Source: a virus | UHGV virus genome: UHGV-1449992 | Direction: 5' to 3' (one strand) | DNA length: 26,750 nt | Shown: in pieces, positions 1 through 26,750 of the stretch | How the letters are laid out: the number at the start of each line of letters is the position of its first letter | Numbering within the stretch: the first letter of the stretch is position 1 | Translations under genes and position numbers: made by a program | Notes under the pieces: model-generated | What the model was told of the DNA's origin: nothing | What the model saw: only the letters and a program-made list of their open reading frames with translations | Database searches by the model: none

Positions 1-1
1 G

Positions 2-103
2 CACCATGAATCAACAAAGCAGCGCATCGACAAGCGCGGCACCGTGATCGGCTGCGATGAAAACGGGATGCCACTGGACCCGGCTTCTCATTGGTTTAAG
101 TGA
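2..103 (+). CDS. 3' end (33 codons) of an upstream ORF truncated by the window edge; product unknown (an HNH endonuclease often occupies this position before P27-family terminases, but this fragment alone does not prove it)
   Basis: Frame open from the window start to TGA at 101-103, translating ...HHESTKQRIDKRGTVIGCDENGMPLDPASHWFK*. Confidence 0.3.
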   Translation, partial: HHESTKQRIDKRGTVIGCDENGMPLDPASHWFK

Positions 104-285
104 TAACCATTATCAATACATCCCAAAAGTGATTGTCATTTGAAATCATTAGCATTCAATTGATATCAATTCTTATCTGAAGGGGAGGGGCGGGTCAAAA
201 GTTCAGAACCCTGAACCCAAATGACCGCCGCCCATCCTTTTTGTGCACAACCGCGAAATGAAAAGTTTTTTTCCGGGAGGTTCCG
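104..285. promoter_or_regulatory. Non-coding leader upstream of the small terminase gene; candidate cos/packaging-recognition region with nested dyad symmetry
   Basis: AT-rich stretch with the perfect 14-bp palindrome AATTGATATCAATT and TGATA-N5-TATCA, followed at 187-233 by GGGGCGGGTC..GTTCAG-AACC-CTGAAC..GACCGCCGCCC, a G-rich two-fold symmetric element. The six-frame ORFs here are short and overlapping. Confidence 0.3.
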
Positions 286-750
286 ATGGCAGGACGACGC
301 CCGAAACCGACCCACCTCAAAGTGGTCTCCGGCAACCCGGGCAAACGTAAACTCAACGATAAAGAACCGAGTCCGGCGCGAGAAATTCCAAGCCCGCCGG
401 CGCACCTGACCGACTGGGGAAAGGTTGCCTGGGGAAGGTTGACTGTTCTCCTTGACGGGATGGGGGTGTTGACAGTTGCCGACACCTTAGCCCTTGAACG
501 GCTATGCGATATTTACGCTGATATTCTTCAGTTGCGCGACACCATCGCAGTAGAGGGAAGAACCTATACCGTCCAGACCGAGGGTGGTTTTCTTATCAAA
601 GCTAACCCGGCCGTTTCGATGTTGGCCGATGCCGACCGCCGTTTTAAAAGTTACCTGGTTGAATTCGGTCTGACGCCAGCGGCAAGGACGAAGGTGAAAG
701 TGAATGGCGAAGACCCCGAAGAGGACACGCTCGACAAGTTCTTCGGTTGA
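286..750 (+). CDS. Terminase small subunit, P27 family
   Basis: 154-aa ORF MAGRRPKPTHLKVVSGNPGKRKL... recognised as a phage P27-family small terminase; sits directly upstream of and overlapping the large terminase. Confidence 0.85.
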   Translation: MAGRRPKPTHLKVVSGNPGKRKLNDKEPSPAREIPSPPAHLTDWGKVAWGRLTVLLDGMGVLTVADTLALERLCDIYADILQLRDTIAVEGRTYTVQTEGGFLIKANPAVSMLADADRRFKSYLVEFGLTPAARTKVKVNGEDPEEDTLDKFFG

Positions 751-2440
751 TCCTGCAACCCAATATGCGATGGATGTAACCTCGGGCAAAGAACTGGCTG
801 GTCCTGACATACGTAACTCATGCCAGCGCCACCTTAACGATCTGCAGTCATGTCATGCCCGTGGTCTGCACTGGGATGTTGAGGCGGCGCAACGCTCGAT
901 TGACTATTTTGCGAAAGTTCTGAAGCTCAATGGTGGTGATTTCGAAGGCGAGCCTTTCGTGTTGCTGCCATGGCAGTGCTTCATCGTCGGTTCGATTTTT
1001 GGCTGGAAAAACGCCAGAGGTTTTCGCCGGTTCCGAATGGTCTATGTGGAGTCCGGGAAGGGATCCGGTAAATCCCCTCTGTCTGCGGGTATAGGGCTTT
1101 ACTGTCTCACTGCGGATAAAGAAGCACGCGCTGAAGTTTATGCCGCTGCCACGAAGAAAGACCAGGCAATGGTCCTTTTCCGTGATGCGGTGGCGATGGT
1201 CGATCAGTCTCCAGCTCTTTCCGCACGTATTCAGAAATCAGGTGGTGCCGGGAAGGAATGGAACCTGGCTTTTCTTCAGTCTGGTTCCTTCTTTCGTCCA
1301 ATCAGTTCAGATGACGGACAGTCCGGCCCGCGACCGCATTGTGCTCTTATTGATGAAGTTCACGAGCATAAAAGCAATCAGGTTGTTGAAATGATGCGTG
1401 CCGGTACCAAAGGTCGTCGGCAGGCGCTGATTTTCATGATCACCAACAGTGGGCACGATAAAACGAGCGTCTGCTATGACTATCACGAATACGGCCGAAA
1501 GGTTTCTGCCGGTTCGATAGAAGATGACAGCTTTTTTGCCTTCATTTGTTCTCTGGATGAAGGAGACGATCCTTTCAAGGATGAGTCCTGCTGGAAAAAA
1601 GCTAACCCTTCGCTGGGTCACACCTTTGAAGAAAGCTATCTTCGTGAGCAGGTGACTCAGGCCCGCGGGATGCCTTCGAAAGAGAGCATCGTCAGACGTC
1701 TTAACTTCTGTCAGTGGGTTGACGCGGCTAATCCGTGGATGAGCAGTGATGTCTGGATGGGTTGTGAGGAGAACTTTGATCCAGATGAACTGGAAGGTGA
1801 GGAATGCTATGGTGGTTTAGACCTGTCCGGATCGCGTGATTTGACGGCACTGGCGTTGTTTTTTCCAAAACAACGTAAGTTGCTGGTGGAGTTCTGGACC
1901 CCGAAAGATACGTTACTGGAACGGGCCAAAACGGACCGGGTACCTTATGACGCCTGGGAGCGAGATGGTCACATCCACACCACACCTGGCAAAGCAGTGA
2001 AATACGGCTTTGTTGCCCAGCGCATTGCAGATCTGACTCAGAAGTTTGATATCAAGGCCATCGCCTTCGACCAGTATCGCATTAAATATCTTGAGCCGGA
2101 GCTTGAGGAAGCATCTGTTTCTGTTCCCTTAATCCCTCATGGGCAAGGGTATTACAAAGCGAAAGATTCCGGGCTGTGGATGCCTCACTCCATCGAATTG
2201 TTTGAAGAGTTGCTTGATGACAGCGTCATTATCATCAGGACGAACCCTTGTCTTCGCTGGAATGCGGCTTCAGCAGTGACGGAGGCTGATCAGAAAGAAA
2301 ACCGAATTTTTGCCAAGAAAAAAAGTACCGGGCGTATCGACGGCATTGTAGCGGGCGCTATGGCAATCGGTGCCTCCGAAGGCTATGAGGATGATTCTGG
2401 CGATATCGACGACTTTTTCAGTAATCCCATCATTGTGTGA
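704..2440 (+). CDS. Terminase large subunit (ATPase/nuclease)
   Basis: 578-aa ORF with a P-loop-like YVESGKGSGKSPL motif; position after terS; GAAGGTGA ribosome-binding site upstream of ATG 704. An alternative start at ATG 770 has no ribosome-binding site. Confidence 0.9.
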   Translation: MAKTPKRTRSTSSSVDPATQYAMDVTSGKELAGPDIRNSCQRHLNDLQSCHARGLHWDVEAAQRSIDYFAKVLKLNGGDFEGEPFVLLPWQCFIVGSIFGWKNARGFRRFRMVYVESGKGSGKSPLSAGIGLYCLTADKEARAEVYAAATKKDQAMVLFRDAVAMVDQSPALSARIQKSGGAGKEWNLAFLQSGSFFRPISSDDGQSGPRPHCALIDEVHEHKSNQVVEMMRAGTKGRRQALIFMITNSGHDKTSVCYDYHEYGRKVSAGSIEDDSFFAFICSLDEGDDPFKDESCWKKANPSLGHTFEESYLREQVTQARGMPSKESIVRRLNFCQWVDAANPWMSSDVWMGCEENFDPDELEGEECYGGLDLSGSRDLTALALFFPKQRKLLVEFWTPKDTLLERAKTDRVPYDAWERDGHIHTTPGKAVKYGFVAQRIADLTQKFDIKAIAFDQYRIKYLEPELEEASVSVPLIPHGQGYYKAKDSGLWMPHSIELFEELLDDSVIIIRTNPCLRWNAASAVTEADQKENRIFAKKKSTGRIDGIVAGAMAIGASEGYEDDSGDIDDFFSNPIIV

Positions 2441-2446
2441 GTCACC

Positions 2447-3766
2447 ATGAATAAAGATAAGAAGCCAGGCCGGATAAAAAGCGCCGTTCGCCGGTGGCTC
2501 GGCGTACCCATCTCACTTACAGACGGTGAATTCTGGGCTGCTTATGCTGGTGGGCAGTCCGCAGCAGGCAAATCCGTTACGGTTGATAAAGCCCTGCAGT
2601 TATCGGCAGTGTGGTCATGTGTAAGGCTGTTATCCGAAACCATCGCGACTTTGCCTGTAGGTTTTTACGAAAAAACGGCTGATGGTCGCCAGAGTGCAAA
2701 TGATCACCCGCTTTATGAGCTCCTCCATAATCAGCCGAATGCTGACATGACCGCTGTGGAGTTCTGGGAAATGATCATGGCCAGCCTTCTTTTATGGGGG
2801 AATGCTTACGCGGAAATCGACCGTACCGGAAAGCGTATTACCTCGCTTGTACCGCTCAGGCCAGAAAGGATGAAGGTTGATTTAAGTAGCAGCGGAGATC
2901 CTATTTATACCTACCGTGACTGGCCTTCAGGTACATCCCGAAACATTAATGAACGGGACATCATGCACATCCGTGCGTTCAGCACCAATGGTGTCATGGG
3001 CCTGTCACCTGTCAGTTATGCCCGACAGACACTTGGTCTGGCAATGGCAACAGATGAAGCCAGCGCAAAAGTTTTTAAAAATGGTATGCGGCCCAGTGGC
3101 GTTCTCTCAATGGATCAAATCCTGAAAAAAGAGCAGCGCAATGAAGTACGTGAAAGCATGGTTGAACAATTTTCTGGATCCATGAATACCGGGAAAATGA
3201 TGGTTCTTGAAGCGGGAATGAAGTTTCAGCCAGTTGACCTCAACCCGGAAGACGCCCAGATGCTGCAGTCCAGGGCATTCAATATCGAAGAGATTTGTCG
3301 GTGGTTCAGAGTATGGCCGGGGTTGATTGGACACAGTGCCCAGGGGCAGACAATGTGGGGAAGTGGCGTCGAACAGATGCTGATTGGCTTTTTAACGTTT
3401 TCACTTCGTCCATGGCTTACCCGTATTGAGCAGGCGATTCGTAAAAGCCTCCTGGCTCCGGGAGAAAGAAATAAGTACTTCGCAGAGTTTTCCATCGAAG
3501 GTCTCTTACGTGCCGACAGCGCCGCCCGTGCCGCTTTTTACTCAACGATGACTCAGAACGGTCTGATGACCCGCAATGAAGCACGGCAAAAAGAAAACCT
3601 TCAGCCAAAACCTGGCGCTGACCAACTAACCGTTCAATCCAACCTGCTGCCGATTGATCAGCTTGGTAAGTCCGGCGACAGTGAATCAGCCAAAAACGCA
3701 TTGCGGGAATGGCTTGGCATTAAATCAGAGGAGACGCCGGAATGTACCGGAAAAACGCAGCCATGA
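2447..3766 (+). CDS. Portal protein (HK97 family)
   Basis: 439-aa ORF directly after terL; sequence recognised as a phage portal. Confidence 0.9.
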   Translation: MNKDKKPGRIKSAVRRWLGVPISLTDGEFWAAYAGGQSAAGKSVTVDKALQLSAVWSCVRLLSETIATLPVGFYEKTADGRQSANDHPLYELLHNQPNADMTAVEFWEMIMASLLLWGNAYAEIDRTGKRITSLVPLRPERMKVDLSSSGDPIYTYRDWPSGTSRNINERDIMHIRAFSTNGVMGLSPVSYARQTLGLAMATDEASAKVFKNGMRPSGVLSMDQILKKEQRNEVRESMVEQFSGSMNTGKMMVLEAGMKFQPVDLNPEDAQMLQSRAFNIEEICRWFRVWPGLIGHSAQGQTMWGSGVEQMLIGFLTFSLRPWLTRIEQAIRKSLLAPGERNKYFAEFSIEGLLRADSAARAAFYSTMTQNGLMTRNEARQKENLQPKPGADQLTVQSNLLPIDQLGKSGDSESAKNALREWLGIKSEETPECTGKTQP

Positions 3767-4362
3767 AAGTAAAGGCATTCGACTTCGACATTAAGGCCGT
3801 CAACGATGACGGCCTTTTTTCTGGGTACGGTTCTGTCTTCGATGTGGTGGATAGCTACAACGAAGTCGTGGCGCCGGGTGCTTTCCTCGAAAGTATCGAG
3901 GAAACACGGGCGAAGGGGAGAACGTTCCCGGTTCTCTGGCAGCATCGCACCGGCGAACCCATCGGGAACTGGGACATCTCGACCCTGAAAGAAGATAAAC
4001 ATGGGCTTTTTGGTGAAGGGGCCCTGTGGCTTGAAGACGCGGCCTACGCGAAAACCGCCTGGCGGGGCATGAAAACCCGTGCCATTACCGGCCTTTCCAT
4101 TGGCTATTACGTCCGTGAGTCAAATTACGATGAGAAAACCCGGATCCGCACCTTAACGAAGCTCGACCTGGTTGAAATCTCCATTGTTACCGTGCCGGCC
4201 AATGATGATGCGCGTATTGACGTCATTAAGTCGAAGCTGTCACACGGTGATCTTCCTTCCTTACCTGAATTTGAGAAGTTCCTGCGAGAGGCAGGTTTCT
4301 CGAAAAGTCAGTCCGCCGCGGTCGCCTCCCGCGGACTGTCCTATCTTCTTTACCGGAGTTAG
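3742..4362 (+). CDS. Prohead maturation protease (HK97 family); ends at an in-frame TAG that is followed by 28 more sense codons in the same frame
   Basis: 206-aa ORF MYRKNAAMKVKAFDFDIKAVNDDGLFSGYGSVFDVVDSYNEVVAPGAF... typical of HK97-family prohead proteases; GAGGAGA ribosome-binding site before ATG 3742; 3' overlap with the portal gene. Confidence 0.85.
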   Translation: MYRKNAAMKVKAFDFDIKAVNDDGLFSGYGSVFDVVDSYNEVVAPGAFLESIEETRAKGRTFPVLWQHRTGEPIGNWDISTLKEDKHGLFGEGALWLEDAAYAKTAWRGMKTRAITGLSIGYYVRESNYDEKTRIRTLTKLDLVEISIVTVPANDDARIDVIKSKLSHGDLPSLPEFEKFLREAGFSKSQSAAVASRGLSYLLYRS

Positions 4363-4458
4363 TCCGGGGGCGAAGACGGCGAAACCAAAGCGGCTATTGC
4401 GGCGATGCGCCAGCAACTGAGCCAGTTTTCTCTCCCAAAAATTCTCTAAGGGATTTAT

Positions 4459-5679
4459 ATGTACCAGAAAAAATCGGCTGACGATCAGCCACAAAGTATT
4501 GGCGAAATCTCCTCCCAGCTCACCATGGTGATTGATCAGGTCAAAAACTTCGGCGAAGACGTGAAGAGAAAAATGGAGGCAGGAGAAACCGTTTCGCTGG
4601 AACTGAAACAAAGAACGGACGAAAGCCTTAATCAGATGAACGAGCTGAAAGAACGTCTCACTGAGCTGGAGCAAAAAGGTGCACGCCGCCCGAACGATGC
4701 ACCTGCACAGCGAAAATCGCTCGGTGAGCTGGTGGTCGAAAGTGAAGAGTTCAAAGGCATGGACAGTTCGGCCCGTAAGAGCATCCGCGTCAAGCTGGAA
4801 CAGAAAGATATTATGAACGTGCCGGCGACTACGGGCACTGGCGTGAGCGCAACCAACAGTCTGGTGGTCTCCGATCGTGTTCAGGGCATTATCGCCCTGC
4901 CGGAACGCACTCTGACCATCCGTAATCTGCTGATCCCCGGCAATACCGAATCTAACGGTATTGAATTCGTTCAGGAAACGGGGTTTACCAATAATGCTGC
5001 AGCTGTGGCGGAAGGTGTCCTGAAGCCAAAATCAGACATTAAGTTTGAGCTGAAAAGTGCGCCGGTACGTACCATTGCGCATTATTTTAAAGCGTCCCGT
5101 CAGATCCTGGACGATGCGCCCGGTCTGGCCAGTTATATCGATGGCCGTGCTCAGTATGGTCTTCGCTTTAAAGAGGAGCAGCAGTTGCTGAGCGGCGATG
5201 GCACCGGCGCGAATATCCTCGGTATTCTGCCGCAGGCAACAGAATTTGCTCCAGCGCTTACCCTGTCCAACGCCACGCCGATCGACCGTCTTCGTCTGGC
5301 TGTTCTGCAGGCTGTTCTTGCAGAATATCCGGCGTCTGGTTTTGTACTGAACCCTATTGACTGGGCAGGCATCGAGTTAACCAAAGATAACGAAGGCCGC
5401 TACATCATTGCGCAGCCGGTCAATGGTGGTGTTCCACGGATCTGGGGTCTTCCTGTTGTGGAAACTCAGGCTATGGCGCAGAACAACTTTCTGACTGGAG
5501 CCTTCAACATGGCTGCGCAAATCTTCGATCGCATGGATATCGAAGTGCTGCTCTCCACTGAGAACGAAGATGACTTTATTAAAAACATGGTCACCATTCG
5601 TGCGGAAGAGCGTCTGGCGTTAGCAGTTTATCGTCCGGAAGCATTTGTCACCGGTAATGTAACCGCTTCTGGCGGCTGA
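4459..5679 (+). CDS. Major capsid protein (HK97 fold) with N-terminal coiled-coil delta/scaffold domain
   Basis: 406-aa ORF; N-terminal coiled-coil ELKQRTDESLNQMNELKERLTELEQK followed by a capsid-like body; AAGGGA ribosome-binding site; position after the protease. Confidence 0.9.
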   Translation: MYQKKSADDQPQSIGEISSQLTMVIDQVKNFGEDVKRKMEAGETVSLELKQRTDESLNQMNELKERLTELEQKGARRPNDAPAQRKSLGELVVESEEFKGMDSSARKSIRVKLEQKDIMNVPATTGTGVSATNSLVVSDRVQGIIALPERTLTIRNLLIPGNTESNGIEFVQETGFTNNAAAVAEGVLKPKSDIKFELKSAPVRTIAHYFKASRQILDDAPGLASYIDGRAQYGLRFKEEQQLLSGDGTGANILGILPQATEFAPALTLSNATPIDRLRLAVLQAVLAEYPASGFVLNPIDWAGIELTKDNEGRYIIAQPVNGGVPRIWGLPVVETQAMAQNNFLTGAFNMAAQIFDRMDIEVLLSTENEDDFIKNMVTIRAEERLALAVYRPEAFVTGNVTASGG

Positions 5680-5686
5680 CAATTCA

Positions 5687-5710
5687 GGGCCGCTTAGCGG
5701 CCCTCTCTTT
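5687..5710 (+). terminator. Rho-independent terminator/attenuator downstream of the capsid gene
   Basis: GGGCCGC-TTA-GCGGCCC 7-bp GC-rich stem followed by a T-rich run, 8 nt after the capsid stop codon. Confidence 0.5.
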
Positions 5711-5721
5711 CTGAGGAGATT

Positions 5722-5979
5722 GTGATGGCCAGAAAAAATGTGGATGAACCGTCTGTATTCGACGGTAAAAATGCGGCGCCAGAACCCACTGAGGCCGGGA
5801 CTATTCAGGTTCAGCCTGTCCGGCGTTTTATGGATGGCGATATTTTCAGGACGCCCGCCGATGATCCTTTTCATGTCTCTCGCTTACGTGCTGCCGAGCT
5901 CAAAGGTAACGGGCTGGTGACGATAGTTGGTGAAGTCCCTGATAACAAAATGAACCGCGCCCCCGAAACCAAAGGGTAA
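5722..5979 (+). CDS. Hypothetical phage head-associated protein (85 aa)
   Basis: ORF between capsid and connector genes, same strand, tightly packed; no family recognised. Confidence 0.45.
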   Translation: MMARKNVDEPSVFDGKNAAPEPTEAGTIQVQPVRRFMDGDIFRTPADDPFHVSRLRAAELKGNGLVTIVGEVPDNKMNRAPETKG

Positions 5980-6317
5980 TGGTTATGACGGTAATCAACA
6001 CTGAAACAGCCATGGAACATCTCAGGCTGGATGATGAAATCGATAAAACGATGGTGGAGGGGTATCTTGCCGCTGCGGAGGATGCTGCTATGCAGTTTCT
6101 TAACCGACGCTTTTTTGCTGACCAGGCTGCTCTGGATAGTGCTGTTGAGAATGAAAGTGCCGGCGATCGTCCGCTTATCATCACGCCCTCCATTCAGAGC
6201 GCGGTTCTTCTTATAGTGGGCTGGTTGTATGAAAACCGCGGGGATGATCTGAGTCCTGATATCCCAGGACCCGCACGCTGGTTGCTGAATCCCTGGCGAA
6301 TTCAAATGGGTGTTTAG
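5979..6317 (+). CDS. Head-tail connector protein (gp6-like)
   Basis: 112-aa ORF (M)VMTVINTETAMEHLRLDDEIDKTMVEGYLAAAEDAA... resembles gp6-like head-tail connectors; synteny. Confidence 0.7.
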   Translation: MVMTVINTETAMEHLRLDDEIDKTMVEGYLAAAEDAAMQFLNRRFFADQAALDSAVENESAGDRPLIITPSIQSAVLLIVGWLYENRGDDLSPDIPGPARWLLNPWRIQMGV

Positions 6318-6326
6318 CCGGAGGGG

Positions 6327-6668
6327 ATGATGAAAATTGGACCAATGCGGCATCGGATCACCATCCGAAATTTTATTGCTACGCGAACACCGAGTGGTCA
6401 GCCAACAGAAGAGTGGTCTGACGGCGCCACTATCTGGGCAGAGGTAAAGGGAATCAGTGGACGAGAGAACCTGACAGCAGGAGCAGAAAGGGCAGATGCT
6501 ACAGTTCGTGTCTGGGTTCGATATCGCAAAGATATTTCGGCATCATCGCGACTTCTTGTCCTGAACGGCCCCTACAAAGGAGTGACATTGAATGTCACCG
6601 GGCCTCCGGTGCCAGATAGCAAAGGTACCCGGCTGGAAATTCTCTGCAAACAGGGGACCGAAAAATGA
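6327..6668 (+). CDS. Head closure / head-tail adaptor protein
   Basis: 113-aa ORF MMKIGPMRHRITIRNFIATRTPSGQPTEEWSDGATIWAEVKG... matches the phage head-tail joining family pattern; synteny. Confidence 0.7.
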   Translation: MMKIGPMRHRITIRNFIATRTPSGQPTEEWSDGATIWAEVKGISGRENLTAGAERADATVRVWVRYRKDISASSRLLVLNGPYKGVTLNVTGPPVPDSKGTRLEILCKQGTEK

Positions 6669-7114
6669 TTGATGTGAATCTGGATTTTTCCGGCTTAGAG
6701 GATATCGCCCGAGACCTGCAAATCCTCAGCAAAGCCGAAAACAACAAAGTCCTCCGGGACTCTACTCGGGCCGGGGCTGAAGTCCTCCGGCAGGAAGTGA
6801 TTGATCGGGCTCCTGAGCAAAGCGGAAAACTGAAGAAAAACGTTGTTGTCGTCACCCAGAAAAGCCGTCGCCGTGGGGAAATCGCATCGGGGGTCCATAT
6901 TCGTGGCGTTAACCCGCGAACGGGGAACAGCGACAACACCATGAAGGCCAGCAACAAGCGGAATGCTTTCTACTGGCGCTTCGTGGAGCTGGGAACATCT
7001 ACGGCCCCGGCACATCCTTTTGTTCGCCCCGCTTTTGATACCCGACAGGAAGAGGCCGCAAAGGTAGCGATGGAGAGAATGAACAAGGCGATCGATGAGG
7101 TGCTGGCGAAATGA
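6665..7114 (+). CDS. HK97 gp10-family tail-completion protein
   Basis: 149-aa ORF; 4-nt overlap with the upstream gene; recognised as HK97 gp10-like. Confidence 0.65.
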   Translation: MIDVNLDFSGLEDIARDLQILSKAENNKVLRDSTRAGAEVLRQEVIDRAPEQSGKLKKNVVVVTQKSRRRGEIASGVHIRGVNPRTGNSDNTMKASNKRNAFYWRFVELGTSTAPAHPFVRPAFDTRQEEAAKVAMERMNKAIDEVLAK

Positions 7115-7458
7115 CAGAGGATGATATCTATACCCTGCTGTCGCCGCTGGCAGATGGGCGGGTTTATCCGTATGTGGTGCCGCTTGGCAGCGACGATTTA
7201 CCCGCAGTGGCCGCTCCTTACATTATTTTCTCGATACCGACTGATGTTGCCGGGGATGTTTTCTGTGGGCAGGCCGAATCGACGCTGCACATTCAGGTAG
7301 ACGTGTGGGCAGAAACTAACGATGAGGCCAGGGCGTTGCGGCTTGAGGCCCTTTCCCGGCTGGAAGTGCTTTCACCTACCGAAGTAACCAAAATCCCCGG
7401 CTACGACACTACAACCCACTTGCATCGGGCAACGCTCGAAATAACGGTCATTGCCTGA
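7111..7458 (+). CDS. Tail terminator-like protein (DUF3168-like)
   Basis: 115-aa ORF with start overlapping the previous stop; position immediately before the major tail protein. Confidence 0.55.
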   Translation: MTEDDIYTLLSPLADGRVYPYVVPLGSDDLPAVAAPYIIFSIPTDVAGDVFCGQAESTLHIQVDVWAETNDEARALRLEALSRLEVLSPTEVTKIPGYDTTTHLHRATLEITVIA

Positions 7459-7477
7459 CTGGAACCAATCCAATCTG

Positions 7478-7497
7478 ACCGCCGCTGGCGGTTTTTT
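7478..7497 (+). terminator. Rho-independent terminator between tail terminator gene and major tail gene
   Basis: ACCGCC-GCT-GGCGGT hairpin followed by TTTTTT. Confidence 0.6.
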
Positions 7498-7514
7498 CAT
7501 TTATGGAGGCTGCA

Positions 7515-8225
7515 ATGTCAGCACTATTTGAACGCGCCCAAAAAACGGTAGTAATGATTACATCAGTGCCGGTCACTGCGGAAGAACTGGCATCAGCGAC
7601 CTGGCTCAACCTGAGTTGTACCATTAAACAGGCCAGCTTTACCGCTGGTCAGAAAAACGATATTGACGTGACAACGCTCTGCTCCGAAGAAACGGAGAAT
7701 ATCAACGGACTCCCGGCACCGTCTGAGATGTCTCTCTCCGGTAACTTCTACCGCAACCCGGCGCAGGATGCACTTCGTGCAGCATACGATAACGACGGCG
7801 TTTATGGATTTAAGGTTATTTTCCCGTCCGGAAATGGGTTCCTGATGCGTGCTGAGGTGCGTCAGCACACCTGGGATTCACAGGCAAATAGCGTTGTTGC
7901 TGCGACTTTCTCCCTTCGTCTGAAGGGTAAGCTGAGCAATATCGATGCCTCCGGCATCCTTGCATTTAGTAGCGATCTGCCAGTCACTGAATCAGTTACT
8001 GCCGGGAGTCCACTTTCCTTAAGTGTGGTGGCTACAGGTGGTAAAGCTCCATATACCTACGTATGGAAAAAAGGTTCGTCAACCATCAGCGGGCAGACCA
8101 GCGCAACGTTTAATAAGGCCAGTGCAGTTTCTGGTGATGCCGGTGTTTACTCCTGTGTAGTCACTGACTCTGCCACTCCGGCGAACGTTATCACCTCATC
8201 TGACTGCACCATCACCATCAGTTAA
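7515..8225 (+). CDS. Major tail protein with C-terminal Ig-like (Big_2-type) domain
   Basis: GGAGG ribosome-binding site before ATG 7515 (the six-frame ORF starts at 7503); C-terminal region ...SGDAGVYSCVVTDSATPANVITSSDCTITIS is Ig-like; position before the G/T pair. Confidence 0.8.
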   Translation: MSALFERAQKTVVMITSVPVTAEELASATWLNLSCTIKQASFTAGQKNDIDVTTLCSEETENINGLPAPSEMSLSGNFYRNPAQDALRAAYDNDGVYGFKVIFPSGNGFLMRAEVRQHTWDSQANSVVAATFSLRLKGKLSNIDASGILAFSSDLPVTESVTAGSPLSLSVVATGGKAPYTYVWKKGSSTISGQTSATFNKASAVSGDAGVYSCVVTDSATPANVITSSDCTITIS

Positions 8226-8255
8226 TGGAGCGCCGGGAAACCGGCGATAAACTTA

Positions 8256-8660
8256 ATGTCAAAACAGAATCTTAAAGCGCTGGCGCTGGCCCCGATGGCG
8301 GGTTTTCGTAAAAAAGAAGTCACCGTTCCGGAATGGGAAAACGCCAAAGTTATCATTCGTGAACCATCGGCTGAGGCCTGGATTCGCTGGCAGGGGATTG
8401 CCAGCCCGGAACAACCAAAACTACCGGAAGGGCAGGAAGCGCCAGAGGTGCCAGAACTGACCCCTTCAGAACGCGCGTTCCGCACGATGCGGGCAGATGT
8501 CACACTCTTCATTGATATTCTGCTGGATACCGACCTGCAGTACGTTTTCACCGTCGATGATACCGAACAGGTTGAAGCAATTTATGGCCCTGTCCATTCC
8601 CGGTTGCTGAAACAGGCGCTTGATCTCATTCGTGATGCGGATGATGCCAAAGCAAAGTAA
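8256..8660 (+). CDS. Tail assembly chaperone (lambda gpG analogue)
   Basis: 134-aa acidic ORF immediately before the tape-measure region, followed by an overlapping -1 frame ORF. Confidence 0.7.
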   Translation: MSKQNLKALALAPMAGFRKKEVTVPEWENAKVIIREPSAEAWIRWQGIASPEQPKLPEGQEAPEVPELTPSERAFRTMRADVTLFIDILLDTDLQYVFTVDDTEQVEAIYGPVHSRLLKQALDLIRDADDAKAK

Positions 8661-8968
8661 AAATGCCTGGCATGCAGTTCCTGATGGCGCTGGCGCTCCG
8701 GATGGGACGCACGCTGGGCGAACTGCGACAAACCATGACGGTTGGCGAATTCAGAATGTGGGCTGAATACGACCGTATCAGCCCGATCGGTGATATCCGT
8801 GGCGATATTCTCAATGCCCAGCTGGTTTCAGCGATGTACGGGGCGCAGGGCGGTAAAGTCACCATCGAAGATGCTCAACTCAAGTGGAGCACAGAAGAGG
8901 ATGAGGTAATCGACAGTGGCGATCCATTTGCCGGATTAGAGGCCGCTTTGCTCGCAGCATCGGAATAA
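8645..8968 (+). CDS. Tail assembly protein T-like extension, likely expressed as a G-T fusion by -1 programmed frameshift
   Basis: The -1 frame relative to G is open from 8645 to TAA at 8966-8968 and overlaps the last 5 codons of G; the A-rich sequence GCC AAA GCA AAG TAA AAA sits at the end of G. Translation ...MTVGEFRMWAEYDRISPIGDIRGDILNAQL... is gpT-like. Confidence 0.6.
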   Translation, partial: CQSKVKMPGMQFLMALALRMGRTLGELRQTMTVGEFRMWAEYDRISPIGDIRGDILNAQLVSAMYGAQGGKVTIEDAQLKWSTEEDEVIDSGDPFAGLEAALLAASE

Positions 8969-8983
8969 AATTGAATCGTCTCC

Positions 8984-9010
8984 AGCCTCGCTTCAACGCG
9001 GGGCTTTTTT
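8984..9010 (+). terminator. Rho-independent terminator after the G-T genes
   Basis: AGCCTCGC-TTCAA-CGCGGGGCT stem (one G-U pair) followed by TTTTTT. Confidence 0.55.
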
Positions 9011-9154
9011 ATACCCAAATTTCACCGCGCATCTCACGCGCACTTCACACAGAACCTTTCAGGATGAGCCTTGAGGATACCGGCTGGCTGTCGGTGCCTT
9101 TCTGTGGGCCGGATTCCTGTGAGACAAGGTTCATCACTAAAAGGTAATACCGAT

Positions 9155-9910
9155 ATGTCTAACATTGTCCCCATGAATTATGATGACCATTCATTCCCTT
9201 TTGCTTCTGATTGCTGGTTTAATGCCACAGTTGCTGCAAAGCATCACAGGAAGAGAGTGAAGAACTGGACAATTCTGGAGTCAACAAGGGATTACGTTGT
9301 CGAGTTGGCGCAAGAGCTTGATATTGAACCATTCAATTCTAAAGGGCAGATTTCTACCCTTTTAATTAGGATTGAGAAAGGCCGTTATGGCGGCACATGG
9401 ATGCACCCAGAGTTGGCCGTTGAGTTCGCCCGTTGGTTGTCAGTCAAATTTGCCCGCGCCTGCGACCGCCACATTAAAAATTTGCTGCTGAGTAAAAATT
9501 TTCAGCTCACTGAAGATCAGATTGTCGGCCTCATGGTCTGCCAGCAACCCAGTTCCTGGGAAAAAAGGTTTAAAGACCCGTTCTACCAGGCACTGTCGAA
9601 AATGTCCGGCATTCCTTATTTTGGTCATGTCGGCGGATGTCCGGCGTTGTTCGGTCAGATCACCGCTCGCTGGGTCTACGGTGTAGCACTTCCTGATTAT
9701 GTCTATCAGGCAGCTAAACAGGCAGCCGGCAACAGCAAGGAGAAGATTCATCAGCATCTTAAGCCGGATGCGCTGGAGAAGGTCGAGCAGCAACTGATCG
9801 CCGTCACAAACATTGCCAGTTGCAGCATTGACCAGAAGGACTTTGAGGCCCGTTGCATGGCTGCCTTTCCTGTCAAAGGGCAGATGAAGCTGCTGTATGC
9901 GGCGGCATAA
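9155..9910 (+). CDS. KilA-N domain protein (N-terminal KilA-N DNA-binding domain; C-terminal region possibly P63C-like); accessory gene
   Basis: ATG 9155 preceded by AAGGTAA. N-terminus ...FNATVAAKHHRKRVKNWTILESTRDYVVELAQ...RIEKGRYGGTWMHPELAVEFARWLS has the hallmarks of KilA-N; not a structural gene. Confidence 0.65.
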   Translation: MSNIVPMNYDDHSFPFASDCWFNATVAAKHHRKRVKNWTILESTRDYVVELAQELDIEPFNSKGQISTLLIRIEKGRYGGTWMHPELAVEFARWLSVKFARACDRHIKNLLLSKNFQLTEDQIVGLMVCQQPSSWEKRFKDPFYQALSKMSGIPYFGHVGGCPALFGQITARWVYGVALPDYVYQAAKQAAGNSKEKIHQHLKPDALEKVEQQLIAVTNIASCSIDQKDFEARCMAAFPVKGQMKLLYAAA

Positions 9911-9912
9911 CC

Positions 9913-10170
9913 ATGAATAACCGAATCGTTGAGTGCGCCTCCAGAGCGGGGCGCGACTTCTCTGAGTTCATGAAAGGCGAGAAGAACATGATGGAGGCGC
10001 TGCGGTCTGCGGAGGAATTCACCGAGCAGTTACGCATTCACGGCTGCGTTAATCACCATTTCGTCAATTTCATGATGATGAAAGCGATAATGAAGGTGTT
10101 CGACGATATGCAACGCGAGGAGCAGCGTGAAGAGCGCCGAAGAAAACGAGCAGAAAAGAAAGGCAAATAG
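9913..10170 (+). CDS. Small hypothetical protein (85 aa) with strongly basic/acidic C-terminal tail; accessory gene
   Basis: ATG 2 nt after the KilA-N stop codon (translationally coupled geometry); C-terminus DDMQREEQREERRRKRAEKKGK. Confidence 0.45.
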   Translation: MNNRIVECASRAGRDFSEFMKGEKNMMEALRSAEEFTEQLRIHGCVNHHFVNFMMMKAIMKVFDDMQREEQREERRRKRAEKKGK

Positions 10171-10186
10171 CCCACCCGTGTGGGCT
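10169..10186 (+). terminator. Stem-loop after the small accessory gene (weak terminator or RNA-stability hairpin)
   Basis: AGCCCAC-CCGT-GTGGGCT perfect 7-bp stem overlapping the stop codon; poor U-tract. Confidence 0.35.
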
Positions 10187-10202
10187 TTCATCGCTAACTA
10201 CA

Positions 10203-10253
10203 GCGATCCTTTTGCAGCCTTAGAGGCCGCTTTGTTTGCAGCATCAGCTTGAA
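10203..10253 (+). pseudogene. Remnant 3' end of a second T-like tail assembly gene (recombination scar)
   Basis: About 48 nt with 6 mismatches relative to 8919-8968; translates SDPFAALEAALFAASA* versus the authentic T C-terminus GDPFAGLEAALLAASE*. Confidence 0.6.
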
Positions 10254-10328
10254 TTAAACAACGATAGCTGAAGTCTTTCTTAACCAATGGTAGGATTTGA
10301 GTACTTTTCTACCTTTTGGGATAAAAAA

Positions 10329-10850
10329 ATGAAAAAAATATTGGGTGTTTTATCTTTAGTCGTTTTTGCTATAGCATTTATTATTGCGTTAAGGCAACCA
10401 ATATCAATCGTATTTCTTATTGCTGTTTTGGCGATTCCTTTAAAATATATAGATAAAATTGGCGGAGAGATTGCTTCTCTTTTGATAATATTCGGTTCTA
10501 TCTTTGTTTTGTTTTTTGTTAACTCAATGGTTCCTTTATGGGGGGAGAGGTATGAGAATCATGAGGAGTTAGTGAGAATTAGCGAGAGCGATAGGCAGAA
10601 AAGATACAACAATATGAATGTTATATCAGCAAGCAACTCTGGTGTTAAGTCTGCATTAAAAGACCCTGAATCCGCAACCTTCAAAAATCAGAGCGTTGGT
10701 CGTGAAGGGTATGTGTGCGGTCAGGTAAATGCTAAAAACAGCTTTGGTGCATACGCCGGGTTTAAAAGGTATGTAAGTAAAAATGGCATGACAATTATTG
10801 ATGATGGCGGATCTGAATTTTCGAAACTATGGGGCGAGATTTGTAAATGA
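10329..10850 (+). CDS. AT-rich accessory membrane protein (about 3 predicted TM helices plus a soluble roughly 100-aa C-terminal domain), function unknown
   Basis: ORF with visibly lower GC than its neighbours; hydrophobic N-terminus KILGVLSLVVFAIAFIIAL...IVFLIAVLAIPL...LLIIFGSIFVLFFV. Alternative in-frame start at 10287. Confidence 0.6.
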   Translation: MKKILGVLSLVVFAIAFIIALRQPISIVFLIAVLAIPLKYIDKIGGEIASLLIIFGSIFVLFFVNSMVPLWGERYENHEELVRISESDRQKRYNNMNVISASNSGVKSALKDPESATFKNQSVGREGYVCGQVNAKNSFGAYAGFKRYVSKNGMTIIDDGGSEFSKLWGEICK

Positions 10851-10870
10851 TACATTCTTGCTAATTAAAG

Positions 10871-10893
10871 AAAACCGCTTAGGCGGTTTTTTT
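10871..10893 (+). terminator. Rho-independent terminator after the membrane-protein gene
   Basis: AAAACCGC-TTAG-GCGGTTTT followed by a T run, directly upstream of the tape-measure start. Confidence 0.6.
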
Positions 10894-10911
10894 ATATCTG
10901 CGAGGATATAA

Positions 10912-13900
10912 ATGGCAACTTTACGCGAGCTTATCATTAAGGTTTCAGCAAACTCTCAATCATTCCAGACTGAGATCGCCCGCGCATCACGCATGGGGCA
11001 AGACTATTATAAAACTATGCAGAATGGTGGGCGTCAGGCTGCTGCTGCTGCGAAGGAAAGCCAAAAAGCTCTTTCCGAGTTAACGGATGGATTTGCTTCA
11101 GCGGGTCGAGCTGCCACAATTGCAGCTGCAGCATTTGCAACAGGAAAACTGGTTCAGATTGCAGACCAATGGAACTCAGTAAATGCACGGCTTAAACAAG
11201 CCTCAGTGTCTACGAATGATTTTACTTTATCTCAAACCCGATTAATGGCGATCAGCCAGAGTACGGGCACTGCTTTTACTGATAACGCTAATTTATTTTC
11301 ACGCGCGGCAGCATCAATGCGTGAATTTGGCTACAGCTCAGATGAAGTACTCAAAATCACCGAAGCGGTATCAACAGGACTAAAACTATCTGGTGCAAGT
11401 ACAGAAGAGGCCGGCTCTGTTATTACCCAGTTTAGCCAAGCGCTTGCTCAAGGTGTTTTGCGTGGCGAAGAGTTTAACGTGGTTAACGAAGCCGGGGATC
11501 GTGTCATCCGTGCCCTGGCTGCTGGTATGGGGGTTGCCCGAAAAGATCTTAAAGCGATGGCTGACCAGGGGCAACTCACGATTGATAAAGTCGTACCAGC
11601 ATTAATCAGCCAGTTAGGTGTGTTACAGGGGGAGTTTTCCTCGTTACCGCCGACAGTTTCCGGTTCAATGCAAAAAGTCACTAACTCCTTTATGGCATGG
11701 GTTGGAGGGGTAAACCAGGCTACTGGTGCAACAGACGCACTTTCTGGCGGTCTTGATGGGCTGGCAGGTACGCTGGATTCTCTTACATCTTCTGCTGTCA
11801 GCGGGGCCCTCAGTGACGTAGCAGATAATATGTCACTAATTACCACCGCCGCAGGTGGCCTAGTTGGGATCGGATTAGCCCGGTATCTTGGCGGGATTGT
11901 TACCAGCGCAAGCAGCGCTACTGGCGCACTTATTTCAGCCGCAAAATCTGAAGTAGCCCTTGCAGTAGCCCAGGAAAAAGCCGCGCAATCTTCCGTTGCT
12001 GCTTCCCGCGCCGCAGTTTATCGTGCCCAGCAAGCCCTTCAGAGTGCTAAAAGTGCAGATGTTCAGGCCGCACAACAGGAGAGGGTTGCAGCCGCAGAAG
12101 CAAAGGTTACTGCTGCACAAGGTCGATTGACTACAGCCCTCGCCACCGGGACAGCTACAGAAAAAGTACGAGCACGAACAGCTTTGGAGCGGGCTCAGGC
12201 CGGACTTGTGGCAGCAAAAAATGCCGATGCACAGGCTATTGCAGAAAGAAAACTTGCCACAGCTCAAGCGGCGCTTAGCCGTAATATTTCAGGTAGGGTT
12301 TCTGCTCAAAATAACCTTAACAGCGTTACCTCTGTCGGCACCCGGTTGATGAGCGGGGCTCTTGGGCTGGTCGGTGGTATACCCGGGTTAGTAATGCTGG
12401 GTGCTGGCGCATGGTACGCTATGTATCAAAGCCAGGAACAAGCAAGAAAATCAGCTCAGGAGTATGCCAGCCAAATAGATCAAATCAGAGAAAAAACCTC
12501 CTCAATGACCCTACCTGAGGTCGATAGTAATCGCAGATTATCGGTTGAGGCGATGCAGGAACAAAAGCGCCTAATCGAAGAACAAGAACGGAGCGTTAAA
12601 AGTCTTAACGGACAAATAAAGGATTTAAATGAAAGTAGAAACAAGCCAGGCATTACTCAAGAAAATGATTTGAATATTACAAAGGCTATCGCAATTCTTA
12701 CCGAACAGATTGTCGTAGAAGAAGACAAGCTTCGTCAGATGCGAGAAAAGGCAAGCGATATACTAAAGGCGCAGGAGGAACAAGAAAGAAGAAGAAACGA
12801 TCTTATTAAAGATCGCGCCTGGCGTCAAAATGCTGAATACCAGAACCTTGTAATGATGACTGGTAAGTATTCCGAAGTTAACCGTTTACTTGGATTGGGA
12901 AACCAGCTTTTAATGGAACGGCAGGGCTTGGTTAACGTGCCAATGCGAATGCCTCAGGCTGATTTAACATCTCAACAAACAGCCGCACTGGAAAAAAGCC
13001 GCCGGGATTTAGATCTCTCTACACGTAAAGGCGAAGACAAGGAGCGCACCAGACTTGGCTATGTTGCAGATGATTTGGGGCTGAAGGATGAACCTCAATT
13101 CCAGACCGGAAGACAAGAGATAATTAATAATGGCATTAAAGAATGGAAAAATAACGAGGCAAATAAACCCACCCGGAAAGCGCCAAAAAGCGAAGAATTA
13201 AAAGCCGCCGAGAAGACAGAAGATGTTTACAAGCGTCTTATTAAACAGCAGGAAGAACAAATCGCTTTGGGAAGCCAGAATACCGAACTGGCTAAAGTCA
13301 AATACCAGGTGACGCAGGGTGAATTAGCTTCTCTTGAACAAGCCAAAAAAGAAATAATTCTGCAAAATGCAGCGCTTATCGATCAGAAAAACATTGCTGA
13401 ACAGTTAAAAACGTTCCGTGAGGGGCTGGCTGACAGCAACGCTGCTGCTCGTGACCGGGGAAATATTGATTTTCTTGGCGCCGGGATGGGGGATAAGGCC
13501 CGCGACCGCATGAAGGAAATGGCAGATATTCGTACTGATTTTCTCAAACAGCAGCGCGACCTGCAGCGGGATTTCAGCAAAGGTCAGATTTCTGAGGACC
13601 TGTACAAACAGCAAACGGAAGCGCTTCAGGCGGCGCTTACTGAACGGCTCCAGATTCAGGAGGACTACTACAAGAAAACCGATGAACAGCAGTCAGACTG
13701 GCGGGCGGGGATCAGCGATTCACTGATGAACTACGCCGATCAGGCTGCTGACCTCAGTTCAATGGCTGCCACCGCAACCAGCGAAATTCTGGATGCCACC
13801 ACTAACTCTATCTCCAACAACCTGACCAGCGTCCTGACTGGTGCGACTTCGTTCAAAGATGGGATGTCGAACATTTTCAGCTCTCTGGGTGAAACGGTGA

Positions 13901-14493
13901 TTAAGACGTTGATACAGATGGCAACACAGGCGCTAATCACCAAAGCGATTATGGCGTCGTTCGGCGGTGGGGCTGGTGGAATGTTCGGGAGTCTTCTTGG
14001 CGGAGGTGGGGGAGGTGGCAGCACCGGGACGGCCATTCAGAGCGCTGGTGCTAATCTTTCGTTTAATGCTCTGGGTGGTGTCTACGATTCACCTTCACTT
14101 TCCGCATACAGCGGCGGTGTATACAGCACTCCGCAGTACTTTGCGTTTGCGAAAGGCGCGGGCGTGTTCGGTGAAGCGGGACCCGAAGCGATTATGCCCC
14201 TTACCCGTGGCGCTGACGGTTCGCTGGGGGTTCGTGCGGTTGGACGTGAGTCACCGGCAGTCCAGGATGCTGCAAGGCAGCAGCAGGAAAGACAACTTCT
14301 TTCAACAGGTGATATCAACGTCAATTACCACCTCACAGGTAAACCTGATGATGTGATGATGCAGACAATGGATGCCCACGGTCGCCGCCTGGCTAAACAG
14401 ATTAAATCTGAACTGACGAGCGACGTTAACAATCCTCAAAATGCTTTCGGTAGAGCACTTTACTCCAACCTTCAGCCCAAAAAACCACGATAA
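10912..14493 (+). CDS. Tail tape measure protein
   Basis: 1193-aa ORF, Ala/Gln-rich coiled-coil-like body, Gly-rich stretch near the C-terminus; position after G/T. Confidence 0.9.
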   Translation: MATLRELIIKVSANSQSFQTEIARASRMGQDYYKTMQNGGRQAAAAAKESQKALSELTDGFASAGRAATIAAAAFATGKLVQIADQWNSVNARLKQASVSTNDFTLSQTRLMAISQSTGTAFTDNANLFSRAAASMREFGYSSDEVLKITEAVSTGLKLSGASTEEAGSVITQFSQALAQGVLRGEEFNVVNEAGDRVIRALAAGMGVARKDLKAMADQGQLTIDKVVPALISQLGVLQGEFSSLPPTVSGSMQKVTNSFMAWVGGVNQATGATDALSGGLDGLAGTLDSLTSSAVSGALSDVADNMSLITTAAGGLVGIGLARYLGGIVTSASSATGALISAAKSEVALAVAQEKAAQSSVAASRAAVYRAQQALQSAKSADVQAAQQERVAAAEAKVTAAQGRLTTALATGTATEKVRARTALERAQAGLVAAKNADAQAIAERKLATAQAALSRNISGRVSAQNNLNSVTSVGTRLMSGALGLVGGIPGLVMLGAGAWYAMYQSQEQARKSAQEYASQIDQIREKTSSMTLPEVDSNRRLSVEAMQEQKRLIEEQERSVKSLNGQIKDLNESRNKPGITQENDLNITKAIAILTEQIVVEEDKLRQMREKASDILKAQEEQERRRNDLIKDRAWRQNAEYQNLVMMTGKYSEVNRLLGLGNQLLMERQGLVNVPMRMPQADLTSQQTAALEKSRRDLDLSTRKGEDKERTRLGYVADDLGLKDEPQFQTGRQEIINNGIKEWKNNEANKPTRKAPKSEELKAAEKTEDVYKRLIKQQEEQIALGSQNTELAKVKYQVTQGELASLEQAKKEIILQNAALIDQKNIAEQLKTFREGLADSNAAARDRGNIDFLGAGMGDKARDRMKEMADIRTDFLKQQRDLQRDFSKGQISEDLYKQQTEALQAALTERLQIQEDYYKKTDEQQSDWRAGISDSLMNYADQAADLSSMAATATSEILDATTNSISNNLTSVLTGATSFKDGMSNIFSSLGETVIKTLIQMATQALITKAIMASFGGGAGGMFGSLLGGGGGGGSTGTAIQSAGANLSFNALGGVYDSPSLSAYSGGVYSTPQYFAFAKGAGVFGEAGPEAIMPLTRGADGSLGVRAVGRESPAVQDAARQQQERQLLSTGDINVNYHLTGKPDDVMMQTMDAHGRRLAKQIKSELTSDVNNPQNAFGRALYSNLQPKKPR

Positions 14494-14513
14494 CCTGCCC
14501 GGAGGGAAAGTTA

Positions 14514-14987
14514 ATGGCGGATATTATCTATCCGGATGAGTACCTGCCTATGCCGCTGATGGACGGGTACGGTTTTAAGCCCATATCACCGATACTGCGA
14601 ACGGAGATGACGTCCGGTCGCGCTCAGCAGCGAAGGCGATACACCTCAACACCGACCCAGGCATCAGTTAAATGGATTTTTAAAACTGATGCGCTGGCGC
14701 AGGTATTTGAGGCTTTTTTCAGGGATGCGCTTAAAGATGGTCAGTCATGGTTCTATCTGAAACTCCAGACCCCCATCGGGGTAAAGCCCTATAAAGCCAG
14801 GTTCGTGGATATTTACGAAGGGCCGACGCTGGTCGCGCCAAAATACTGGCAGTACAGCGCAACGCTGGAATTATGGGAACGACCGTTACCGCCGGTTGGA
14901 TGGGGAAATTACCCGGAATGGCTCGCTGGTCAGTCGTTACTGGATATTGCGCTAAACAAAGAGTGGCCGAAGCATGACAATTCTTGA
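14514..14987 (+). CDS. Minor (distal) tail protein
   Basis: 157-aa ORF directly after the tape measure; synteny with distal tail/baseplate genes; family not determined. Confidence 0.55.
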   Translation: MADIIYPDEYLPMPLMDGYGFKPISPILRTEMTSGRAQQRRRYTSTPTQASVKWIFKTDALAQVFEAFFRDALKDGQSWFYLKLQTPIGVKPYKARFVDIYEGPTLVAPKYWQYSATLELWERPLPPVGWGNYPEWLAGQSLLDIALNKEWPKHDNS

Positions 14988-15450
14988 GCGGCTATATGCC
15001 AGCAGCGGTTCGGAGGTTATCCACGACACGCTGCAGATATCGGCTGGCGATGATAACTACTGGTTAACCAGCGGCTGGGATGACGTTTCCGTAACGTTGG
15101 AAAATGGTCAGCCGGCGACGTTTGAAGCCTGCGCGATAGAAATTGCACTGCCAGCGCGAAATGCGGACGGAACGCAGGATCTGAAATTCGCCCTGAGTAA
15201 TATTGACGGTGTCGTTTCTGGAGCCATCGATAAAGTTCTGGATGAAATGAAATCAGCCACGCTGACATTCCGGCGGTACATTTCATCAGATCTGTCTTCC
15301 CCGGCATCATCACCGTATACGCTCGATATCAAATCCGGCTCATGGACCCCGACAGCAGTGCAGGTCACGGCGGGCTATATGAATGTCCTCAAAACAGCCT
15401 GGCCCCGTAAACGTTACAACCTCGCCGAGCATCCGGGCTTACGTTACTAA
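14974..15450 (+). CDS. Minor (distal) tail protein
   Basis: 158-aa ORF overlapping the previous gene by 14 nt; synteny. Confidence 0.55.
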   Translation: MTILERLYASSGSEVIHDTLQISAGDDNYWLTSGWDDVSVTLENGQPATFEACAIEIALPARNADGTQDLKFALSNIDGVVSGAIDKVLDEMKSATLTFRRYISSDLSSPASSPYTLDIKSGSWTPTAVQVTAGYMNVLKTAWPRKRYNLAEHPGLRY

Positions 15451-15462
15451 CCTGAGGCAAAT

Positions 15463-15843
15463 ATGTTTAATCCTGATAAATACCGTTCAGTCAGCTGGCT
15501 GAAAGGCGGTCGCGTATACCCGCTACTCGACTGCTTCGGCATTGTGAATGAAATCCGGCGCGATCTGAAATTACCCCTCTGGCCCGATTTCGCCGGAGTG
15601 ACCAAAGACGGGGGAGGCCTCGACCGGGAGGCGAGAAGGTTGATGCTTTCCCTGCAACGCTGCGAGCCCTGCGAAGGGGCTGGCGTGGCCTGCTATTCCG
15701 GCTCAACGGTTACCCATGTCGGGATCGTTGTCATGCTCGATAACCAGCTGCAGGTCGCGGAATGTAATCCAGGCTCGGGGGTTACGTTTCTGCCACTGGC
15801 GCGATTCATACGACGGTTTAACCGCGTGGAGTTCTGGCAATGA
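15463..15843 (+). CDS. NlpC/P60 (C40 peptidase)-like tail protein
   Basis: 126-aa ORF with candidate Cys...His catalytic pair (LDCFGIV ... THVGIVV) in papain-like spacing; position equivalent to lambda gpK-type proteins. Confidence 0.6.
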   Translation: MFNPDKYRSVSWLKGGRVYPLLDCFGIVNEIRRDLKLPLWPDFAGVTKDGGGLDREARRLMLSLQRCEPCEGAGVACYSGSTVTHVGIVVMLDNQLQVAECNPGSGVTFLPLARFIRRFNRVEFWQ

Positions 15844-18800
15844 CGATAAAGTTTTTTCCGTCCCGGTTGCCGGGTGAACCCCTGGAGACGCACGAACATG
15901 GCGCGATGACCCTGCATGAGTGGATGGCCAGGAATGTCCCGAGCTACTCGCAGGACAGAAAGCATCCTGTTGCGGTCGAACTGGACGGCCGGGCTGTTCC
16001 ACCTGCGGAATGGCCACTATGTTTGCTGCGGCCAGACAGCGATGTGCGGATTTACCCGATCCCGTATGGAACCGGCCTGGAAATCGCCGTGTGGGTATCG
16101 GTTGCCGTATCTATTGCCTCTACGGCCTATGCGCTGTTTTTCGCCCCGAAACCAGAGCTGGGCGGGTTTTCGTCAGGCAATTCAGCATCACTGGACCTGA
16201 ACCCGGCAAAAGCGAATACAGCTAAGCTTGGCGATCCTGTTCGTGAGGTATTCGGAAGAAACAGAATTTATCCGGATTACCTGGTGCAGCCGGTCACTCG
16301 CTTTGACCCCAATGATCCCACCCGGATGACGGTCGAAATGTTTGTCTGCCTCGGGTATGGACGTTTCTCTTATACCGGCGGTGATTTTCGGGTGGGTGAA
16401 ACTCCTGCTCTGCCGTTAGGCGATGGCTTTTCTTATACCAGCTATGGGCCGGGCGATAACGTGGCGGGGGACCGTCGCAGCGAGGTCTGGTTCAACAGTA
16501 CAGAAGTTGGCGGGACATCAAGCGGGTCAGGTCTGGATATGGCTCAGACTGCCCCTGAAGCCAGTGATATCGTTGCTGATGCCATGACTGTTAGCGGTGC
16601 ATCTGTTTCGTTTTCAGGTCTCGATGTCGATGATGACAACGATGATGATGAAGATGAGAACAAGCTGCCTCCTGGCTGGATTGAGGGTGCAATTGTCACT
16701 CTGAAAGCGCCAGTGAATTATCAGGTATCCATCGAGGGCGGTTTTAACGTGCTGACAGGAGACGTCGTGTCAGAGATTGCGCCATTCAGTGGAATGCCTG
16801 TCACCCTAACGTTTAACGGTACTGACTATGACCTGCAGATCGCCACGTATACCCCTCACCAGGACGCCGTTCCGGGAACAGGGGGAGCGACTGCGGTATT
16901 ACGCGCCAGTGCGTCGCCGTCAACGTATGACTTTACGACAACCAGCCAGACCTTTGCTCTGACCTGGCAGGGTATCACCTATACCATATCTCTGGTCGCC
17001 AACTACGGCACAATGTCTGGCTTGCTCGCAGCGATTAATGGCGGGTTGAATGGTTCGGGGCTCATTGCTCAGGATGATGGCGGCGTGATACGTATCGTCG
17101 AGATCTCCAGCCCCTGGCGTGGCGGCTCCATTACGTCATCTTTCCTGCCGGCGTCAGTATTTGGTGACGGCCCGGTATTTACTGCTGGTGCAGCCTCCAG
17201 CGGCGGAAGCCCTGCGGTAACAGCCAGCATCACGCTGGCATACGATTCTGGCACTGCCTTTTCCGGATTGCCGGAAGGAACCCAGCGGATTTCCCTGGCG
17301 CATCGTGGCAACGAATACCAGATAGCGTCTACTGATGGCCCCTCTGCGACCGTACAGCGTGTGGTTAACGGTGTCATCGACAGCACCTGGTCAGGCTTTA
17401 TGACCCGTACCGTCGTGGATTTTGCCGCGTCTGGTATTAACGATAATGAAACCTGGCTAGGCCCCTTTCTGGCCTGCCCGCAAAATGAAGTTGTGGACGC
17501 CTTCGAGGTCAACTTTGCTTTCCCAAACGGAATTTGCGGGTTCCAGAACAACGGGAATAAGCGGGTCCGCCATGTCGAGTATGAAATCCAGTATCGCGTT
17601 TATGGTTCCGGTTCAGGGTGGACGAGTAAGCCAGGGGTTTACGCGCTTAAAAACATTAATGGCCTCGGTTTTACAGAGCGTTTTGATCTGTCCTCTCCCG
17701 GGCTGGTGGAGGTTCGATGCCGCCGCCGTAACGAGCAGGGGAGCAACAACGCGAGAGACAGCATGTTCTGGCAGGCGCTCAGAGGTCGTTTGCTTTCCCG
17801 TCCAACCTCCTACGCAGGGATATCAACAATAGGGATCACGGTTGAAACCGGCGGCCAGCTGGCGGCGCAGTCAGACAAGCGTGTGAGTGTTGTCGCCACG
17901 CGAAACTATGATGGCGGTGGTGACAGGACAATCAGCGGTGCGTTCCTGCATCTTGCCCGCAGTCTGGGATATCGCGACGACCAGATCGACATTGCGGGGC
18001 TCAGTACGCTGGAGGCCACCTACTGGACGCCACGAGGCGAGTATTTTGACCATCAGGCAAGCAGTGACAGCACGTCCGCAAAGGATATTTTCGACAAGAT
18101 TGCTGAAGCAGGCATGGGGTATTTTCTGCTGTCTGACGGCTTACTTTCCGTCGGGCGTGAAGGGGTCAAAAGCTGGACCGGAATCATCACCCCCCAGGAT
18201 ACTGTCGAGGAAATGCAGACATCATTCAGGGTGCCTTCGGAGGACGATTTTGATGGTGTGGATGTGAAATACATCAATCCCGTGACCTGGGCGGAGGAGA
18301 CCGTACAGTGCCGGACGCCTGAAAATCCGTTCCCCCGGAAAACGGAGGCTTACACCATCGATGTCGTCATGACTGCGGATCGTGCCTGGCGTATCGGGAT
18401 GCGCCGGTTAATGAAATATCTCCATCAACGCCGGACGTATACGGCTACAACTGCAATGCTGGGATGGTGCCATGATTTTGGTGACCACATCATTTTGTCA
18501 GATGATATTCGAACCGGGAAAACCCAAAGTTGCCTGATTGACGCAATGACATACGACTTTCAGGAAATAACGCTACATGTCACCGAGCCTCTGGACTGGA
18601 GCTATACAAATCCCCGGTGCTGGATACTGTTTCAGAACAGTCGTCCATCGTCACGGATGCTGACGCCGCAGCGGATAGATGATTTCACTCTTACCATACC
18701 TTACAACGACGATCTGCACCCGGAAGACTGGATTATGGACGACCCTGATATTGATCCACCGCGTTTGCTGTTCTGCGACAGTGAAAAAGGTGCCCGGCAT

Positions 18801-18917
18801 GGGATAGTCCAGGAGGTTGCCCCATCCGGTGAAAGCAACTGTCAGATTACCGCGCCGGAATATAAAGAAATTTTCTACGCCTACGACGACGCCACATACC
18901 CCGGCGACGTCGCTTAA
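15840..18917 (+). CDS. Tail tip / host-specificity protein (J-like, TipJ-type); N-terminal hydrophobic segment suggests a fused gpI-like portion
   Basis: 1025-aa ORF with 4-nt overlap to the upstream gene; size and position match a central tail fibre/tip protein. Confidence 0.75.
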   Translation: MTIKFFPSRLPGEPLETHEHGAMTLHEWMARNVPSYSQDRKHPVAVELDGRAVPPAEWPLCLLRPDSDVRIYPIPYGTGLEIAVWVSVAVSIASTAYALFFAPKPELGGFSSGNSASLDLNPAKANTAKLGDPVREVFGRNRIYPDYLVQPVTRFDPNDPTRMTVEMFVCLGYGRFSYTGGDFRVGETPALPLGDGFSYTSYGPGDNVAGDRRSEVWFNSTEVGGTSSGSGLDMAQTAPEASDIVADAMTVSGASVSFSGLDVDDDNDDDEDENKLPPGWIEGAIVTLKAPVNYQVSIEGGFNVLTGDVVSEIAPFSGMPVTLTFNGTDYDLQIATYTPHQDAVPGTGGATAVLRASASPSTYDFTTTSQTFALTWQGITYTISLVANYGTMSGLLAAINGGLNGSGLIAQDDGGVIRIVEISSPWRGGSITSSFLPASVFGDGPVFTAGAASSGGSPAVTASITLAYDSGTAFSGLPEGTQRISLAHRGNEYQIASTDGPSATVQRVVNGVIDSTWSGFMTRTVVDFAASGINDNETWLGPFLACPQNEVVDAFEVNFAFPNGICGFQNNGNKRVRHVEYEIQYRVYGSGSGWTSKPGVYALKNINGLGFTERFDLSSPGLVEVRCRRRNEQGSNNARDSMFWQALRGRLLSRPTSYAGISTIGITVETGGQLAAQSDKRVSVVATRNYDGGGDRTISGAFLHLARSLGYRDDQIDIAGLSTLEATYWTPRGEYFDHQASSDSTSAKDIFDKIAEAGMGYFLLSDGLLSVGREGVKSWTGIITPQDTVEEMQTSFRVPSEDDFDGVDVKYINPVTWAEETVQCRTPENPFPRKTEAYTIDVVMTADRAWRIGMRRLMKYLHQRRTYTATTAMLGWCHDFGDHIILSDDIRTGKTQSCLIDAMTYDFQEITLHVTEPLDWSYTNPRCWILFQNSRPSSRMLTPQRIDDFTLTIPYNDDLHPEDWIMDDPDIDPPRLLFCDSEKGARHGIVQEVAPSGESNCQITAPEYKEIFYAYDDATYPGDVA

Positions 18918-18946
18918 TACCCCATAAAAATCCCTTATTAACTCTT

Positions 18947-18972
18947 TTCGCTCAAACCCTCGTTTGCGCGAA
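18947..18972. other. 26-bp near-palindrome resembling a Hin/Gin/Cin/Pin-family invertase crossover site (left copy)
   Basis: TTCGCTCAAACC-CT-CGTTTGCGCGAA; half-sites match each other at 10 of 12 positions and fit the hix/gix pattern TTnTCnnAAACC-NN-GGTTTnnGAnAA as recalled from memory. An identical copy in inverted orientation lies at 26716-26741. Confidence 0.45.
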
Positions 18973-19300
18973 CGCCTTTTTTGGAGCAAAAAACATGGCC
19001 TTTAACCCGGAGCTGGGGAGCACGTCTCCCGCTGTTCTGCTCGATAACGCCGAGCGCCTGGATAAGCTAGTGAATGGTGATGTGCTGACCGAACCGGACC
19101 GCGCGGGCGTTGATCTGGATACTTGGCGCGGAATGATGGCGAAAAACGATGAGGTTAGGAAAAACCTGATCCCATTGAGTAAGCAATACATGACGATTGA
19201 GGCGGCGCAGGCTGATATCGCGAATATTCCAGAGGGGTCAACGACCTATGTGAGAAGCCCAGGCAATATAGCCCTGGCATTTGAAGTTATTAATAATGGG
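18947..19300. repeat. Left arm of an inverted repeat (leader plus 5' roughly 300 nt of the tail fibre gene)
   Basis: Leader 18947-18997 is identical to the reverse complement of 26692-26741 apart from a 1-nt A-run indel; the coding part is about 80% identical at nucleotide level. Confidence 0.8.
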
Positions 19301-22300
19301 GGAGTGCTTGAACCTACATGGCGAGCAATGCCGTCGCAGGCTTATGTAGATTTTACTTTATCCAGCGCGGGACAACTGCCTTCAGCGATAATGACCCGTG
19401 ACGAAATATACGCTTCGGTCGAGAGATACGGGCAGTGGACTCGTACTGATACCAACGGATGGGCTGTCGGAGTCAAATCCAGTGGTAAGCCAGTGAACAG
19501 CCTGGCGCTGTGGCTGAATAACCTTTCTGAAATCAGCACGCTTTCTGTTTCTGTTTATCACCGCACTGTTGACGGTTTTTCAGTTCTGCCGGGCGCCGCT
19601 ACAGACAAGCTAATGAGTAGCCAGTCGGTCGCATCTGAAGACGTAGCGATAACTCAAGCACTGGCGCAAGGGTATCAGTTAGTCAGGCTCACCGTGCCTG
19701 ATGTACTGCTTAAATCTGATGAAATCATTCTGTTCGTCGTTAAAGCGCTCGATGCTTCAGGCGCTCCAGTTTATCTGGGGTGTGGCCGGGCGCCGGTTGA
19801 ATCAGGACAGGTTTCTGATTTAAATAACTCTCTGGGCGGTTTCTGGCTTGATGTCGCCCAGACAGCATGGAAGACAGTTACCTCATCTGACAGTCTGTAC
19901 CGGCTGGCTTACAGGGTCGGCTATTTCAGTACGGCAGCCAATAATTACTCGGCCTTTGCTCTCTCCCGTAGTGTTGTGCAGGAGGTTGTGGGAAACAGCT
20001 CAAATTATGCGACGGGCACGACCTTGTCAGGGCGATTTTATGGCTGGGCACTTGGTTTCAAATCTGTGCCAGGGGCGTTCGATATGATCACCCTTTACCA
20101 TAACAACCTCGATGCGGTGGCATATATTGATTACAGGATTGTTCTGCGCGAATTGACTTACGGTACTGCTGCGCAGCCTCTCGGCACTATCGCAACGGAC
20201 AGAGAGGTATTCTCATCACGTAAACTTCCACCGCCGCAGGGGAATAGCCTTTTCACCGCTGTTGATTACCCAGTTCCTGAACTTGTGGTACCCGCAGGAT
20301 ATTTTGCTGCAATAGAACTGCACCCGCTGCAGTGGAACGGCGATACGGCGGACATGGGATGCCAGGCTCATAACTATGCAGGGGAGACATTGCCAACCGA
20401 TATTGGCAGAGGCTATTTTGTCAATCGTAATGATAACGTATGGCGCGTAATATCAGATTCTACTAATGGACTCGCGTATGCACTTGCTCTTGCCGAGTGG
20501 GGAGGCATCCCTCAGGGGGTTGAAAAAGCACAGGGTGAAATCTCGACGCTGAATTCACTAGTTGTTCAGACCAGCCAGACCGTTGCGGAAATGAATACCT
20601 ATGAGATGGAAACGTCTTTTGAAAAAGCATCAGATAATCTTCAGTGGTCCTATGCATCTATGGTTGAATCTGCTCGATTCTGGCGGTGGGCGGTGCCAGT
20701 TTCTGCAGAAGCATCTGAGTTAAAATCCATCGCCATGTGGCTTGATGGCGTATCTCTTAATACCATTCTTCAATGCGACGTTTATTTCCGGCTGACATCA
20801 AACCAGACCAATACATCGGGACCGGGAGCTGTATCTGGTGACATTCTGGCCTTGACAGCAAATGTCACGCCGTTGCCAGCTAATACAGCGATGACAAAAA
20901 TCACGCTCCCGGTAGACCGTCTGACGGTACCGGCTGGTTATTTCCCGATCGTGGCTGTGACCGCATATTACAGTGCTGGCGTGAGCGGAAATCTGGGGTC
21001 AGGCTCGAAATCCTACAGCGCTGGTGATAATCCGGCTACGTACCTCAAGGGCTGGTACCAACGTTTTGACCGCACCGGTTGGCAGACTATCCCTGCGGGG
21101 ACATATGCCGCTGTCGCTGTCAGTGCTGTACTTGTCACCGCTCAGGATCTGCAGGAGAAAATTGCGTCTCTTGAATCCGGTTCTGATGTAACCGCCGATT
21201 ATTCCGGGGACAGCATCGATCGCTATGCACCGCAGGTAGCGGCTACTGGATTAACAGCCGTCATTACTGGTAACGCCATTCTCCGCGGGTCAGCAAAACC
21301 TATATCGGGGACGCTGACATTTGATGCGACAACGGTTGGTAGCACGACTGTCGCCAGCAGTCTTGTGCAGGCATCAGCGGCAGCACAATGGCCATCTAAC
21401 CCTAATGCCTGGTTGGGCGAGAAGCGCATCAGCGCAGTGACCGTAACCAATACTGCAACGAGCACACCGTTAACACCAGGGATGCACTATAACGTTGACA
21501 GCTACGGCGGGAAGCTGAGAGGACTGACGGCAACCACCTACGCTGTCAGTGTGACGTTTACGTACACGCGCGAGCGTTACGACCTGATTCAGATTGACCC
21601 GACGTCACTCGCACTGTCAGTGAAAAAAGGGATGGAACGGGCATTTGACGTTCAGGAATATCGTCCCGCGCCTGATGCCGGAAAAGTCGCGCTTTATTAC
21701 GTTCTGGTCGCCGGAAGCACGCTCGAATTCGATCCGGTTCACCGTTATGTAGACCTTGGCGGCGAGATGCTGGATGGCAAGGATTATGGCTTGCTGCGGC
21801 AGCACAACCGGCGCTTCCTTCAGAAAACGCTGGCGCGCCTGAATCGTGGTCAGGCGATTACGCTGGTAGGGCACGGAGACTCAATCACCGCAGTGTCTAA
21901 TATCAACAGCCCGGCGACGACACCGAACGGAACAACGCGTGACCTGCAGAGGTTTTTGCAGGGAGGCTATGGCAGCGACACACTGACGAACTTGTATCCC
22001 GCGCAGGACTGGGGGGATGGCGGTGGTGCTGTTCATGTCAGTATCGGCTGGAACCGGGTGCTGAAGAAGCATTTTGAAGATGTTTACGGGTCAGAAGTGA
22101 CGTATTACAACTTCGGAATGTCGGGGACGACCTCGGCATCTGGTGCGGGTTCAGACCGTCTCGGCGCGATTACCGCGCTTTCACCGCACCTGACGGTTGT
22201 CGGGTTCGGTATGAACGATAACGCGGGAAGTACGCTGTACGGAAACCTGATGACCATCATCAGCACGCTGAAAGCTGCGGGTTCTGAGGTTGTTCTGATG

Positions 22301-22555
22301 CCGGTGCCGCGCACGTCAAATACCGAAGACGGACGCTATACCCAGGACCAGACCCGGTATATGAACCGGCAGATATACAGAGCCGCGATTGACGGAGGCG
22401 CAGCATACGCACCGGCGGACTGGCTGACGGACGACAACAGCAAGGGAGGCATGGGCATTGCCACCACCTCTCTTACTGGCTCAGACCTGCGCAACCATCC
22501 GGGCGGATACGAAATGAGCATCTACGGAAAGGCGCTGGTTAATGTGTTCTGCTGA
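18995..22555 (+). CDS. Tail fibre/spike protein A: conserved N-terminal anchor domain, central body, C-terminal SGNH/GDSL-type hydrolase (esterase) domain
   Basis: 1186-aa ORF with GGAG ribosome-binding site. C-terminal motifs LVGHGDSITAV (GDS block), VVGFGMNDNAG (GxND block) and SDLRNHPGG (Asp/His block) are in SGNH order. Confidence 0.8.
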   Translation: MAFNPELGSTSPAVLLDNAERLDKLVNGDVLTEPDRAGVDLDTWRGMMAKNDEVRKNLIPLSKQYMTIEAAQADIANIPEGSTTYVRSPGNIALAFEVINNGGVLEPTWRAMPSQAYVDFTLSSAGQLPSAIMTRDEIYASVERYGQWTRTDTNGWAVGVKSSGKPVNSLALWLNNLSEISTLSVSVYHRTVDGFSVLPGAATDKLMSSQSVASEDVAITQALAQGYQLVRLTVPDVLLKSDEIILFVVKALDASGAPVYLGCGRAPVESGQVSDLNNSLGGFWLDVAQTAWKTVTSSDSLYRLAYRVGYFSTAANNYSAFALSRSVVQEVVGNSSNYATGTTLSGRFYGWALGFKSVPGAFDMITLYHNNLDAVAYIDYRIVLRELTYGTAAQPLGTIATDREVFSSRKLPPPQGNSLFTAVDYPVPELVVPAGYFAAIELHPLQWNGDTADMGCQAHNYAGETLPTDIGRGYFVNRNDNVWRVISDSTNGLAYALALAEWGGIPQGVEKAQGEISTLNSLVVQTSQTVAEMNTYEMETSFEKASDNLQWSYASMVESARFWRWAVPVSAEASELKSIAMWLDGVSLNTILQCDVYFRLTSNQTNTSGPGAVSGDILALTANVTPLPANTAMTKITLPVDRLTVPAGYFPIVAVTAYYSAGVSGNLGSGSKSYSAGDNPATYLKGWYQRFDRTGWQTIPAGTYAAVAVSAVLVTAQDLQEKIASLESGSDVTADYSGDSIDRYAPQVAATGLTAVITGNAILRGSAKPISGTLTFDATTVGSTTVASSLVQASAAAQWPSNPNAWLGEKRISAVTVTNTATSTPLTPGMHYNVDSYGGKLRGLTATTYAVSVTFTYTRERYDLIQIDPTSLALSVKKGMERAFDVQEYRPAPDAGKVALYYVLVAGSTLEFDPVHRYVDLGGEMLDGKDYGLLRQHNRRFLQKTLARLNRGQAITLVGHGDSITAVSNINSPATTPNGTTRDLQRFLQGGYGSDTLTNLYPAQDWGDGGGAVHVSIGWNRVLKKHFEDVYGSEVTYYNFGMSGTTSASGAGSDRLGAITALSPHLTVVGFGMNDNAGSTLYGNLMTIISTLKAAGSEVVLMPVPRTSNTEDGRYTQDQTRYMNRQIYRAAIDGGAAYAPADWLTDDNSKGGMGIATTSLTGSDLRNHPGGYEMSIYGKALVNVFC

Positions 22556-22573
22556 TTCATTTCATTAACAAAA

Positions 22574-22608
22574 CATTGCGGCTGTCAATTCTCATGACAG
22601 CCGCAATG
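22574..22608. terminator. Bidirectional terminator hairpin between the convergent fibre genes
   Basis: Perfect 14-bp stem CATTGCGGCTGTCA / TGACAGCCGCAATG with 7-nt loop, flanked by A/T-rich sequence on both sides. Confidence 0.6.
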
Positions 22609-22614
22609 ACCTTA

Positions 22615-25600
22615 TTAAAGACACGCTTTCCAGCAGTACAGACCTCCGTGATCGTATGTCGATGCGCCGTTACCCAGACCTTCATACAAATCGGAACGGT
22701 CAAAGGAAAGCATAAAAAGCTCCGTTTCATCTCCATTAGTGAACGGGACCAGCGTGCACCATGGCCCCGTTGTGTTCGGAGCCAGATACACATCCTGCAC
22801 AAATTCCCCCAGGAAGGTCAGACCTGCCTCATACTTGCGCAGATGCAGTCGGTTGGCCGTTCCTCCGCTTGTCAGGTAGGTTGTCTCGCCGAAATGAACG
22901 AACTGATTCCCGGTATCGCGCACGCCAGCAGGGACTTCTGCCGTCGTATATTCCGGCACAATACCGTCGTACAGCGTCGGGCTCCGGAAGGTTTTGCATC
23001 CACTGGAGATGGTGTTTCCCGTCATCACCCACTGGCTGCTCGACGTTTCATAGTAGAAATCAATATCCTCCACGTAGCTTGCCCCGATCCCGAAAAAACT
23101 GCCGTTGGCGTTCTTCAGTTGCACGGAGTTTCTGACGATGATCACGCCGCCCTGCAGCAAGTCCTGTTTCGTCTCAAAGTACAGTTTTGGTCGATTGTTA
23201 TCGGCCAGCCCTTTCCCCTGATAGTCCATACCGCAAGAGATGCCCTTCCAGCTCTGACTGTTCCGGTCATACACCGCCTTGATACTGTCATCACCCAGCA
23301 CGACATCCTCATCGGTTCCGTCAGTCCGAACCTGGAAAATCGCGCCCACCATCTGCACTTCACCGCTGTTGAAGTTGATACGGACTATCTGAGTGTACAG
23401 GTCGGAGATAGTGGTCCCTGTTCCCTCAACGAGAAAATAAAGCCAGTTACCGCGCTGAATAAACGTCCCGTCTTCATAGGTCAGAAAGCGAATGGAGACG
23501 GAATTCGCCCCGCTGGCAATTCGGTTTGAAAAACCACTAAAGACAGCAATATCACTGGCCGAATATGCATCCGTTTGTGCGAACACGTACGTTTTCCACG
23601 TGTCCAGGTATTCCAGCCTGCGGGCATCAAAGATGGCATAGTGCTCATAGCGGCCAATCCATTTCCACGTCCCGTCAGCGTTCACTTTTTTTAGCAGCAG
23701 TGACACCCCGGTATTCTGCACCTGAAGCACTGCGCCGGTCATATCCGAACCGGTGAACGTGGTGGTATCAAGCAGACTCCCTGCGGCGTAGATTTCACAG
23801 ATAACCTGGCTGTTCGAGACGCGGACCGAAACACTGTTCTGCTGGTCAACATCCGCGAACATTATCCCCATCGTGGCATTGCCTGCCAGCCTGTCGATCG
23901 CGATCTCACTGGTTGCAAAGGGCATATAGCGATCCGCGAACATCACCACCCGGCCATTTGCTGTCGGGTTACGGAAAGAGACCTTTCCTGCTGACCAGGA
24001 ATAAGCAAACACATTCCCGGCGGTGATATCGTAAATATTGCTCTGCAGATTCCAGGGATTGTTTTCCAGGTCCATAAAAGAGAGCATGAACGAGTCAGCG
24101 GCATTGTAAAAATCGCGACGCGCCCACTGCTTAGTGAAAGTGTATTCCAGAGGGTTGCTGAAACTGTCGAAGTCAGGCGTCTTTTCAGGCAGCCCGGATA
24201 AATCGACATGGTAAGGCGCGTTAAAAACTTTTGCTTTTACCTGACTGCTCCGCGAGGACTGCTCAATCATGGCGGATACGTCATTGAATCTGGCGACCTG
24301 ATTGGAATAAATCTTCCTGACGGCGTATACGGGATCGGTTGTTTTTCTGACGCGCACCGCAACGTAACCGTCCTGTGTGGCCACTCCGCGATACGTTGCC
24401 GTCACATATCCGCCGCCCGATTTGAAGGTGAAGAGGTCCGACACCCACCCCTTGTCCGCGTCACATTGCATGATATAGGCGATAAGTTCTCCGACGGTGG
24501 CGGAGCCGTACTGCCCGTACATCTCGACAGAGTCGCCTTTTCGCACCGGGATGTAATACATCCGCCAGACACTGTAAGCAGAGCCGGAGACGATATTACC
24601 GCCGCTGTACATTACTGAGTTATCAGCAATGACTGATGCCACGCTGGTATAATCGATGGTTTTTACCGGCCCTCTGAGGTCTGATGCAAAAGCTTTATCC
24701 TGAGACGTCCGTGTTATGGTTGCCGCGGGTGTGGTGACGCGTACGCGCACGTAAACGAAACCATCCTGGGTTGCCACGCCGGCCATTACGCCGTTACTGG
24801 TGACACCCGGTGATGTGTAAGTGGCAAGATTAGCCACCACCGCCATTGCCGCATCCAGCTGAATGATATAAGCAATAACTTCGCCTGCCGTGCCGGAGCC
24901 GATTTGCCCGAAATAGCGCACGATATCCCCCGCGCGAACAGGAACATACGCTGCTTTCCAGTTCTCACCTGCGGTGTCAGAAATCATTCCGCCTGAGTAT
25001 ATAACCCGCCCCGTGATAGTGTATGTATCCGGTGCACTGGTCACGTCCAGGGTTGTTCTGTTAGCCGCAGCAATATCGGCCGGGTTCATTACAGCGTATA
25101 CGTTGCCGGGCAGGGAAAACAGTTGAGTGGTCTTTGTAATGGTTGCTGCCGGATCAGTCACACGCACCCGGACATAAACAAAACCATCCTGTGTGGCGAC
25201 ACCAGTCATAACACCAGCGCTGGACGAACCGGGCGAAGTATAGGTGGCGAGTGGCGCCACAAATTTCATCGCACTGTCGAGCTGGATGATATAAGCCAGT
25301 ACCTGGCCCGAAGTGCCGGAGCCGATTTGGCCGTGATACTGAATAACCTCTCCTGCTTTCACGGGCAGATAAGCTGCTTTCCAGCTATCTCCTGCGTTGT
25401 CCACCACCGAACCATCCGCTGACATGACACGCCCGATAATATATGTGGTGGTTGAAGCATTAGTGACATCCGTAGTCACGCGGTTGGCCGCATTCACAGA
25501 CGTTACAGTTTTGACGCCGAATACATCTGCGCCGGGTGTGAACCGCTCTCTGCTCTGATAAATCGCCGCTTCCGGCGTGGTCACCCGCACACGGAAGTAA

Positions 25601-26694
25601 GCGAAACCGTCCTGGGTTGCCACGCCCGATAAAACACCTGTCTTTTGGACTCCTTCCGACGAATAAGTCACCAGATTCCCCACCACATTAAGGCTGGTGT
25701 CGAGCTGAATTATGTACGCCATCAGCTCGCCGGGAATAGCGCTACCAATCTCACCGTGATATTCGAGAGCATCCCCCTTTTTTACGGGAACGTAAGCAGC
25801 ACGCCATGACTCCCCGGCGGAATCTGTGCGGGTACCATCGGCATAAATCACCCGCCCGATCACCCATGCAGTACTTTGAGATGAGGTAATATCAACAAGC
25901 GGTTTATTCGCCAGTACGTTCTGATAACTGGCATAGCTTGCTACCCCTCCGGCGGCATCAATATCTGCCTCCACCAGAATTGTTTTTTTGCGCTGCGTCA
26001 GGGTGAATTCTGCCGTATCCCTCACCCGGACGTAAATATACCCGTCCTGAGTCGCAACTGCTGACAGAGTGGCTTTATCCGTTACGTTCCCGGTTGATGT
26101 CCACTCAGCCAGAGATGCCACGAATGCTTTGTTGGCGTCCAGCTGGATAAGATACGCTATCTGTTCGCCAGCAGTGTTAGAGCCCACTGTTCCGCTATAG
26201 GTGACGCTCTCGCCCGCCCTGACTTTCAGATACCAGGCATTCCATGTAGGACTCGATGCAGTAGAGCCATCAGCATATATCACCAGTCCGGCAACAATTT
26301 CCGCATCGCTTTTAGCATCCCCTGTTATGTAGCCCGTTTTCAGAGCGCTCATCGACGGCATAGCTCTGCCGGTAGCTGCCAGTGTGCCACCGTTATTAAT
26401 GTACTCATCCGCCAGTGTGCCGCCATCAGGGCTGCGTACATAGGTTGTTGAGCCATCCGGGATGTTTGCAATATCAGCCTGAGCCGCTTCAATCGTCATG
26501 TACTGCTTACTCAATGGCACAAGGTTCTGACGAATCTCGTCATTTTTCGCCATGAATCCGCGCCAGGTATCCAGATCAACACCCGCGCGATCAGGCACGG
26601 TGAAAGCGTCCGAATTCACCAGGTTATCCAGGCGCTCAGCGTTATCGCGCAGAACCGCCGGAGAAGCACTCCCCAGAGGAGGATTAAAGGCCAT
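22615..26694 (-). CDS. Tail fibre/spike protein B: same N-terminal anchor domain as protein A, five tandem copies of a roughly 140-aa domain, distinct roughly 570-aa C-terminal module
   Basis: Probable start at the ATG complementary to 26692-26694 (MAFNPPLGSASPAVL...), with the same leader as gene A; the six-frame ORF extends 10 codons further to 26724. First 110 aa are about 75% identical to protein A. Confidence 0.8.
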   Translation of the reverse strand: MAFNPPLGSASPAVLRDNAERLDNLVNSDAFTVPDRAGVDLDTWRGFMAKNDEIRQNLVPLSKQYMTIEAAQADIANIPDGSTTYVRSPDGGTLADEYINNGGTLAATGRAMPSMSALKTGYITGDAKSDAEIVAGLVIYADGSTASSPTWNAWYLKVRAGESVTYSGTVGSNTAGEQIAYLIQLDANKAFVASLAEWTSTGNVTDKATLSAVATQDGYIYVRVRDTAEFTLTQRKKTILVEADIDAAGGVASYASYQNVLANKPLVDITSSQSTAWVIGRVIYADGTRTDSAGESWRAAYVPVKKGDALEYHGEIGSAIPGELMAYIIQLDTSLNVVGNLVTYSSEGVQKTGVLSGVATQDGFAYFRVRVTTPEAAIYQSRERFTPGADVFGVKTVTSVNAANRVTTDVTNASTTTYIIGRVMSADGSVVDNAGDSWKAAYLPVKAGEVIQYHGQIGSGTSGQVLAYIIQLDSAMKFVAPLATYTSPGSSSAGVMTGVATQDGFVYVRVRVTDPAATITKTTQLFSLPGNVYAVMNPADIAAANRTTLDVTSAPDTYTITGRVIYSGGMISDTAGENWKAAYVPVRAGDIVRYFGQIGSGTAGEVIAYIIQLDAAMAVVANLATYTSPGVTSNGVMAGVATQDGFVYVRVRVTTPAATITRTSQDKAFASDLRGPVKTIDYTSVASVIADNSVMYSGGNIVSGSAYSVWRMYYIPVRKGDSVEMYGQYGSATVGELIAYIMQCDADKGWVSDLFTFKSGGGYVTATYRGVATQDGYVAVRVRKTTDPVYAVRKIYSNQVARFNDVSAMIEQSSRSSQVKAKVFNAPYHVDLSGLPEKTPDFDSFSNPLEYTFTKQWARRDFYNAADSFMLSFMDLENNPWNLQSNIYDITAGNVFAYSWSAGKVSFRNPTANGRVVMFADRYMPFATSEIAIDRLAGNATMGIMFADVDQQNSVSVRVSNSQVICEIYAAGSLLDTTTFTGSDMTGAVLQVQNTGVSLLLKKVNADGTWKWIGRYEHYAIFDARRLEYLDTWKTYVFAQTDAYSASDIAVFSGFSNRIASGANSVSIRFLTYEDGTFIQRGNWLYFLVEGTGTTISDLYTQIVRINFNSGEVQMVGAIFQVRTDGTDEDVVLGDDSIKAVYDRNSQSWKGISCGMDYQGKGLADNNRPKLYFETKQDLLQGGVIIVRNSVQLKNANGSFFGIGASYVEDIDFYYETSSSQWVMTGNTISSGCKTFRSPTLYDGIVPEYTTAEVPAGVRDTGNQFVHFGETTYLTSGGTANRLHLRKYEAGLTFLGEFVQDVYLAPNTTGPWCTLVPFTNGDETELFMLSFDRSDLYEGLGNGASTYDHGGLYCWKACL
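24325..26340 (-). repeat. Intragenic tandem repeat: five copies, period about 393-435 nt, each encoding a domain ending in the motif VATQDG(F/Y)xYxRVR(V/K)T
   Basis: Repeat-end codons map to about 26016, 25581, 25158, 24735 and 24342 on the minus strand; the DNA copies are recognisably similar (e.g. GTCACCCGCACACGGAAGTAAGCGAAACCGTCCTG versus GTGACGCGTACGCGCACGTAAACGAAACCATCCTG). Confidence 0.75.
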
Positions 26695-26741
26695 GTTTTT
26701 GCTCCAAAAAAGGCGTTCGCGCAAACGAGGGTTTGAGCGAA
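26390..26741. repeat. Right arm of the inverted repeat (leader plus 5' end of fibre gene B)
   Basis: Reverse complement matches 18947-19300 (identical leader, about 80% identical coding part). Confidence 0.8.
26716..26741. other. 26-bp hix/gix-like near-palindrome (right copy, inverted relative to 18947-18972)
   Basis: TTCGCGCAAACG-AG-GGTTTGAGCGAA is the exact reverse complement of the left copy. Confidence 0.45.
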
Positions 26742-26750
26742 AGACCGGAG

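Follow-up and report, generated by a model that had tools for sequence, protein, structure and literature searches.

The leader between an HNH endonuclease gene and terS is very probably the cos site of an HK97-like temperate siphovirus. The window analyzed here is a stretch of 26,750 nucleotides from virus genome UHGV-1449992, and the site occupies positions 98 to 285. Judged from its sequence, it would work like HK97 cos. The virus is probably a prophage of the Klebsiella group, and the prophage could be defective. By homology to mapped ends, the bottom strand is predicted to be nicked at 225/226 and the top strand at 235/236. This would leave a 10-nt 3' cohesive end, 5'-CGCCGCCCAT-3' (226 to 235, plus strand). 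The site is an ordinary HK97-type cos site. It extends a known mechanism and is not a new one. The initial annotation had proposed a cos site in the leader upstream of terS, and the homology to mapped phage ends bears this out. All of the strings that it listed are present where it placed them.

The window begins within the final 33 codons of the HNH gene, which is of the HK97 gp74 type (3' end at 1 to 103, plus strand; stop codon TGA at 101 to 103). The translation, which ends in HHESTKQRIDKRGTVIGCDENGMPLDPASHWFK and the stop, matches the C terminus of an HNH protein from Klebsiella phage ST147-VIM1phi7.2. HK97 gp74 and the HNH protein of Pantoea phage AH07 are 72% and 74% identical to that protein, respectively. 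The leader is 182 nt long. Its G+C content is 27% at 104 to 180, 60% at 181 to 235, and 46% from there to the ATG, and that of the whole window is 52%. The next gene is terS (286 to 750, plus strand). It encodes a small terminase of the P27 family (Terminase_4, PF05119; Pfam E = 1.5e-24). Its Shine-Dalgarno sequence, GGGAGG (275 to 280, plus strand), is 5 nt before the ATG at 286. TerS has no BLASTP similarity to HK97 gp1, and gp1 has no Pfam hit. The TerS sequence had no match among solved structures. The best structural match of its predicted structure is HK97 TerS.

The large terminase gene, terL, is listed at 704 to 2440 on the plus strand. It encodes the Pfam TerL_ATPase and TerL_nuclease domains. 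TerL shares 30% identity with HK97 gp2 over 531 residues (E = 7e-66); its identity to AH07 TerL is 78%. The AH07 protein aligns only from residue 23 on (MDVTSG), so the ATG at 770, which is 20 nt past the terS stop codon, is probably the true start. The listed start at 704 overlaps terS by 47 nt. The gene order is HNH, terS, terL, portal, S78 protease, and HK97-fold capsid, with the tail genes thereafter. This block is the head module of an HK97-like siphovirus. The closest DNA matches are phages derived from Klebsiella prophages. A leader between a gp74-type HNH gene and terS, beside a large terminase related to gp2, is the gene context of an HK97-type 3' cos.

Other genes were observed farther along the window. 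Two large convergent genes (18995 to 22555, plus strand; 22615 to 26724, minus strand) encode proteins of 1,186 and 1,369 amino acids. They have a common N-terminal domain of ~120 amino acids (phrog_31290/9750/14987), which suggests that they are two alternative tail-fibre or tailspike proteins arranged tail to tail. The 1,186-aa protein ends in a GDSL/SGNH esterase domain. Pfam and PADLOC gave only weak hits for the 1,369-aa protein. The tail block also contains a gene for a KilA-N and P63C protein (9071 to 9910), flanked by the tail tube/chaperone region and the tape measure gene, and it has the look of a moron-type insertion.

The nicks were placed by comparison with phages whose ends are mapped. 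Positions 100 to 290 were searched against phage records with sensitive blastn, and two alignments were decisive. Window 181 to 232 aligns with HK97 39676 to 39729, 3 bases from the right physical end of HK97 (39732). When the junctions are compared, the HK97 end falls at window 235, and the record ends in GAC CGCCGCCAAA. Base 1 of AH07 falls at window 236, and the alignment continues from there. With a slash at the top-strand cut, the HK97 junction reads ...CCCCAAATGAC CGCCGCCAAA/GTTTGAATTT..., that of the window reads ...ACCCAAATGAC CGCCGCCCAT/CCTTTTTGTG..., and that of AH07 reads ...CCTCCTGAC/CCTTTTTATG.... The placement draws on two independent phages, since HK97 has the left half of the window and AH07 has its right half. 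The HK97 ends were mapped experimentally and have 10-nt 3' overhangs (PMC9410871, PMC11331095). HK97 cleavage is numbered -1/+1 at the record ends, and T16, the C:G pair 21, and the A-tract at 24 to 29 agree with the record positions (PMC11331095, PMC9410871). The AH07 ends were set from reads by PAUSE and PhageTerm (PMC8567787).

The AH07 record stops right after GAC at its right end. A scan of IMG/VR with the TerS protein retrieved a contig (L067) that contains the last 60 and the first 60 nt of AH07 exactly, with exactly 10 nt, CGCCCGCCCC, in between. About 20 AH07-like contigs read the same at the junction. This decamer aligns to window 226 to 235 without gaps. End repair during library preparation removes a 3' overhang (PhageTerm paper), so the decamer missing from AH07 is best read as its cohesive end. 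The record end that carries the HK97 overhang was settled by geometry, by the PhageTerm description, and by the 10-nt gap of AH07. The linear record of Proteus phage Pm34, as linearised, breaks at GAC/CGCCCCCTTA, which is the predicted bottom-strand nick. A literature search found no paper on Pm34.

Several other records were considered and set aside. Four IMG/VR contigs end 35, 41, 70, and 126 nt 5' of terS. None of them ends exactly at +1, and they are uninformative as evidence for cos. The records of the mEp phages, HK446, and P7641 are linearised at or near the terS start codon and are likewise uninformative. Providencia phage PSTRCR_117lys (MW358929.1; L175/L176) was left out. In its circular record, ~40 nt of cos seem to be missing, beginning past the spacer and ending midway through the TerS core; this gap is probably an assembly artefact at cohesive ends.

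A pac site for headful packaging, or a region without any packaging role, would put the physical ends elsewhere; either is very improbable. Both halves are homologous to mapped cohesive ends. TerL is related to the enzymes of AH07 (78% identity), a phage with fixed ends, and of HK97 (gp2, 30%). Adjacency of the HNH gene and terS is said to be typical of HNH-dependent cos phages. The cos reading predicts a discontinuity in read coverage at 225 to 236, close to the 187 to 233 suggested by the initial annotation.

The packaged left end begins at 236. Its first 15 nt, CCTTTTTGTGCACAA (236 to 250, plus strand), were located from the AH07 start and the alignment. They contain a 10-bp perfect palindrome, TTGTGCACAA, at 241 to 250 (+6 to +15), on the stretch from the top-strand nick to the predicted TerS core. 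Close relatives keep its GTGCAC, and the AH07 type has ATGCAC there. The distance from the top-strand nick to the core is fixed at 15 nt in Enterobacterales.

The predicted TerS site lies at 251 to 272 on the plus strand. It consists of a core, CCGCGAAATG (+16 to +25), and an A/T tract, AAAAGTTTTTTT (+26 to +37), and it was assigned by conservation and by the HK97 offset. This site is downstream of the elements described in the initial annotation, which did not single it out. The core occurs once in the window. Positions 251 to 272 are near-invariant in 52 representatives that are mutually <85% identical, and the best-conserved block in this set is +11 to +37, GCACAACCGCGAAATGAAAAGTTTTTTT. The core is retained down to ~48 to 57% TerS identity. 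The HK97 TerS site has been mapped to +15 to +29 and consists of a C/G core and an A-tract (PMC11331095). The window has a conserved C/G core and an A/T tract at the same offset, where its own TerS would be expected to bind.

A scan with a TerS profile, with one genome per species, gave 77 loci. The core is at +16 in 63 of these, usually 35 nt before the ATG. The common plan of the 63 is a G-run, ~30 nt, (G/T/A)AC at the bottom-strand cut, C-N9 up to the top-strand cut, 14 to 15 nt, CCGCGAAATG, a T-tract, a ribosome-binding site, and terS. Its hosts range from Enterobacterales to Pseudomonas, Massilia, Snodgrassella, Gilliamella, and Phaeospirillum. Exceptions are a 14-nt spacing in some distant loci and a displaced GAC in loci of the Pseudomonas californiensis type. 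Three TerS groups have three different cores at one offset: CCGCGAAATG in the window, CCGCAGGTTAG in the mEp235/Pm34 type, and CTAACCCG with a T-tract in HK97. TerS of the mEp235/Pm34 type is 44% identical to that of the window. All three groups have the left half of cos in common. Serratia phage OS31 (L011) and a Pseudomonas lundensis contig (L107), which is nearly identical to OS31 there, contain ~80 extra nt with AATCATT-type repeats between the core and terS. In both, the core is 113 nt before the ATG and not 35.

The left half was compared in 76 distinct sequences from IMG/VR relatives, from Klebsiella, Serratia, and Salmonella phages, and from HK97-type coliphages. They align without gaps from about -50 to +50, with fixed spacing. 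The bases G188 to G190, G193, C204, A205, G223, A224, C225, C226, T238, T239, and A247 are invariant in 25 representatives that include HK97. The first conserved element is a G-run, GGGGAGGGGCGGG (182 to 194, plus strand), in which G188 to G190 and G193 are the invariant bases. It is kept in alpha-, beta-, and gammaproteobacterial loci. The second is the AAAAGTTCA box (197 to 205, plus strand), with C204 and A205 invariant. Its TTCA begins a fixed 21 nt before GAC. The 17-nt spacer from TTCA to GAC (206 to 222) varies freely in sequence and is constant in length. The third element is GAC (223 to 225, plus strand), directly 5' of the predicted bottom-strand nick; it is invariant together with C226. 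AC is present at this position in 119 of 129 distinct sequences. The overhang differs between lineages and reads CGCCGCCCAT, CGCCGCCAGT, CGCCCGCCCC, CTATCACCGT, CTAGCGCCCT, or CGACCGTAGT. Only its first C is fixed.

A mosaic joint was observed at ~178 to 181. Kp4866-6, ST899-OXA48phi17.2, and Salmonella phage SW-37 are 80 to 98% identical to the window from there rightward. To the left, they cannot be aligned to it by megablast. The point where the AT-rich block gives way to the G-run is read as a recombination boundary because the identity to these three phages ends there.

The initial annotation had described a G-rich symmetric element that overlaps this half and had likened it to the rotationally symmetric cosN of lambdoid phages. 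The element consists of GGGGCGGGTC (187 to 196), aaaa (197 to 200), GTTCAGAACCCTGAAC (201 to 216), ccaaat (217 to 222), and GACCGCCGCCC (223 to 233). A repeat search placed the outer arms at 184 to 193 and 228 to 237, with 90% complementarity. The single strand of 178 to 250 folds as RNA into a long hairpin (179 to 242) of -31.2 kcal/mol (z = -3.16; 1 of 200 shuffles was as good). It ranks 14th in stability among 5,336 sliding 73-nt windows. The nested symmetry of the window sequence is somewhat beyond chance, and to that extent the description stands. It is not conserved. No covariation was found in 25 relatives, in which 68.5% of cells pair compared with 68.6% in shuffles. The alignment consensus fold of these 25 sequences has -1.76 kcal/mol and no compensatory pair. 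The inner hairpin, GTTCAG-aacc-CTGAAC (201 to 216), pairs in 53% of cells across relatives. Its sequence, GTTCAGAACCCTGAAC, is peculiar to the window and one other contig and is absent from close relatives. Relatives contain GTTCAGAACCTCGAAC or CTTCAGAAGTTTGACC at its position.

The element is also off center. Its middle is at ~209/210, 16 to 26 nt left of the predicted nicks. Its right arm is GAC plus the overhang sequence, and the cuts fall in and beyond that arm. Around 230/231, only G230 and C231 are symmetric among the 8 positions each way. The comparison with a lambda-like symmetric cosN was rejected on these grounds: the nicks are off-center, their contexts are asymmetric, and the predicted overhang is 3'. 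In OS31, the G-run is kept and the overhang is not complementary to it. The complementarity between the G-run and the C-rich overhang is best read as a by-product, since each is conserved as sequence and their pairing is not conserved.

The same hairpin could serve transcription rather than packaging, by ending the HNH/late transcript either as a Rho-independent terminator or as some other RNA structure. The stability of the fold is consistent with this, and the base of the stem (GGAGGGGCGG and CCGCCCATCC, 184 to 193 and 228 to 237) is followed directly by TTTTT (238 to 242). A terminator scan makes no call there, and the loop is 34 nt long and contains the inner hairpin. The T-run itself is paired in the minimum-energy fold. 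Relatives do not keep a short-loop stem with a U-run: pairing in the 25 relatives is no better than in shuffles, HK97 and more distant relatives lack the T-run, and OS31 has the T-run without the complementarity. There is no Rfam match. No promoter-like site was found on the plus strand between the hairpin and terS, so the head genes must be transcribed through the leader. We consider a terminator improbable.

The AT-rich block (98 to 171) contains three phased, dyad-like copies of 14 nt at 98 to 111, 127 to 140, and 158 to 171, with spacings of 29 and 31. They belong to three units of ~30 bp, each of which starts with AAnTGAT. The first of them overlaps the stop codon of the HNH gene. The third, proximal copy is the perfect palindrome AATTGATATCAATT (158 to 171) named in the initial annotation, and its unit is homologous to the HNH 3' end and stop codon of one type of relative (L020). 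It is the only perfect palindrome of at least 14 bp in the 26.7-kb window. Shuffles of the whole window contain a mean of 1.66 such palindromes, and one is therefore expected somewhere; within the 182-nt region, local shuffling gives p ~0.013. In most relatives, its symmetry is incomplete (AAATGATATCGATT); the window owes its perfect palindrome to two substitutions, and a few others are also perfect.

It is unlikely that the block and palindrome (104 to 180) are an essential array of terminase or IHF binding sites, as had been proposed. The three copies are ~30 bp apart and would lie on the same face of the helix. A related dyad is found 5' of the G-run in many lineages, and the local p value of the palindrome also favors a role. 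However, relatives with 99% identical TerS and the same cos core (L008, L017, and L018) lack most of the block. Only the proximal copy is present in them, across the HNH stop codon, and there are no distal copies, since that stop codon is ~20 nt before the G-run. Relatives in general contain one to three copies. The distance from dyad to nick is not fixed (61 compared with 58 bp, by eye). No match to the IHF consensus WATCAANNNNTTR was found at 104 to 285; the window as a whole has just two, at 9311 and 13902. The same element is found beside unrelated TerS families, so TerS is unlikely to bind the dyad. In HK97, TerS binds downstream of the cut (PMC11331095). The block would appear to be an accessory part of cos.

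Many lineages, HK97 and an alphaproteobacterium among them, have the related dyad, AAATGAgAAcGATTaTCA, ~10 nt 5' of the G-run. In a longer form, AAATGA(G/T)AA-N-ATT(A/C)TCA, it is present at window 96 to 114 and 158 to 176, in contigs L044, L083, and L067, and in HK97, often over the HNH stop codon. It ranges from Enterobacterales to Phaeospirillum. It was compared with the 19-bp Fur box consensus GATAATGATAATCATTATC, which is itself AT-rich, in a post hoc test. Window 96 to 114 matches at 14 of 19 positions (shuffle p = 0.017). Under the same reservations, matches across lineages are 13 to 16 of 19, and several relatives reach 15 to 16.

These parts suggest how the site may work. We infer from the layout which protein reads which element and which nuclease cuts which strand. 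Replicated, concatemeric DNA would be cut with a 10-nt stagger, at 225/226 after GAC on the bottom strand and at 235/236 on the top strand. The ends would protrude 3'. The right genome end would carry 5'-CGCCGCCCAT-3', and the left one its complement. The chromosome as packaged would start at 236 (CCTTTTTGTG...) with terS as its first gene and end at 235 with the HNH gene last. The P27-family TerS may bind CCGCGAAATG and the A/T tract at 251 to 272 and set the register. It would hold TerL there, and the TerL nuclease and the gp74-type HNH protein would cut 15 and 25 bp upstream, always at these distances. Inside the overhang, the sequence would be free to vary. The left half, with the dyad element, the G-run (182 to 194), the AAAAGTTCA box (197 to 205), and the fixed 17-nt spacer, would enter the head last. 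At termination, the nuclease pair may recognise it or be positioned by it. Two different nucleases would be consistent with the asymmetric contexts of the nicks.

This scheme follows what is known of HK97. HK97 TerS binds 15 to 29 bp past the cut and reads the C:G pair 21 and the shape of the adjoining A-tract (PMC11331095, PMC9410871). It is thought to stall the motor and thereby to place the cos cleavage site in the TerL nuclease (PMC11331095, PMC9410871). Its HNH protein, gp74, enhances cleavage, and a different nuclease may act on each strand (PMC11331095, PMC9410871).

A broader reading is offered tentatively, and we consider it on balance doubtful. HNH-associated HK97-like cos sites may be asymmetric joints of two modules. 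The right module, with its core at +16, would track the TerS family. The left module, with the dyad, the G-run, and the AAAGTTCA box at a constant 21 nt from the bottom-strand nick, would track the conserved HNH protein. The left module would be an undescribed HNH/TerL recognition element, an analogue of lambda cosQ that ranges from alpha- to gammaproteobacteria, and the nicks would be set by distance from the bound proteins. If so, the halves would be exchangeable between phages with unrelated small terminases. Each half could also be conserved with its adjoining gene (terS on the right, HNH on the left) through physical linkage and not through matching of protein and DNA. Neither the two-module plan nor a P27-family core at the HK97 offset was found described in the searchable literature.

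Placement of cos at the base level defines the ends of the mature chromosome and its gene order, with terS first and the HNH gene last. It indicates packaging by cos and not by headful. It also gives the read pile-ups to expect on induction of the prophage. Generalised transduction is unlikely for a cos packager, and satellites or plasmids that carry cos can be captured. For the large P27 TerS family, it gives a testable prediction: the core CCGCGAAATG and a T-tract would lie 16 bp inside the left end, which is the offset in the HK97 TerS-DNA structure.

The site resembles lambda cos in its tripartite order of an upstream element, a nick site, and a downstream TerS site beside the terminase genes. 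Lambda cos is made up of cosQ, cosN, and cosB and has a 12-nt 5' overhang and an IHF site. The lambda cohesive end is G+C-rich and includes CGCCGCCC, as does the predicted end of the window. The window differs in its overhang, which by homology is predicted to be 10 nt and 3', of the opposite polarity and another length. It has no two-fold symmetry at or between the nicks and no IHF consensus in the leader. It also differs in having an HNH partner nuclease, and its TerS appears, from the sequence, to bind a single site and not an array of R repeats.

AH07 resembles the window most in the right half, which is 91% identical over 55 nt. TerS is 90% identical and TerL 78% identical. The offset from the cut to the ATG is equal, and the geometry, GAC, 10 nt, and then CCTTTTT, is the same. 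AH07 differs in the spacer of its left half and in its overhang (CGCCCGCCCC). It contains two dyad copies, whereas the window contains three.

HK97 cos has a 10-nt 3' overhang, is cut by the large terminase gp2 with the HNH protein gp74, and has the site of its TerS, gp1, at +15 to +29 (PMC11331095, PMC9410871). The window differs from it in the sequence of the right half (CCTTTTTGTGCACAACCGCGAAATG... in the window compared with GTTTGAATTTAACGCTAACCCG... in HK97) and in a TerS of another sequence family (PF05119). The last three bases of the overhang are CAT in the window and AAA in HK97, and HK97 has a small ORF between the HNH gene and cos. In both phages, cos lies between the HNH gene and terS, and the terS ATG is at +50 in HK97 and +51 in the window. 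The HNH proteins are ~72% identical and the TerL proteins 30% identical. The left halves are ~80% identical over 52 nt, with the G-run, the TCAAA-TTCA box, the 21-nt spacing, AAATGAC, and an overhang that starts with CGCCGCC. Past the cut, both have a C/G core and then an A/T tract at equal offsets.

Follow-up and report, generated by a model that had tools for sequence, protein, structure and literature searches.

The window analysed here (a stretch of 26,750 nt) holds a prohead protease gene that closes on an amber codon, while the same reading frame runs on to a second stop shortly before the capsid gene. This raises the question of whether the amber codon is the natural end of the protease, a signal for recoding, a mutation of the prophage, or an error in the sequence.

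The protease gene and its setting

The window makes up the first 26,750 nt of the ENA metagenome contig ERZ1742253 NODE_112_length_36597_cov_7.16, whose SPAdes-style name gives a coverage of 7.16 and suggests that the contig was built from short reads. It covers the late region of a Klebsiella prophage; E. coli genomes were also searched, and gave no match. The genes follow the order small terminase, large terminase, portal, Peptidase_S78 protease, HK97-fold capsid protein and head-tail connectors, and continue with tail genes, tape measure, a J-like protein and fibre genes. The protease gene thus occupies the place between portal and major capsid that is expected of the HK97 family (Table 1). 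Gene lengths agree with those of relatives for the 19 other genes from the small terminase to the gene after DUF1833, and further downstream in the prophage the larger ORFs are intact.

Table 1. Positions of the features discussed in the text (window coordinates unless stated otherwise)
Feature	Position	Strand	Remarks
Portal gene	2447..3766	+	Overlaps protease start by 25 nt
Native prohead protease gene (HK97 family, Peptidase_S78)	3742..4449	+	235 codons + TAA; interrupted at codon 207
Truncated ORF as read in the window	3742..4362	+	206 aa + TAG
G+C-rich inverted repeat	4302..4345		Arms 4302-4316 and 4331-4345; 15 nt, 80% complementary
Three window-private G>T substitutions	4347..4360	+	Each TG -> TT
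Substitution CTG>CTT	4347		Synonymous
Substitution GAC>TAC	4351		D>Y
Substitution GAG>TAG	4360		E>stop
In-frame TAG	4360..4362	+	GAG (Glu207) in all relatives; near-invariant RSES motif
Cut-off C-terminal tail	4363..4446	+	28 codons, SGGEDGETKAAIAAMRQQLSQFSLPKIL
Native protease stop TAA	4447..4449	+	Same stop in 94 relatives
Major capsid protein gene (PF05065)	4459..5679	+	Substrate and assembly partner of the protease
Giant fibre-segment gene	18995-22555	+	1186 aa, GDSL-lipase domain
Second giant fibre-segment gene, convergent	22615-26724	-	About 1359 aa
Hin/Gin-type serine recombinase gene (Resolvase+HTH_7)	Contig about 26785-27336; L158 17791-18342		Adjoins fibre segment, just past the window

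Counted from the ATG at 3742, 206 codons precede the in-frame TAG. A second in-frame ATG stands at codon 8, and the upstream start is favoured because the N-terminus MxRKxxAMK is kept among homologues. The reconstructed protease matched PF04586 over residues 15-169 with E=3.9e-42 and 144.6 bits (cutoff 21), and the gene as called carries the same family in its precomputed annotation. H68 in the motif WQH and S119 in the motif TGLSIGY are invariant across 22 aligned homologues, and we take these two residues, by assignment from HK97 gp4, to be the catalytic His and Ser. Codon 207 falls past the Pfam catalytic domain, in a C-terminal extension of about 66 residues. The deposited ORF, ending at codon 207, is therefore not the full-length product with the conserved tail. 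This exact 206-aa product has been recorded on one contig only, and the same 90% cluster is represented by 235-aa forms on hundreds of Klebsiella contigs.

Conservation of the C-terminal tail

The sequence-only reading had described a protease ORF that stops at this TAG and a frame that continues for 28 sense codons, both of which we read in the same way, and a capsid start at 4459, where an ATG is indeed present. It had placed the closing TAA at 4445-4447, but those bases read TCT and the stop lies two bases further on. It had also allowed for a chance origin of the open stretch. Under this explanation the TAG would be the natural end of the protease, and 28 stop-free codons are, by themselves, statistically not compelling.

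Comparison with relatives makes a natural end at the TAG hardly credible. All 94 close relatives have GAG at codon 207, keep the 28 codons open in frame and end at the same TAA, and GenBank Klebsiella prophages of 94-99% identity have a 235-aa protease annotated over the same span, again with GAG at the TAG site, which agrees with the length of about 235 aa that had been proposed for the extended protein. The variants seen in the tail among the 94 close relatives are mainly synonymous (six) or conservative; of the four that change an amino acid, three are conservative (E>D, Q>R and S>N) and one, the P>L of a single relative, is not. A protein search at E<=1e-10 returned 2246 homologues, which among the matches listed were mostly 225-237 aa long. 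In the alignment of 22 homologues, with identities as low as 59% (Burkholderia phage phi1026b), the TAG hits the Glu of a near-invariant RSES motif, with Glu or Asp at this position in distant homologues, and the full-length homologues run about 26-30 residues past the site to a conserved FSLPx(L/F) end. Such an alignment had been put forward as the way to check the extension, and the C-termini were found to extend through the tail at every level of identity covered; proteases ending at the TAG position, with unconserved sequence downstream, are clearly not what it contains. Judged by these alignments, the extension after the TAG is real coding sequence, the conserved C-terminus of the family, and its conservation across the family implies that the tail has a function.

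A private cluster of three G>T substitutions

The base change that creates the TAG does not stand alone. Three G>T substitutions lie within 14 nt, those at 4351 and 4347 standing 9 and 13 nt upstream of the one at 4360. Pile-ups of relatives were made in steps of 52, 72 and up to 88 sequences, and G was found at all three positions in 88 of 88. We also used an allele-neutral search pattern with K (G or T) at 4347, 4351 and 4360, which matched 49 IMG/VR contigs and 21 metagenome contigs; the bases were G,G,G in 70 of 70. The same pattern gave no match when searched against GTDB species representatives. The window allele itself is represented by the 30-mer CTATCTTCTTTACCGGAGTTAGTCCGGGGG.

The background in which these changes stand is nearly free of others. 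Over window 32-15679, an independent scaffold of 209 kb (L161, ENA ERZ28606639) departs from the window only at 4347, 4351 and 4360, and two Klebsiella genomes differ from the fibre region of the window at 1-2 positions over 7.8 kb. Differences from the 98.4%-identical relative Kp4866-6 are overwhelmingly synonymous and in the third codon position. Within the 8.9-kb head module, the only private base besides the three is an intergenic C>T at 174, and the chance that three of four private bases would fall within 14 nt under random placement is 3e-5. Further along, private bases of the window are scattered, of mixed type, or located at mosaic junctions. Other private clusters were sought across about 18 kb covered by at least 10 relatives and by near-identical genomes, and none was seen elsewhere, with the exception of bases 10-31 at the contig end and the mosaic junction 19123-19280. 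We thus rejected the possibility of a generally poor contig.

The three changes also share their sequence context. In the interval 4339-4398 all three TG dinucleotides became TT and the other 17 G's are unchanged, a TG-only pattern with odds of 1 in 1140 when three G's are taken at random, and of 1 in 20 when they are taken from the six G's of the 14-nt span. The D>Y replacement alone is not abnormal, because Y occurs naturally at this position in a Shimwellia homologue. Taken together, three changes of the same type and context on a background that is otherwise identical do not represent ordinary divergence; they indicate one event, of either technical (sequencer or assembler) or cellular origin.

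These observations bear directly on recoding, another possibility raised by the sequence-only reading. A functional recoding site would be read through by means of a suppressor tRNA or leakiness, yielding two forms of the protease or tuning its dose, and the open frame after the TAG, by which the full protein is restored, is the one observation in keeping with this. Recoding sites, however, are conserved among relatives, and here a stop occurs at the site in 0 of 94 close relatives, all of which have Glu, and in none of the 70 public contigs. The D>Y and synonymous companions have no place in a recoding model. Two other window genes use TAG as their ordinary stop, and an in-frame TAG is absent from all genes but the protease gene. 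No tRNA genes were found in the window, and a search for a suppressor tRNA on contig 8995-32555 found only a tRNA-Pro(GGG), located on the further 5.8 kb past the window. We regard a recoding site as extremely unlikely, and programmed readthrough as effectively excluded.

Origin of the substitutions

A private cluster of TG>TT changes on an identical 15.6-kb background points first to a sequence error, which had been mentioned earlier as something to exclude by resequencing. We consider it likely that the three G>T changes, including the TAG, are a base-calling or assembly artefact and not a property of the phage, a cause that we infer from their pattern. This explanation is favoured because the changes are private to one low-coverage assembly, clustered, of one substitution type and in one context, each new base being the same as its neighbour, and because the other prophage genes compared keep their lengths. 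The phage would then have an ordinary 235-codon protease gene ending at the TAA, and Glu207, encoded by GAG, would merely appear as TAG in the contig.

The way in which such an error could arise is as follows. Four-colour Illumina sequencing has overlapping channels for G and T, and lagging (phasing) signal may mimic the preceding base; where a read is of poor quality, a G after T could then be called T. It has been reported that G is mistaken for T in later cycles, that the G and T channels are correlated and that phasing occurs (Kircher et al. 2009, PMC2745764). Runs of miscalls have been found to start downstream of inverted repeats or GGC, the miscalled base being equal to the preceding base in 49-64% (Nakamura et al. 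2011, PMC3141275). The stretch that would have been miscalled lies directly 3' of a G+C-rich inverted repeat, a known type of trigger for miscall runs; the repeat ends 2 nt before the first changed base (4347), and it is a candidate trigger of sequence-specific miscalls. No GGC was present within 10 nt upstream of the changes. Viewed on the opposite strand, the changes are C>A before A, which would fit the other cross-talk pair, in combination with pre-phasing. At roughly 7x coverage, some stretches of the contig may have been built on one or two reads, leaving errors uncorrected. By a Poisson approximation with a k-mer coverage of 7.2, about 0.6% of positions, roughly 230 in the contig, have a coverage of one or less, and single-read stretches are thus to be expected.

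Several considerations temper this explanation. A k-mer coverage of 7 corresponds by arithmetic to a read depth of about 11-16x, at which an artefact would need a local coverage dip, or a systematic and direction-specific miscall, in order to win in the graph. The contig is otherwise very accurate, with 0 other differences from the L161 scaffold in 15.6 kb. In addition, Y-family DNA polymerases such as the UmuC type make transient-misalignment (dislocation) errors in vivo, and these also copy the neighbouring base.

The same considerations leave room for the view that the three G>T changes are genuine and stem from one very recent event in the Klebsiella strain of the sample, for example in an error-prone synthesis patch, with loss of the protease tail. 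We hold this to be unlikely, but by no means negligible. The T's stand in the deposited contig, which is so accurate elsewhere; umuD/umuC-like genes are carried by the prophage just past the window; and with a Pfam catalytic domain at residues 15-169, only the tail, implied by its conservation to be functional, would be lost. If the changes were real, the protease would have 206 aa, an intact catalytic domain and no last 29 residues. By analogy with other phages, the prophage would be blocked in head maturation and still be carried as a prophage. Duda and colleagues are said to have described, in 2013, a C-terminal capsid-targeting domain in the HK97 protease gp4. In Salmonella phage SPN3US, truncation of the protease C-terminus by an amber mutation left an enzyme that was active in vitro and absent from proheads (PMC7411985). 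Reasoning by analogy with these systems, the tail may be needed to load the enzyme into the procapsid, and the allele would then be a natural knock-out of the tail alone, a modest but usable probe of protease loading into procapsids.

Against a real mutation, it is implausible that three mutations arose independently within 14 nt when no other substitution relative to the L161 scaffold is present in 15.6 kb. The changes would have to come from one triple event, and such events are far rarer than single substitutions, of which none was seen. No other sample or isolate has any of the three T's (0/94). Specific routes to a real change were also considered. Oxidative damage prefers GG contexts, and oxidative (8-oxoG) damage is unlikely here, as the changed G's are in TGC/TGA and adjacent GG and GGGGG runs are untouched. 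No nearby sequence is able to template the change: when both strands of the window were searched for the mutant 21-mer, as expected for a template switch or gene conversion, the best match was 14/21, no better than for the ancestral sequence. A repeat-templated origin was rejected, since the base matching the TAG position is C, not T, in a direct repeat close by, and C is also what the partner arm of the inverted repeat predicts. Conversion from a donor gene was rejected as well, since a TAG-bearing donor would not exist among functional homologues. Two more elaborate versions appear very unlikely. In one, a living Klebsiella lineage would maintain a genuine amber allele and obtain a little full-length protease through low readthrough or a host suppressor; in the other, the cluster would be the footprint of the prophage's UmuDC-like error-prone polymerase on its own genome.

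We therefore return to a sequencing or assembly artefact as the preferred explanation. One suggestion had been an amber mutation in a degenerating prophage. The base change GAG>TAG is of that kind, and "amber mutation" is right in this sense, yet it is most likely not biological. The degenerating part does not hold, given the 19 other genes of normal length, and a pseudogene of a decaying prophage is likewise contradicted by the intact large downstream ORFs and by a lesion present in a single contig. In practice, the record should be corrected to a true gene at 3742-4449 (235 aa). The 206-aa "HK97 family phage prohead protease" in public protein collections probably reflects an artefactual truncation in one contig. 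The case has little biological weight and its value is mainly practical: recoding candidates can be cheaply sorted from errors by asking whether the stop is private and whether neighbouring changes of the same type stand on an identical background.

Other features of the prophage

At the beginning of the contig, window 1-31 differs from the otherwise identical L161 scaffold at 4 positions (10, 25, 28 and 31), and bases 10, 16, 25, 28 and 31 are private when compared to 18 relatives. Either the sequence at this contig end is of low quality, or bases 1-31 mark the margin of a mosaic junction at which the assembly was interrupted.

Window 8256-8968, upstream of the tape measure gene, contains two neighbouring ORFs, Phage_TAC_1 (134 aa) and Phage_tail_T (101 aa), in a layout like that of lambda G/GT, which usually involves a programmed -1 frameshift. 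A variable cargo island at window 9071-10850 separates the tail chaperone genes from the tape measure and holds a KilA-N/P63C protein and two small ORFs; relatives with an identical head module have Bro-N or other genes at this spot. One close relative, the Klebsiella chromosome CP146550.1, is without a called tail-chaperone gene and shows a 1-nt indel relative to window position 8310, and its tape measure gene is split into pieces of 875 aa and 335 aa. These lesions may be either real decay or homopolymer errors of that assembly.

The region at window 18946-26742 is bounded by perfect 47-nt inverted repeats (18946-18992 and 26696-26742), inside which lie 283-nt arms that are 79% complementary. 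It contains the two giant convergent genes of Table 1, and the serine recombinase gene follows directly. Two Klebsiella genomes (L159 and L160) carry the segment, at 99.97-99.99% identity, in the opposite orientation with respect to its flanks. From this arrangement, it looks like an invertible tail-fibre segment, which would resemble the G-segment of Mu or the C-segment of P1 as a host-range switch; here the switch would exchange whole fibre genes behind the J-like gene.

Past the window, at contig about 27825-32555 (L158 18831-23561), umuD-like (Peptidase_S24) and umuC-like (IMS) genes were found. The same end of the prophage has an SRAP-domain gene and the tRNA-Pro(GGG), followed by a chromosomal sulfatase gene. 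The chromosomal gene that comes next makes it probable that the attachment site lies on this side of the prophage.

Comparison with known systems

The protease of the window is like HK97 gp4 and gp4 of Burkholderia phage phi1026b (Peptidase_S78, MEROPS U35/S78) in its Pfam match. With the HK97 family it further shares the order portal-protease-major capsid, the His and Ser of WQH and TGLSIGY, and the conserved C-terminal extension. It is unlike the proteases of this family in having TAG as codon 207 and a called product of 206 aa instead of 235 aa, a difference that is confined to this contig.

Programmed readthrough of a stop codon is known in phage genes, an example being the A1 readthrough protein of Qbeta. 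The window resembles this type in having an in-frame stop followed by an open in-frame extension. In contrast to the A1 type, the stop occurs in no relative, the extension is normally joined through a Glu codon, and a readthrough product is not expected to be needed for this protease.

[quoted passage not shown] SPN3US gp245, however, belongs to the T4-like protease lineage of a giant phage and was studied with laboratory-made mutants, while the window allele is known from one contig alone.

With published Illumina errors the comparison is between errors in reads and a pattern known from an assembled contig alone, and the inverted repeat of the window is imperfect, unlike triggers of the type described by Nakamura et al. 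In its close-set G->T changes, each equal to the preceding base and located just past an inverted repeat, the pattern of the window is nonetheless like the error runs described for that platform (PMC2745764, PMC3141275).

What the first reader, a model, noticed from the sequence alone, without database searches (positions are those of the whole stretch)
8645..8665. G/G-T programmed -1 frameshift geometry
The T-like ORF is in the -1 frame relative to G and is open from 8645, overlapping the last five codons of G. The only lysine-rich slip-prone sequence is GCC AAA GCA AAG TAA AAA at the very end of G, which is not the canonical lambda G GGA AAG heptamer. The conserved tail-chaperone frameshift is expected, but the exact slip site would be atypical, shifting at the final AAG onto AAA.
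Basis: partly seen in the sequence, partly recalled or inferred. Interest (0 to 1): 0.4.

Follow-up and report, generated by a model that had tools for sequence, protein, structure and literature searches.

The report
Tail-chaperone G/GT frameshift, minimal slip site
This is the usual frameshift by which a phage makes a small amount of a fused tail-assembly chaperone (G-T), here in a Klebsiella HK97-like prophage. Its slip signal is cut down to four bases, A_AAG, placed directly against the stop codon of G, so it is ordinary biology with a mildly unusual signal.

Summary
G (8256-8660, Pfam Phage_TAC_1) ends GCC AAA GCA AAG TAA. The T frame (Pfam Phage_tail_T) is the -1 frame and is open from 8645. 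No X_XXY_YYZ heptamer lies in the 16-nt overlap.

- The site aligns without gaps to the place where the annotated HK97 -1 product (NP_037707.1) changes frame.
- In 42 diverse relatives that Lys codon is AAG every time, and the base before it is always A.
- 50 of 55 distinct junctions have no start codon in the T frame upstream of a conserved Pro, so T is reachable there only by frameshifting. ATG 8663 is peculiar to the Klebsiella/Raoultella clade.

Most relatives carry A_AAA_AAG flush against the stop. The reduced form GCA_AAG_TAA occurs in at least three separate clades, always flush against a stop.

A 55-nt hairpin (8665-8719, 7-nt spacer) is a candidate stimulator. Synonymous variation collapses there within the clade (p = 8e-6), but there is no covariation and no family-wide structure.

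No database record found annotates the fusion in this clade. Verdict: a new member of a known kind. No GT protein has been observed for this locus, and some free T made from ATG 8663 cannot be excluded.

The parts
8256..8660 (+). Gene G, tail assembly chaperone: 134 aa, zero frame, stop TAA 8658-8660
   Evidence: ORF list. PF06222 Phage_TAC_1 E = 5e-44. phrog_344 'tail assembly chaperone' 2e-40. The exact protein is on 844 contigs, named as Klebsiella phage tail assembly chaperone.
8645..8660 (+). Overlap in which the -1 (T) frame is already open while G is still being read. Any -1 shift must happen here.
   Evidence: -1-frame stop TGA at 8642-8644 and G stop at 8658-8660. In 45 of 79 close relatives GCT AAA puts a -1-frame TAA at the equivalent of 8648-8650.
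8654..8657 (+). Slip tetranucleotide A_AAG. tRNA-Lys reading AAG (8655-8657) re-pairs with AAA (8654-8656). The preceding codon GCA (8652-8654) cannot re-pair in the -1 frame (AGC).
   Evidence: Aligns without gaps with the junction of the HK97 product. AAG in 42 of 42 relatives with A before it. Junction survey. A_AA.G is the most efficient tetramer in E. coli (PMC4066793).
8658..8660 (+). G stop codon UAA directly 3' of the slip codon ('shifty stop' arrangement). After the shift the A-site codon is GUA (Val, 8657-8659).
   Evidence: All 14 junctions with no P-site re-pairing (GCA_AAG, A_GAA_AAG) have the stop flush against AAG, against 24 of 43 heptamer-capable junctions. Fisher p = 0.002, not corrected for phylogeny.
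8665..8719 (+). Candidate stimulatory stem-loop: 55 nt, about -28 kcal/mol, 7-nt spacer UAAAAAU after A_AAG
   Evidence: MFE z = -2.3 against dinucleotide shuffles. More stable than 98% of 1000 synonymous recodings. Third-position polymorphism is 5/23 inside 8655-8722 and 142/202 outside, p = 8e-6. No covariation and no family-wide consensus.
8657..8968 (+). T-frame coding sequence read after the shift: V K M P G M Q F L M ... A A S E, stop TAA 8966-8968. The predicted GT fusion is 134 + 103 = 237 aa.
   Evidence: PF06223 Phage_tail_T 6e-18. phrog_14766 positions 127-223 of 224. Fusion built. Val1 and Pro4 are conserved upstream of any start codon in relatives.
8663..8665 (+). ATG that annotation pipelines use as the start of 'T' (101 aa). 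Specific to this clade, 2 nt after the G stop, with no Shine-Dalgarno-like sequence upstream.
   Evidence: Annotated as a separate CDS in every record inspected. Present only in the window and the Klebsiella/Raoultella loci, and absent from 50 of 55 distinct junctions.
7503..8225 (+). Major tail protein gene with a C-terminal Ig-like domain; upstream neighbour that fixes the genomic context
   Evidence: phrog_158 8e-96; PF13927 and PF13895.
10912..14493 (+). Tape measure protein gene; downstream partner of G/GT. Separated from T here by inserted genes.
   Evidence: PF06120 Phage_HK97_TLTM 4e-66 and PF20155.

Best explanation
Genes 8256-8660 and 8657-8968 are the G and T halves of an HK97-type tail assembly chaperone pair in a Klebsiella prophage.

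Most ribosomes read G and terminate at UAA 8658-8660. A few per cent slip back one base on A_AAG (8654-8657): tRNA-Lys leaves AAG and re-pairs perfectly with AAA. They then read GUA AAA AUG CCU... and make a 237-aa GT fusion with the junction ...DADDAKAK|VKMPGMQFLM.

The preceding codon GCA cannot re-pair, so this is a single-tRNA slip, not the tandem slip of lambda (G_GGA_AAG) or of most relatives (A_AAA_AAG). I infer that the slip is helped by the stop codon lying directly in the A site, a slow-to-decode 'shifty stop' that leaves peptidyl-tRNA-Lys in the P site. I also infer possible help from a 55-nt stem-loop that begins 7 nt downstream.

By analogy with lambda, G and the G part of GT would coat the tape measure protein, and the T part would recruit the major tail protein.

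Shown here: ORF identities, frame geometry, homology of the site, conservation of A_AAG, absence of T starts in relatives, and the dip in synonymous variation. Inferred: that the fusion is made, how efficiently, and what the stop and the hairpin contribute.
For: - Identity and context: Pfam and PHROG hits, and position between the major tail and tape measure genes.
- HK97 gp13/gp14 is a homologue (T 64% identical) and is annotated 'translated due to a -1 frameshift'. The fusion I predicted from a shift at its GAA_AAG is exactly NP_037707.1. That site aligns base for base with window 8652-8657.
- Across 80 species-level loci and 9 phages the slip codon is always A_AAG (A_AAC in Halomonas and Moraxella phages) at that aligned position. 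AAG is found in 42 of 42.
- 50 of 55 distinct junctions have no ATG, GTG or TTG in the T frame upstream of the conserved Pro4. Pro4 uses all four codons, so it is under protein-level selection. The T N-terminus is therefore reachable only from G.
- GCA_AAG_TAA occurs in at least 3 separate clades of a neighbour-joining tree, nested among A_AAA_AAG-plus-stop lineages. In the Pantoea/Erwinia clade the flanking codons vary synonymously while GCA_AAG_TAA stays fixed.
- The isolated phage vB_VIPKPNMC05 carries the same junction, differing only by a GCT/GCC change two codons upstream.
- Hairpin and synonymous-site suppression.
- Literature: A_AA.G is the best tetramer, reaching 5.6% with a pseudoknot (PMC4066793). 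NNA_AAG sites are used naturally, e.g. by IS1222 (PMC5009743). Two genes of an HK97-like tail assembly chaperone cluster were measured at 6-7% frameshifting (PMC3711429).
Against: - No protein, ribosome-profiling or reporter data exist for this locus or its clade.
- In E. coli the tetramer alone is barely above background: 0.147% with the motif against 0.112% without it, when no stimulator is present (PMC4066793). A working site therefore depends on stimulators that I only infer.
- The hairpin has no covariation support. It is absent as a family-wide consensus. Most clade members carry a U.C mismatch in it.
- The deep synonymous dip could instead reflect a recently exchanged segment.
- ATG 8663 lies 2 nt after the stop, so termination-reinitiation could also give free T.
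- The exact 237-aa fusion is in no database.
Confidence: 0.8

Rival explanations
1. In this clade T is made mainly as a free 101-aa protein from ATG 8663, by termination-reinitiation after the G stop (UAAAAAUG). The degraded heptamer would then mean that frameshifting has been replaced or supplemented.
For: ATG 8663 exists only in the Klebsiella/Raoultella clade, the same clade in which the heptamer is reduced to a tetramer. Every annotation pipeline calls T as a separate gene from this ATG. A gap of 2 nt between stop and start is compatible with translational coupling (general knowledge).
Against: Other lineages with the same GCA_AAG_TAA or GAA_AAG_TAA site (Pantoea, Erwinia, Kalamiella, Silvania, Phytobacter, Yersinia) have no such ATG, so tetramer plus stop suffices without it. 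A_AAG is strictly kept. No Shine-Dalgarno-like sequence precedes 8663 (read from the sequence), and the ATG sits at the foot of the predicted hairpin. In lambda the T domain is described as working as part of GT, linking tape-measure-bound G to the major tail protein (PMC5009743).
Confidence: 0.1
2. The frame change happens in the overlap but not at A_AAG, for example tRNA-Lys at AAA 8649-8651 slipping onto CAA, or a -1 event without re-pairing.
For: AAA at 8649-8651 also lies within the open overlap of the window sequence.
Against: Re-pairing AAA onto CAA (UAA in relatives) mismatches the first base. In 45 of 79 close relatives that -1 codon is a stop, TAA. The position is not conserved as Lys across the family, whereas the final AAG is invariant.
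Confidence: 0.03
3. The site is a decayed remnant. The prophage no longer makes GT, and the arrangement is tolerated only because the prophage is defective.
For: The heptamer typical of relatives is lost. The region between T and the tape measure gene carries a 1.28-kb insertion with a terminator.
Against: The same slip site and downstream block are invariant in 79 viral contigs and occur in isolated Klebsiella phages, including vB_VIPKPNMC05 recovered from creek water. G and T are intact and under purifying selection. The same architecture recurs in at least 3 clades.
Confidence: 0.03
4. The fusion arises from transcriptional slippage, RNA polymerase adding an A, and not from ribosomal slippage.
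For: Relatives with A_AAA_AAG carry runs of 7-8 A, where some polymerase slippage is conceivable. Longer A runs gave higher frame-change efficiency in another gene family (PMC3711429).
Against: The window has only AAA before the G, and the A5 run 8659-8663 begins inside the stop codon, so no insertion there can remove the stop.
Confidence: 0.01

Closest known systems
Phage HK97 gp13/gp14, tail assembly chaperone pair with an annotated -1 frameshift (NC_002167, NP_037708 / NP_037707)
   Same: Homologous G (PF06222) and T (PF06223; T 64% identical). Same gene order between major tail and tape measure genes. The slip Lys codon A_AAG sits at the same aligned position, followed by Val in the new frame. 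A moron lies between T and the tape measure gene in both.
   Different: HK97 has CGG_GAA_AAG, where the P-site tRNA-Glu can partly re-pair on GGA, and G continues for five more sense codons (SQPPA) before its stop. The window has GCA_AAG with no P-site re-pairing and the stop flush against AAG. HK97 has no ATG corresponding to 8663.
Phage lambda G/GT programmed -1 frameshift (Levin, Hendrix and Casjens 1993; Xu, Hendrix and Duda 2004, 2013, 2014, as cited in PMC5009743)
   Same: Two overlapping ORFs upstream of the tape measure gene. The downstream one is in the -1 frame. The T domain is in the same Pfam family (PF06223). The expected logic is a low-level fusion, about 30:1 G:GT in lambda.
   Different: Lambda slips on the heptamer G_GGA_AAG by tandem slippage, several codons before the G stop. 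Lambda G is not in PF06222. A lambda-type G_GGA_AAG_CCG_TAA site does occur in some members of this family (phage Fraca; L121, L128, L129, L133, L134), one codon upstream of the window's site.
A_AAA_AAG-plus-stop junctions of the same family (Stx-converting and related prophages such as YYZ-2008, Proteus phage Pm34, E. coli phage 606R7)
   Same: Same family and same aligned slip codon. The G stop codon lies directly after AAG, and the new frame continues with Val. Fusion of the YYZ type is present in the protein collection.
   Different: These have the full dnaX-type heptamer, which allows tandem P- and A-site re-pairing. The window keeps only the last four bases.
Tetra- and hexanucleotide -1 sites Z_ZZN / NNA_AAG (IS1222 G_CGA_AAG; Bacillus subtilis cdd A_CGA_AAG; synthetic A_AA.G constructs)
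   Same: Single-tRNA slip of tRNA-Lys from AAG to AAA, with a non-slippery 5' codon ending in A (PMC5009743; PMC4066793).
   Different: Those sites are in IS and cellular genes and rely on a downstream pseudoknot or hairpin. None of them is described there as flush against the zero-frame stop. GCA as the 5' codon was not looked up, because the Licznar et al. 2003 paper was not available.
'Shifty stop' frameshifting (Weiss et al. 1987, cited in PMC5009743; prfB +1 at CUU_UGA)
   Same: A stop codon in the A site directly 3' of the slippery codon; the slow step is thought to favour P-site re-pairing.
   Different: The well-studied natural cases are +1 (prfB, antizyme). A role for the stop in this -1 event is inferred only from its strict association with tetramer-only junctions.

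Membership tests
G/GT tail assembly chaperone pair with conserved programmed frameshift (Xu, Hendrix and Duda 2004 class) | Two consecutive ORFs between the major tail protein gene and the tape measure gene | tested here: met
   Major tail gene 7503-8225, G 8256-8660, T to 8968, tape measure gene 10912-14493. Three inserted genes lie between T and the tape measure gene. Two of them are absent from relative L001.
G/GT tail assembly chaperone pair with conserved programmed frameshift (Xu, Hendrix and Duda 2004 class) | The upstream ORF is a G-type chaperone and the downstream ORF a T-type domain | tested here: met
   PF06222 5e-44 and PF06223 6e-18. phrog_14766 (224 positions) covers G at 3-122 and T at 127-223.
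G/GT tail assembly chaperone pair with conserved programmed frameshift (Xu, Hendrix and Duda 2004 class) | The downstream ORF is in the -1 frame and open across the 3' end of the upstream ORF | tested here: met
   The -1 frame is open from 8645 and the G stop is at 8658-8660, a 16-nt overlap.
G/GT tail assembly chaperone pair with conserved programmed frameshift (Xu, Hendrix and Duda 2004 class) | A slippery sequence lies in the overlap and is conserved among relatives | tested here: met
   A_AAG at 8654-8657. AAG in 42 of 42 relatives with A before it. Same aligned position as the junction of the HK97 product.
G/GT tail assembly chaperone pair with conserved programmed frameshift (Xu, Hendrix and Duda 2004 class) | The downstream ORF lacks its own translation start, so T is made only as a fusion | tested here: inconclusive
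   Met in the family: 50 of 55 junctions have no start upstream of Pro4. Not met literally in the window, where ATG 8663 lies 2 nt after the stop. No Shine-Dalgarno-like sequence is present. Whether that ATG is used is unknown.
G/GT tail assembly chaperone pair with conserved programmed frameshift (Xu, Hendrix and Duda 2004 class) | A GT fusion protein is produced at a low ratio to G | not testable with these tools
   Needs western blot, mass spectrometry or a reporter assay. Indirect support only: two HK97-like cluster genes gave 6-7% frameshifting (PMC3711429). Their sequences were not retrievable.
Canonical tandem-slippage heptamer X_XXY_YYZ (lambda G_GGA_AAG, dnaX A_AAA_AAG) | Both the P-site and the A-site codon can re-pair in the -1 frame | tested here: not met
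   The heptamer is A_GCA_AAG. GCA shifted to AGC has no re-pairing. No other heptamer lies in 8645-8660.
Minimal Z_ZZN tetranucleotide / NNA_AAG hexanucleotide -1 sites | A-site or single-tRNA cognate re-pairing on A_AAG | tested here: met
   AAG 8655-8657 onto AAA 8654-8656. Motif hierarchy A_AA.G >> U_UU.C > others (PMC4066793).
Minimal Z_ZZN tetranucleotide / NNA_AAG hexanucleotide -1 sites | A stimulator is needed, typically an RNA structure starting 5-8 nt downstream | tested here: inconclusive
   Hairpin 8665-8719 with a 7-nt spacer. z = -2.3, and it beats 98% of synonymous recodings. There is a strong synonymous-site dip within the clade. Against this, there is no covariation and no family-wide structure, and hairpin stability does not differ between tetramer and heptamer classes.
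'Shifty stop' context | The zero-frame stop codon lies immediately 3' of the slip codon | tested here: met
   AAG UAA at 8655-8660. 14 of 14 tetramer-only junctions are flush with a stop, against 24 of 43 heptamer-capable ones. A causal role was not tested.

The most novel reading that the evidence does not exclude
The tetramer-only junctions (GCA_AAG_UAA or GAA_AAG_UAA) may form a distinct, repeatedly evolved class of natural -1 recoding signal in phage tail chaperone genes. In this class the adjacent stop codon would be an obligatory stimulator of single-tRNA P-site slippage. In the Klebsiella/Phytobacter lineage it would be supplemented by a lineage-specific 55-nt hairpin. A rarer version of this reading is that the clade-specific ATG 8663 adds a second route, so that both GT and free T are made.
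Probability: 0.3. Interest if true: 0.45.

Novelty: new member of a known kind. Interest (0 to 1): 0.27.

Why it matters
Practically, T is annotated as an independent 101-aa gene ('phage tail assembly protein T' or 'DUF4035 domain-containing protein') in every Klebsiella phage and prophage record I inspected. The 237-aa fusion is in no database. Annotation of this widespread prophage family therefore misses its GT product, and frameshift predictors that look for heptamers would miss it too.

For the study of recoding, the family offers a natural series at one aligned position: A_AAA_AAG plus stop, GAA_AAG plus stop, GCA_AAG plus stop, G_GAA_AAG plus sense codons, and G_GGA_AAG. This series could be used to measure how much an adjacent stop codon and a 3' hairpin compensate for loss of P-site re-pairing in bacterial -1 frameshifting. 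It does not change the understanding of tail assembly.

Tried and rejected
- RNAalifold on 47 diverse junctions gave no consensus structure. Imposing the window's hairpin on them gave 63% paired cells against 61% in shuffles. A family-wide stimulatory structure is therefore rejected.
- I compared the best downstream hairpin energies between tetramer and heptamer classes and found no systematic difference. 'Tetramer sites always compensate with stronger hairpins' is not supported.
- Rfam, both at gathering thresholds over the whole window and by permissive E-value over 8400-9100, found nothing relevant.
- A nine-sequence T alignment was too diverse for a locus search. A five-sequence alignment worked.
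- Licznar et al. 2003, on NNA_AAG hexamers and including the effect of GCA, was not available.
- Xu et al. 2004 is not held in the library, so whether HK97's shift was confirmed experimentally rests on the GenBank annotation, not on a paper I read.
- The supplement of PMC3711429 did not contain the tested tail-chaperone cassettes.
- An upstream Shine-Dalgarno-like stimulator: none is visible 6-17 nt upstream of 8654 (read by eye). Some relatives have GAGG or GGAGG, but at variable and mostly very short spacing, so I did not pursue it.
- Control clades show only about a 2-fold synonymous dip, confined to about -30 to +40 of the junction. The window clade shows a 10- to 30-fold dip that extends to about +75. 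I could not separate selection from a recently exchanged segment.

Full report
**1. What is in the sequence**

G runs from ATG 8256 to TAA 8658-8660 (134 aa) and ends GAT GAT GCC AAA GCA AAG TAA. The frame one base back has TGA at 8642-8644 and is then open to TAA 8966-8968. It reads C Q S K V K M P G M Q F L M..., with ATG at 8663.

The 16-nt overlap holds no X_XXY_YYZ heptamer. The only perfect -1 re-pairing is AAG (8655-8657) onto AAA (8654-8656).

G is Pfam PF06222 (Phage_TAC_1, E = 5e-44). The downstream ORF is PF06223 (Phage_tail_T, 6e-18). One PHROG profile of 224 positions (phrog_14766) matches G with its first half and T with its second half. The pair lies after the major tail gene (7503-8225) and before the tape measure gene (10912-14493; PF06120 'HK97 TLTM').

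**2. Where it comes from**

The DNA is about 90% identical to a group of temperate Klebsiella phages and to prophages in 12 E. coli genomes. The exact G protein is on 844 contigs and the exact T protein on 87, named from Klebsiella michiganensis, K. oxytoca, K. pneumoniae and Raoultella.

Every record inspected annotates G and T as separate genes, with T starting at the ATG equivalent to 8663. The 237-aa fusion I predict is not in the 15-billion-protein collection.

**3. The site matches a known frameshift site**

HK97 is a homologue (T 64% identical). Its record carries a joined CDS 'translated due to a -1 frameshift'. The fusion obtained by shifting at HK97's ...CGG GAA AAG|TCT... is exactly NP_037707.1.

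HK97 GAAAAGTCTCAACCCCCGGCGTAAAGTTTCTGATG and window GCAAAGTAAAAATGCCTGGCATGCAGTTCCTGATG align without gaps, so the two A_AAG motifs coincide.

**4. Family survey**

Nine phages and 80 species-level genome loci show one aligned slip position with several signal types:

| Signal | Where found |
|---|---|
| A_AAA_AAG directly followed by TAA or TAG | The commonest form: Serratia, Proteus, Morganella, Providencia, Yersinia, Xenorhabdus, Kosakonia, Stx-type prophages |
| G_GAA_AAG followed by sense codons | HK97 type |
| G_GGA_AAG_CCG_TAA or G_GAA_AAG_CCG_TAA | Lambda-like, one codon upstream |
| A_AAA_AAC plus stop | Halomonas group |
| GCA_AAG_TAA or GAA_AAG_TAA | The window's type |

The Lys codon is AAG in 42 of 42 diverse sequences, always preceded by A. 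Other conserved two-codon residues in the same alignment use both codons freely.

A neighbour-joining tree of the G C-terminus plus the T N-terminus places GCA_AAG_TAA in at least three separate clades, each nested among A_AAA_AAG-plus-stop lineages:
- Klebsiella/Raoultella, with Phytobacter GAA_AAG_TAA as sister;
- Pantoea/Erwinia/Kalamiella;
- Silvania with other Pantoea.

In viral contigs of the Pantoea/Erwinia clade the codons upstream vary synonymously (GAG/GAA, GCA/GCG/GCC) while GCA_AAG_TAA is fixed. The reduced site is therefore a recurrent and maintained state, not decay.

**5. T cannot generally be made on its own**

In 50 of 55 distinct junctions the T frame has no ATG, GTG or TTG between its upstream stop and the conserved Pro4. 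Pro4 uses all four codons, which shows protein-level selection. Only the Klebsiella/Raoultella clade has the ATG at T3. Phytobacter has ACG at that position.

In 45 of 79 close relatives GCC is GCT, which puts TAA in the -1 frame and shortens the open overlap to AGCAAAGTAA. That leaves A_AAG as the only site with good re-pairing.

The junction is also present in isolated phages such as vB_VIPKPNMC05, which differs only at that GCT/GCC position, so it is compatible with making working tails.

**6. Mechanism**

GCA cannot re-pair as AGC, so tandem slippage is excluded and a single tRNA-Lys slip is required.

In E. coli, A_AA.G is by far the best tetramer. It reaches only 5.6% even with the IS3 pseudoknot, and averaged over the 16 tetramers it is barely above background without a stimulator: 0.147% with the motif against 0.112% without (PMC4066793). 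NNA_AAG sites are used naturally by IS1222, and their efficiency depends on the tRNA that reads the 5' codon (PMC5009743). There are two candidate stimulators here.

(a) The stop codon flush against AAG. All 14 junctions without P-site re-pairing have it, against 24 of 43 heptamer-capable junctions. Fisher p = 0.002, not corrected for phylogeny. The inference is P-site slippage while the A site holds a slowly decoded UAA, after which GUA (Val) is read.

(b) A stem-loop at 8665-8719 (55 nt, about -28 kcal/mol) that starts 7 nt after the motif.
- Its MFE has z = -2.3 against dinucleotide shuffles.
- It is more stable than 98% of 1000 synonymous recodings.
- Among 65 distinct clade sequences, third-codon-position polymorphism is 5/23 inside 8655-8722 and 142/202 outside (p = 8e-6).
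- Phytobacter is 93-97% identical over the 60 nt after the slip site, against 43-80% in the other bins.
- Two control clades show only a 2-fold dip, restricted to about -30 to +40.

Against the hairpin:
- There are no compensatory changes.
- Most clade members carry a U.C mismatch in it.
- There is no consensus structure across the family.
- Hairpin strength does not differ between motif classes.
- A recently exchanged DNA segment would give the same dip.

I therefore treat the hairpin as a candidate only.

**7. What is known, and how new this is**

The G/GT frameshift is a textbook conserved feature (PMC5009743). Two genes of an HK97-like tail-chaperone cluster were measured at 6-7% frameshifting (PMC3711429). 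This locus is a member of that family. What is particular is the signal: four bases, flush with the stop, and unannotated in this clade. All of its components are individually known. I file it as a new member of a known kind, with a reduced slip signal.

**8. Limits**

Nothing here shows that the GT protein exists. Efficiency, the roles of the stop and the hairpin, and use of ATG 8663 all remain inference. The Fisher tests ignore shared ancestry.

Noticed in passing
window 8919-8961 and 10203-10245 (insertion about 8962-10245): A 43-nt direct repeat (86% identical, 1284 nt apart) duplicates the 3' end of T on either side of an inserted cassette. The relic copy still reads ...SDPFAALEAALFAASA* (ORF 10127-10252). 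In Klebsiella phage vB_VIPKPNMC05 (L001) the end of T runs straight into the homologue of 10287-10850. The window therefore carries a moron-type insertion made by recombination within the end of T.
   Followed up: partly
window 8984-9005; 9152-9910; about 9913-10170: Contents of the cassette: an intrinsic-terminator-like hairpin with a T-run directly after T, inside a late operon; a KilA-N plus P63C domain gene (phrog_1136); and a small phrog_875 gene of unknown function.
   Followed up: partly
window 10287-10850: A 187-aa ORF (phrog_16400 / phrog_2320, no Pfam hit, hydrophobic N-terminal half) lies between T and the tape measure gene. It is also present in L001 and L003, at the position of the HK97 gp15 moron.
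   Followed up: no
alignment A3 columns 39-56, equivalent to window 8693-8710; loci L098-L163: Many relatives keep the generally less-preferred codons CTC-CGG-NTG-GGG-CGC at T14-T18. Together with GCG at T13 these can form a 7-bp hairpin, GCGCUCC-GGNU-GGGGCGC, about 37 nt after the slip site. The window (GGGACGC) and most of its clade (GGGCCGC) break it. Its function, if any, is unknown.
   Followed up: partly
L108 (Candidatus Symbiopectobacterium endolongispinus) and L152 (Serratia sp. L9): In these loci the A-run at the slip site has a different length, and the G frame is open for only 74 and 41 codons. They may be pseudogenised chaperones in a symbiont and a prophage, or sequencing errors in a homopolymer.
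   Followed up: no
window 8231-8246: A GC-rich hairpin, CGCCGG-GAAA-CCGGCG, with no T-run lies between the major tail gene and G. HK97 has a feature annotated as a 'putative terminator' at the same place. No obvious Shine-Dalgarno sequence precedes ATG 8256.
   Followed up: no
window 7503-8225: The major tail protein carries an in-frame C-terminal Ig-like domain (PF13927 / PF13895, residues about 160-238).
   Followed up: no

Follow-up and report, generated by a model that had tools for sequence, protein, structure and literature searches.

In a Klebsiella-type prophage (UHGV-1449992), the tail assembly chaperone genes are separated from the tape measure gene by an interval of 1.9 kb that holds three genes and two terminators, all on the + strand. 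The window, the whole 26,750-nt stretch of DNA analysed here, has a GC content of 51.9%. To the left of the interval lie the chaperone genes G (8256–8660; PF06222, E 5e-44) and T (8663–8968; PF06223, E 6e-18), and its right boundary is the tape measure gene (10912–14493; PF06120, PF20155 and PF09718). The profile of a 224-aa fused tail protein, phrog_14766, matches G with its positions 3–122 and T with its positions 127–223, and the T reading frame is open from 8645 only; the −1 slip site of G/T is likely the A-AAG beside the G stop codon (8652–8660).

The interval opens with an intrinsic terminator (8984–9011; hairpin 8984–9005) consisting of an 8-bp stem with six GC pairs and a T6 run. A structured leader follows, then a gene for a 251-aa KilA-N and P63C two-domain DNA-binding protein (9155–9910), a gene for an 85-aa protein (9913–10170) and a hairpin with a 7-bp stem and a poor U-tract (10169–10186). 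The last gene is AT-rich, encodes a membrane protein of 173 aa (10329–10850; GC 36.4%) and is closed by an intrinsic terminator (10871–10897; hairpin 10871–10890 plus T-run) that ends 14 nt before the tape measure start. When the sequence was re-read and scanned for open reading frames and terminators, the three genes and both terminators were found at, or a few bases off, the coordinates given in an initial annotation, and the close coupling that it had described for the 85-aa gene was evident from an ATG 2 nt past the KilA-N stop codon. Comparison with related phages identifies the interval as an accessory island of composite origin, in which two independently acquired units, A and B, share the classical HK97 gene 15 moron site.

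A remnant of T between the two units

A repeat search and a three-way alignment with phage vB_VIPKPNMC05 revealed a 43-nt direct repeat that is absent from the initial annotation. Copy 1 (8919–8961) is the 3′ end of the intact T gene. Copy 2 (10203–10245), 86% identical to the first, is located at the junction of units A and B within a remnant of an ancestral T 3′ end (10203–10252), with the old TGA at 10250–10252. In vB_VIPKPNMC05 the sequence equivalent to this remnant forms the actual 3′ end of T, and the same membrane gene comes next. BLAST searches showed that window positions 8200–8961 and 10203–11200 are collinear with one contiguous stretch of vB_VIPKPNMC05, with the 43-nt stretch matching twice, and the remnant is also present 3′ of the KilA-N block in seven sister loci (L010, L012, L014–L017 and L074). 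The collinearity, the repeat and these further remnants show that unit A (about 8962–10202) entered a vB_VIPKPNMC05-like ancestor carrying T, the membrane gene and the tape measure gene. Its entry involved recombination within the last ~50 nt of T, which left a decayed T-end duplicate at the right side. According to these alignments, the decayed copy separates a 1284-bp insertion, containing the terminator, the leader and both unit A genes, from the older AT-rich gene. The single cassette initially described is thereby replaced by two units of different origin.

The view that the cargo is accessory and not conserved and structural was borne out, as one, two or all three of the genes are missing from related phages, and phages sharing the same module differ in their cargo. 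Unit A is missing from vB_VIPKPNMC05 and ST899-OXA48phi17.2, which have the same G/T/tape-measure module with the membrane gene as sole cargo. Both units are replaced in ST13-OXA48phi12.2, where the interval encodes a different, 94-aa secreted protein, and in phage 1 LV-2017 (locus L014), where the slot protein is 75% identical to HK97 gp15; an unannotated gp15-like ORF occupies the slot in locus L005. The arrangement expected elsewhere, in which the tape measure gene comes immediately after T, was seen in no relative examined.

Unit B encodes a membrane protein at the HK97 gene 15 site

The location had been considered unusual. This same junction of tail assembly chaperone and tape measure genes is the type locality of the moron concept, as HK97 gene 15, the first moron, lies there (PMC3594210; HK97 annotation), and the product of gene 15, gp15, is a prophage-expressed inner-membrane protein that stops DNA entry (PMC3594210). 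Unit B resembles gene 15 in its place at the same G/G-T chaperone-to-HK97-type tape measure junction, in comprising a gene for a small inner-membrane protein that is closed by a terminator of its own just before the tape measure start, and in being missing from close relatives. In contrast, the two proteins are unrelated in sequence, and gp15 has one helix and a short tail whereas the window protein has three helices and a folded domain of ~70 residues. The loci also differ in that HK97 keeps its KilA-N pair elsewhere, while in the window the pair forms a second unit at this junction. In itself, a moron in the position of HK97 gene 15 is ordinary.

Morons, in the definition that Juhala and colleagues are said to have given in 2000, are extra DNA with their own promoter and terminator, a deviant base composition and expression from the repressed prophage. 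The extra DNA at this junction is indeed differently filled in relatives. A downstream terminator of its own is strong for unit B, and unit A ends in the weak hairpin at 10169–10186. Base composition is deviant in unit B and not in unit A, the latter having a GC content of 49–50%. Unit B (10253–10897) fits most of this definition, being AT-rich, variably present and equipped with its own terminator. The alternative cargo genes in the pre-tape-measure slot, including HK97 gene 15, each have their own distinct hairpin and T-run at the same place, and terminator-like sites are abundant in the surrounding region (15 in 7000–12000 compared to 5.7 ± 3.1 in shuffled sequences). Reading of the sequence suggests, as a weak candidate, an extended −10 promoter for the membrane gene, TGGTAGGAT, at 10287–10295; the longest ORF of this gene starts from 10287, and gene callers take 10329 as the start.

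The AlphaFold model of the membrane protein (pLDDT 86.2) consists of three transmembrane helices, a long helix and a small α/β domain, in agreement with the AT-rich multi-pass membrane protein of the initial annotation. The C-terminal domain contains the motif LKDPESAxF...CGxVNAKNSFG with two conserved cysteines. In alignments, homologues of this domain bear signal peptides or lipoboxes, and the domain is also found in non-phage bacterial lipoproteins and secreted proteins. This small cysteine-containing domain of the inner-membrane protein is of the disulfide type and probably faces the periplasm. The protein matches phrog_16400 and phrog_2320, both of unknown function, and no family in Pfam, NCBIfam or PADLOC. 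Foldseek comparison of the model with the Protein Data Bank gave a best E-value of 0.56, and comparison with viral models returned uncharacterised proteins and one annotated lipoprotein. BLASTP at E ≤ 0.01 gave no match to HK97 gp15, and the protein does not qualify as a gp15/YebO homologue; the slot position and the predicted membrane anchoring of gp15/YebO-like proteins are both present.

In sister phages the same slot is filled by gp15 homologues or by lipoproteins with the membrane protein's domain, and for this reason superinfection exclusion is, by analogy, the best hypothesis for its function. The protein would be made in the lysogen and, as gp15 does, would block genome entry of superinfecting siphophages at the inner membrane or in the periplasm. 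Manual reading of ~40 distinct siphovirus-type proteins encoded directly 5′ of a tape measure gene identified a signal peptide, lipobox or transmembrane start in about 24. The prophage-encoded proteins Ltp (Streptococcus phage TP-J34), Cor, Llp and SieA are likewise membrane-anchored and have a small folded extracytoplasmic domain, and Ltp acts against an infecting phage through the latter's tape measure protein. The window protein differs from these proteins in showing no sequence or detectable fold similarity to them and in being anchored by three helices and not by lipid.

The best placed of the alternatives, which we regard as possible and on the whole improbable, is that the membrane protein is a lysogenic-conversion envelope factor (for serum resistance, adhesion or stress tolerance, as with lambda Bor and Lom) or an accessory of the phage's own tail or injection apparatus. 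The frequency of the C-terminal domain in ordinary bacterial lipoproteins and secreted proteins fits such an alternative, as do the many and diverse functions of morons (PMC3594210), and the position adjoining the tape measure gene would suit a phage-side role. However, phages with the same tape measure module lack this protein and carry gp15-like or unrelated secreted proteins, showing that it is not needed for tail assembly, and the fact that it can be exchanged for a gene of proven exclusion function speaks for a comparable role. The membrane- or lipid-anchored DPxSAxF...CGxVNAKN domain, alternating with gp15 in one slot, represents a candidate new exclusion family. Such a family could explain phage-resistance patterns of Klebsiella lysogens and would be relevant to phage therapy.

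Unit A is a portable block

Comparison with unrelated phages indicates that unit A is a portable block composed of the terminator, a P0 hairpin, the structured leader, the KilA-N/P63C gene, the 85-aa gene and the terminal hairpin. Klebsiella phage ST11-VIM1phi8.1, whose major tail protein and chaperone differ from those of the window, contains a block with 85% identity to window positions 8982–10188. The edges of the block are reproduced in other loci, as similarity to L002 starts at 8982 and similarity to both L002 and L003 stops at 10188. Among 80 viral contigs, at least eight unrelated tail-module lineages, defined as upstream-sequence clusters and including one of the sheath/tube myovirus type, have the KilA-N gene in the stretch that runs from the tail tube or chaperone gene to the tape measure gene; this recurrence, too, speaks against an unusual location. 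The pair is located after Rz in HK97, HK022 and the mEp phages, and unit A is found at several late-operon junctions of many unrelated phages. The KilA-N/P63C pair, which belongs to the HK97 gp73 family, is one of the tail-operon passengers with the most consistent placement, and for this reason we argue that it has a real function in the lytic cycle.

The layout of a moron is promoter, gene, terminator. Unit A has the reverse, with a terminator and a structured leader where the promoter would stand. The first terminator does not form one side of a bracket around the cassette, as had been proposed; it lies upstream of the KilA-N unit and moves with it. A simple consensus scan of the + strand for two-hexamer sigma-70 promoters gave none in 7000–12000, a result that leaves room for a weak or non-sigma-70 site in 9006–9154, and by eye there was no promoter within the leader that would give transcripts without the 5′ arm of helix P3. 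Related islands carry a clear portable promoter module, which is lacking in the window. No promoter is recognisable, and unit A would depend for its transcription on read-through from the antiterminated late operon.

The 251-aa protein scores above the gathering thresholds of both Pfam models (PF04383, E 1.5e-17; PF10546, E 2.6e-11), has the APSES/KilA-N fold and belongs to the KilA-N/P63C family. Its structure model contains no nuclease fold and no catalytic domain, and Pfam detected no P22_AR_N, AntA or ANT domain, the domains by which homology to the antirepressor families would be recognised. In the 85-aa protein (phrog_875, of unknown function; E 1.6e-51) the 54 N-terminal residues are conserved, including Cys8, Cys45, His48 and His49, and the charged tail is variable. 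Profile searches of Pfam, NCBIfam and PADLOC gave no match for this protein, so that of the profile searches called for initially those with the 251-aa protein returned named domains and those with the 85-aa and membrane proteins returned PHROGs only. Compared to Protein Data Bank sequences, the KilA-N and 85-aa proteins gave chance-level matches only. The 85-aa gene is directly 3′ of the KilA-N gene in 57 of the 80 related loci, and the Cys/His protein may be a partner of the KilA-N/P63C protein. Alignment of 46 family members, with identities down to 35%, revealed 26 invariant columns, pointing to clear purifying selection on the KilA-N/P63C protein across Enterobacterales and beyond.

The closest known counterpart is HK97 gp73 with its adjacent ORF (HK97p60/p61), which has homologues in HK022 and the mEp phages. 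The 251-aa protein is a homologue of gp73 (48% identity), the 85-aa protein is 78% identical over 54 aa to the product of the following ORF, and the HK97 locus has the same gene order, the same close coupling and a homologous leader with compensatory changes. It differs in location, being placed downstream of the lysis cassette, ahead of the HNH/terminase genes, and not between the chaperone and tape measure genes.

The initial annotation had remarked that cargo at such positions in prophages often has a part in host interaction, superinfection exclusion or anti-phage defence. Superinfection exclusion is a reasonable guess for the membrane protein; the KilA-N pair we read as a lytic DNA-binding regulator. 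In our model the KilA-N/P63C protein would be a late-made, dose-limited DNA-binding regulator or antirepressor-like factor acting in lytic growth. An unlikely alternative is that it forms, with its 85-aa partner, a BstA-type abortive-infection or defence system that is made in the lysogen and senses or binds foreign replicating phage DNA. The unit is mobile and variably present, as a defence system might be, and the KilA-N protein has one local PADLOC match, to the candidate PDC-S22 (E 2.3e-7). This match, however, is confined to a 30-residue stretch within the KilA-N domain, and the protein fits none of the other defence models. BstA (Owen et al. 2021) is similarly prophage-encoded and combines a KilA-N(-like) DNA-binding domain at its N terminus with another domain whose function is unknown, but its C-terminal domain is of another type than P63C, and its gene adjoins the cI repressor gene in the immunity region with its own promoter and terminator (Owen et al. 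2021). The window gene, in contrast, belongs to the late tail operon, is preceded by a terminator and has its Shine-Dalgarno sequence sequestered by the leader. Neither the C-terminal domain nor the locus 3′ of cI that mark the BstA family is found for the KilA-N/P63C protein.

It is equally improbable, in our estimate, that unit A is a selfish, recombination-prone passenger of little benefit, whose leader merely keeps a possibly toxic DNA-binding protein low during late read-through. Its presence at many late-operon junctions would be expected of such a passenger, and the same leader precedes HNH_3 homing-endonuclease-like genes. A precedent would be the free-standing endonuclease genes of T4, which, as reportedly described by Gott and colleagues in 1988 and by Edgell, Gibb and Belfort in 2010, have hairpins that sequester the ribosome binding site in read-through transcripts. 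But with no nuclease fold in the model the unit could not spread itself by homing, and both the purifying selection and the retention of the partner gene in most loci argue against a passenger of little benefit. The reading that we favour for the island as a whole, and hold somewhat more probable than its contrary, combines a portable KilA-N unit A, expressed by late read-through and throttled by its leader, with a unit B that would be made in the lysogen and provide superinfection exclusion.

A conserved structured leader precedes the KilA-N gene

The initial annotation contains no mention of the leader, a conserved element of ~100 nt (9048–9145), or ~120 nt with the preceding P0 hairpin, present as one copy in the window (nhmmer E 4e-38). 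P0 (9027–9041) has the form GCGC-N7-GCGC and is almost invariant, with 94.8% of cells paired in 49 sequences, the sequence invariance of the leader being partly a product of the search pattern. Covariation counts support three further helices: P1 (9048–9054 with 9100–9106), P2 (9079–9084 with 9090–9095) and the long helix P3 (9055–9077 with 9115–9144), which takes in the Shine-Dalgarno sequence AAAGG (9140–9144). P1 crosses P3, and the two helices constitute either a pseudoknot or alternative states. In the alignment 92.7% of the cells in the helices are paired compared to 87.3% in shuffles, and 15 pairs are changed on both sides, with one P1 pair occurring as AU, CG, UA and GC. The single-sequence fold has an energy of −51.1 kcal/mol (z = −2.84). 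The presence of G-U pairs indicates that the element is an RNA of the + strand. Since P3 pairs with the Shine-Dalgarno sequence, the leader would throttle or switch translation of the KilA-N gene.

That the leader is instead a DNA site (an operator, recombination site or phage-specific promoter) or a short ORF such as 8971–9147 is very improbable: the GCGC-N7-GCGC palindrome could bind a dimeric protein, and a 58-aa ORF with a TTG start spans the leader and is annotated in one Salmonella phage (ORF41), but frequent 1-nt indels along the leader alignment leave no conserved reading frame and rule out coding by this ORF, compensatory changes keep the pairing in three helices, and the frequent G-U pairs, if read on the opposite strand or in duplex DNA, would turn into A-C mismatches.

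Searches of the whole window with the covariance models of Rfam 15 gave nothing that reached gathering score, and 8900–11000 gave nothing relevant at E ≤ 1. An rsmX hit at 10737–10893 (E 0.31) is merely the terminator hairpin. The c4 and IsrK RNAs, both Rfam families, were considered as identities of the leader together with the sar and put RNAs, and neither c4 nor IsrK matches the window. A literature search on the leader or the KilA-N/P63C pair, including work on EHEC prophage small RNAs, found no account of either, although an earlier description elsewhere is possible. The leader is apparently an undescribed, conserved structured RNA, as far as covariation and database comparison indicate.

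The leader is found in 606 of 5,426 complete E. coli genomes (about 11%), with up to eight copies per genome, and is often multi-copy in Shiga-toxin E. coli. It precedes at least 11 protein clusters, including KilA-N, Rha+ORF11CD3, P22_AR_N, HNH_3 (two clusters), AntA, ANT and Bro-N, and moves together with its upstream terminator into unrelated phages. Because the same leader serves P22-type, AntA, ANT, Bro-N, Rha and HNH genes, we infer from the shared leader and domain class that the KilA-N/P63C gene belongs to an antirepressor guild and is not a classical lysogenic-conversion gene.

The immI region of P22 contains mnt, arc and ant together with the sar antisense RNA. The window resembles it in having an antirepressor-class gene in the late region whose read-through translation is, by our model, held down by RNA, and leaders of the window type precede P22_AR_N, AntA and ANT genes. 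It differs in that the P22 RNA acts in trans, as antisense, whereas the proposed structure would act in cis, and in that the window has no arc, mnt or operator. Larger islands at the same junction in ST11-type Klebsiella phages also contain Arc-like and Bro-N/Rha genes.

More tentatively, and with somewhat less than even expectation, we propose that the ~120-nt element is a cis-regulatory RNA, undescribed and widespread among enterobacterial temperate phages, that would serve late operons as a portable gate and set the timing and amount of antirepressor-class and HNH proteins, possibly by alternating between P1/P2 and P3 in response to a factor. The junction would then be an organised island with the gated regulator first and the envelope or exclusion gene last. 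As the leader is common to a class of antirepressor-like genes, it would, if regulatory, bear on prophage cross-talk and induction. By eye, the leader contains no LexA box.

Two units lie between T and the tape measure gene

The window is the part of an HK97-like siphovirus prophage that directs head and tail morphogenesis; it encodes terminase, portal, S78 protease, HK97-type capsid, connectors, an Ig-tagged major tail protein, the tail assembly chaperones G and T, the tape measure protein, a DUF1833 protein and a J-like tip protein. The nearest phage records are of Klebsiella pneumoniae origin, and an identical arrangement is present in the 5.85-Mb chromosome GCA_030294485.1. An island flanked by T on the left (8663–8968) and the tape measure gene on the right (10912–14493) contains three genes, encoding a 251-aa KilA-N protein that also has a P63C domain (9155–9910), an 85-aa protein (9913–10170) whose start lies two bases past the KilA-N stop codon, and a membrane protein (10329–10850) that is AT-rich (GC 36.4% compared to 51.9% for the window). 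Terminator hairpins with T-runs are located at 8984–9005 and 10871–10890, and a third, weaker hairpin at 10169–10186. The initial annotation had described these genes and both terminators as one accessory cassette in an unusual location. All are present as claimed, and relatives with the same G/T/tape measure module, which fill the interval differently, confirm that the region is accessory. The island is, however, not a single cassette but two units, A and B, split by a remnant of the T 3′ end (10203–10252).

A 43-nt direct repeat (8919–8961 and 10203–10245, 86% identical) represents the duplicated T 3′ end. In the Klebsiella phage vB_VIPKPNMC05 the order is T, a 173-aa protein that is 90% identical to the window membrane protein, and the tape measure gene. 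BLAST placed window segments 8200–8961 and 10203–11200 on one contiguous stretch of this phage, with the repeat matching twice. The repeat and the collinear matches indicate that, relative to vB_VIPKPNMC05, a 1284-bp block entered T within its final ~50 nt; 10203–10252 is the decaying old T end, still attached to the membrane protein gene. Seven sister contigs have the same remnant 3′ of their KilA-N block, with two differing spacings. Moreover, segment 8982–10188, containing the terminator, leader, KilA-N gene, 85-aa gene and hairpin, recurs with 85% identity in other Klebsiella phages that have unrelated major tail and chaperone genes. The T remnant marks the junction of two separately acquired units.

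Unit B is a moron in the gp15 slot

The term moron was first coined for HK97 gene 15, whose product, gp15, is an inner-membrane protein that is expressed by the prophage and blocks genome entry (PMC3594210). Because the island occupies the HK97 gene 15 site, the classical moron site, and the window's tape measure protein contains the HK97 tape measure domain, its location is expected rather than unusual. In contigs with the window's G/T/tape measure module, the slot of the membrane protein gene encodes a 61-aa protein that shares 75% identity with HK97 gp15 (locus L014, 7438–7623), an unannotated 77-aa gp15/YebO-like ORF (Klebsiella phage 1 LV-2017, L005, 5037–5270), a 120-aa lipoprotein or 149-aa secreted protein sharing the LKDPxSAxF...CGxVNAKN domain of the window protein (L012, L013), a Cys-rich 94-aa secreted protein (L010, ST13-OXA48phi12.2) or a 263-aa secreted protein (L074). 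Every relative examined has a small gene with its own, differing terminator just 5′ of the tape measure start codon, and in none does T directly precede the tape measure gene, the order that the initial annotation took as normal. In other tail-module lineages, manual reading of ~40 distinct siphovirus-type proteins encoded directly 5′ of a tape-measure-sized ORF revealed that ~24 have a signal peptide, lipobox or transmembrane segment at their start.

As modelled by AlphaFold (pLDDT 86.2), the membrane protein has three transmembrane helices, one long helix and a small α/β domain, in which a homologue alignment identified two conserved cysteines, one invariant and one nearly so. Homologues of this domain bear signal peptides or lipoboxes; together with the lysine-rich N-terminus and the three helices, this argues that the domain should face the periplasm. 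No similarity of the protein to gp15 or to solved structures was detected, and none of the known defence models matched it. Unit B is a moron occupying the gp15 slot. Our best hypothesis is that its product probably functions in superinfection exclusion, as the protein is located in the envelope and its gene swaps with a proven exclusion gene, is foreign in composition and has a terminator of its own.

Unit A is a widespread late-operon passenger

The KilA-N/P63C protein belongs to a large family, found in Enterobacterales and beyond, that is annotated solely as KilA-N or DNA-binding protein. HK97 gp73 is a member, and there too a homologue of the 85-aa protein follows. In 80 viral contigs the KilA-N gene lies directly 3′ of a tail assembly chaperone gene and 5′ of the tape measure gene; in the sheath/tube myovirus type it lies 3′ of the tail tube gene instead, still 5′ of the tape measure gene. 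At least eight unrelated upstream contexts share this placement, and variable cargo of 0–5 kb separates the KilA-N gene from the tape measure gene. A position 3′ of Rz was seen only in three contigs plus HK97, HK022 and mEp phages. Unit A is a widespread, uncharacterised late-operon passenger.

In ST11-type Klebsiella prophages (L002, 5951–8134; L043, L045, L048, L052, L061, L068) the chaperone–tape measure interval spans 3–5 kb and contains Arc-like ribbon-helix-helix, Bro-N and Rha/'repressor' genes, resembling the P22 immI region. L052 additionally contains an ORF of 322 aa that, by appearance, resembles an insertion-sequence transposase.

A conserved leader RNA precedes the KilA-N gene

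The most novel element of the island is a conserved structured leader RNA (9027–9145). The initial annotation did not report it, though its coordinates fall inside the region delimited there. Its helices are P0 (9027–9030 with 9038–9041), P1 (9048–9054 with 9100–9106), P2 (9079–9084 with 9090–9095) and P3 (9055–9077 with 9115–9144). Across 49 non-redundant leader copies, 92.7% of cells in the four-helix structure are paired, compared to 87.3% in shuffles and 40–47% when partners were slid. Both sides changed in 15 pairs, and one P1 pair is seen as AU, CG, UA and GC. In the divergent HK97 copy, P3 is preserved through many compensatory changes. The many G-U pairs assign the RNA to the same strand as the gene. 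A coding frame in the leader was rejected, as the alignment contains single-base insertions and deletions. Within P3, CCUUU pairs with the Shine-Dalgarno sequence AAAGG, ten bases 5′ of the start codon. Since P1 crosses P3, the two helices either coexist as a pseudoknot or represent alternative states; combined with an inner helix, P4, P3 is more stable than P1 with P2 (−43 versus −20 kcal/mol), and P4 shows less covariation than P2.

Segment 9027–9154 is ~92% identical to sequence 5′ of ant, a gene that Shiga-toxin phages carry between R and Rz, and 82–85% identical to sequence that P22-like Salmonella phages have 5′ of a Rha-type gene; behind these leaders, the coding sequences are unrelated. 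A pattern scan and nhmmer located the leader 5′ of at least 11 protein clusters in phages of E. coli, Salmonella and Klebsiella (KilA-N/P63C, short KilA-N, Rha+ORF11CD3, P22_AR_N+ORF11CD3, two HNH_3 families, AntA, ANT, Rha, Bro-N and one unassigned), including copies in L006 (1795–1953), L007 (2996–3142) and L008 (3020–3174). At 90% identity or more, it is present in 606 of 5,426 complete E. coli genomes (median 3, maximum 8 copies). The E. coli copies carry no RNA annotation, and the leader matches no Rfam family.

Because unit A begins with a terminator and a consensus scan of the plus strand across 7000–12000 found no two-hexamer promoter, we infer that antiterminated late transcription would read into the KilA-N gene, where the leader would limit or gate translation. 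P22 ant and sar RNA follow a like logic, as do T4 free-standing endonuclease genes, in which hairpins sequester the ribosome-binding site. The unit A product is most likely a DNA-binding regulator of the antirepressor guild, made in limited dose; alternatively, the unit may provide BstA-like defence, or its existence may be purely selfish.

Other islands carry a second portable 5′ element before many differing secreted or lipoprotein cargo genes (L003, ~6590–6680; L022, L023 and L026, ~7640–7730; L027, ~2390–2480; also L051, L053, L070, L077 and L122). In this element, which is absent from the window, a terminator hairpin accompanies a sigma-70-like promoter (TTGTCG and TACGAT, spaced by 17 nt) and an unvarying Shine-Dalgarno/start segment, ACTGATGGGGATAGGGATATG.

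Other features of the window

No classical X XXY YYZ heptamer for a G-T frameshift is present at 8652–8660. The T frame is open from just 15 nt 5′ of the G stop codon, so the shift would have to occur at the A-AAG adjoining the TAA stop. A strong terminator-like hairpin (GACCGCCGCTGGCGGTT followed by a T-run; 7477–7500) lies immediately 5′ of the major tail protein gene, whereas the annotated HK97 terminator is directly 3′ of its major tail gene; the position of the window hairpin inside the late operon implies dependence on antitermination. In the middle of the tape measure gene (12250–13250), GC falls to 42–45% with a strong A-over-T skew, which suggests a mosaic or separately acquired segment. 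The minus-strand 1369-aa ORF at 22615–26724, opposite in orientation to the tail genes, gave nothing above threshold in a Pfam search; the negative GC skew there supports coding on that strand. Finally, 18995–22555 encodes a 1186-aa tail fibre-like protein with a GDSL/SGNH esterase domain at its end, suggestive of a deacetylating, receptor-modifying tail fibre.

Follow-up and report, generated by a model that had tools for sequence, protein, structure and literature searches.

The window analysed here is a stretch of 26,750 nucleotides from the virus genome UHGV-1449992, and it codes for an HK97/lambda-like head and tail module. Within this module the 3′ end of the tail assembly gene T occurs twice: once where T itself ends and again, in diverged form, shortly upstream of an AT-rich membrane-protein gene. 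The locus therefore raises the question of how a second T end came to lie there, and whether it marks a recombination junction, as was proposed in a preliminary description of the sequence. The features that bear on this question are given below.

8256-8660, plus strand: tail assembly chaperone gene G (Pfam Phage_TAC_1, E = 5e-44).
8663-8968, plus strand: tail assembly gene T, 101 codons (Pfam Phage_tail_T, E = 6e-18).
8919-8961, plus strand: first copy of the repeat, the functional 3′ end of T, encoding (G)DPFAGLEAALLAAS.
8962-10202, plus strand: insertion of 1,241 bp, as defined against the uninserted relatives L093, L001 and L002.
8984-9011, plus strand: hairpin and T-run resembling an intrinsic terminator, at the left end of the inserted cassette.
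9155-9910, plus strand: gene coding for KilA-N and P63C domains, the first gene of cargo A (Pfam, KilA-N 1.5e-17 and P63C 2.6e-11; phrog_1136).
9913-10170, plus strand: gene for an 85-aa product, the second gene of cargo A (phrog_875, E = 1.6e-51).
10169-10189, plus strand: right-end terminator-like hairpin GCCCACCCGTGTGGGC followed by TTTC, common to loci with cargo A and cargo B.
10190-10202, plus strand: spacer of 13 nt, ATCGCTAACTACA, from the cassette terminator to the remnant; the version in the relatives is 11 nt longer.
10203-10252, plus strand: remnant of a T 3′ end, with a 43-nt core (10203-10245) and then AGC TTG A, the natural Ala-stop ending; non-coding here.
10253-10299, plus strand: conserved leader of 47 nt ending in TGGTAGGATTT, identical or 1 nt different in the window, L023, L093 and L069.
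10329-10850, plus strand: AT-rich membrane-protein accessory gene, 173 aa (phrog_16400, phrog_2320), 98% identical to that of L093.
10871-10897, plus strand: terminator-like hairpin after the membrane-protein gene; the scan reported the minus strand, and the plus-strand T-run after the stem was seen by reading the sequence.
10912-14493, plus strand: tape-measure protein gene (Pfam Phage_HK97_TLTM, TMP_3 and Tape_meas_lam_C).

The core of the repeat aligns without gaps, positions 10203-10245 matching the T 3′ end at 8919-8961 in 37 of 43 nt at an offset of 1284 nt. Carried to both stop codons the alignment holds 40 matches in 51 (8918-8968 against 10202-10252), and the last 48 nt of the two T ends agree at 38 positions, not at the 42 or so first reported. 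In frame, the two ends read SDPFAALEAALFAASA and GDPFAGLEAALLAASE, each followed by a stop, just as originally translated. The second copy has its stop, TGA, at 10250-10252, which puts the end of the feature at 10252 and not at 10253, and it lies 76 nt upstream of the ATG of the membrane-protein gene (10329). Chance similarity was ruled out: the runner-up 43-mer in the whole window, on both strands, reaches only 23/43, and none of 2000 shuffles equalled the local alignment score of the pair. The nucleotide alignment that had been suggested as a check on the two T ends thus places their similarity above chance, and the existence of a second, diverged T end with its own in-frame stop before the membrane-protein gene stands. 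Moreover, the same layout occurs in independent contigs (L007, L014 and L099), which rules out an assembly artefact.

Comparison with relatives reveals what separates the two copies. In the IMG/VR contig L093, the Klebsiella phage vB_VIPKPNMC05 (L001) and a prophage of E. coli W409 (L002), positions 8962-10202 are missing, and only the membrane-protein gene intervenes between T and the tape-measure gene. The window at 8049-8961 aligns to L093 3378-4299, and the window at 10203-12500 aligns to L093 4257-6554. These flank alignments overlap, so that L093 4257-4299 pairs with both copies in the window. Over 10203-10911 the identity to L093 is 97.6%, and the remnant in the window matches natural T ends together with the sequence downstream of those T ends. 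The left junction reads GCAGCATC^GGAATAA (Ser-Glu-stop, with ^ marking the joint), where natural alleles have GCAGCATC^AGCTTGA (Ser-Ala-stop). It falls inside T, 7 nt short of the natural end, and the last codon and stop of T (GAA TAA, Glu-stop) are therefore supplied by the insert. The right junction reads CTAACTACA^GCGATCC. Given that uninserted relatives use the same 43 nt twice, and that the junctions are shared with other loci (below), the proposal that recombination left a relic of a T 3′ end at this joint, and that no fresh tandem duplication took place, is borne out.

Direct repeats on either side of an insertion might also be left by a transposon through target-site duplication. This we regard as scarcely credible here, as a 43-nt repeat of 86% identity goes far beyond known target-site duplications, terminal inverted repeats are absent at 8962 and 10202, the Pfam and PHROG searches gave no transposase family match, and the repeats track different natural T alleles. 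Instead, we consider it probable that 10203-10252 is the displaced original 3′ end of T, a non-coding pseudogene fragment at the right edge of an old insertion, and that related phages later exchanged modules across this scar, using it as a short arm of homology. The reading draws on the anatomy just described and on the common junctions, the decay and the mosaicism documented in what follows.

To place the window among its relatives, 80 IMG/VR loci coding for close T homologues were surveyed, of which 58 are uninserted and 22 inserted. Each uninserted locus has a single T end, terminating in A/V/Q/K-stop. T of the inserted loci terminates in E/H-stop and is always succeeded by the same left-end sequence and terminator; the left-end hairpin is kept wherever the cassette occurs, with stem sequences that vary. 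E/H-stop endings were thus seen in 0/58 uninserted and 22/22 inserted loci. With this in mind, and with the junction lying inside T, the suggestion that the KilA-N pair had arrived together with a different T lacks support. A second T end lies 827-1574 nt downstream in 20 of the 22 inserted loci. The distance from T to the tape-measure gene is 1331-3299 bp in inserted loci and 277-1585 bp in uninserted ones, most of the latter falling at 277-660 bp. Three uninserted loci have gaps of 1432-1585 bp, and in the two of these that were examined (L068 and L071) the gap contains IS-like transposase ORFs.

Pattern scans of the whole IMG/VR collection recovered the left junction, with the family consensus GC(A/T)TC^GGAATAA, on 23 contigs and the right junction, CTAAC(T/A)ACA^G(C/T)GATCC, on 15. 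Among species-representative genomes only a Raoultella metagenome-assembled genome (MAG; L099) has the arrangement, at 85-88% identity to the window, and the T-to-cassette junction was absent from INPHARED phages and from complete E. coli genomes. A match in Bradyrhizobium (L100) was set aside as a lone 20-nt match attributable to chance, the sequences being otherwise dissimilar. The cassette left-end sequence did not occur outside the context of T in the IMG/VR pattern scan, and a scan for a donor context of its left 20 nt (8962-8981), run without the T part, returned only T-linked contigs.

The same junctions enclose two different cargos. Cargo A, found in the window, consists of the KilA-N/P63C gene and the phrog_875 gene, and cargo B is a single KilA-N protein of 185-190 aa (phrog_129). 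Across the inserted loci the remnant is succeeded by at least five different downstream contexts. Four of these reproduce a natural uninserted T ending together with its downstream sequence, as found in the survey (examples are L034/L069/L093, L063/L095, L085 and L057/L033/L052); the fifth has no uninserted counterpart in the survey. The scar is common to a family of Klebsiella-type prophages. The occurrence of the consensus junctions with two cargos in four different downstream contexts points to a single origin of the junctions. It also speaks against the recent cross between two parents that had been envisaged, given the same junctions on 23 (left) and 15 (right) IMG/VR contigs and in the Raoultella MAG.

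Some inserted loci depart from this pattern. In the 1563/1574-nt class, cargo A is followed by approximately 320 nt with a 114-codon ORF that reads into the remnant, and the sequence upstream of the remnant differs from that of other loci; this class may represent a separate junction or an insertion of later date. The ORF was considered as a diverged second T and rejected, having no Pfam or PHROG match and being T-like only in its last 17 or so codons. Two inserted loci, L035 and L044, have no remnant and could be parent-like. A closer inspection revealed that both also lack the right-end terminator of the cassette, and for this reason they look like later deletions or replacements (not proven) and not like a remnant-less parent. 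Of the two arrangements that were to be sought, phages in which T is followed by the membrane-protein gene were found, but no clear parent in which the KilA-N pair comes after an intact T and before the tape-measure gene.

Natural T ends comprise 30 distinct sequences in the 58 uninserted loci, and although their synonymous divergence is heavy the core DPFAGLEAAL is kept, with 1/30 distinct sequences deviating. A nonsense or core missense change is present in 8/12 distinct remnant sequences against this 1/30; as the changes are partly shared by descent the count is not one of independent events, and a conservative count of 7/12 still differs from the natural ends (Fisher test, p = 2e-4). In-frame stops occur in two remnant sequences (L021 and L040-43). 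A change of Gly to Ala in the core is present in the remnants of the window, L023, L025 and L038, the last of which also has Ala to Asp, whilst L027 has Ala to Thr and L032 Ala to Ser. Only 16 codons of T are left in the second copy. By this comparison of sequences the second copy is non-coding and decaying, and part of the divergence between the two T-end copies is decay of the remnant.

Retention of the second copy for some function, either as the C-terminal coding end of an ORF or as a control region of the membrane-protein gene, is on these data very improbable. It would account for the remnant being retained in 20/22 inserted loci and for the 114-codon ORF of the 1563/1574-nt class, which reads into an intact GDPFAGLEAALLAASQ and stop. 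Several remnants nevertheless carry in-frame stops and core missense changes, two loci have no remnant at all, and the 114-aa product belongs to no Pfam or PHROG family. The only ORF over the remnant in the window, of 41 codons at 10127-10252, was rejected as a gene: its GTG start lies within the preceding gene, it runs through the terminator hairpin, and the remnant decays in relatives. An Rfam search of the region returned no match at a meaningful score, the sole match with E <= 1 being a sub-threshold rsmX at 10737-10893. As regards control, the sequence TGGTAGGAT at 10288-10296 resembles, by eye only, an extended -10 promoter. The leader at 10253-10299 may carry a putative promoter serving the accessory gene downstream; the putative transcription start would lie some 50 nt beyond the end of the remnant. 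A scan of 8600-11000 with the sigma-70 consensus gave no plus-strand site.

The leader is also a module boundary, and both it and the remnant sit where sequences of different descent meet. Clustering the loci segment by segment revealed that the T allele, the left end, the cargo, the spacer, the remnant, the downstream module and the start of the tape-measure gene are reassorted among loci. In several of these combinations a short conserved sequence lies at the module joint, with crossover points inside it. Compared with the natural allele of L063, the remnant of L040 has 6 mismatches in the first 17 nt and none in the next 58 (p = 6e-5), and its 5′ part has derived bases in common with the remnant of L032, which has another downstream context. 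Likewise, the first 17 nt of the L025 remnant are those of the window remnant, including the derived C (Gly to Ala), and the rest follows the natural allele of L085. The general pattern is that the 5′ part of the remnant goes along with the cassette and the 3′ part agrees with the natural T end of the downstream module. The first copy shows the mirror pattern: its last 3′ bases co-vary with the left-end variant of the cassette, and its 5′ part with the T allele. The crossovers placed inside the remnant rest on few informative sites, and the apparent chimerism could in part be uneven decay.

The window is itself such a mosaic. Its remnant differs by 1 nt from that of L023, a locus with cargo B and a gene for a 127-aa lipoprotein downstream, and immediately after GGTAGGATTT the sequences split into a membrane-gene type (window, L093) and a lipoprotein type (L023, L069, L040). 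Against L093, the remnant and leader have 8 mismatches in 97 nt and the membrane-gene region 14 in 800 (p = 0.001). The membrane-protein gene thus differs by approximately 1.75%, the remnant is some 5-fold more diverged, and the last 160 nt of T differ by approximately 13%. Because the remnant is nearly identical to that of L023 and more diverged from L093 than is the membrane-protein gene, this gene appears to have been swapped in later, most likely by one crossover in the leader at 10253-10299 and another in or beyond the tape-measure gene. Judging from these alignments, the membrane-protein gene and the remnant were probably not inherited as one block.

These comparisons also bear on a one-off unequal crossover in the immediate ancestry of the window, in which parent A (T, membrane-protein gene, tape-measure gene) would have met parent B (T, KilA-N pair) and passed on the remnant and membrane-protein gene as a single block. 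Phages of the type of parent A do exist, L093 being as close as stated above over 10203-10911 and L001 and L002 having the same order, and the remnant has both the natural AGCTTGA ending and the natural downstream leader. We nevertheless judge such an event to be quite unlikely. Identical junctions are present on approximately 22 contigs with other cargos and other downstream genes, and clonal descent of these contigs is opposed by identities of 85-95% and by their differing modules. Moreover, the window remnant is nearly identical to those of cargo-B loci with a different downstream gene, its divergence from L093 exceeds that of the membrane-protein gene as given above, and parent B was not found. 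The earlier supposition that the membrane-protein gene followed T in one parent consequently fares in two ways: L093, L001 and L002 have precisely that order, but inheritance of the gene in one block with the remnant is disfavoured. Taken together, the preliminary account is partly supported, being right in outline, but the event it sought to explain was neither recent nor a simple cross of two parents.

Under the favoured reading, that of a displaced T end at an old insertion, we infer the following course for the founding event and for the later recombination. In the ancestral layout, a short conserved leader and then a single small accessory gene would have separated T from the tape-measure gene. 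A terminator-bracketed KilA-N cassette would then have been joined to it by recombination involving two T-bearing genomes, with the left breakpoint 7 nt before the natural end of T, leaving T functional with a new last residue and stop, and the right breakpoint 50 nt before the end of T. Breakpoints so placed, 43 nt apart, would double the last 43 nt of T, and at least the right junction would have been illegitimate. The left junction may have survived because it lies at the last, naturally variable codon of T; it could instead have been homologous, having arisen in a T allele that naturally ends in E-stop. The cassette would keep the inner part of each T-end copy from then on. In its later spread, T on the left and the remnant or leader on the right would have provided homology for crossovers with related phages, the terminators being also among the short homologies used, such that T allele, cargo, downstream accessory gene and tape-measure gene were reshuffled independently. 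Now and then, recombination between the two T-end copies would remove the cassette exactly and leave a T of natural appearance. No donor of 8962-8981 was found, which limits how far the founding event can be traced, and the pathway is a matter of inference since the window has structural genes only and no recombinase gene.

The crossovers would probably proceed through relaxed, phage-type homologous recombination. Rad52-like recombinases of phages act on short sequences at a divergence of roughly 12% and need at least 23-27 bp for pairing (PMC3945230). Where remnants and foreign T ends match perfectly, the runs are mostly <20 nt long; because this is below the published minimal pairing length, crossovers inside the remnant are expected to be rare.

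A related possibility is that the cassette entered by integration of the Campbell type. A circle or linear fragment bearing one T-end copy would recombine by a single crossover at the T 3′ end of a new phage and regenerate flanking direct repeats in the manner of attL/attR, either through general or phage homologous recombination or through an unrecognised site-specific activity of the KilA-N proteins. Several features agree with this: the element lies between direct repeats of the 3′ end of its target gene and brings the sequence that completes that gene; each T-end copy has an inner part that goes with the cassette and an outer part that goes with the resident genome; and a KilA-N DNA-binding domain is encoded by both cargos. 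A crossover on each of two arms yields the same pattern, however, and no integrase or other recombinase family was matched in cargo A or B by Pfam and PHROG. Three T ends or tandem cassettes were seen in no surveyed locus. The cassette was, moreover, found at approximately 85% nucleotide identity in the tube/chaperone to tape-measure slot of three unrelated tail modules (siphovirus-type loci L003 and L113 and sheath-bearing loci L004 and L112), and in none of these four loci is the end of the upstream gene duplicated at the cassette, L113 and L004 having nothing above chance. The sole candidate, a 17/22 match in L003, belongs to sequence found behind the cassette in L004, L112 and L113 too, and is therefore no copy of the end of the upstream gene of L003; duplication was rejected as a general signature of cassette insertion. 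Campbell-type integration is accordingly an unlikely origin.

A broader version of the idea, doubtful but worth stating, is that the KilA-N cassette is a homology-guided mobile unit without a recombinase of its own. Carrying the inner halves of the two 43-nt T-end copies, it would be dropped by Red-type recombination into the T to tape-measure slot of related phages, with T restored, or be excised precisely. Were this the case, it would be a distinct route for the spread of accessory genes, with a duplicated 3′ end of the upstream essential gene as its signature.

The displaced T end, as we read it, has parallels in several known systems. Morons are reported, by Juhala et al. in 2000 and Cumby et al. 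in 2012 (summarised in PMC3594210), from the slot between the tail chaperone and tape-measure genes of HK97-like phages. The locus analysed here likewise has extra DNA between its tail assembly chaperone genes and tape-measure gene, of which 8962-10202 is absent from L093, L001 and L002. It has its own terminators (8984-9011, 10169-10189 and 10871-10897), and its tape-measure protein is of the HK97 family. The membrane-protein gene is AT-rich and followed by a terminator-like hairpin, and its GC content of 33-39% is unlike that of the neighbouring tail genes (50-56%); the KilA-N pair, at 43-54%, does not clearly differ from the genes around it. HK97 gene 15, which occupies the chaperone to tape-measure slot, was the first to be called a 'moron', and its product is an inner-membrane superinfection-exclusion protein (PMC3594210). 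The membrane-protein gene lies in the same slot as gene 15 (PMC3594210), and its product is likewise a small protein of inner-membrane type, the likeness drawn here being one of position and type. Unlike in HK97-like morons, the KilA-N pair and the membrane-protein gene form a stack of two accessory units, and the upstream unit is joined inside T and not between genes, leaving a duplicated T end.

A second parallel is with the lambdoid phages, for which Susskind and Botstein reportedly set out a modular theory and in which short boundary ('linker') sequences are said, by Clark et al. in 2001, to mediate module exchange. In the present locus, conserved stretches (the T end, two terminators, the remnant and the 47-nt leader) lie exactly where modules change, combinations are reassorted among relatives, and at least one remnant is a clear chimera, as would be expected of linkers and of relaxed recombination. 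The right linker differs from those of the lambdoid phages in being a displaced gene fragment made by insertion and not a natural intergenic sequence. With respect to relaxed recombination by Rad52-like recombinases (De Paepe et al. 2014, PMC3945230), the role of a recombinase at this locus is presumed.

Integrative elements that target the 3′ ends of genes, such as tRNA/tmRNA prophages and islands with their attL/attR, are similar in lying between repeats of the target 3′ end and in supplying the sequence that completes the gene. They differ in four respects from what is found here. The insert has no integrase, comprising only KilA-N/P63C and phrog_875 or, in cargo B, a KilA-N protein alone; the repeats have diverged (86% identity) and are decaying; elsewhere this cassette occurs without such repeats; and the restored T end is one residue off the natural one. 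The scar and its reuse fit established ideas, namely illegitimate joints filtered by selection and short linker homologies acted on by relaxed recombination. It is no new kind of system, and the feature is of an ordinary kind that is here unusually well documented.

Mosaicism of phages is usually inferred from abrupt changes in similarity, and scars that record the installation of a cassette are seldom preserved. The present scar fixes both breakpoints to the nucleotide, and one of them, at the last variable codon of an essential gene, indicates what selection tolerates. Its apparent reuse in the surveyed loci as a homology patch of 17-50 nt gives a concrete instance from nature of the linker idea, and of relaxed recombination acting where the shared sequence is very short and diverged. 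Stacked accessory or defence-type genes between the chaperone and tape-measure genes of Klebsiella and Raoultella prophages can be spotted by a simple marker, namely a second T end accompanying a T that closes with E/H-stop.

Copies of the KilA-N/P63C and phrog_875 cassette, including both terminator hairpins, occur at approximately 85% nucleotide identity in no fewer than three tail gene clusters that are unrelated to one another. These clusters comprise two siphovirus types and one sheath-bearing type, and the copies in the window and in four other loci with other tail modules are as follows:

Window 8982-10192, KilA-N/P63C and phrog_875 cassette
L003 2984-4189, KilA-N/P63C and phrog_875 cassette
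L113 2432-3661, KilA-N/P63C and phrog_875 cassette
L004 3001-4195, KilA-N/P63C and phrog_875 cassette
L112 2501-3695, KilA-N/P63C and phrog_875 cassette

The position of the cassette is constant, with tube or chaperone genes on one side and the tape-measure gene on the other. Selection or targeting could account for this preference. In the clusters other than that of the window, a conserved leader of 60 nt comes directly after the cassette and leads into a variable lipoprotein gene.

A leader ending in AACCAATGGTAGGATTT, at 10253-10299 in the window, is likewise kept at the equivalent positions in both inserted (L023, L040) and uninserted (L069, L093) loci, where the small accessory genes that it precedes differ. 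Within it, TGGTAGGAT resembles an extended -10 promoter, judged by eye, and the alternative accessory genes begin to diverge directly after it. A related AACCAATGG...GGAT motif lies 5′ of the post-cassette lipoprotein genes in L003, L112 and L113.

The slot between T, the tail assembly gene, and the tape-measure gene is permissive for insertions of many kinds. In L068, L071 and L025 this gap contains reverse-strand ORFs of 307-397 aa which, by eye and from position and size only, look like IS transposases; the small accessory gene is split or displaced by them. In a Raoultella MAG (L099), unrelated sequence stands in place of the KilA-N gene's N-terminal two-thirds (L099 2429-2977 versus window 9165-9740), although the flanks and junctions are kept. 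This replacement is an additional mosaic breakpoint, located within the cargo gene.

At the right junction (window 10190-10207), a perfect 6-bp inverted repeat, ATCGCT-AACTAC-AGCGAT, runs through the spacer and into the first few bases of the T remnant. It is confined to the variant with the 11-nt-shorter spacer (window and L031) and is probably incidental. Among inserted loci with 1563 or 1574 nt between the two T ends, an ORF reads into the remnant in frame:

L020 5536-5880, 114-codon ORF (also in L013, L016, L017, L021, L022, L026, L028 and L030)

Its C-terminal peptide is that of T, GDPFAGLEAALLAASQ*, and in L021 it is cut short by a stop within the remnant. Searches of this ORF against Pfam and PHROG returned no matches; it may represent a genuine gene fusion or have arisen by accident.

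A further large ORF lies in the window, downstream of its tail-fibre region:

Window 22615-26724, minus strand, 1369-codon ORF

No Pfam family matched it above threshold, with only weak sub-threshold matches. The plus-strand protein preceding it (1186 aa) carries a GDSL lipase/acylhydrolase domain at its C-terminus.

What the first reader, a model, noticed from the sequence alone, without database searches (positions are those of the whole stretch)
10287..10850. Strongly AT-rich membrane-protein gene embedded in a roughly 50% GC structural operon
The ORF is visibly lower in GC than its neighbours (long runs such as TTTTATCTTTAGTCGTTTTTGCTATAGCATTTATTATTGCG) and encodes a protein with about three N-terminal TM helices plus a soluble domain (...KDPESATFKNQSVGREGYVCGQVNAKNSFGAYAGFKRYV...). 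The compositional contrast indicates recent horizontal acquisition from an AT-rich source. Small membrane proteins in prophage tail regions are classic superinfection-exclusion or abortive-infection effectors.
Basis: partly seen in the sequence, partly recalled or inferred. Interest (0 to 1): 0.55.

Follow-up and report, generated by a model that had tools for sequence, protein, structure and literature searches.

The report
AT-rich prophage moron, membrane-anchored periplasmic protein
This is a real, self-contained add-on gene ("moron") in the tail operon of a Klebsiella prophage. It sits where phage HK97 keeps its superinfection-exclusion gene and encodes an uncharacterised inner-membrane protein with a periplasmic domain, so it is a candidate new phage-exclusion protein, but nothing here tests that function.

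Summary
The gene is the GC minimum of the 26.7-kb window: GC 0.36 and GC3 0.33, against about 0.52 for its surroundings (z = -4.2). It encodes three N-terminal TM helices, a helical stalk of about 40 residues, and a small disulfide-containing alpha+beta domain. The true start is probably ATG 10329 (173 aa), not 10287.

It is a classic moron. It has a conserved extended -10 element 41 nt upstream of the start and a strong terminator. It lies between tail chaperone gene T and the tape-measure gene, the site of HK97 gene 15. In 23 sibling Klebsiella phages this site holds one of three mutually exclusive AT-rich cassettes:
- 20 carry an HK97 gp15/YebO homologue.
- 1 carries a secreted Cys-rich protein.
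- 2 carry this gene.

The C-terminal domain has no Pfam family. It belongs to a very large family (13,555 clusters) that recurs just upstream of tape-measure genes and just downstream of CI-type repressors.

"Recent acquisition" is not supported. The low GC persists across homologues of 35-50% identity and across dS of 0.3-0.6.

Superinfection exclusion at the DNA-entry step is the best reading (about 0.45), inferred from position and topology only. Interest is moderate.

The parts
8256..8660 (+). Tail assembly chaperone gene G, the upstream conserved neighbour.
   Evidence: PF06222 Phage_TAC_1, E 5e-44.
8663..8968 (+). Tail gene T, the left border of the accessory-gene hot spot.
   Evidence: PF06223 Phage_tail_T, E 6e-18.
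8984..9012 (+). Terminator-like hairpin plus T run after gene T, at the start of the nested KilA-N cassette.
   Evidence: Terminator scan: 8 pairs, 6 of them GC, followed by TTTTTTAT.
9155..9910 (+). KilA-N/P63C gene (antirepressor-like). It is a nested accessory insertion that is absent from the closest relatives.
   Evidence: PF04383 E 2e-17, PF10546 E 3e-11, phrog_1136 E 9e-129. The same module occurs in other contexts in Klebsiella phages. It is absent from L001 and L002.
9913..10170 (+). Small 85-aa gene that travels with the KilA-N gene.
   Evidence: phrog_875, E 3e-51. It is co-located with KilA-N in ST11-VIM1phi8.1.
10198..10252 (+). Remnant copy of the 3' end of gene T (...DPFAALEAALFAASA*), a recombination scar at the right end of the KilA-N insertion.
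   Evidence: 41 of 55 nt are identical to 8914-8968. Its stop-codon context matches the T genes of L001 and L002.
10288..10296 (+). Putative extended -10 promoter element TGGTAGGAT of the moron.
   Evidence: TGnTAnnAT lies at -39 to -41 from the start codon in 10 of 17 homologous loci. Near-variants occupy the same position in most of the others. The background rate is 1e-4 per nt. The element is conserved in L001 and L002. The generic two-hexamer scan did not call it.
10329..10850 (+). CDS of the AT-rich gene (173 aa plus stop).
10329..10535 (+). Residues 1-69: three transmembrane helices. Predicted topology is N-terminus in, C-terminus out.
   Evidence: Hydropathy profile. AF2 helices at 2-20, 24-39 and 46-67. 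In relatives, loop 2 carries a K/R-rich insertion and the N-terminus carries a soluble domain.
10539..10655 (+). Residues 71-109: a long helix, the periplasmic stalk.
   Evidence: AF2 helix 71-109, pLDDT about 64-90 across these blocks.
10656..10847 (+). Residues 110-173: conserved alpha+beta domain with two invariant cysteines (motif LKDPxSAxF...CGxVNAKNSFGxYxG...W...C).
   Evidence: Alignments A1 and A2. AF2 domain model with pLDDT 92.7. 13,555 clusters in the exhaustive search. No Pfam, NCBIfam or PDB match.
10868..10897 (+). Intrinsic terminator of the moron (11-bp stem, UUAG loop, U run).
   Evidence: RNA fold of the 55-nt stretch 10851-10905: -20.9 kcal/mol, z = -5.6, 0 of 200 shuffles as stable. 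Terminator scan. An equivalent terminator follows nearly every homologue.
10912..14493 (+). Tape measure protein gene, the downstream conserved neighbour and possible functional partner or target class.
   Evidence: PF20155, PF06120 and PF09718.

Best explanation
The gene is an autonomous accessory cassette (a moron) inserted at the tail-chaperone T | tape-measure junction of an HK97-like Klebsiella prophage.

Shown at sequence level:
- It carries its own conserved extended -10 promoter-like element, a short leader and a strong intrinsic terminator.
- It is one of three mutually exclusive AT-rich cassettes at this site in sibling phages.
- One of those cassettes is a homologue of the HK97 gp15 superinfection-exclusion protein.
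- Its product is anchored in a membrane by three TM helices.
- Its conserved C-terminal domain has two invariant cysteines and occurs elsewhere behind Sec or lipoprotein signals. The domain should therefore sit in the periplasm, on a helical stalk of about 40 residues.

Inferred:
- The protein is made in the lysogen.
- There it interferes with the passage of an incoming siphovirus's tape-measure or DNA conduit across the periplasm and inner membrane. That would be superinfection exclusion at the DNA-entry step.
- It could do this by binding the incoming tail-tip or tape-measure proteins.
- Alternatively, and given how invariant the domain's motif is, it could occupy a conserved host envelope component that entry needs.
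For: Composition and boundaries.

Promoter-like element: TGnTAnnAT at a fixed distance from the start in 10 of 17 diverged loci, against a background of 1e-4 per nt.

Terminator: (z = -5.6). Terminators follow nearly all homologues.

Hot spot and allelic alternatives:
- 23 Klebsiella phages share the tube-G-T module.
- 20 carry a YebO/gp15 homologue. It is 49% identical to gp15 over 51 aa (E 8e-18) and matches PF13974.
- 1 carries a secreted 94-aa protein.
- 2 carry this gene.

HK97 comparison: gene 15 lies at the same junction with the same low GC and a terminator. It blocks genome entry in a tail- or TMP-dependent way (PMC3594210; PMC10883804).

Position of homologues:
- Full-length homologues at 35-54% identity lie directly upstream of TMP genes even when the rest of the tail module is unrelated.
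- In a census of 43 non-redundant viral loci, the downstream neighbour is a TMP in 16. The upstream neighbour is an S24/CI-type repressor or HTH protein in at least 5.
- Domain-only relatives sit right after CI-like repressors (P0021, P0022), after an integrase (P0017), or beside TMP genes (P0016, P0024).

Periplasmic location: invariant Cys pair, plus lipobox or signal-peptide relatives.

Real gene: dN/dS 0.10-0.15.

Neighbourhood analogy: in P22, sieA (three TM helices, inner membrane) lies next to ejection gene 16 and the mnt-arc-ant region. The window, L006, L091 and L093 show a similar set of neighbours: an antirepressor gene, the membrane or periplasmic protein gene and a TMP gene.
Against: - No functional data exist for any member. 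Every database name is 'hypothetical'.
- There is no match to PADLOC or to any annotated exclusion PHROG.
- There is no homology to gp15, SieA or K139 Glo.
- The domain motif is nearly invariant across thousands of clusters. It also occurs in ordinary chromosomal contexts in 2 of 9 places sampled. That fits a conserved biochemical role better than an arms-race binder.
- There is no sign of diversifying selection.
- The promoter is inferred from sequence only. The generic promoter scan did not call it.
Confidence: 0.45

Rival explanations
1. It is a lysogenic-conversion envelope factor unrelated to phage exclusion. The prophage-expressed periplasmic domain would change an envelope property of the host, such as stress tolerance, cell-wall or lipoprotein handling, or serum or antimicrobial resistance. 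Lambda Bor and Lom are the model: they benefit the lysogen without acting on phages.
For: - The moron anatomy and the lysogeny-type positions fit any prophage-expressed cargo equally well.
- The domain is very widespread and highly conserved. It also occurs in chromosomal non-phage contexts, for example next to dsbB and ntrBC.
- In some phages it is fused to the peptidoglycan-binding modules PG_binding_1 or SPOR.
- Selection is purifying.
Against: - At this exact site the predominant alternative cassette is a homologue of a proven exclusion protein.
- The recurrent tight linkage to tape-measure genes across unrelated tail modules is not expected for a generic fitness factor.
Confidence: 0.25
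2. It has a lytic-cycle function for the phage itself. Examples would be blocking re-adsorption or futile injection of progeny into lysing cells, helping the phage's own DNA entry, or timing envelope disruption. It would then be expressed with the late operon rather than from the prophage.
For: - The gene lies inside, and is co-oriented with, the late structural operon, so it would be transcribed by anti-terminated late transcription (inference).
- It is consistently adjacent to tape-measure genes.
Against: - It is dispensable. 21 of 23 sibling phages with the same tube-G-T module lack it.
- It has its own promoter-like element and terminator.
- Domain-only relatives are co-oriented with, and directly downstream of, the lysogeny repressor.
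- Its membrane and periplasmic topology is incompatible with a cytoplasmic tail-assembly role.
Confidence: 0.13
3. It is an abortive-infection effector. The three TM helices would form or regulate a membrane-depolarising pore that is triggered when the periplasmic domain senses an incoming phage, killing the infected cell.
For: - It is a small multi-TM protein in a prophage.
- Some relatives occupy a position downstream of the CI-type repressor, as rexAB does downstream of cI in lambda (the lambda arrangement is recalled, not checked here).
Against: - The conserved unit is the periplasmic domain. Many relatives have only a cleavable signal peptide, a lipobox or a single TM helix and could not form a pore.
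- There is no partner sensor gene in the window.
- There is no PADLOC match.
Confidence: 0.07

Closest known systems
HK97 gene 15 moron (gp15, YebO-like superinfection-exclusion protein; Juhala et al. 2000, Cumby et al. 2012, as summarised in PMC3594210)
   Same: - Same junction, between the tail assembly chaperone G/T genes and the tape-measure gene.
- Same low GC: 0.33 for gene 15 and 0.36 here.
- Same layout of a short leader, a small envelope-protein gene and a terminator just before the TMP start.
- A gp15 homologue occupies this very site in 20 sibling Klebsiella phages.
   Different: - No sequence similarity, and no PF13974 match.
- gp15 has 62 aa and one TM helix, with no globular periplasmic domain.
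- This protein has 173 aa, three TM helices, a stalk and a disulfide-containing domain.
- Its function is untested.
P22 SieA (inner-membrane superinfection-exclusion protein)
   Same: - Similar size, 162-164 aa against 173 aa.
- Three predicted TM helices and an inner-membrane location for SieA (PMC10883804).
- It has its own promoter.
- It lies directly beside the gene for the DNA-delivery conduit protein it counteracts (gene 16) and beside an antirepressor region (mnt-arc-ant). This parallels the neighbourhood of KilA-N or Ant antirepressor, membrane protein and TMP seen here and in L006 and L091.
   Different: - No homology (hhalign probability 0.2%).
- SieA has a different TM arrangement and no C-terminal periplasmic globular domain.
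- The host phage is a podovirus with ejection proteins instead of a tape measure.
Secreted or membrane-anchored exclusion proteins of temperate phages: Vibrio K139 Glo (periplasmic) and Streptococcus TP-J34 Ltp (surface lipoprotein)
   Same: - Each is a small secreted or membrane-anchored protein expressed from the prophage and involved in exclusion. K139 glo is annotated as a periplasmic protein involved in phage exclusion.
- Ltp exclusion is overcome by changes in the tape-measure protein (PMC10883804).
- Domain-only relatives of the present protein occupy the same kind of repressor-operon position as glo.
   Different: - No sequence relationship to Glo.
- Ltp was not compared here.
- Predicted fold of the present domain: an N-terminal helix, four strands and a C-terminal helix. 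Its closest PDB matches are weak and generic.
PHROG families phrog_16400 and phrog_2320 (unknown function)
   Same: True sequence membership: E 1.4e-42 and 3.1e-26. phrog_16400 corresponds to the long form with an N-terminal extension.
   Different: These families carry no functional annotation. The window protein lacks the first ~93 positions of the phrog_16400 profile (it matches positions 94-272 of 272). In long-form relatives this N-terminal extension of roughly 95 residues contains a conserved wHTH-like segment of about 70 residues.

Membership tests
Moron (sense of Juhala/Hendrix: independent transcription unit added between conserved phage genes) | An extra gene between neighbours that are adjacent, or differently occupied, in collinear relatives. 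| tested here: met
   23 Klebsiella phages share the tube-G-T module. The T|TMP gap holds one of three unrelated cassettes, in 20, 1 and 2 phages respectively. Homologues of the gene also occur at other intergenic sites of tail modules.
Moron (sense of Juhala/Hendrix: independent transcription unit added between conserved phage genes) | Nucleotide composition deviates from the surrounding genes. | tested here: met
   GC 0.364 and GC3 0.33, against 0.49-0.57 and 0.51-0.67 for the neighbours. z = -4.2, the global minimum of the window.
Moron (sense of Juhala/Hendrix: independent transcription unit added between conserved phage genes) | Own promoter. | tested here: inconclusive
   A conserved extended -10 element (TGnTAnnAT) lies at -39 to -41 in 10 of 17 diverged loci, with near-variants in others. 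The generic -35/-10 scan called nothing on the + strand. No transcript data are available.
Moron (sense of Juhala/Hendrix: independent transcription unit added between conserved phage genes) | Own terminator. | tested here: met
   Hairpin at 10868-10893 plus a U run. The surrounding 55-nt stretch folds at -20.9 kcal/mol, z = -5.6. Equivalent terminators follow the homologues.
Moron (sense of Juhala/Hendrix: independent transcription unit added between conserved phage genes) | Expressed from the repressed prophage. | not testable with these tools
   This needs RNA-seq, 5'-RACE or proteomics of an uninduced lysogen.
HK97 gp15 / YebO-like exclusion proteins (PF13974) | Sequence homology to YebO/gp15. 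| tested here: not met
   BLASTP E 0.75 over 7 residues. No PF13974 hit even at E up to 10. The positive control works: the L108 cassette protein and gp15 both match PF13974.
HK97 gp15 / YebO-like exclusion proteins (PF13974) | Located between the tail assembly chaperone and tape-measure genes, followed by a terminator. | tested here: met
HK97 gp15 / YebO-like exclusion proteins (PF13974) | Blocks genome entry of specific siphoviruses in a tail- or TMP-dependent way. | not testable with these tools
   This needs plating, adsorption and DNA-entry assays.
P22 SieA family | Sequence homology to SieA. | tested here: not met
   hhalign of family profile A2 against P22 SieA gave probability 0.2%.
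Known anti-phage defence or exclusion families in PADLOC and PHROGs | Profile match to an annotated defence or exclusion family. | tested here: not met
   PADLOC: 0 families at E up to 1. PHROGs: 7 hits, all of unknown function.
   The gene is absent from 21 of 23 sibling phages. It has no Pfam or NCBIfam match. Its predicted topology is membrane plus periplasm.
Unnamed family of the LKDPxSAxF...CGxVNAKNSFGxYxG domain (no Pfam entry) | The conserved motif with two invariant cysteines in a domain of about 65-80 residues (helix, four strands, helix). | tested here: met
   Invariant columns in A1 and A2. 13,555 clusters at E up to 1e-3 and 5,457 at E up to 1e-10. AF2 model with pLDDT 92.7.

The most novel reading that the evidence does not exclude
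The C-terminal domain (LKDPxSAxF...CGxVNAKNSFGxYxG, disulfide-bonded, with no Pfam entry) defines a very large family of prophage-encoded envelope proteins that nobody has recognised as such. These proteins are tethered by three TM helices, one TM helix, a lipid anchor or a signal peptide. They would act in the periplasm to block genome delivery by incoming phages. Their genes are placed next to the tape-measure gene or in the repressor operon. The window gene would be the three-TM representative of a new and widespread exclusion mechanism.
Probability: 0.35. Interest if true: 0.7.

Novelty: new variant of a known kind. Interest (0 to 1): 0.5.

Why it matters
Prophage-encoded exclusion proteins decide which temperate and therapeutic phages can infect clinical Klebsiella strains. 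Very few are known in Gram-negative bacteria, and their mechanisms are mostly unsolved.

This locus offers a natural three-way comparison at one hot spot: a gp15-like cassette, a secreted Cys-rich protein, and this three-TM protein with a periplasmic domain. It also points to a Pfam-less domain of more than 13,000 clusters that recurs at the two classic lysogeny-expressed positions.

If the exclusion reading is confirmed, a large block of 'hypothetical' prophage genes would gain an annotation. It would also give a handle on the trans-periplasmic step of siphovirus DNA entry.

If the reading is wrong, the gene is simply one more ordinary moron of unknown function.

Tried and rejected
- **Profile libraries for the protein and its relatives:** Pfam, NCBIfam and PADLOC gave nothing.
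- **PDB by sequence:** nothing with a single sequence or with a profile.
- **Foldseek against PDB, full-length model:** nothing significant.
- **BFVD:** only uncharacterised phage proteins and lipoproteins.
- **afdb50:** the library was not available.
- **Homology to HK97 gp15, P22 SieA and K139 Glo:** tested and rejected.
- **Rfam:** no RNA family anywhere in the window.
- **Generic sigma-70 scan:** no + strand promoter. The extended -10 element was found by comparing upstream regions.
- **Original gp15 paper (PMC3430355):** not held, so I relied on the authors' addendum and on the P22 SieA paper.
- **Upstream ORFs as split versions of the long-form N-terminal domain:** I considered this for the ORFs coupled to homologues in L006 and L023. 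They are related to each other but not to that domain.
- **Holin or spanin:** rejected. The gene is not in a lysis cassette, and the conserved unit is a globular periplasmic domain.
- **'Recent transfer':** rejected on the persistence of low GC across deep divergence.
Full report
**1. The observation**

The ORF reported at 10287..10850 (+) exists. It coincides with the deepest GC trough of the window.
- 300-nt windows across it have GC 0.33-0.39, against 0.50-0.55 on either side.
- As a 522-nt window the gene has GC 0.364, against a mean of 0.519 (sd 0.037, z = -4.2).
- The global minimum of all 26.7 kb lies at 10276. The next lowest place is 0.414, inside the tape-measure gene.
- The edges are sharp. 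GC falls at about 10250, right after a stop codon, and recovers at about 10940.
- Third-codon-position GC is 0.33 (0.24 in the hydrophobic part, 0.40 in the soluble part), against 0.51-0.67 for neighbouring genes. The trough is therefore not merely a by-product of Phe/Ile/Leu-rich helices.

The predicted protein has three hydrophobic helices followed by a soluble part. Between three diverged Klebsiella alleles dN/dS is 0.10-0.15, so the gene is under purifying selection.

One correction is needed. ATG 10287 overlaps a conserved promoter-like element. Relatives are annotated and conserved from the ATG equivalent to 10329. The CDS is most likely 10329..10850, giving 173 aa.

**2. Context**

The window is the morphogenetic half of an HK97-like siphovirus of Klebsiella. 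It encodes:
- small and large terminase, portal, capsid, and head-tail connector genes;
- tail tube, tail chaperones G (8256-8660) and T (8663-8968), and tape measure (10912-14493);
- DUF1833, a J-like protein, and two large receptor-binding-type proteins.

Between T and the tape-measure gene there are two accessory units.

The first unit (8984-10186) consists of a terminator, a KilA-N/P63C gene (9155-9910), a small phrog_875 gene (9913-10170) and a hairpin. It is bounded on the right by a 55-nt remnant of the 3' end of gene T (10198-10252). That remnant is 41/55 identical to 8914-8968, and its stop context matches that of the closest relatives.

Klebsiella phages vB_VIPKPNMC05 and ST899-OXA48phi17.2 lack this first unit. 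In them the AT-rich gene follows T directly. The KilA-N unit is therefore a later, nested insertion.

The second unit is the gene under study.

**3. Anatomy of the cassette**

I compared the upstream regions of 17 homologous loci, which fall to 35-40% protein identity with otherwise unalignable flanks.
- An extended -10 element, TGnTAnnAT, lies at -39 to -41 from the start codon in 10 loci. In the window it is TGGTAGGAT at 10288-10296.
- Near-variants (e.g. GGCTAGGAT, CTCTAGGAT) occupy the same position in most of the others.
- It is followed by a conserved purine-rich ribosome-binding region (GGGGATAGGGAT; GGGAT-A7 in the window).
- The motif's background frequency is 1e-4 per nt.
- The generic two-hexamer scan did not report a + strand promoter. 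The promoter remains a sequence-level inference.

Directly after the stop codon there is a strong intrinsic terminator. The hairpin is at 10868-10893 with a U run after it. The 55-nt stretch 10851-10905 folds at -20.9 kcal/mol (z = -5.6, 0 of 200 shuffles as stable). An equivalent terminator follows nearly every homologue.

A deviating composition, a promoter-like element, one gene and a terminator, all lying between conserved structural genes, together match the definition of a moron as restated in PMC3594210.

**4. The site is a hot spot with interchangeable cargo**

HK97 gene 15 was the first element to be called a moron. It lies at the same chaperone | tape-measure junction, has GC 0.33, and is followed by a terminator.

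Twenty-three GenBank Klebsiella phages share the window's tube-G-T module at about 85% nucleotide identity. Their T|TMP gap contains one of three mutually exclusive AT-rich cassettes.
- **20 phages:** an unannotated 77-aa single-TM protein. It is 49% identical to HK97 gp15 over 51 residues (E 8e-18) and matches PF13974 YebO.
- **1 phage:** a secreted, cysteine-rich 94-aa protein, GC 0.32.
- **2 phages:** the 173-aa gene.

The gene studied here is therefore a positional alternative to a family whose founding member is an experimentally shown superinfection-exclusion protein. That protein blocks genome entry in a tail- or tape-measure-dependent manner (PMC10883804).

**5. The protein**

AlphaFold models were built with 24-sequence alignments. 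The full-length model has pLDDT 86 and the isolated domain has pLDDT 92.7. They show:
- TM helices at 2-20, 24-39 and 46-67;
- one long helix at 71-109;
- a compact domain with four strands and a C-terminal helix.

The domain carries a strongly conserved motif, LKDPxSAxF...CGxVNAKNSFGxYxG...W...C, with two invariant cysteines. Relatives that consist of the domain alone start with Sec signal peptides or lipoboxes (LSGCS, LASCS, LAGCS). This places the domain outside the cytoplasm.

With an odd number of TM helices the N-terminus is then cytoplasmic. Three further points fit this topology:
- the MKK N-terminus;
- K/R-rich insertions in loop 2 of some relatives;
- a soluble N-terminal domain of about 70 residues in the long forms of the family. 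This domain gives weak FtsK-gamma-like winged-helix matches.

The topology is predicted, not measured.

**6. Family and distribution**

Full-length homologues are few. They comprise Klebsiella sequences at about 90% identity, metagenomic ones at 49-54%, and others at 35-42% such as Cedecea.

An exhaustive profile search gave 13,555 clusters at E up to 1e-3 and 5,457 at E up to 1e-10, but only 27 at E up to 1e-30. The C-terminal domain is therefore extremely widespread, while the three-TM architecture is a small branch.

**7. Where the family sits in genomes**

Full-length homologues lie directly upstream of the tape-measure gene. This holds even where the chaperone and the rest of the tail module are unrelated, for example the Cedecea prophage with a DUF6246 chaperone and lambda-like M/L/K genes. 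A minority lie at other intergenic positions of the tail cluster.

I took a census of 43 non-redundant viral loci.
- The immediate downstream neighbour is a tape-measure protein in 16 (TMP_3 13, TMP_2 3).
- The immediate upstream neighbour is a Peptidase_S24 repressor in 5. HTH_3 (3) and Phage_CI_repr (2) hits were also found, but these counts may overlap. Chaperones and antirepressors occur in several more.

I looked up nine domain-only relatives individually.
- Two lie immediately downstream of, and co-oriented with, a CI-type S24 repressor. One of these overlaps the repressor's stop codon.
- One lies just after an integrase.
- One lies in a prophage early region.
- Two lie beside tape-measure genes, with antirepressor genes nearby.
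- One lies between the middle and late genes of a Mu-like prophage.
- Two lie in ordinary chromosomal surroundings.

The domain is therefore a general extracytoplasmic module that temperate phages recruit repeatedly. They place it at the two positions where lysogeny-expressed cargo is typically found.

**8. On 'recent acquisition'**

The low GC is not a recent signature.
- Homologues of 35-54% identity are as depressed relative to their own loci as the window gene is (gene GC 0.33-0.44, locus GC 0.43-0.54).
- The three Klebsiella alleles differ by dS 0.3-0.6, yet all keep GC3 at 0.32-0.33.
- All three alternative cassettes at this site, and HK97 gene 15, are similarly AT-rich.

The cassette is mobile, but its composition is a stable property of this class of element.

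**9. Most likely mechanism**

Shown:
- a moron with the anatomy described above;
- a protein with a predicted topology of N-in, three TM helices, stalk and periplasmic domain;
- allelic replacement of a gp15-like exclusion gene;
- recurrent linkage to tape-measure genes and repressor operons.

Inferred: the protein is produced in the lysogen and blocks an incoming siphovirus after adsorption, at the stage where the tape-measure or DNA conduit crosses the periplasm and inner membrane.

A stalk of about 40 residues (about 6 nm if fully helical) would hold the domain well above the inner membrane, where an incoming tail tip would pass.

The motif is almost invariant across thousands of clusters and shows no diversifying selection. 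Binding to a conserved host envelope component needed for entry is therefore at least as plausible as direct binding to the variable tape-measure protein.

The neighbourhood echoes P22. There sieA (three TM helices, inner membrane, own promoter) lies next to ejection gene 16, whose product it counteracts, and next to mnt-arc-ant. In the window, L006, L091 and L093 the recurring neighbours are an antirepressor-type gene, the membrane or periplasmic protein gene and the tape-measure gene.

I put superinfection exclusion at about 0.45.

**10. Rivals**

- **Envelope-modifying lysogenic-conversion factor with no anti-phage role (0.25).** It is favoured by the domain's conservation, its chromosomal members and its fusions to PG_binding_1 or SPOR.
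- **Lytic-cycle role for the phage itself (0.13).** It is disfavoured by dispensability in 21 of 23 siblings and by the repressor-operon relatives.
- **Abortive infection (0.07).** It is disfavoured because the conserved unit is the periplasmic domain, irrespective of anchor.
This is excluded by the variable presence, the absence of any structural-family match, and the topology.

**11. Comparison with known systems and novelty**

The gene works like, and sits like, HK97 gene 15. It is not a member of that family, nor of the SieA or Glo families. It does belong to phrog_16400 and phrog_2320, both of unknown function.

I classify it as a new variant of a known kind: a moron-encoded envelope protein at the classic exclusion-gene site, built on an uncharacterised and very widespread periplasmic domain.

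Interest is moderate (0.5). A moron at this position is expected. The points that make it a worthwhile and directly testable candidate are the three-way cassette polymorphism that includes a gp15 homologue, and the size and genomic placement of the Pfam-less domain family.

Noticed in passing
window 8914-8968 and 10198-10252, flanking 8984-10186: The last ~55 nt of tail gene T are present twice (41/55 identical). The copies bracket a cassette made of a KilA-N/P63C gene and a phrog_875 small gene, with its own terminator. The second copy has the stop-codon context of the relatives that lack the cassette. It therefore looks like a recombination scar from a nested insertion into the same hot spot.
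   Followed up: partly
L108 4534-4767 (Klebsiella phage 1 LV-2017, KY271401) and 19 other GenBank Klebsiella phages: An unannotated 77-aa HK97 gp15/YebO homologue lies between gene T and the tape-measure gene. It is 49% identical to gp15 over 51 aa and matches PF13974. No feature is annotated under this stretch in KY271401, and the listed Kp48xx records carry no annotation at all.
   Followed up: yes
L109 4515-4799 (Klebsiella phage ST13-OXA48phi12.2): A third alternative cassette occupies the same site. It encodes a 94-aa protein with a signal peptide and several cysteines (GC 0.32). A TAGGAT -10-like element lies upstream and a terminator lies downstream. It has no Pfam match.
   Followed up: partly
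relatives P0027, P0029-P0031, P0173, P0179, P0228; loci L022, L024, L036, L039: Long forms of the family carry a conserved N-terminal domain of about 70 residues, predicted to be cytoplasmic, ahead of the three TM helices. It gives weak or precomputed FtsK-gamma (PF09397) winged-helix matches. Many domain-only relatives instead start with a zinc ribbon followed by one TM helix.
   Followed up: partly
L006 5549-6004 and L023 3297-3635: In two distant loci a homologous AT-rich ORF of 112-151 aa overlaps the start codon of the family member. The two ORFs are 30% identical to each other (E 3e-17). This may be a partner gene. It is not related to the N-terminal domain of the long forms.
   Followed up: partly
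window 18995-22555 (+) and 22615-26724 (-): Two very large convergent ORFs (1186 and 1369 aa) share the same N-terminal module of about 120 residues (phrog_31290 and phrog_9750). This looks like two alternative receptor-binding proteins with a common anchor. The first has a C-terminal GDSL/SGNH esterase domain. The second has no significant Pfam domain.
   Followed up: partly
window 12300-13300: The middle of the tape-measure gene is the second lowest GC region of the window (0.41-0.44) and has a strong positive AT skew. It may be a mosaic segment or a compositionally biased coiled-coil region.
   Followed up: no
window 9155-9910; L006 4360-5238; L091 3030-4570; L093 6450-6998; P22 (L107 5241-6994): Antirepressor-type genes (KilA-N, P22_AR/Ant, AntA, often with Arc) recur next to the membrane or periplasmic protein gene at the chaperone | tape-measure junction. 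This resembles the P22 arrangement of gene 16, sieA and mnt-arc-ant.
   Followed up: partly

Follow-up and report, generated by a model that had tools for sequence, protein, structure and literature searches.

The stretch of DNA analysed here (the window, 26,750 nt, constituting a whole metagenome contig) belongs to a Klebsiella HK97/lambda-like siphoprophage, and very probably carries a site-specific inversion switch of the Gin/Hin family through which two complete tail-fibre genes are exchanged. The late operon ends with a J-like gene, followed by a 26-bp site, two convergent fibre genes and an inverted copy of the site; in the proposed scheme, a small serine invertase would be encoded just outside the right site. 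Each of the two fibre genes comes with a leader, a ribosome-binding site and an N-terminal anchor domain (approximately 115 aa) of its own. The invertase would cut both sites at the central CT and rotate the strands, leading to inversion of the segment, and late transcription would read only the fibre gene placed after J. In the orientation found in the window, gene A (of the SGNH esterase type) would be expressed and gene B stored silent, and after inversion gene B would be expressed instead. Invertase-driven fibre switches are a known kind of switch; the new part is the layout with whole-gene exchange, and for a whole-gene fibre switch in these phages no description was found in the searchable literature.

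Two fibre genes between inverted crossover sites

The exact 26-mer TTCGCTCAAACCCTCGTTTGCGCGAA occurs in two copies in the window, in inverted orientation, and nowhere else in it even with three mismatches allowed, and in none of 100 dinucleotide-preserving shuffles of the window was a match to it obtained. The first-pass annotation, made from the sequence alone, had described one 26-bp near-palindrome placed in inverted orientation around two convergent fibre genes, and the exact 26-mer was indeed present at both of its positions and only there (Table 1). Each site is built from two 12-bp half-sites, TTCGCTCAAACC and TTCGCGCAAACG, which are alike at 10 of 12 positions and flank a 2-bp core that reads CT in both copies. 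The distance between the two inverted sites is 7.7 kb. The left site begins 29 nt past the stop codon of the J-like gene, and the spacing between the end of each site and the ATG of its fibre gene is 22 nt. The J-like gene, the homologue of which is annotated TipJ in E. coli relatives, closes the constant part of the late operon and reads into the invertible segment.

Table 1. Positions of the features of the proposed switch in the window
Feature	Position	Strand	Basis and remarks
J-like (TipJ) tail tip gene	15840-18917	+	ORF; Pfam FNIII-A_GpJ, Phage-tail_3; phrog_469 tail protein, E 1e-273
Left (J-side) 26-bp crossover site, TTCGCTCAAACC-CT-CGTTTGCGCGAA	18947-18972	+	Core 18959-18960
Leader travelling with gene A	18973-18994	+	T-run, GGAG, A-run, then ATG
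Fibre / receptor-binding protein gene A, 1186 aa	18995-22555	+	ORF; N-terminal PHROG matches
Hairpin with 14-bp stem between convergent genes A and B	22574-22608	.	Terminator-like, T-run on minus strand
Fibre / receptor-binding protein gene B, 1359 aa	22615-26694	-	ORF; phrog_23037
Right (invertase-side) 26-bp crossover site, inverted, identical to left	26716-26741	-	Core 26728-26729
Start of invertase-side flank	26733-26750	+	Flank classes; TTGAGC 26733-26738 inside outer half-site

The sites had also been assigned to the pattern of the crossover sites used by Hin, Gin, Cin and Pin, an assignment with which both the half-site and core architecture and an alignment to gixL and gixR of phage D108 (as read from its record) agree, 16–17 of 26 positions being identical in the latter. 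The window site and D108 gix have in common the terminal TT/AA, C5 and the AAAC and GTTT arms, whereas the outer half-site positions differ, as would be expected of enzymes with different DNA-binding specificity.

Around the sites, the perfect inverted repeat extends over 47 nt (18946-18992 and 26696-26742). Inward of this repeat follow 283 nt at 79% identity, representing N-terminal coding sequence, in line with the approximately 80% estimated for this part beforehand. The accompanying claim, that the leader is essentially 100% identical between the two copies, holds for the 47 nt of the window but not across its relatives, many of which have only the 26 bp in common between both copies. When the left and right copies were compared in 65 distinct two-site loci, agreement was 92–100% over positions 1–26, except for position 21 (78%), with a sharp fall on the outer side and approximately 50% agreement just inside the site. 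Such a sharply bounded box of identity strengthens the earlier suggestion of selection on a DNA site rather than a duplication. The core was identical in both sites of all 65 loci, reading CT in 64 of them and CA/CA in one.

The products of genes A and B are approximately 80% identical (amino acid) over their first 115 or so residues and unrelated in the remainder. A shared N-terminus of this length and nothing more is what would be expected of alternative fibres that dock at a single attachment point. In gene A, the N-terminal anchor domain of approximately 115–120 aa is combined with a C-terminal GDSL/SGNH esterase domain (Lipase_GDSL_2, E 1.4e-10, aa 1014–1148), and gene B carries five tandem repeat units. 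The TTG start listed for gene B at 26724 was discarded as a mechanical extension, the ATG homologous to the start of gene A being located at 26694. A homologue of gene B (95.5% identical) is found directly after J in two other loci, L036 and L018, which indicates that gene B works in the expressed slot.

The Shine-Dalgarno sequence of the leader in front of gene A is placed in a hairpin loop in the predicted RNA fold, and the positions of the T-run and the GGAG are conserved between the copies. The two fibre modules are separated by the hairpin between the convergent genes, which looks like a terminator. No plausible small gene, as would be needed for a chaperone of the U/U' or Tfa type, was found between or after genes A and B in the window; some relatives carry an accessory gene of approximately 250 aa, which gave no Pfam match.

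The invertase and natural inversion among relatives

No recombinase gene was found within the 26,750 nt of the window, which ends 9 nt past the right site at an assembly junction; that no recombinase is visible had been remarked upon at first reading, and the list of open reading frames agrees. The last 77 nt of the window match exactly to L025, a sister contig assembled from this metagenome, which encodes an intact invertase of 189 aa located 43 nt past the site. The exact overlap points to a strain junction in the assembly graph, and heterogeneity in the orientation of the segment as the cause of the contig end (47 nt of repeat and 8 nt more add up to 55, a possible k-mer size) was dropped in its favour. 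In addition, the last 8–9 nt of the window (GACCGGAG) match the conserved invertase-side flank, and the TTGAGC at its start takes the place of the -35 hexamer in the promoter predicted for the invertase of relatives. As the window is without an invertase gene, our view of the enzyme draws on these relatives and on the 77-nt overlap, from which we infer that the invertase gene continues this contig, with both the -10 hexamer and the gene probably lying beyond the contig end.

A serine invertase of approximately 190 aa had been predicted to the right of the window, and in homologous loci, including the sister contig, such a gene was found: it encodes 179–189 aa, is approximately 62% identical to Mu Gin and starts 43 nt beyond the right site. 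The invertase of the relatives matches the Pfam families Resolvase (E 2.7e-49) and HTH_7 as well as the Mu Gin structures 4m6f and 3uj3 (E 8e-70), and Ser9 is present. Among 80 invertase loci that were fetched, approximately 62 have the site 43 nt upstream of the invertase together with an inverted partner 5–8 kb away, and the 43-nt distance between site and invertase start recurs in about 70 loci. With two complete fibre genes placed between inverted sites, a Gin-like invertase could turn the whole block round, and the phage would then express the other fibre.

In five pairs of loci the flanks are collinear, whereas the near-identical segments enclosed by them run in opposite directions. In the pair L076/L092, both members of which come from the same genome, the inverted segments are 99.97% identical over 5837 bp, the flanks are collinear and 99.7–100% identical, and the segment ends share only the 26 bp; the same pattern of an inverted segment was seen for L053/L103, L079/L089, L054/L074 and L076/L107. 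Closely related segments were found as five inverted and five same-orientation pairs, and in loci that share only the 26 bp the inversion breakpoints fall inside the site. These comparisons show that inversion occurs in nature among relatives of the window module. For L076/L092, we considered whether co-resident prophages had exchanged a cassette exactly at the sites, and rejected this, the near-identity running 300–600 nt beyond both sites. A scan of public metagenome contigs with a 46-nt site-plus-leader sequence for the flipped junction of the window phage yielded 20 loci, none of them from its population, and no flipped junction.

It could be argued that the window holds a relic or a locked switch, descended from an invertible ancestor, in which the invertase has been lost, is inactive or is barely expressed, and in which gene B is a silent passenger. 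The window without an invertase would agree with this, as would ten complete E. coli genomes with an identical related prophage, all ten of which have it in one orientation; these copies keep intact-looking sites and invertase, and their single orientation implies that switching can be slow, biased or off. In L036, moreover, a site is followed by gene B fixed after J, and the available 8.6 kb contain neither an invertase nor a second site, indicating that a site can outlive its switch; in E. coli phage 716R3, a single site is accompanied by an invertase fragment of just 70 aa. For the window module we nevertheless consider a relic or locked state unlikely, since both sites are perfect and identical, core included, gene B is an intact ORF of 1359 aa, an intact invertase from this sample is reached by way of the flank and the 77-nt overlap, and near-identical copies are inverted in relatives.

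The inverted pairs also bear on whether the segment could be turned not by a site-specific enzyme but by RecA-dependent homologous recombination, with the inverted repeats of leader and N-terminus as substrates. The long inverted repeat of the window, perfect over 47 nt and continued for 283 nt at 79%, speaks for such a process, but L076/L092 and other inverted pairs share only 26 bp at the segment ends, with sequence differing immediately on both sides, and 26 bp are too short for efficient RecA exchange. In these pairs each gene carries its leader and N-terminus along with it. Given, in addition, a dedicated invertase at a fixed distance from the site and a core dinucleotide that matches between the sites of every locus, including the CA/CA variant, this route is very improbable.

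Expression of the fibre genes and control of inversion

In the switch proposed here, expression would come solely from the J-proximal slot. The silence of the invertase-proximal gene is suggested by gene orientation together with the absence of a consensus promoter there; promoter-like matches inside the segment numbered 5, against 7.3 expected from shuffles. In the related locus L040, a promoter-like TTGAGC-17-TACAAT was found for the invertase, and no promoter-like site reading from the invertase side toward the fibre gene. The latter result counts against the 26-bp element being a mere expression signal (a terminator or attenuator hairpin with the region of the ribosome-binding site) that was duplicated with the fibres, both of which would be made, B from its own right-hand promoter: although the near-palindrome forms a hairpin in the predicted fold, with a T-run behind it, and the element lies upstream of the fibre gene in contigs showing only one copy, a consensus terminator scan did not flag the site, the T-run and the site-adjacent sequence vary among loci while the 26 bp are constant, and an RNA signal leaves the invertase linkage and the inverted segments unexplained, which makes this explanation scarcely credible. 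The site was likewise rejected as an intrinsic terminator, being unflagged by the scan and lacking a conserved T-run context.

Inversion presumably depends on Fis and an enhancer. The synonymous sites of invertase codons 11–30 are strongly constrained in the relatives (to a degree not reached in any of 5000 shuffles), and this block, located 86–146 bp from the site centre and outside the window, is a candidate recombinational enhancer. The Hin enhancer, to which its position is comparable, lies approximately 100 bp from hixL, within the 5' portion of the gene for the recombinase (PMC3798978). A search for Fis-site motifs gave an ambiguous result, with one Fis-like 15-mer (GCGCAGAATGTGAGC) conserved with gin and no pair at a spacing of 48 bp. 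The Hin residues for contact with Fis and the enhancer are K47, K/R48 and K/R51, Q151, R154 and L155, and H107 (PMC3798978). When the invertase of the relatives was aligned to Hin numbering, its K46, R47 and R50 as well as equivalents of H107 and R154 were present, and Q151 and L155 were replaced by H and M, respectively, so that two of the three Hin residues proposed for Fis contact are substituted. The invertase probably autoregulates via a promoter overlapping the right site, and a site-like sequence inside the invertase gene (nt 31–57) may serve as a third binding site through which the enzyme is regulated.

Relation to known switches and implications for host range

A close likeness is seen to the G segment of Mu and D108, with which the module shares a Gin-related invertase, 26-bp sites of the AAAC..GTTT pattern and, compared to the S-U/U'-S'-gin order of D108, convergent fibre modules with a terminator between them and an invertase just outside the right site that is transcribed away. 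In Mu and D108, however, the left gix lies inside gene S, with the constant N-terminal Sc fused to alternative C-terminal parts, and the U/U' chaperones are swapped along with the fibre parts. The window module is without U-like chaperone genes, and its sites are located in 5' leaders, such that whole genes are swapped with their own anchor domain and ribosome-binding site. This difference from Mu G had been pointed out in the first-pass annotation, and it is confirmed by the position of both sites, ending 22 nt upstream of an ATG, as opposed to gix inside S of D108. The host phages differ as well, the window stemming from a lambda/HK97-like siphovirus and Mu and D108 being transposable myoviruses. 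With the crossover in the 5' leader, a shared constant exon is not needed and unrelated full-length fibres can be paired, which makes for a simpler and more modular design than that of Mu G.

In the P1 C/Cin and e14 P/Pin systems, a serine invertase similarly flips fibre-specificity modules and thereby the receptor used. Serine invertases also act on tip-switching modules of lambdoid phages, as in phage LLS (PMC12315714), and on the gin shufflon of Enterobacter FRphi, in which fibre tips are switched (10.1101/2025.07.22.666180). According to their descriptions, it is fibre tips or C-terminal domains that are swapped in these systems, unlike the whole genes of the window, and no description of a crossover upstream of the start codon was found for them. 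In this respect the module is more like the Salmonella Hin/H segment (fljBA), which shares the recombinase family, the 26-bp sites and a crossover in non-coding DNA; in both, this location means that expression of whole genes is toggled and coding exons are not exchanged. Hin, however, flips a 1-kb segment carrying a promoter and the hin gene itself, whereas the 7.7-kb segment of the window, unlike those of Hin and fimS, carries two target genes and leaves outside both the invertase and the promoter, which is probably that of the upstream late operon.

The same module, with both 26-bp sites, is present in the cultured temperate Klebsiella siphovirus KPP5665-2 (MF695815), where J (gp19) is followed by fibre gp20, convergent gp21–gp22, an invertase (gp23, 95% identical) and then an integrase. 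A K. pneumoniae ST14 prophage, 'phage #4', has been reported with an inversion of approximately 5 kb and five ORFs beside a DNA invertase, in which no ORF is disrupted (10.64898/2025.12.17.694638), and this element presumably belongs with the switch family of the window. The fibre genes of KPP5665-2 and of the ST14 element differ from genes A and B, and the reports on the two contain neither a description of the sites nor a reading as a fibre switch.

A more speculative extension, which we regard as possible but doubtful, is that the 26-bp site and short leader form a universal 'socket' before the start codon, into either slot of which any receptor-binding gene with the anchor of approximately 115 aa could be placed. 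The invertase-proximal slot may then be a silent store, in which new fibre genes are acquired and kept without cost until a single flip brings them into use. When the receptor-binding part of gene A was searched for in IMG/VR, the only match was the window's own contig, which fits the idea of a silent store. If the socket reading is true, the module would be a general two-slot cassette system rather than just a two-state toggle, and would drive host-range turnover by capsule or O-antigen type in temperate Klebsiella and E. coli siphoviruses.

The host range of Klebsiella phages depends largely on receptor-binding proteins that recognise particular capsule and O-antigen types, and prediction and engineering of this specificity make increasing use of temperate phages. 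Inversion of the segment would probably change host range, and with such a built-in switch one prophage genome would encode two host ranges. Annotation pipelines will in that case mis-score the silent fibre gene, and assemblies will break or be mis-oriented at the sites. A 26-bp site together with a small invertase able to invert 7.7 kb of payload or more would also be a potentially useful engineering part. The switch is widespread in siphoprophages of Klebsiella and E. coli, the module having been found in at least 65 distinct loci and in one phage in culture; among 5426 complete E. coli genomes, 20 carry it.

Two convergent fibre genes between inverted sites

The window constitutes the entire IMG/VR contig IMGVR_UViG_3300045988_136756 (26,750 bp; L026 among the compared loci) and is filled by the late region of a lambda/HK97-like siphoprophage, running from the small and large terminase genes through the portal, protease, capsid and tail genes to the tape measure and J-like tip protein. 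Its nearest database phages are Klebsiella pneumoniae prophages, with an identity of approximately 90% that extends past J into the next gene for ~330 nt. The two fibre genes that follow, A and B, have only their first ~115 residues in common (~80% identical), the remainder being unrelated. Their N-terminal domain matches several PHROG phage protein families, some of them annotated as tail fibre. The gene A product ends in a GDSL/SGNH esterase domain, and gene B has five tandemly repeated units, spaced by 393-435 nt (~131-145 aa each), 68-79% identical to the reference copy at the nucleotide level. Further upstream, a KilA-N/P63C gene and a low-GC stretch probably represent a moron insertion, a place taken in relatives by a YebO-like gene or an IS21 element.

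Features of the window
Feature	Position	Strand	Remarks
Tail chaperone genes	8256-8968		
KilA-N + P63C domain gene	9071-9910		between tail chaperone and tape measure genes
Probable moron insertion	9071-10850		
Low-GC stretch	10001-11000		40% GC; 187-aa ORF, function not assigned
Tape measure gene	10912-14493		
J-like tip protein gene	15840-18917		
Left (J-side) site	18947-18972	+	26 bp
Gene A	18995-22555	+	1186 aa
Hairpin	22574-22608		14-bp stem, where A and B converge
Gene B	22615-26694	-	1359 aa
Tandem repeat units of gene B	24350-26061	-	five units
Overlap with sister phage L025	26674-26750		77 nt
Right (invertase-side) site	26716-26741	-	26 bp
Counterpart of -35 hexamer TTGAGC	26733-26738		

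The first-pass annotation had proposed that the two genes are bracketed by an inverted 26-bp pair, and the exact 26-mer TTCGCTCAAACCCTCGTTTGCGCGAA is indeed present twice in opposite orientation, an occurrence not expected by chance; no further copies with up to 3 mismatches were found in the window. Each site is composed of 12-bp half-sites, TTCGCTCAAACC and TTCGCGCAAACG, flanking a CT core, and ends 22 nt upstream of the ATG of its gene. The perfect inverted repeat extends to 47 nt, followed inward by 283 nt at 79% identity. Compared with the gix sites read from the phage D108 record (TTATCCAAAACGTCGGTTTACAGGAA within gene S and TTATCTAAAACCTCGGTTTACAGGAA upstream of gin), 16-17 of the 26 positions are identical, with TT/AA ends, C5 and the AAAC and GTTT arms in common.

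In each of 65 distinct two-site loci, the left copy and the reverse-complemented right copy were compared position by position. Agreement was 92-100% at positions 1-26, with the exception of position 21 (78%), approximately 50% at positions 27-31, just inward of the site, and mostly below 10% outside it, with secondary peaks at a T-run and the GGAG ribosome-binding site. The core was CT in 64 loci; in the remaining one both copies have CA, and this locus thus displays the core co-variation that serine recombinase strand exchange requires. Selection on a DNA site had previously been argued from a leader 100% identical in the two copies. That identity is in part particular to the window. What does not vary among the loci is precisely the 26 bp, and this makes the argument stronger; the box of agreement across the 65 loci indicates that selection acts on the 26-bp site itself.

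Inversion among relatives and the invertase

All-against-all comparison of the inter-site segments (≥93% identity over ≥80% of the length) gave five pairs in inverted and five in the same orientation. In whole-locus alignments the flanks were collinear, and the ends of the inverted block coincided with the site boundaries. Two prophage regions of a single genome (L076 and L092) have segments 99.97% identical over 5837 bp (2 differences) that are yet flipped, with flanks 99.7-100% identical within 300-600 nt of the sites. The two ends of the inverted pairs differ straight outside the 26 bp on both sides, leader and N-terminus going with each gene, so the exchange must lie within the 26 bp, which excludes homologous recombination across a longer repeat. 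Judged from these alignments, inversion has happened, at the site, in relatives.

The outer flanks of 36 IMG/VR loci carrying the site fell into two classes, either the J 3' end or a conserved sequence ending ...TTGTAAAAAGCTCCGGTC, and the last 8 nt of the window match the latter. In contig 2700989586_000006 a 185-aa ORF, divergently transcribed, starts 43 nt into this flank from the site; it has Pfam Resolvase (E 2.7e-49) and HTH_7 domains, a match to Mu Gin crystal-structure sequences over residues 1-178 (E 8e-70) and the catalytic Ser9. The invertase predicted beyond the right site is found in homologous loci. The final 77 nt of the window match positions 730-806 of L025 (contig 3300045988_127275, same metagenome) exactly, up to a mismatch at the next position. 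De Bruijn assemblers commonly use a k-mer size of 77, so the simplest reading of the contig end is an assembly-graph junction with this sister phage, whose B-type fibre gene is 97.6% identical to gene B and which encodes an intact 189-aa invertase 43 nt past the site. The flank match and this overlap make it very probable that the window phage itself has an invertase. Overall, the comparisons support the fibre-switch interpretation, well for the family and strongly but indirectly for the window contig.

Proposed operation of the switch

Late transcription would pass J, cross the left site and enter whichever gene faces J. As the leader lies inside the segment, each gene brings its own translation start, with GGAG predicted by RNA folding to sit in the loop of a U-run/A-run hairpin, and the central hairpin keeps the modules apart. 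The only promoter-like site near the right end in relatives (TTGAGC-17-TACAAT) is directed into the invertase, and none directed from the invertase side to the fibre gene was found in them, so the invertase-proximal gene is probably silent. The -35 hexamer lies inside the outer half-site, and site-bound invertase could thus repress its own gene.

B-type genes do occupy the expressed slot, since in L036 and L018 J is directly followed by a homologue with 95.5% identity to gene B along its full length. In L036 (3640-12277) this homologue is followed by umuD/umuC-like ORFs; no second fibre, second site or invertase was found in its available sequence, and it looks like a derivative that has lost the switch and kept the site.

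Codons 11-30 of the invertase are strongly constrained at synonymous sites (mean codon entropy 0.31 vs 0.82 overall; 0 of 5000 shuffles). The distance of this block from the site centre, 86-146 bp, is close to that between the 65-bp Hin enhancer and hixL (PMC3798978). The helix-B basic residues of enhancer-dependent invertases are present (K46, R47 and R50), two of three proposed Fis-contact residues are substituted, and a Fis-site motif search gave only ambiguous, low-confidence candidates. The same constrained codons contain a crossover-site-like sequence, GGGGATCAAAACCTCGATTTACAGAAA (invertase gene nt 31-57; L040 10031-10057), at the same position in ~70 invertase loci. Its agreement is 16/26 with the site of the phage itself, CT being in core register, and 19/26 with Mu/D108 gix; no more than 0.6% of synonymous recodings reach the latter value. 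Conceivable roles are those of an enhancer element, a quasi-site or a binding site for regulation, and none of 80 loci showed a flipped state.

Relation to known systems and distribution

The module has the same enzyme, site type and gene layout as the G-Gin system of Mu/D108. The crossover position differs, however: Mu, P1 and e14, like the recently described modules of lambdoid LLS (PMC12315714) and Enterobacter FRphi (10.1101/2025.07.22.666180), keep the N-terminal part of the fibre constant and swap its tip or C-terminal domain. Here both sites precede the start codons and it is a pair of complete genes that is swapped, in agreement with the whole-gene exchange through the 5' leader first proposed. 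Functionally the module is closer to Hin, where a non-coding crossover toggles whole-gene expression, except that here the genes move and the promoter does not. No description of this layout was found in the searchable literature. The nearest report, a preprint on a K. pneumoniae ST14 prophage, describes an inverted stretch of ~5 kb with five ORFs beside an invertase; no ORF is disrupted, and the authors' interpretation went no further than a possible attenuation of fibre production (10.64898/2025.12.17.694638). Although the mechanism is of a classical kind, the module merits study for its whole-gene design, its prevalence among hosts of clinical importance and the absence of any located description.

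An invertase query of IMG/VR returned at least 595 relatives. Among the best 80 (91-100% identity), ~62 loci have the site upstream of the invertase, always 43 nt from its start, and an inverted partner 5-8 kb off, beside the J gene. The cultured temperate Klebsiella siphovirus KPP5665-2 has both sites and the order gp19 (J), gp20 (fibre), convergent gp21-gp22, gp23 (invertase) and integrase; no mention of the module was found in its genome announcement. Invertase and site also occur, at ~84% identity, in 20 of 5426 complete E. coli genomes, where the loci are annotated as TipJ, SGNH/GDSL hydrolase, two convergent genes and recombinase.

Ten complete E. coli genomes (L143-L152; five countries, one record giving none) carry an identical related prophage beside icd/iraM, differing at 0-1 positions over 9.7 kb. 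The sites and the invertase (start GTG) look intact, and the segment has the same orientation in 10/10. Free 50:50 switching would make this outcome unlikely, which suggests that in this lineage the rate is very low, the state is biased in lysogens, or the system is inactive. A scan of public metagenome contigs showed no flipped junction for the window phage.

In the related Escherichia phage vB_EcoS-716R3 (L003 16594-18588), the J-side site precedes a single fibre gene. Next come a retron-type reverse transcriptase and a 70-aa fragment with the annotation Pin-like invertase; it seems that a defence gene has taken the place of both the second fibre slot and most of the invertase. In L031 (14400-14731), the sequence beside the right site is the J 3' end in inverted copy (88% to window 18731-19062) and not the invertase flank, an arrangement that may reflect two tail-to-tail prophages, an inverted duplication or a misassembly. 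Finally, an isolate-genome contig of 6145 bp (L030 1-6145) ends 1 nt outside each of two inverted sites. Contigs bounded in this way are typical of assembler isolation of an invertible or repeat-bounded segment, and could be mined as a signature of the module.

Follow-up and report, generated by a model that had tools for sequence, protein, structure and literature searches.

The closest described relatives of the locus treated here are the phage inversion systems Mu G/Gin, P1 C/Cin, e14 P/Pin and p15B Min. In Mu, a myovirus with slender fibres, the left boundary of the invertible segment lies inside the tail-fibre gene S (record position 31966, gene start 31458, at about codon 170), and a constant N-terminal part is joined to alternative C-termini. 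Salmonella Hin flips a promoter with its own gene relative to fixed genes. A consensus for Din sites has been tabulated for hix, gix, cix, pix and mix (PMC3241671), and an enhancer site inside gin is credited to Kahmann et al. 1985 in a passage of PMC3798978. A preprint describes invertases and inverted neighbours near receptor-binding protein (RBP) genes in P2-like phages.

The host range of Klebsiella phages is set largely by capsule- and O-antigen-specific tailspikes, and prophage RBPs are mined as a means of predicting and engineering specificity. Klebsiella phages with more than one RBP exist. Those of the KP32 type, which are multi-depolymerase phages, encode several polysaccharide-specific RBPs per genome on modular N-terminal anchors, and these RBPs are co-expressed and co-mounted via different anchor or adaptor domains. 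In contrast, the locus described below has the same anchor on both RBPs, and their genes are convergent and would be alternated by DNA inversion.

We analysed a window of 26,750 nt (virus genome UHGV-1449992), which corresponds to nt 1-26750 of the 36,597-nt (36.6 kb) contig NODE_112 of ENA ERZ1742253. The window comes from a lambdoid siphovirus prophage of Klebsiella, and its region 18946-26742 is very probably a host-range cassette that can be inverted. The recombinase, the type of site, the position of the genes and the outcome (alternative host range) place the cassette with the Mu, P1, e14 and p15B systems. Unlike Mu, it exchanges whole genes and has two copies of the anchor (78% identical, dN/dS 0.1); it also differs from Mu in its phage type (a lambdoid siphovirus with a J-like tip) and in its cargo, which consists of large enzymatic RBPs (SGNH esterase, beta-helix, lectin/propeller).

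Gene order, crossover sites and invertase

Pfam, PHROG and NCBIfam searches identify the window as the structural half of a lambdoid siphovirus prophage, with genes in the order terminase, portal, protease, capsid, tail genes, tape measure (1193 aa), three small tip proteins and a 1025-aa J-like protein. The last of these matches Pfam FNIII-A_GpJ and Phage-tail_3, PHROG 469 (tail protein, E 1e-273) and a TipJ-related NCBIfam model (E 1e-138). Downstream of J lie two large convergent ORFs, A and B. The chromosomal neighbours of the prophage are umuDC, a DUF3413-sulfatase gene and rplY. The features of the cassette and its surroundings are as follows.

15840..18917, plus strand: J-like tip attachment/central fibre gene, the last fixed tail-operon gene before the switch
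18946..26742, no strand: invertible segment with its two repeats, 7797 nt in all and about 7769 nt between the cores, from L084 against L082
18946..18992, plus strand: left 47-nt perfect inverted repeat in the J-A leader, 100% complementary to 26696-26742
18947..18972, plus strand: left crossover site, core CT at 18959-18960; fits the Din consensus, with the inversion breakpoints here
18983..18997, plus strand: GGAG Shine-Dalgarno sequence and start codon ATG of A, both within the part that inverts (read from the sequence)
18995..22555, plus strand: receptor-binding protein A, ORF of 1186 aa; J-proximal, presumed ON in the window
18995..19345, plus strand: N-terminal anchor domain of A, residues 1-117 (BLASTP, residue count, AF2 model)
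22574..22608, no strand: hairpin with a 14-bp stem between the convergent stops of A and B, T-run on the B side; terminator-like (L081 13580-13614)
22615..26694, minus strand: receptor-binding protein B, ORF of 1359 aa; invertase-proximal, presumed OFF in the window
26344..26694, minus strand: N-terminal anchor domain of B, residues 1-117 (BLASTP, residue count)
26696..26742, minus strand: right 47-nt perfect inverted repeat, 100% match to the left repeat
26716..26741, minus strand: right crossover site, the same 26-mer, core at 26728-26729; in register with Mu gixR
26733..26750, plus strand: start of the invertase control region, with a -35-like TTGAGC in the outer half-site; promoter-like (L081 17739-17767)
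Contig nt 26815-26874 (L081 17821-17880), outside the window: invertase codons 11-30 (nt 31-90), with suppressed synonymous variation

Each repeat contains the 26-bp site TTCGCTCAAACC-CT-CGTTTGCGCGAA, in which two imperfectly symmetrical 12-bp halves surround a 2-bp core. All 14 specified half-site positions of the 26-mers agree with the Din consensus TTC----AAAC / GTTT----GAA, and the two crossover sites are the window's only matches to the consensus pattern, against 0.01 expected. As in the Din family, two 26-bp sites thus stand in inverted orientation with an identical non-palindromic core, although this core is CT/AG whereas the Din sites listed in PMC3241671, Mu's included, have AA or GA. 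The 47 nt upstream are 100% identical between the two arms, versus 79.5% nucleotide identity between the two coding copies of the anchor; at 80% per site, a run of 47 consecutive matches has a chance of about 3e-5. In Mu G and P1 C the crossover falls inside a tail-fibre ORF, whereas here the core dinucleotide of both sites lies 35 nt ahead of the ATG, in the 5′ leader of each gene. A palindrome with a T-run in the leader was considered as a terminator and rejected: its stem is only about 4 bp, it is the recombination site itself, and a terminator scan calls nothing there.

The invertase gene (contig 26785-27336, 183 aa) starts 43 nt beyond the right site and 35 nt past the window end. It lies outside the segment and reads away from it. 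Its product has the size (about 180-195 aa) and the arrangement, a catalytic domain with a C-terminal HTH, of a Din-family small serine recombinase: Pfam finds Resolvase and HTH_7, and the N-terminus, MLIGYARVSTGDQ, contains the catalytic-serine motif, for which the family pattern is YxRVST with Ser9/10. Identity to Mu Gin is 66% across 180 aa, ungapped, and phmmer matches the Gin structures 4m6f and 3uj3 at E ~1e-71. The likeness to Mu extends to the layout, with two inverted 26-bp Din-consensus sites, an invertase just outside one of them and reading away, and convergent sets of tail-fibre genes; the right site and gixR align in register and lie at similar distances from the ATGs of their invertases. 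Hin shares the recombinase family and the site type, and in both systems a complete gene is joined or not joined to a fixed source of transcription. The arrangement is otherwise the reverse of Hin's, since promoter-less genes are flipped here relative to a fixed upstream operon and the invertase is outside the segment.

The outer half of the right site supplies the -35-like element of a promoter-like sequence for the invertase, TTGAGC-17-TACAAT, whose -10 element TACAAT lies beyond the window end; it is kept in 20 distinct upstream regions. Within the gene, among 20 distinct sequences, codons 11-30 show synonymous differences of 0.12 versus 0.35 overall, and 0 of 5000 permutations gave a value as low. 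The suggestion of an overlapping cis-element, possibly a recombinational enhancer, comes from this dip in synonymous variation between related genes. Inspection by eye of the 5′ region of the invertase gene for two Fis sites at a spacing of 48 bp turned up no convincing pair.

Some observations concern the operon and its records rather than the switch. A gene with KilA-N and P63C domains (window 9155-9910, plus strand; Pfam labels taken from L081 161-916) is found in the tail operon, after the tail chaperone region and before the tape measure, and the related phage ST147-VIM1phi7.2 has an IS21 element at the same spot, which may be an insertion hotspot. Misnomers have spread in public phage records: the J-like protein appears as a 'kinase', the 126-aa tip protein as a 'nitrite transporter' and the RBPs as 'flagellar biosynthesis protein'. 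The best relatives in the phage database (L001 and L002) are prophage records that end inside the first RBP gene, and no context was gained from them; the record of Kp4871-1 (L003) has no annotation and gave no invertase match.

Proteins A and B, their anchor and their expression

An earlier note on this DNA held that A and B share about 110 N-terminal residues and then diverge completely, and alignment bears this out on both counts. BLASTP gives E 9e-50, wholly from the N-termini, where 91 of 117 residues (77.8%) are identical by residue count, and the similarity is not confined to low-complexity sequence. Past about residue 117 no BLASTP alignment beats chance. The note placed the feature at 18995-19300, which lies in A's copy, and left out that of B (26344-26694, minus strand); it also missed an extension of the repeat 49 nt upstream of both ATGs. 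Identity varies by section, at 85% over residues 1-88, 96% over 61-88 and 55% over 89-117. Across codons 1-88 dS is about 1.0 and dN/dS about 0.10, so the anchor copies are old and under purifying selection rather than the product of a recent duplication. A longer, TTG-started ORF of B reaching 26724 is needless, as the ATG at 26694 serves.

At least 12 PHROG families, with lengths of 263-1280 aa, begin with the anchor domain. This domain occurs in 462 database proteins, mostly from Klebsiella, under names that include beta-helix, SGNH and 'flagellar biosynthesis', and in tail-fibre genes of 88 phage records, lytic Klebsiella siphoviruses among them. In its AlphaFold (AF2) model (pLDDT 78), residues 12-57 form a helix-hairpin-helix and residues 63-112 a small unit of the alpha/beta type. 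A Foldseek search of PDB ranked five chains of 9occ highest (G, I, J, K and L), that is, residues 4-59 of the tailspike gp13 of the Shigella siphophage Sf11. Residues ~1-57 of the anchor match gp13 with probability 1.0, 29-32% identity and an rmsd of 1.5-2.1 across 50-55 columns, and with a TM-score of 0.72-0.77 normalised to the target; the match is short, and its best Foldseek E-value is only 7e-3. In the model, then, the first ~55 residues form a helical segment with the gp13 fold, at that pLDDT and E-value. The similarity to gp13 is below HMMER or BLAST detection at the sequence level, the anchor alignment had no HMMER match among PDB sequences, and Foldseek against PDB found no solved counterpart for the second half, residues 63-117.

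In Sf11, the gp13 helices fix an enzymatic tailspike to a siphovirus tail tip, as the anchor would here; cryo-EM shows them in a bundle to which gp17, the distal tail protein, contributes an adaptor helix, and the tip bears six tailspike trimers (PDB 9occ; PMC12724387). By this analogy, the model supports a role of the N-terminal domain as a tail anchor and points to a partner of the distal-tail type rather than J. The earlier note proposed a check of its docking on the J-like protein (15840..18917), for which we found no support; the sole experimental analogue, Sf11, docks on the distal tail protein. In Sf11 the distal tail protein has 457 aa, and docking is on its long C-terminal extension, whereas the protein after the tape measure here, in the distal-tail-protein position, has only 157 aa, so the anchor's partner may differ. 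The candidates are J and the tip proteins of 157, 158 and 126 aa at 14514..14987, 14974..15450 and 15463..15843.

Beyond the anchor, A has an SGNH/GDSL domain at residues ~1014-1148 (Pfam), and its residues 913-1094 fall in PHROG tail-fibre family 8460. B has five repeats of ~140 aa between residues ~125 and 800, seen in the protein and as a 38-nt family in the DNA, although Tandem Repeats Finder did not detect them at the DNA level. A model of B's C-terminal 570 aa (pLDDT 76, pTM 0.77) looks like a jelly roll of the CBM66 type with a propeller-like domain after it; whole-model matches, at low TM, were to lectin-plus-propeller sialidases and botulinum toxin binding domains. Pfam matched neither A's middle parts nor B's C-terminal part and gave only sub-threshold matches for the repeats of B, NCBIfam gave none for either protein, and HMMER found no PDB sequence matching full-length A or B. 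It is plausible that the variable parts make A and B glycan-directed RBPs. The two distinct host-recognition modules that the note had foreseen can accordingly be named, an SGNH/GDSL esterase in A and repeats with a lectin-like jelly roll and a beta-propeller-like domain in B.

For B's C-terminal 570 aa (window 22618-24327, minus strand), the closest non-Klebsiella homologues are 45-51% identical over 79-92% of the query, and two of them bear the names Leuconostoc suionicum and Liquorilactobacillus ghanensis. To judge by sequence, this part looks like a receptor-binding module shared across phyla.

The note had also proposed a common attachment domain with one of the proteins, or a mixture, mounted on the tail. 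The shared domain does behave as an attachment module; the choice, which the note read as a matter of protein architecture, has to be sought elsewhere, because A and B are the two arms of an invertible segment and in each genome it would be the inversion of the DNA, rather than competition for an attachment site, that sets 'one or the other'. With the crossover ahead of both start codons, each arm has to carry its own copy of the anchor, which explains the shared N-terminus.

A scan of the J-A leader (crude sigma-70 consensus for promoters) found no promoter-like or terminator-like site. With the same crude consensus, which weak promoters or those of other types would escape, none was found reading into the invertase-proximal gene, so that gene is presumably silent. 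A TTGACA reading toward B is taken as coincidental: it falls in the invertase's codons for the conserved catalytic motif, and the scan shows no promoter there.

We propose that the invertase binds both sites, cuts at the central CT/AG and rotates the ~7.8-kb segment (7.77 kb core to core), and that this may depend on Fis and on an enhancer in nt 31-90 of the invertase gene. The late transcript would run from J through the 77-nt leader into whichever RBP gene faces it and end near the 14-bp-stem hairpin at 22574-22608. Only the J-proximal gene would then be made with the virion proteins, and the other, facing the invertase side, would be silent. A lysogen population would release two types of virion differing in glycan specificity, one carrying A with its SGNH esterase and the other B with its repeats and lectin/propeller-like module.

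The strongest competitor to this proposal is that A and B are both made in every cell, B from a promoter of its own, and mounted at the same attachment site, with inversion incidental. Both genes are intact and have the same Shine-Dalgarno sequence and leader, the anchor is common to A and B, multi-RBP Klebsiella phages exist, and six tailspike trimers per tail, if Sf11 is a guide, would make mixed occupancy physically possible. We nevertheless think it improbable. To judge by sequence signals, the two genes would not both be expressed from the structural operon, since they are convergent with a hairpin between them and only one follows J. No promoter-like element reads into the invertase-proximal gene, whose ATG is only ~90 nt from the divergent ATG of the invertase, 47 nt of this being repeat. 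Moreover, a conserved invertase and consensus sites placed to swap genes behind J would be purposeless if both genes were always expressed.

Both orientations in natural prophages

An exact-protein look-up of A retrieved assemblies with near-identical copies of the prophage, all at the same chromosomal locus. The order of J followed by A, then B reversed, then the outward-reading invertase was found in L081, L084, L085, L087 and L088; J is followed by B, with A reversed, in L082, L083 and L086. Compared across assemblies, the two orientations thus occur with reciprocal junctions, as in Din-family systems. The four junctions are exactly reciprocal, the outer flanks remaining with J or the invertase and the inner sequence with the gene, and the spacer after the Shine-Dalgarno sequence travels with its gene in both orientations (six A residues before gene A and five before B). 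When L084 is compared with L082, the 7797 nt that correspond to window 18946-26742 match at 100% in one orientation, and the flanks on both sides match at ~99.1% in the opposite one. Breakpoints are resolved to anywhere within the 47-nt identical block.

The 4 kb of flanking sequence sort some of these prophages into two haplotypes, each with 0 mismatches internally: X comprises L081 (A-on), L083 (B-on) and L087 (A-on), and Y comprises L082 (B-on) and L084 (A-on). X and Y are 1 SNP apart. As each is found A-on as well as B-on, at least two flips must have happened independently.

A rival reading, in which RecA now and then recombines the two inverted repeats (~400 bp) and the invertase is unrelated or inactive, would account for the breakpoints falling in the longest identical stretch (47 nt), where homologous exchange is favoured. 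We judge it very unlikely. A stretch of 47 nt is a very short substrate, the block holds a full Din site with a core that is invariant across elements whose J C-termini are ~52% identical, an intact Gin homologue lies at the canonical distance, and none of the eight assemblies compared has a chimeric N-terminus. In addition, at least two flips among prophages 0-1 SNP apart in 4 kb argue for a high rate. That the orientations are mis-assemblies across the inverted repeat is scarcely tenable: contigs often break at the repeat (L089 and L034 are the segment alone) and most N-terminal homologues are 'partial' at contig ends, but both orientations are present in 5.8-6.0 Mb contigs (L082, L084) as well as in metagenomes assembled independently, a perfect repeat of just 47 nt, with 79% identity in the remainder, is easily spanned, and the junction sequences are clean and reciprocal. 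Enzymatic inversion by the Gin-like invertase is the reading that we retain.

Two whole contigs, L089 (GCA_052208295.1, 7701 nt) and L034 (IMG/VR, 6145 nt), consist of the segment alone and end at the repeat edges, and the anchor homologues in databases are mostly 'partial' proteins at contig ends. Both observations fit frequent assembly breaks at the repeat, and neither is counted as proof.

Related cassettes and the host range of Klebsiella prophages

The exact 26-mer was found in 76 IMG/VR stretches. At every locus with readable flanks, either a J-like gene stops ~30 nt ahead of it or a divergent invertase gene begins 43 nt beyond it, and wherever the RBP start codon is readable the distance to it is 46-50 nt. 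The J C-termini of the elements that bear it are only ~52% identical. Because these loci were found by exact match to the 26-mer, conservation of the site among them is partly by construction. We also checked independent sites, namely the second sites in the same loci and those in phage records found via J or anchor similarity; sites found independently of the exact 26-mer vary at non-consensus positions only. The core is CT in 108/108 related sites. Eight RBP types occur both J-proximal and invertase-proximal, and among the cargo of related cassettes are esterases (SGNH and SASA) and beta-helix (pectate-lyase-like) tailspikes that come in pairs. The arms of some relatives have a second gene downstream of the RBP, resembling the S-U / S′-U′ pairs of Mu.

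KPP5665-2, an inducible, plaque-forming siphovirus, has the complete cassette, from J through two arms with RBPs to a gene annotated as 'DNA invertase'. Its two sites carry the same variant, whereas the adjacent leaders are different. Its genome announcement makes no mention of a switch.

Among GTDB species representatives the site is confined to Klebsiella and Raoultella, plus one likely contaminant contig. A 1095-nt record labelled Streptomyces (L095, NZ_JBFBIU010000098.1) has a Klebsiella-type site and the anchor, and the anchor is also found in proteins labelled Streptomyces and Veillonella (P0083 and P0022). These records are most likely due to contamination or mis-binning.

Five relatives (L078, L004, L030, L053 and L054) have one site and a truncated invertase. 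L078 (3640-8308), for example, has J, a single B-type RBP of 1359 aa in the J-proximal position, the truncated invertase and one site. These are decayed versions of the switch, which is therefore not universally maintained. In L021 (IMGVR_UViG_2671180876_000001; 7797 and 14490-14700) the second site is inverted, and what comes after it is not an invertase gene but part of a J C-terminus in reverse, 94% identical to residues 250-300; going by the sequence, this could be an inversion between the sites of two prophages, or two tail-to-tail prophages.

A full-text literature search found no description of a whole-RBP inversion switch in Klebsiella; PMC10918111 was considered as an earlier description and set aside, as 'inversion' is used there in an unrelated sense. 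The locus shows that Din invertases can run whole-gene cassette exchange besides the classical intragenic exchange of C-termini. As a layout of the classic phage switch of host range it is new; its practical interest lies in predicting and engineering the host range of Klebsiella phages, and conceptually it is no surprise. We raise, tentatively and as the less favoured of the ways to class it, the idea that it represents an undescribed class of host-range switch, common in lambdoid prophages of Klebsiella and Raoultella, in which a Din invertase swaps whole promoter-less RBP genes (depolymerase/esterase tailspikes) behind a fixed tail operon via a shared 5′ leader.

If so, the leader would be at once a recombination site, a translation leader and, at the right end, an invertase operator, and half of the RBP repertoire of such prophages would be silent at any time. 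Prediction of capsule type from prophage RBPs would need the orientation, and identical sites in co-resident prophages could drive inter-prophage RBP exchange or chromosomal inversions, of which L021 gives a hint. For the prophage described here, the switch accounts for two unrelated tail proteins keeping a duplicated N-terminus, and flipping is frequent enough to differ between prophages 0-1 SNP apart in 4 kb. The anchor, leader and 26-bp site together make a natural plug-in point for RBP swaps. One lysogen could release two phage types, and genome-based associations of RBP with serotype would be confounded unless the orientation is read.

Follow-up and report, generated by a model that had tools for sequence, protein, structure and literature searches.

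A probable SGNH-type esterase side fibre encoded in an invertible-type cassette of a Klebsiella prophage

The fibre genes and their modules

The window analysed here, a stretch of 26,750 nucleotides from the virus genome UHGV-1449992, carries two convergent genes for large fibre proteins, spike A and spike B. The open reading frame list gives spike A as 1186 aa. The main features of the locus are the following:

15840-18917: J-like tail-tip gene, matching PF24801 and PF13550
18995..22555, plus strand: tail spike/fibre A gene, 1186 aa, directly downstream of the J-like tail-tip gene
18995..19354, plus strand: N-terminal anchor (aa 1-120), also present in spike B and in many receptor-binding proteins of Klebsiella prophages
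19403..21139, plus strand: three homologous all-beta modules (aa 137-310, 325-500 and 539-715), found as internal repeats by phmmer
21221..21781, plus strand: pre-domain (aa 743-929), all-beta in the model and co-conserved with the SGNH domain
21782..22552, plus strand: SGNH/GDSL hydrolase domain (aa 930-1186), the 257 residues at the extreme C-terminus of spike A
22574..22608, unstranded: hairpin with a 14-bp stem between the two convergent spike genes, resembling a terminator on the minus strand (terminator scan)
22615..26694, minus strand: alternative receptor-binding gene spike B, encoding 1359 aa counted from its ATG, with the same anchor as spike A

Spike A is a virion receptor-binding protein, as its gene follows the J-like tip gene and its anchor recurs in other tail-fibre PHROGs and in spike B. 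The anchor matches PHROGs 31290 and 9750 over aa 1-119, is about 75% identical to the N-terminus of spike B and shares 65% identity with that of 164_08-KL2, a receptor-binding protein assayed as an esterase. The three all-beta modules, interrupted by a helical linker at aa 509-533, vary in number from 1 to 3 among homologues; a blastp self-comparison did not detect these repeats, whereas phmmer did. The AlphaFold2 model of aa 121-930 is all-beta and of medium confidence (pLDDT 75.8), with a domain pLDDT of about 80-90 for the three modules. In Foldseek the modules give weak matches to tandem jelly-roll proteins and to CBM6/CBM51 (best E 1.5e-5, TM about 0.1-0.46). Judged from these models, they are probably jelly-roll/CBM-like and carbohydrate-binding. 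Of 197 proteins, 114 carry the pre-domain directly before the SGNH domain.

Spike B contains five repeats of about 140 aa (aa 133-791) followed by a C-terminal part without family assignment. It matches PHROG 23037 (annotated function unknown); Pfam gave no match exceeding its cutoff and the PDB none at all, and at the DNA level no repeats were detected with Tandem Repeats Finder. The hairpin between the two genes folds as RNA with -25.6 kcal/mol (z = -6.3).

The SGNH domain, its catalytic residues and its proposed function

Working from the letters of the DNA, an earlier note had placed a C-terminal SGNH/GDSL esterase domain on spike A at 21780-22555, that is aa 929-1186, for which the in-frame start is 21779 or 21782. 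Profile searches, structure prediction and conservation among 140 homologues agree on this assignment. Of the SGNH/Lipase_GDSL profiles proposed for the search, Pfam Lipase_GDSL_2 (PF13472) matches spike A with an E-value of 3.5e-12 (47.6 bits; curated cutoff 32.9), and Lipase_GDSL (PF00657) matches the isolated domain with a score of 27.0 against a cutoff of 23.6. PF13472 is likewise matched by 27 of 28 aligned homologues. The AlphaFold2 model (pLDDT 94.9, pTM 0.93) displays a three-layer alpha/beta/alpha fold whose central sheet is parallel, along with two N-terminal helices. Its best structural neighbours in Foldseek are SGNH esterases without exception, the top matches being Shigella phage B2 Gp48, the acetylxylan esterase Axe2, Moo19 gp82 and the SFP21A fibre; phage esterase tailspikes among the neighbours comprise G7C gp63.1, B2 Gp48, Moo19 gp82 and SFP21A Gp09.

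A PDB search with the single sequence gave a marginal match (E 0.11), so that a profile search was needed to obtain PDB matches to the domain, and a single-protein scan of genome contigs returned one remote Clostridia match. An NCBIfam search of the fibre found nothing. Homologues were collected by exhaustive protein search, as a word-indexed search gave three close partial matches. In the resulting family the SGNH domain is C-terminal in 148 of 152 proteins, whose lengths range from 131 to 1506 aa and mostly exceed 400 aa; the subfamily comprises 388 representative clusters and is almost always fibre-terminal.

The blocks of the predicted active site are located as follows (counts refer to the 140 homologues):

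21875..21883, plus strand: block I, G961-D962-S963, with the nucleophile Ser963 (Ser 140/140, Gly 134/140, Asp 134/140)
21938..21943, plus strand: R982-D983 pair (D983 139/140, R982 128/140)
22109..22126, plus strand: block II, N1039-F-G1041-M-S-G1044, with the oxyanion Gly (N1039 140/140)
22208..22219, plus strand: block III, G1072-M-N1074-D1075, with the oxyanion Asn (G 137/140, N 139/140)
22484..22501, plus strand: block V variant, D1164-L-R-N1167-H1168-P1169, with the base His1168 (H 140/140)

Ser963 of block I is followed by I964, fitting GDS(L/I). Between blocks I and II the alignment reveals a family-specific insertion of about 55 aa, which harbours the R982-D983 pair as well as the near-invariant residues D995, D1008 and H1014. 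The pair is a candidate substitute acid, or a candidate ligand of substrate or metal. Block II, which the motif list of the earlier note did not include, is present, and the profile search pairs it with the TesA stretch 'NASISGDTS'; at the position of G1044, Gly occurs in 118 and Ser in 20 homologues. Position 1075 in block III is Glu in 108 and Asp in 23 homologues. In block V, N1167 and P1169 are kept in 128/140 and 131/140, while position 1164 is Asn in 108/140 and Asp in 11/140.

The GDS, GxND and Asp/His-Pro motifs reported earlier thus all lie where they had been placed, but the last of them does not have the canonical form: it reads DxxxH, with Asp1164 at His-4, and the His-3 position that carries the acid of a DxxH motif is occupied by Leu1165, a variable residue. 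Likewise, two members of the anticipated Ser-His-Asp triad, Ser963 and His1168, are invariant (140/140), while the canonical Asp is absent. SGNH membership nevertheless stands, since the Ser-His dyad esterases CE2 and SsEst show the same departure and, lacking the block V Asp, are active (PMC9487903). Because the Pfam matches, the model with its Foldseek neighbours and the conserved Ser, His and Asn provide three independent lines, we assign the last 257 residues of spike A, on sequence and model, as a genuine SGNH-type esterase domain. This agrees with the automated annotation of the identical protein at NCBI ('SGNH/GDSL hydrolase family protein [Klebsiella michiganensis]'), and the class as such was already published in 2026.

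In catalysis Ser963 would act as the nucleophile and His1168 as the base, with the oxyanion hole formed by Gly1044 and Asn1074. As the classical block V Asp is missing, His1168 would have to be oriented otherwise, either by a main-chain carbonyl, as happens in the dyad enzymes CE2 and SsEst, or by Asp983, the invariant acid of the insertion; Asp/Asn1164 and Glu1173 are further candidate partners. The missing Asp could alternatively signify lost or changed hydrolysis, the fold having been kept as a binding or structural module or as an acyl-transferase. We consider this highly improbable: 140 diverged homologues keep Ser963, His1168, Asn1074 and Asn1039 with little or no exception, which argues that catalysis was retained, the dyad enzymes cited above are active, and an extracellular virion protein is without an acyl donor.

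Domain identity, fold and residue conservation are direct results, from which we infer esterase activity and, by analogy with assayed relatives, the substrate. Hereby, the 120-aa anchor would fix spike A to the tail tip, the three jelly-roll modules and the beta pre-domain would build a shaft that probably binds polysaccharide, and the distal 257 aa would act as a catalytically competent SGNH serine esterase. The likeliest task of such a fibre would be to free the host capsule or O-antigen of O-acetyl or comparable small acyl esters at the time of adsorption, making spike A a receptor-modifying enzyme rather than a depolymerase. In line with this, G7C-like tailspikes hydrolyse pNPA (PMC11654681), as do the two Klebsiella prophage SGNH receptor-binding proteins 164_08-KL2 and 174_38-KL55 (PMC13123978), and by analogy capsule or O-antigen acetyl groups are the presumed substrate of spike A. 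The literature searched contained no enzymatic assay of any member of the spike A SGNH subfamily. The proposal that the fibre modifies its receptor instead of cleaving glycosidic bonds gains indirect support: Pfam and NCBIfam revealed no other enzymatic family within the 1186 aa, and Foldseek detected no pectate-lyase-type beta-helix in the model of aa 121-930, where matches were jelly-roll/CBM-like only. The lack of a beta-helix there favours modification over cleavage. With a fibre devoid of a depolymerase fold, the phage would be expected to bind and alter the decoration of the surface glycan and not to cut the polymer. An active hydrolase could also be directed at another envelope ester, such as O-acetylated peptidoglycan (Ape1-like), the acyl chains of LPS or phospholipids (lipase/lysophospholipase-like) or non-acetyl substituents; we regard this as unlikely.

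An invertible-type cassette around both fibre genes

The spike A gene lies within a 7.8-kb cassette (18946-26742) bounded by perfect inverted repeats of 47 bp:

18946..18992, unstranded: IR-L, 47-bp inverted repeat, 100% complementary to 26696-26742, ending 2 nt before the spike A ATG
26696..26742, unstranded: IR-R, 47-bp inverted repeat, whose end lies 2 nt ahead of the ATG of spike B (26694, minus strand)

IR-L contains the shared GGAG ribosome-binding site and, at 18947-18972, a 26-bp site of 12-2-12 layout, TTCGCTCAAACC CT CGTTTGCGCGAA, whose counterpart in IR-R occupies 26716-26741. The site is an imperfect palindrome (10/12 symmetric positions) and may resemble hix/gix in its TTC..AAACC half-site. 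Beyond the perfect core, the arms of the repeat extend as 283 nt at 79% identity.

Among six contigs compared, all of which share segment 18946-26742 with >99.9% identity, the cassette, viewed against the J gene and the recombinase, has the orientation of the window in three (L001, L004, L005) and is inverted in the other three (L002, L003, L006). The breakpoints of both orientations fall inside the inverted repeats. The adjacent recombinase gene lies outside the window and starts, in contig L001, 43 nt beyond IR-R. It encodes a protein of 183 aa with Resolvase and HTH_7 domains that matches the Mu Gin structures 3uj3 and 4m6f (E about 1e-71; 1.4e-71 for 4m6f) and is about 64% identical to Mu Gin, as counted on the alignment. 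The 26-bp site was found beside anchor-type receptor-binding genes in 76 stretches of IMG/VR, next to the C-terminus of J in 72 of them, and in 28 of the 28 recombinase-bearing stretches it lies between an anchor-type receptor-binding gene and the recombinase. A search of the 76 stretches with the SGNH-family HMM found no member. Klebsiella phage KPP5665-2 has an equivalent layout with an annotated 'DNA invertase'.

These data suggest a switch in which the Gin-like serine invertase encoded just downstream would flip the cassette with its convergent spike genes, so that the late tail operon would read into either A or B; the window would then represent the A-ON state. While both orientations and the invertase homology are observed directly, alternate expression and an effect on host range are what we infer from them. 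As public assemblies contain both orientations, three each, the two spikes are probably made in alternation. The orientations come from different assemblies and not from one population, so that active inversion, and the silence of whichever gene faces backwards, are presumed.

The same distribution could also arise if the orientations were fixed alleles, produced by rare homologous recombination between the similar gene starts of about 330 bp, with both proteins perhaps transcribed from promoters of their own and mounted together; arms of 283 nt at 79% identity could indeed support RecA-mediated inversion. Several features make this decidedly unlikely. The 47-bp core is perfect, as opposed to 79% identity in the adjoining coding sequence, and a Gin-family invertase is encoded 43 nt from IR-R. 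Moreover, dozens of prophages that otherwise diverge carry the same 26-bp site at these two junctions. Finally, to the right of spike B there is no promoter-like site above chance that would lead into the gene, and the invertase gene faces the other way.

Taken together, we consider it likely that spike A is the esterase side fibre of a lambda/HK97-like prophage of the Klebsiella oxytoca complex and is expressed via DNA inversion. That the SGNH fibre is one arm of a widespread, previously undescribed host-range switch of Klebsiella prophages, consisting of a Gin-like invertase, two complete unrelated receptor-binding genes and a crossover in the 5' untranslated region, is a more tentative proposal, for which doubt slightly prevails. 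The literature searched contained no description of an invertible receptor-binding cassette in Klebsiella prophages. If such a switch operates, each lysogen population would release two kinds of virion, and predictions of capsule specificity from genomes would count a receptor-binding gene that is silent in the given orientation. With the gene under Gin-type inversion, the receptor-binding protein that a Klebsiella prophage displays may depend on cassette orientation, which bears on host-range prediction, on association studies between receptor-binding genes and capsule loci, and on phage engineering.

Comparison with known esterase fibres and inversion systems

The closest esterase tailspikes are G7C gp63.1 (PDB 4qnl), Moo19 gp82 (9d81), B2 Gp48 (9d84) and SFP21A Gp09 (9lna), with which spike A shares 14-17% sequence identity. 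These G7C-type spikes belong to Schitoviridae (N4-like) podophages, whereas spike A is the fibre of a siphoviral prophage. Their esterase domain is internal (aa ~188-384 of the 777-aa chain in B2 Gp48; aa 537-695 of 1086 aa in the 9d80/9d81 tail-fibre chain), while that of spike A sits at the extreme C-terminus, after a conserved pre-domain and CBM-like modules. In contrast to the G7C-type tailspikes, spike A lacks the canonical block V Asp.

Also among the closest known proteins are 164_08-KL2 and 174_38-KL55, described and assayed by Otwinowska et al. (PLoS Biol 2026, PMC13123978), which makes no mention of inversion or invertases. Like spike A, both are Klebsiella prophage tail fibres with a C-terminal, 'brush-like' SGNH domain and a proposed role in capsule deacetylation. 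However, 164_08 belongs to a different SGNH subfamily, SASA (PF03629). A search with the N-terminus of 174_38 gave P0207 as the nearest SGNH-bearing relative; this close relative of 174_38 is remotely similar to the spike A family, its comparison with the family profile reaching an hhalign probability of 49.5%. The spike A subfamily, with no block V Asp and an invariant Arg-Asp insertion, thus differs from the subfamilies of both assayed Klebsiella prophage esterases. Fold, blocks I-III and the His are further shared with the SGNH carbohydrate acetylesterases Axe2, CE2, CE3, CEX mannan esterase and rhamnogalacturonan acetylesterase. Unlike spike A, these are soluble bacterial or fungal enzymes, and compared to them the spike A family possesses the additional insertion of ~55 aa after block I and the two N-terminal helices.

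With respect to inversion, the nearest systems are the Mu G, P1 C and e14 P segments with their Gin/Cin/Pin/Hin-family invertases. They have in common with the present cassette a Gin-like invertase alongside, short inverted sites, two opposed alternative fibre genes and the natural occurrence of both orientations. In Mu and P1 the crossover lies inside the fibre gene, so that one constant N-terminal region is combined with alternative C-terminal regions and their assembly genes. The spike A/B cassette, unlike those of Mu and P1, carries no assembly chaperone gene. Its sites fall within the 5' untranslated region and closely precede the ribosome-binding site and ATG shared by the two genes. Inversion would swap two whole, unrelated genes (3.6 and 4.1 kb), each bearing a diverged anchor copy of its own.

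SGNH domain at the C-terminus of spike A

The tail spike gene, spike A, has the following layout.

18995-22555, + strand: spike A reading frame, 1186 aa
aa 137-310, 325-500 and 539-715: three homologous modules
aa 961-1169: SGNH motifs in SGNH order, G961-D962-S963; N1039-x-G1041-x-S-G1044; G1072-M-N1074-D1075; D1164-L-R-N-H1168-P1169

The earlier note placed an SGNH/GDSL esterase domain with GDS, GxND and Asp/His-Pro blocks at 21780-22555, corresponding to aa 929-1186 of spike A. All of these blocks are indeed present, in the order expected for SGNH hydrolases, and the profile search yields a significant match to Pfam Lipase_GDSL_2 (47.6 bits, cutoff 32.9, E 3.5e-12); Lipase_GDSL likewise exceeds its cutoff when the domain is searched in isolation. 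This confirms that the motif pattern is not due to chance.

With aa 900-1186 as query, an exhaustive HMMER search returned 388 representative clusters at E<=1e-3, 61 of them at E<=1e-30. The domain ends at most 10 residues from the C-terminus in 148 of 152 family proteins examined, most of which exceed 400 aa (range 131-1506 aa), and is thus a fibre-terminal module. It is also carried by Caulobacter phage tail fibres (31% identity, tblastn). All 140 aligned members have the nucleophile Ser963, the base His1168 and Asn1039; 139 have Asn1074 and 139 have Asp983, and at position 1044 Gly occurs in 118 members and Ser in 20. Three residues ahead of the His the position is variable (Leu1165 in spike A) and four residues ahead it is Asn in 108/140 (Asp1164 in spike A), so that the acid of the classical DxxH motif is missing family-wide. 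Of the canonical Asp/His block, the histidine therefore stands while the acid does not. Ser-His dyad enzymes such as CE2 and SsEst are active, with a main-chain carbonyl orienting the His (PMC9487903). The alignment further reveals that block I, the GDS block, is followed by a family-specific insertion some 55 residues long (within aa 966-1036), which bears an invariant Arg982-Asp983 (nt 21938-21943) and near-invariant Asp995, Asp1008-Gly1009 and His1014. Asp983 is a candidate for the substitute acid, or for a substrate or metal ligand, and the charged insertion residues (R982, D983, D995, D1008, H1014) may form a substrate groove or stand in for the catalytic acid.

An AlphaFold2 model of aa 930-1186, computed from a 28-sequence alignment, shows the strand/helix alternation of the SGNH fold (pLDDT 94.9, pTM 0.93), and its closest PDB structures are SGNH esterases. 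Foldseek ranks Shigella phage B2 Gp48 first, followed by the Axe2 acetylxylan esterase, Moo19 gp82 and the SFP21A tail fibre; the family profile alignment to B2 Gp48 takes in the helix ahead of the GDS strand. PMC11654681 describes the spikes of Moo19 and B2 as hydrolysing pNPA and as requiring O-antigen modifications for entry, and G7C gp63.1 is cited in PMC13123978 as deacetylating O-antigen. Taken together, profile matches, conserved residues and the predicted model uphold the SGNH reading for the domain, and an esterase role is probable, with a glycan as the predicted substrate.

Anchor, modules and pre-domain of spike A

The anchor (aa 1-120) is common to spike A and the convergent receptor-binding gene, spike B (about 75% identical), and also matches several tail-fibre PHROGs. 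Relatives of spike A contain one to three of the homologous modules, and a pre-domain (aa 743-929) accompanies the SGNH domain in 114/197 proteins examined. The model of aa 121-930 is all-beta with two helical linkers (pLDDT 75.8, domains about 80-90). Its Foldseek matches are weak, comprising tandem jelly-roll proteins and CBM6/CBM51-type modules, and include no pectate-lyase-like beta-helix; in the whole protein no Pfam or NCBIfam family was detected other than the SGNH ones. The absence of a beta-helix and of another enzymatic family supports the earlier suggestion that spike A modifies its receptor rather than cleaving it, with modest fold evidence for the middle region.

A probably invertible cassette in a prophage late module

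The window covers the late structural genes of a lambda/HK97-like siphoviral prophage, in the order terminase, portal, capsid, tape measure, DUF1833 protein and J-like tip protein. The latter (15840-18917, + strand; FNIII-A_GpJ and Phage-tail_3 domains) goes under the name "kinase" in several public records of Klebsiella phages, and nearby small tail genes are titled "nitrite transporter" or "formate/nitrite family transporter"; such titles are evident, propagating annotation errors. Several Klebsiella prophage records match the window at 85-90% DNA identity until about 19,050, where similarity ends. The exact spike A protein is carried by 16 contigs, Klebsiella michiganensis chromosomes among them, and metagenome contig L001 is 100% identical to window 8995-26750. 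The following features lie beyond the J-like gene.

18946-18992 and 26696-26742: perfect 47-bp inverted repeat flanking spike A and convergent spike B
22574-22608: hairpin with 14-bp stem in the 59-nt gap between spike A and spike B (-25.6 kcal/mol, z -6.3)
22615-26694, - strand: spike B, 1359 aa from ATG

Each repeat arm contains a GGAG ribosome-binding site and ends 2 bases before the ATG of spike A or spike B; the 283 nt that follow are only 79% identical between the arms. Within the repeat lies a 12-2-12 imperfect palindrome, TTCGCTCAAACC-CT-CGTTTGCGCGAA, whose layout and TTC..AAACC half-site presumably resemble those of hix/gix sites. In contigs of near-identical prophages that encode an identical spike A, the 7.8-kb cassette 18946-26742 is conserved at >99.9% identity and occurs in both orientations relative to J: three (L001, L004, L005) share the window's arrangement, in which J is followed by A and B is reversed, and three (L002, L003, L006) read from J into B with A reversed. 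Directly beyond the right arm, outside the window, a 183-aa serine recombinase (L001:17791-18339) matches Mu Gin structures (E 1e-71, about 64% identity counted by hand from the alignment). Downstream of it, also outside the window, a UmuD-like (Peptidase_S24) and UmuC-like (IMS) gene pair (L001:18831-20517) separates the invertase from the host genes yejM, yejL and yejK; it may represent cargo of the prophage or mark the edge of its integration site.

The 26-bp palindromic site was found in 76 IMG/VR stretches, adjoining a J C-terminus in 72; the recombinase is present in 28 of the stretches, and there the site always separates it from an anchor-type receptor-binding gene. Several contigs bear an inverted pair of sites spaced 5.7-7.4 kb apart, and the layout recurs in Klebsiella phage KPP5665-2, where one gene is annotated "DNA invertase". 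In KPP5665-2 (MF695815.1, 15803-22866) an "O-glycosyl hydrolase" receptor-binding gene faces two reversed genes, and L081:2708-8302 (IMG/VR) comprises J, the site, a lone spike-B-type gene and a diverged invertase, and within that stretch a second site is absent; cassette cargo is therefore highly variable.

In spike B the 120-aa anchor is followed by five tandem repeats (aa 133-791), each about 140 aa long, and then by a C-terminal part of some 570 aa. Pfam yielded no family above cutoff for it, and the PDB no matching sequence; its only match is PHROG 23037 (function not assigned), and Klebsiella genomes title it "hypothetical protein". Because a T-run follows the hairpin on the minus strand only, it resembles a terminator for spike B and is the weaker candidate for spike A. 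For the reversed receptor-binding gene, no promoter-like site exceeding chance was found. These observations are most economically read as a Mu-G-like switch, in which inversion of the cassette would make the late operon express either A or B.

Relation to known esterase fibres and invertible systems

Otwinowska et al. 2026 report pNPA esterase activity for two Klebsiella prophage SGNH fibres and propose that capsule may be deacetylated instead of being depolymerised (PMC13123978). As such fibres are already described and assayed, and the exact spike A sequence is present in NCBI as an SGNH/GDSL hydrolase family protein of Klebsiella michiganensis, spike A adds a further, previously annotated protein to a published class and is itself ordinary. 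One of the two, 164_08-KL2, starts with the same anchor (65% identity). Both assayed esterases belong to SGNH subfamilies other than that of spike A: 164_08-KL2 is SASA, and a relative of 174_38-KL55 aligns with the spike A family at an hhalign probability of only 49.5%. In the literature searched we found neither an assay of any member of the spike A subfamily nor a description of such a switch in Klebsiella prophages, and inversion is not mentioned by Otwinowska et al. (PMC13123978). The inversion context is more interesting than the SGNH domain itself. Unlike those of Mu and P1, the proposed switch exchanges two complete genes, each with an anchor of its own, and has its crossover in the leader.
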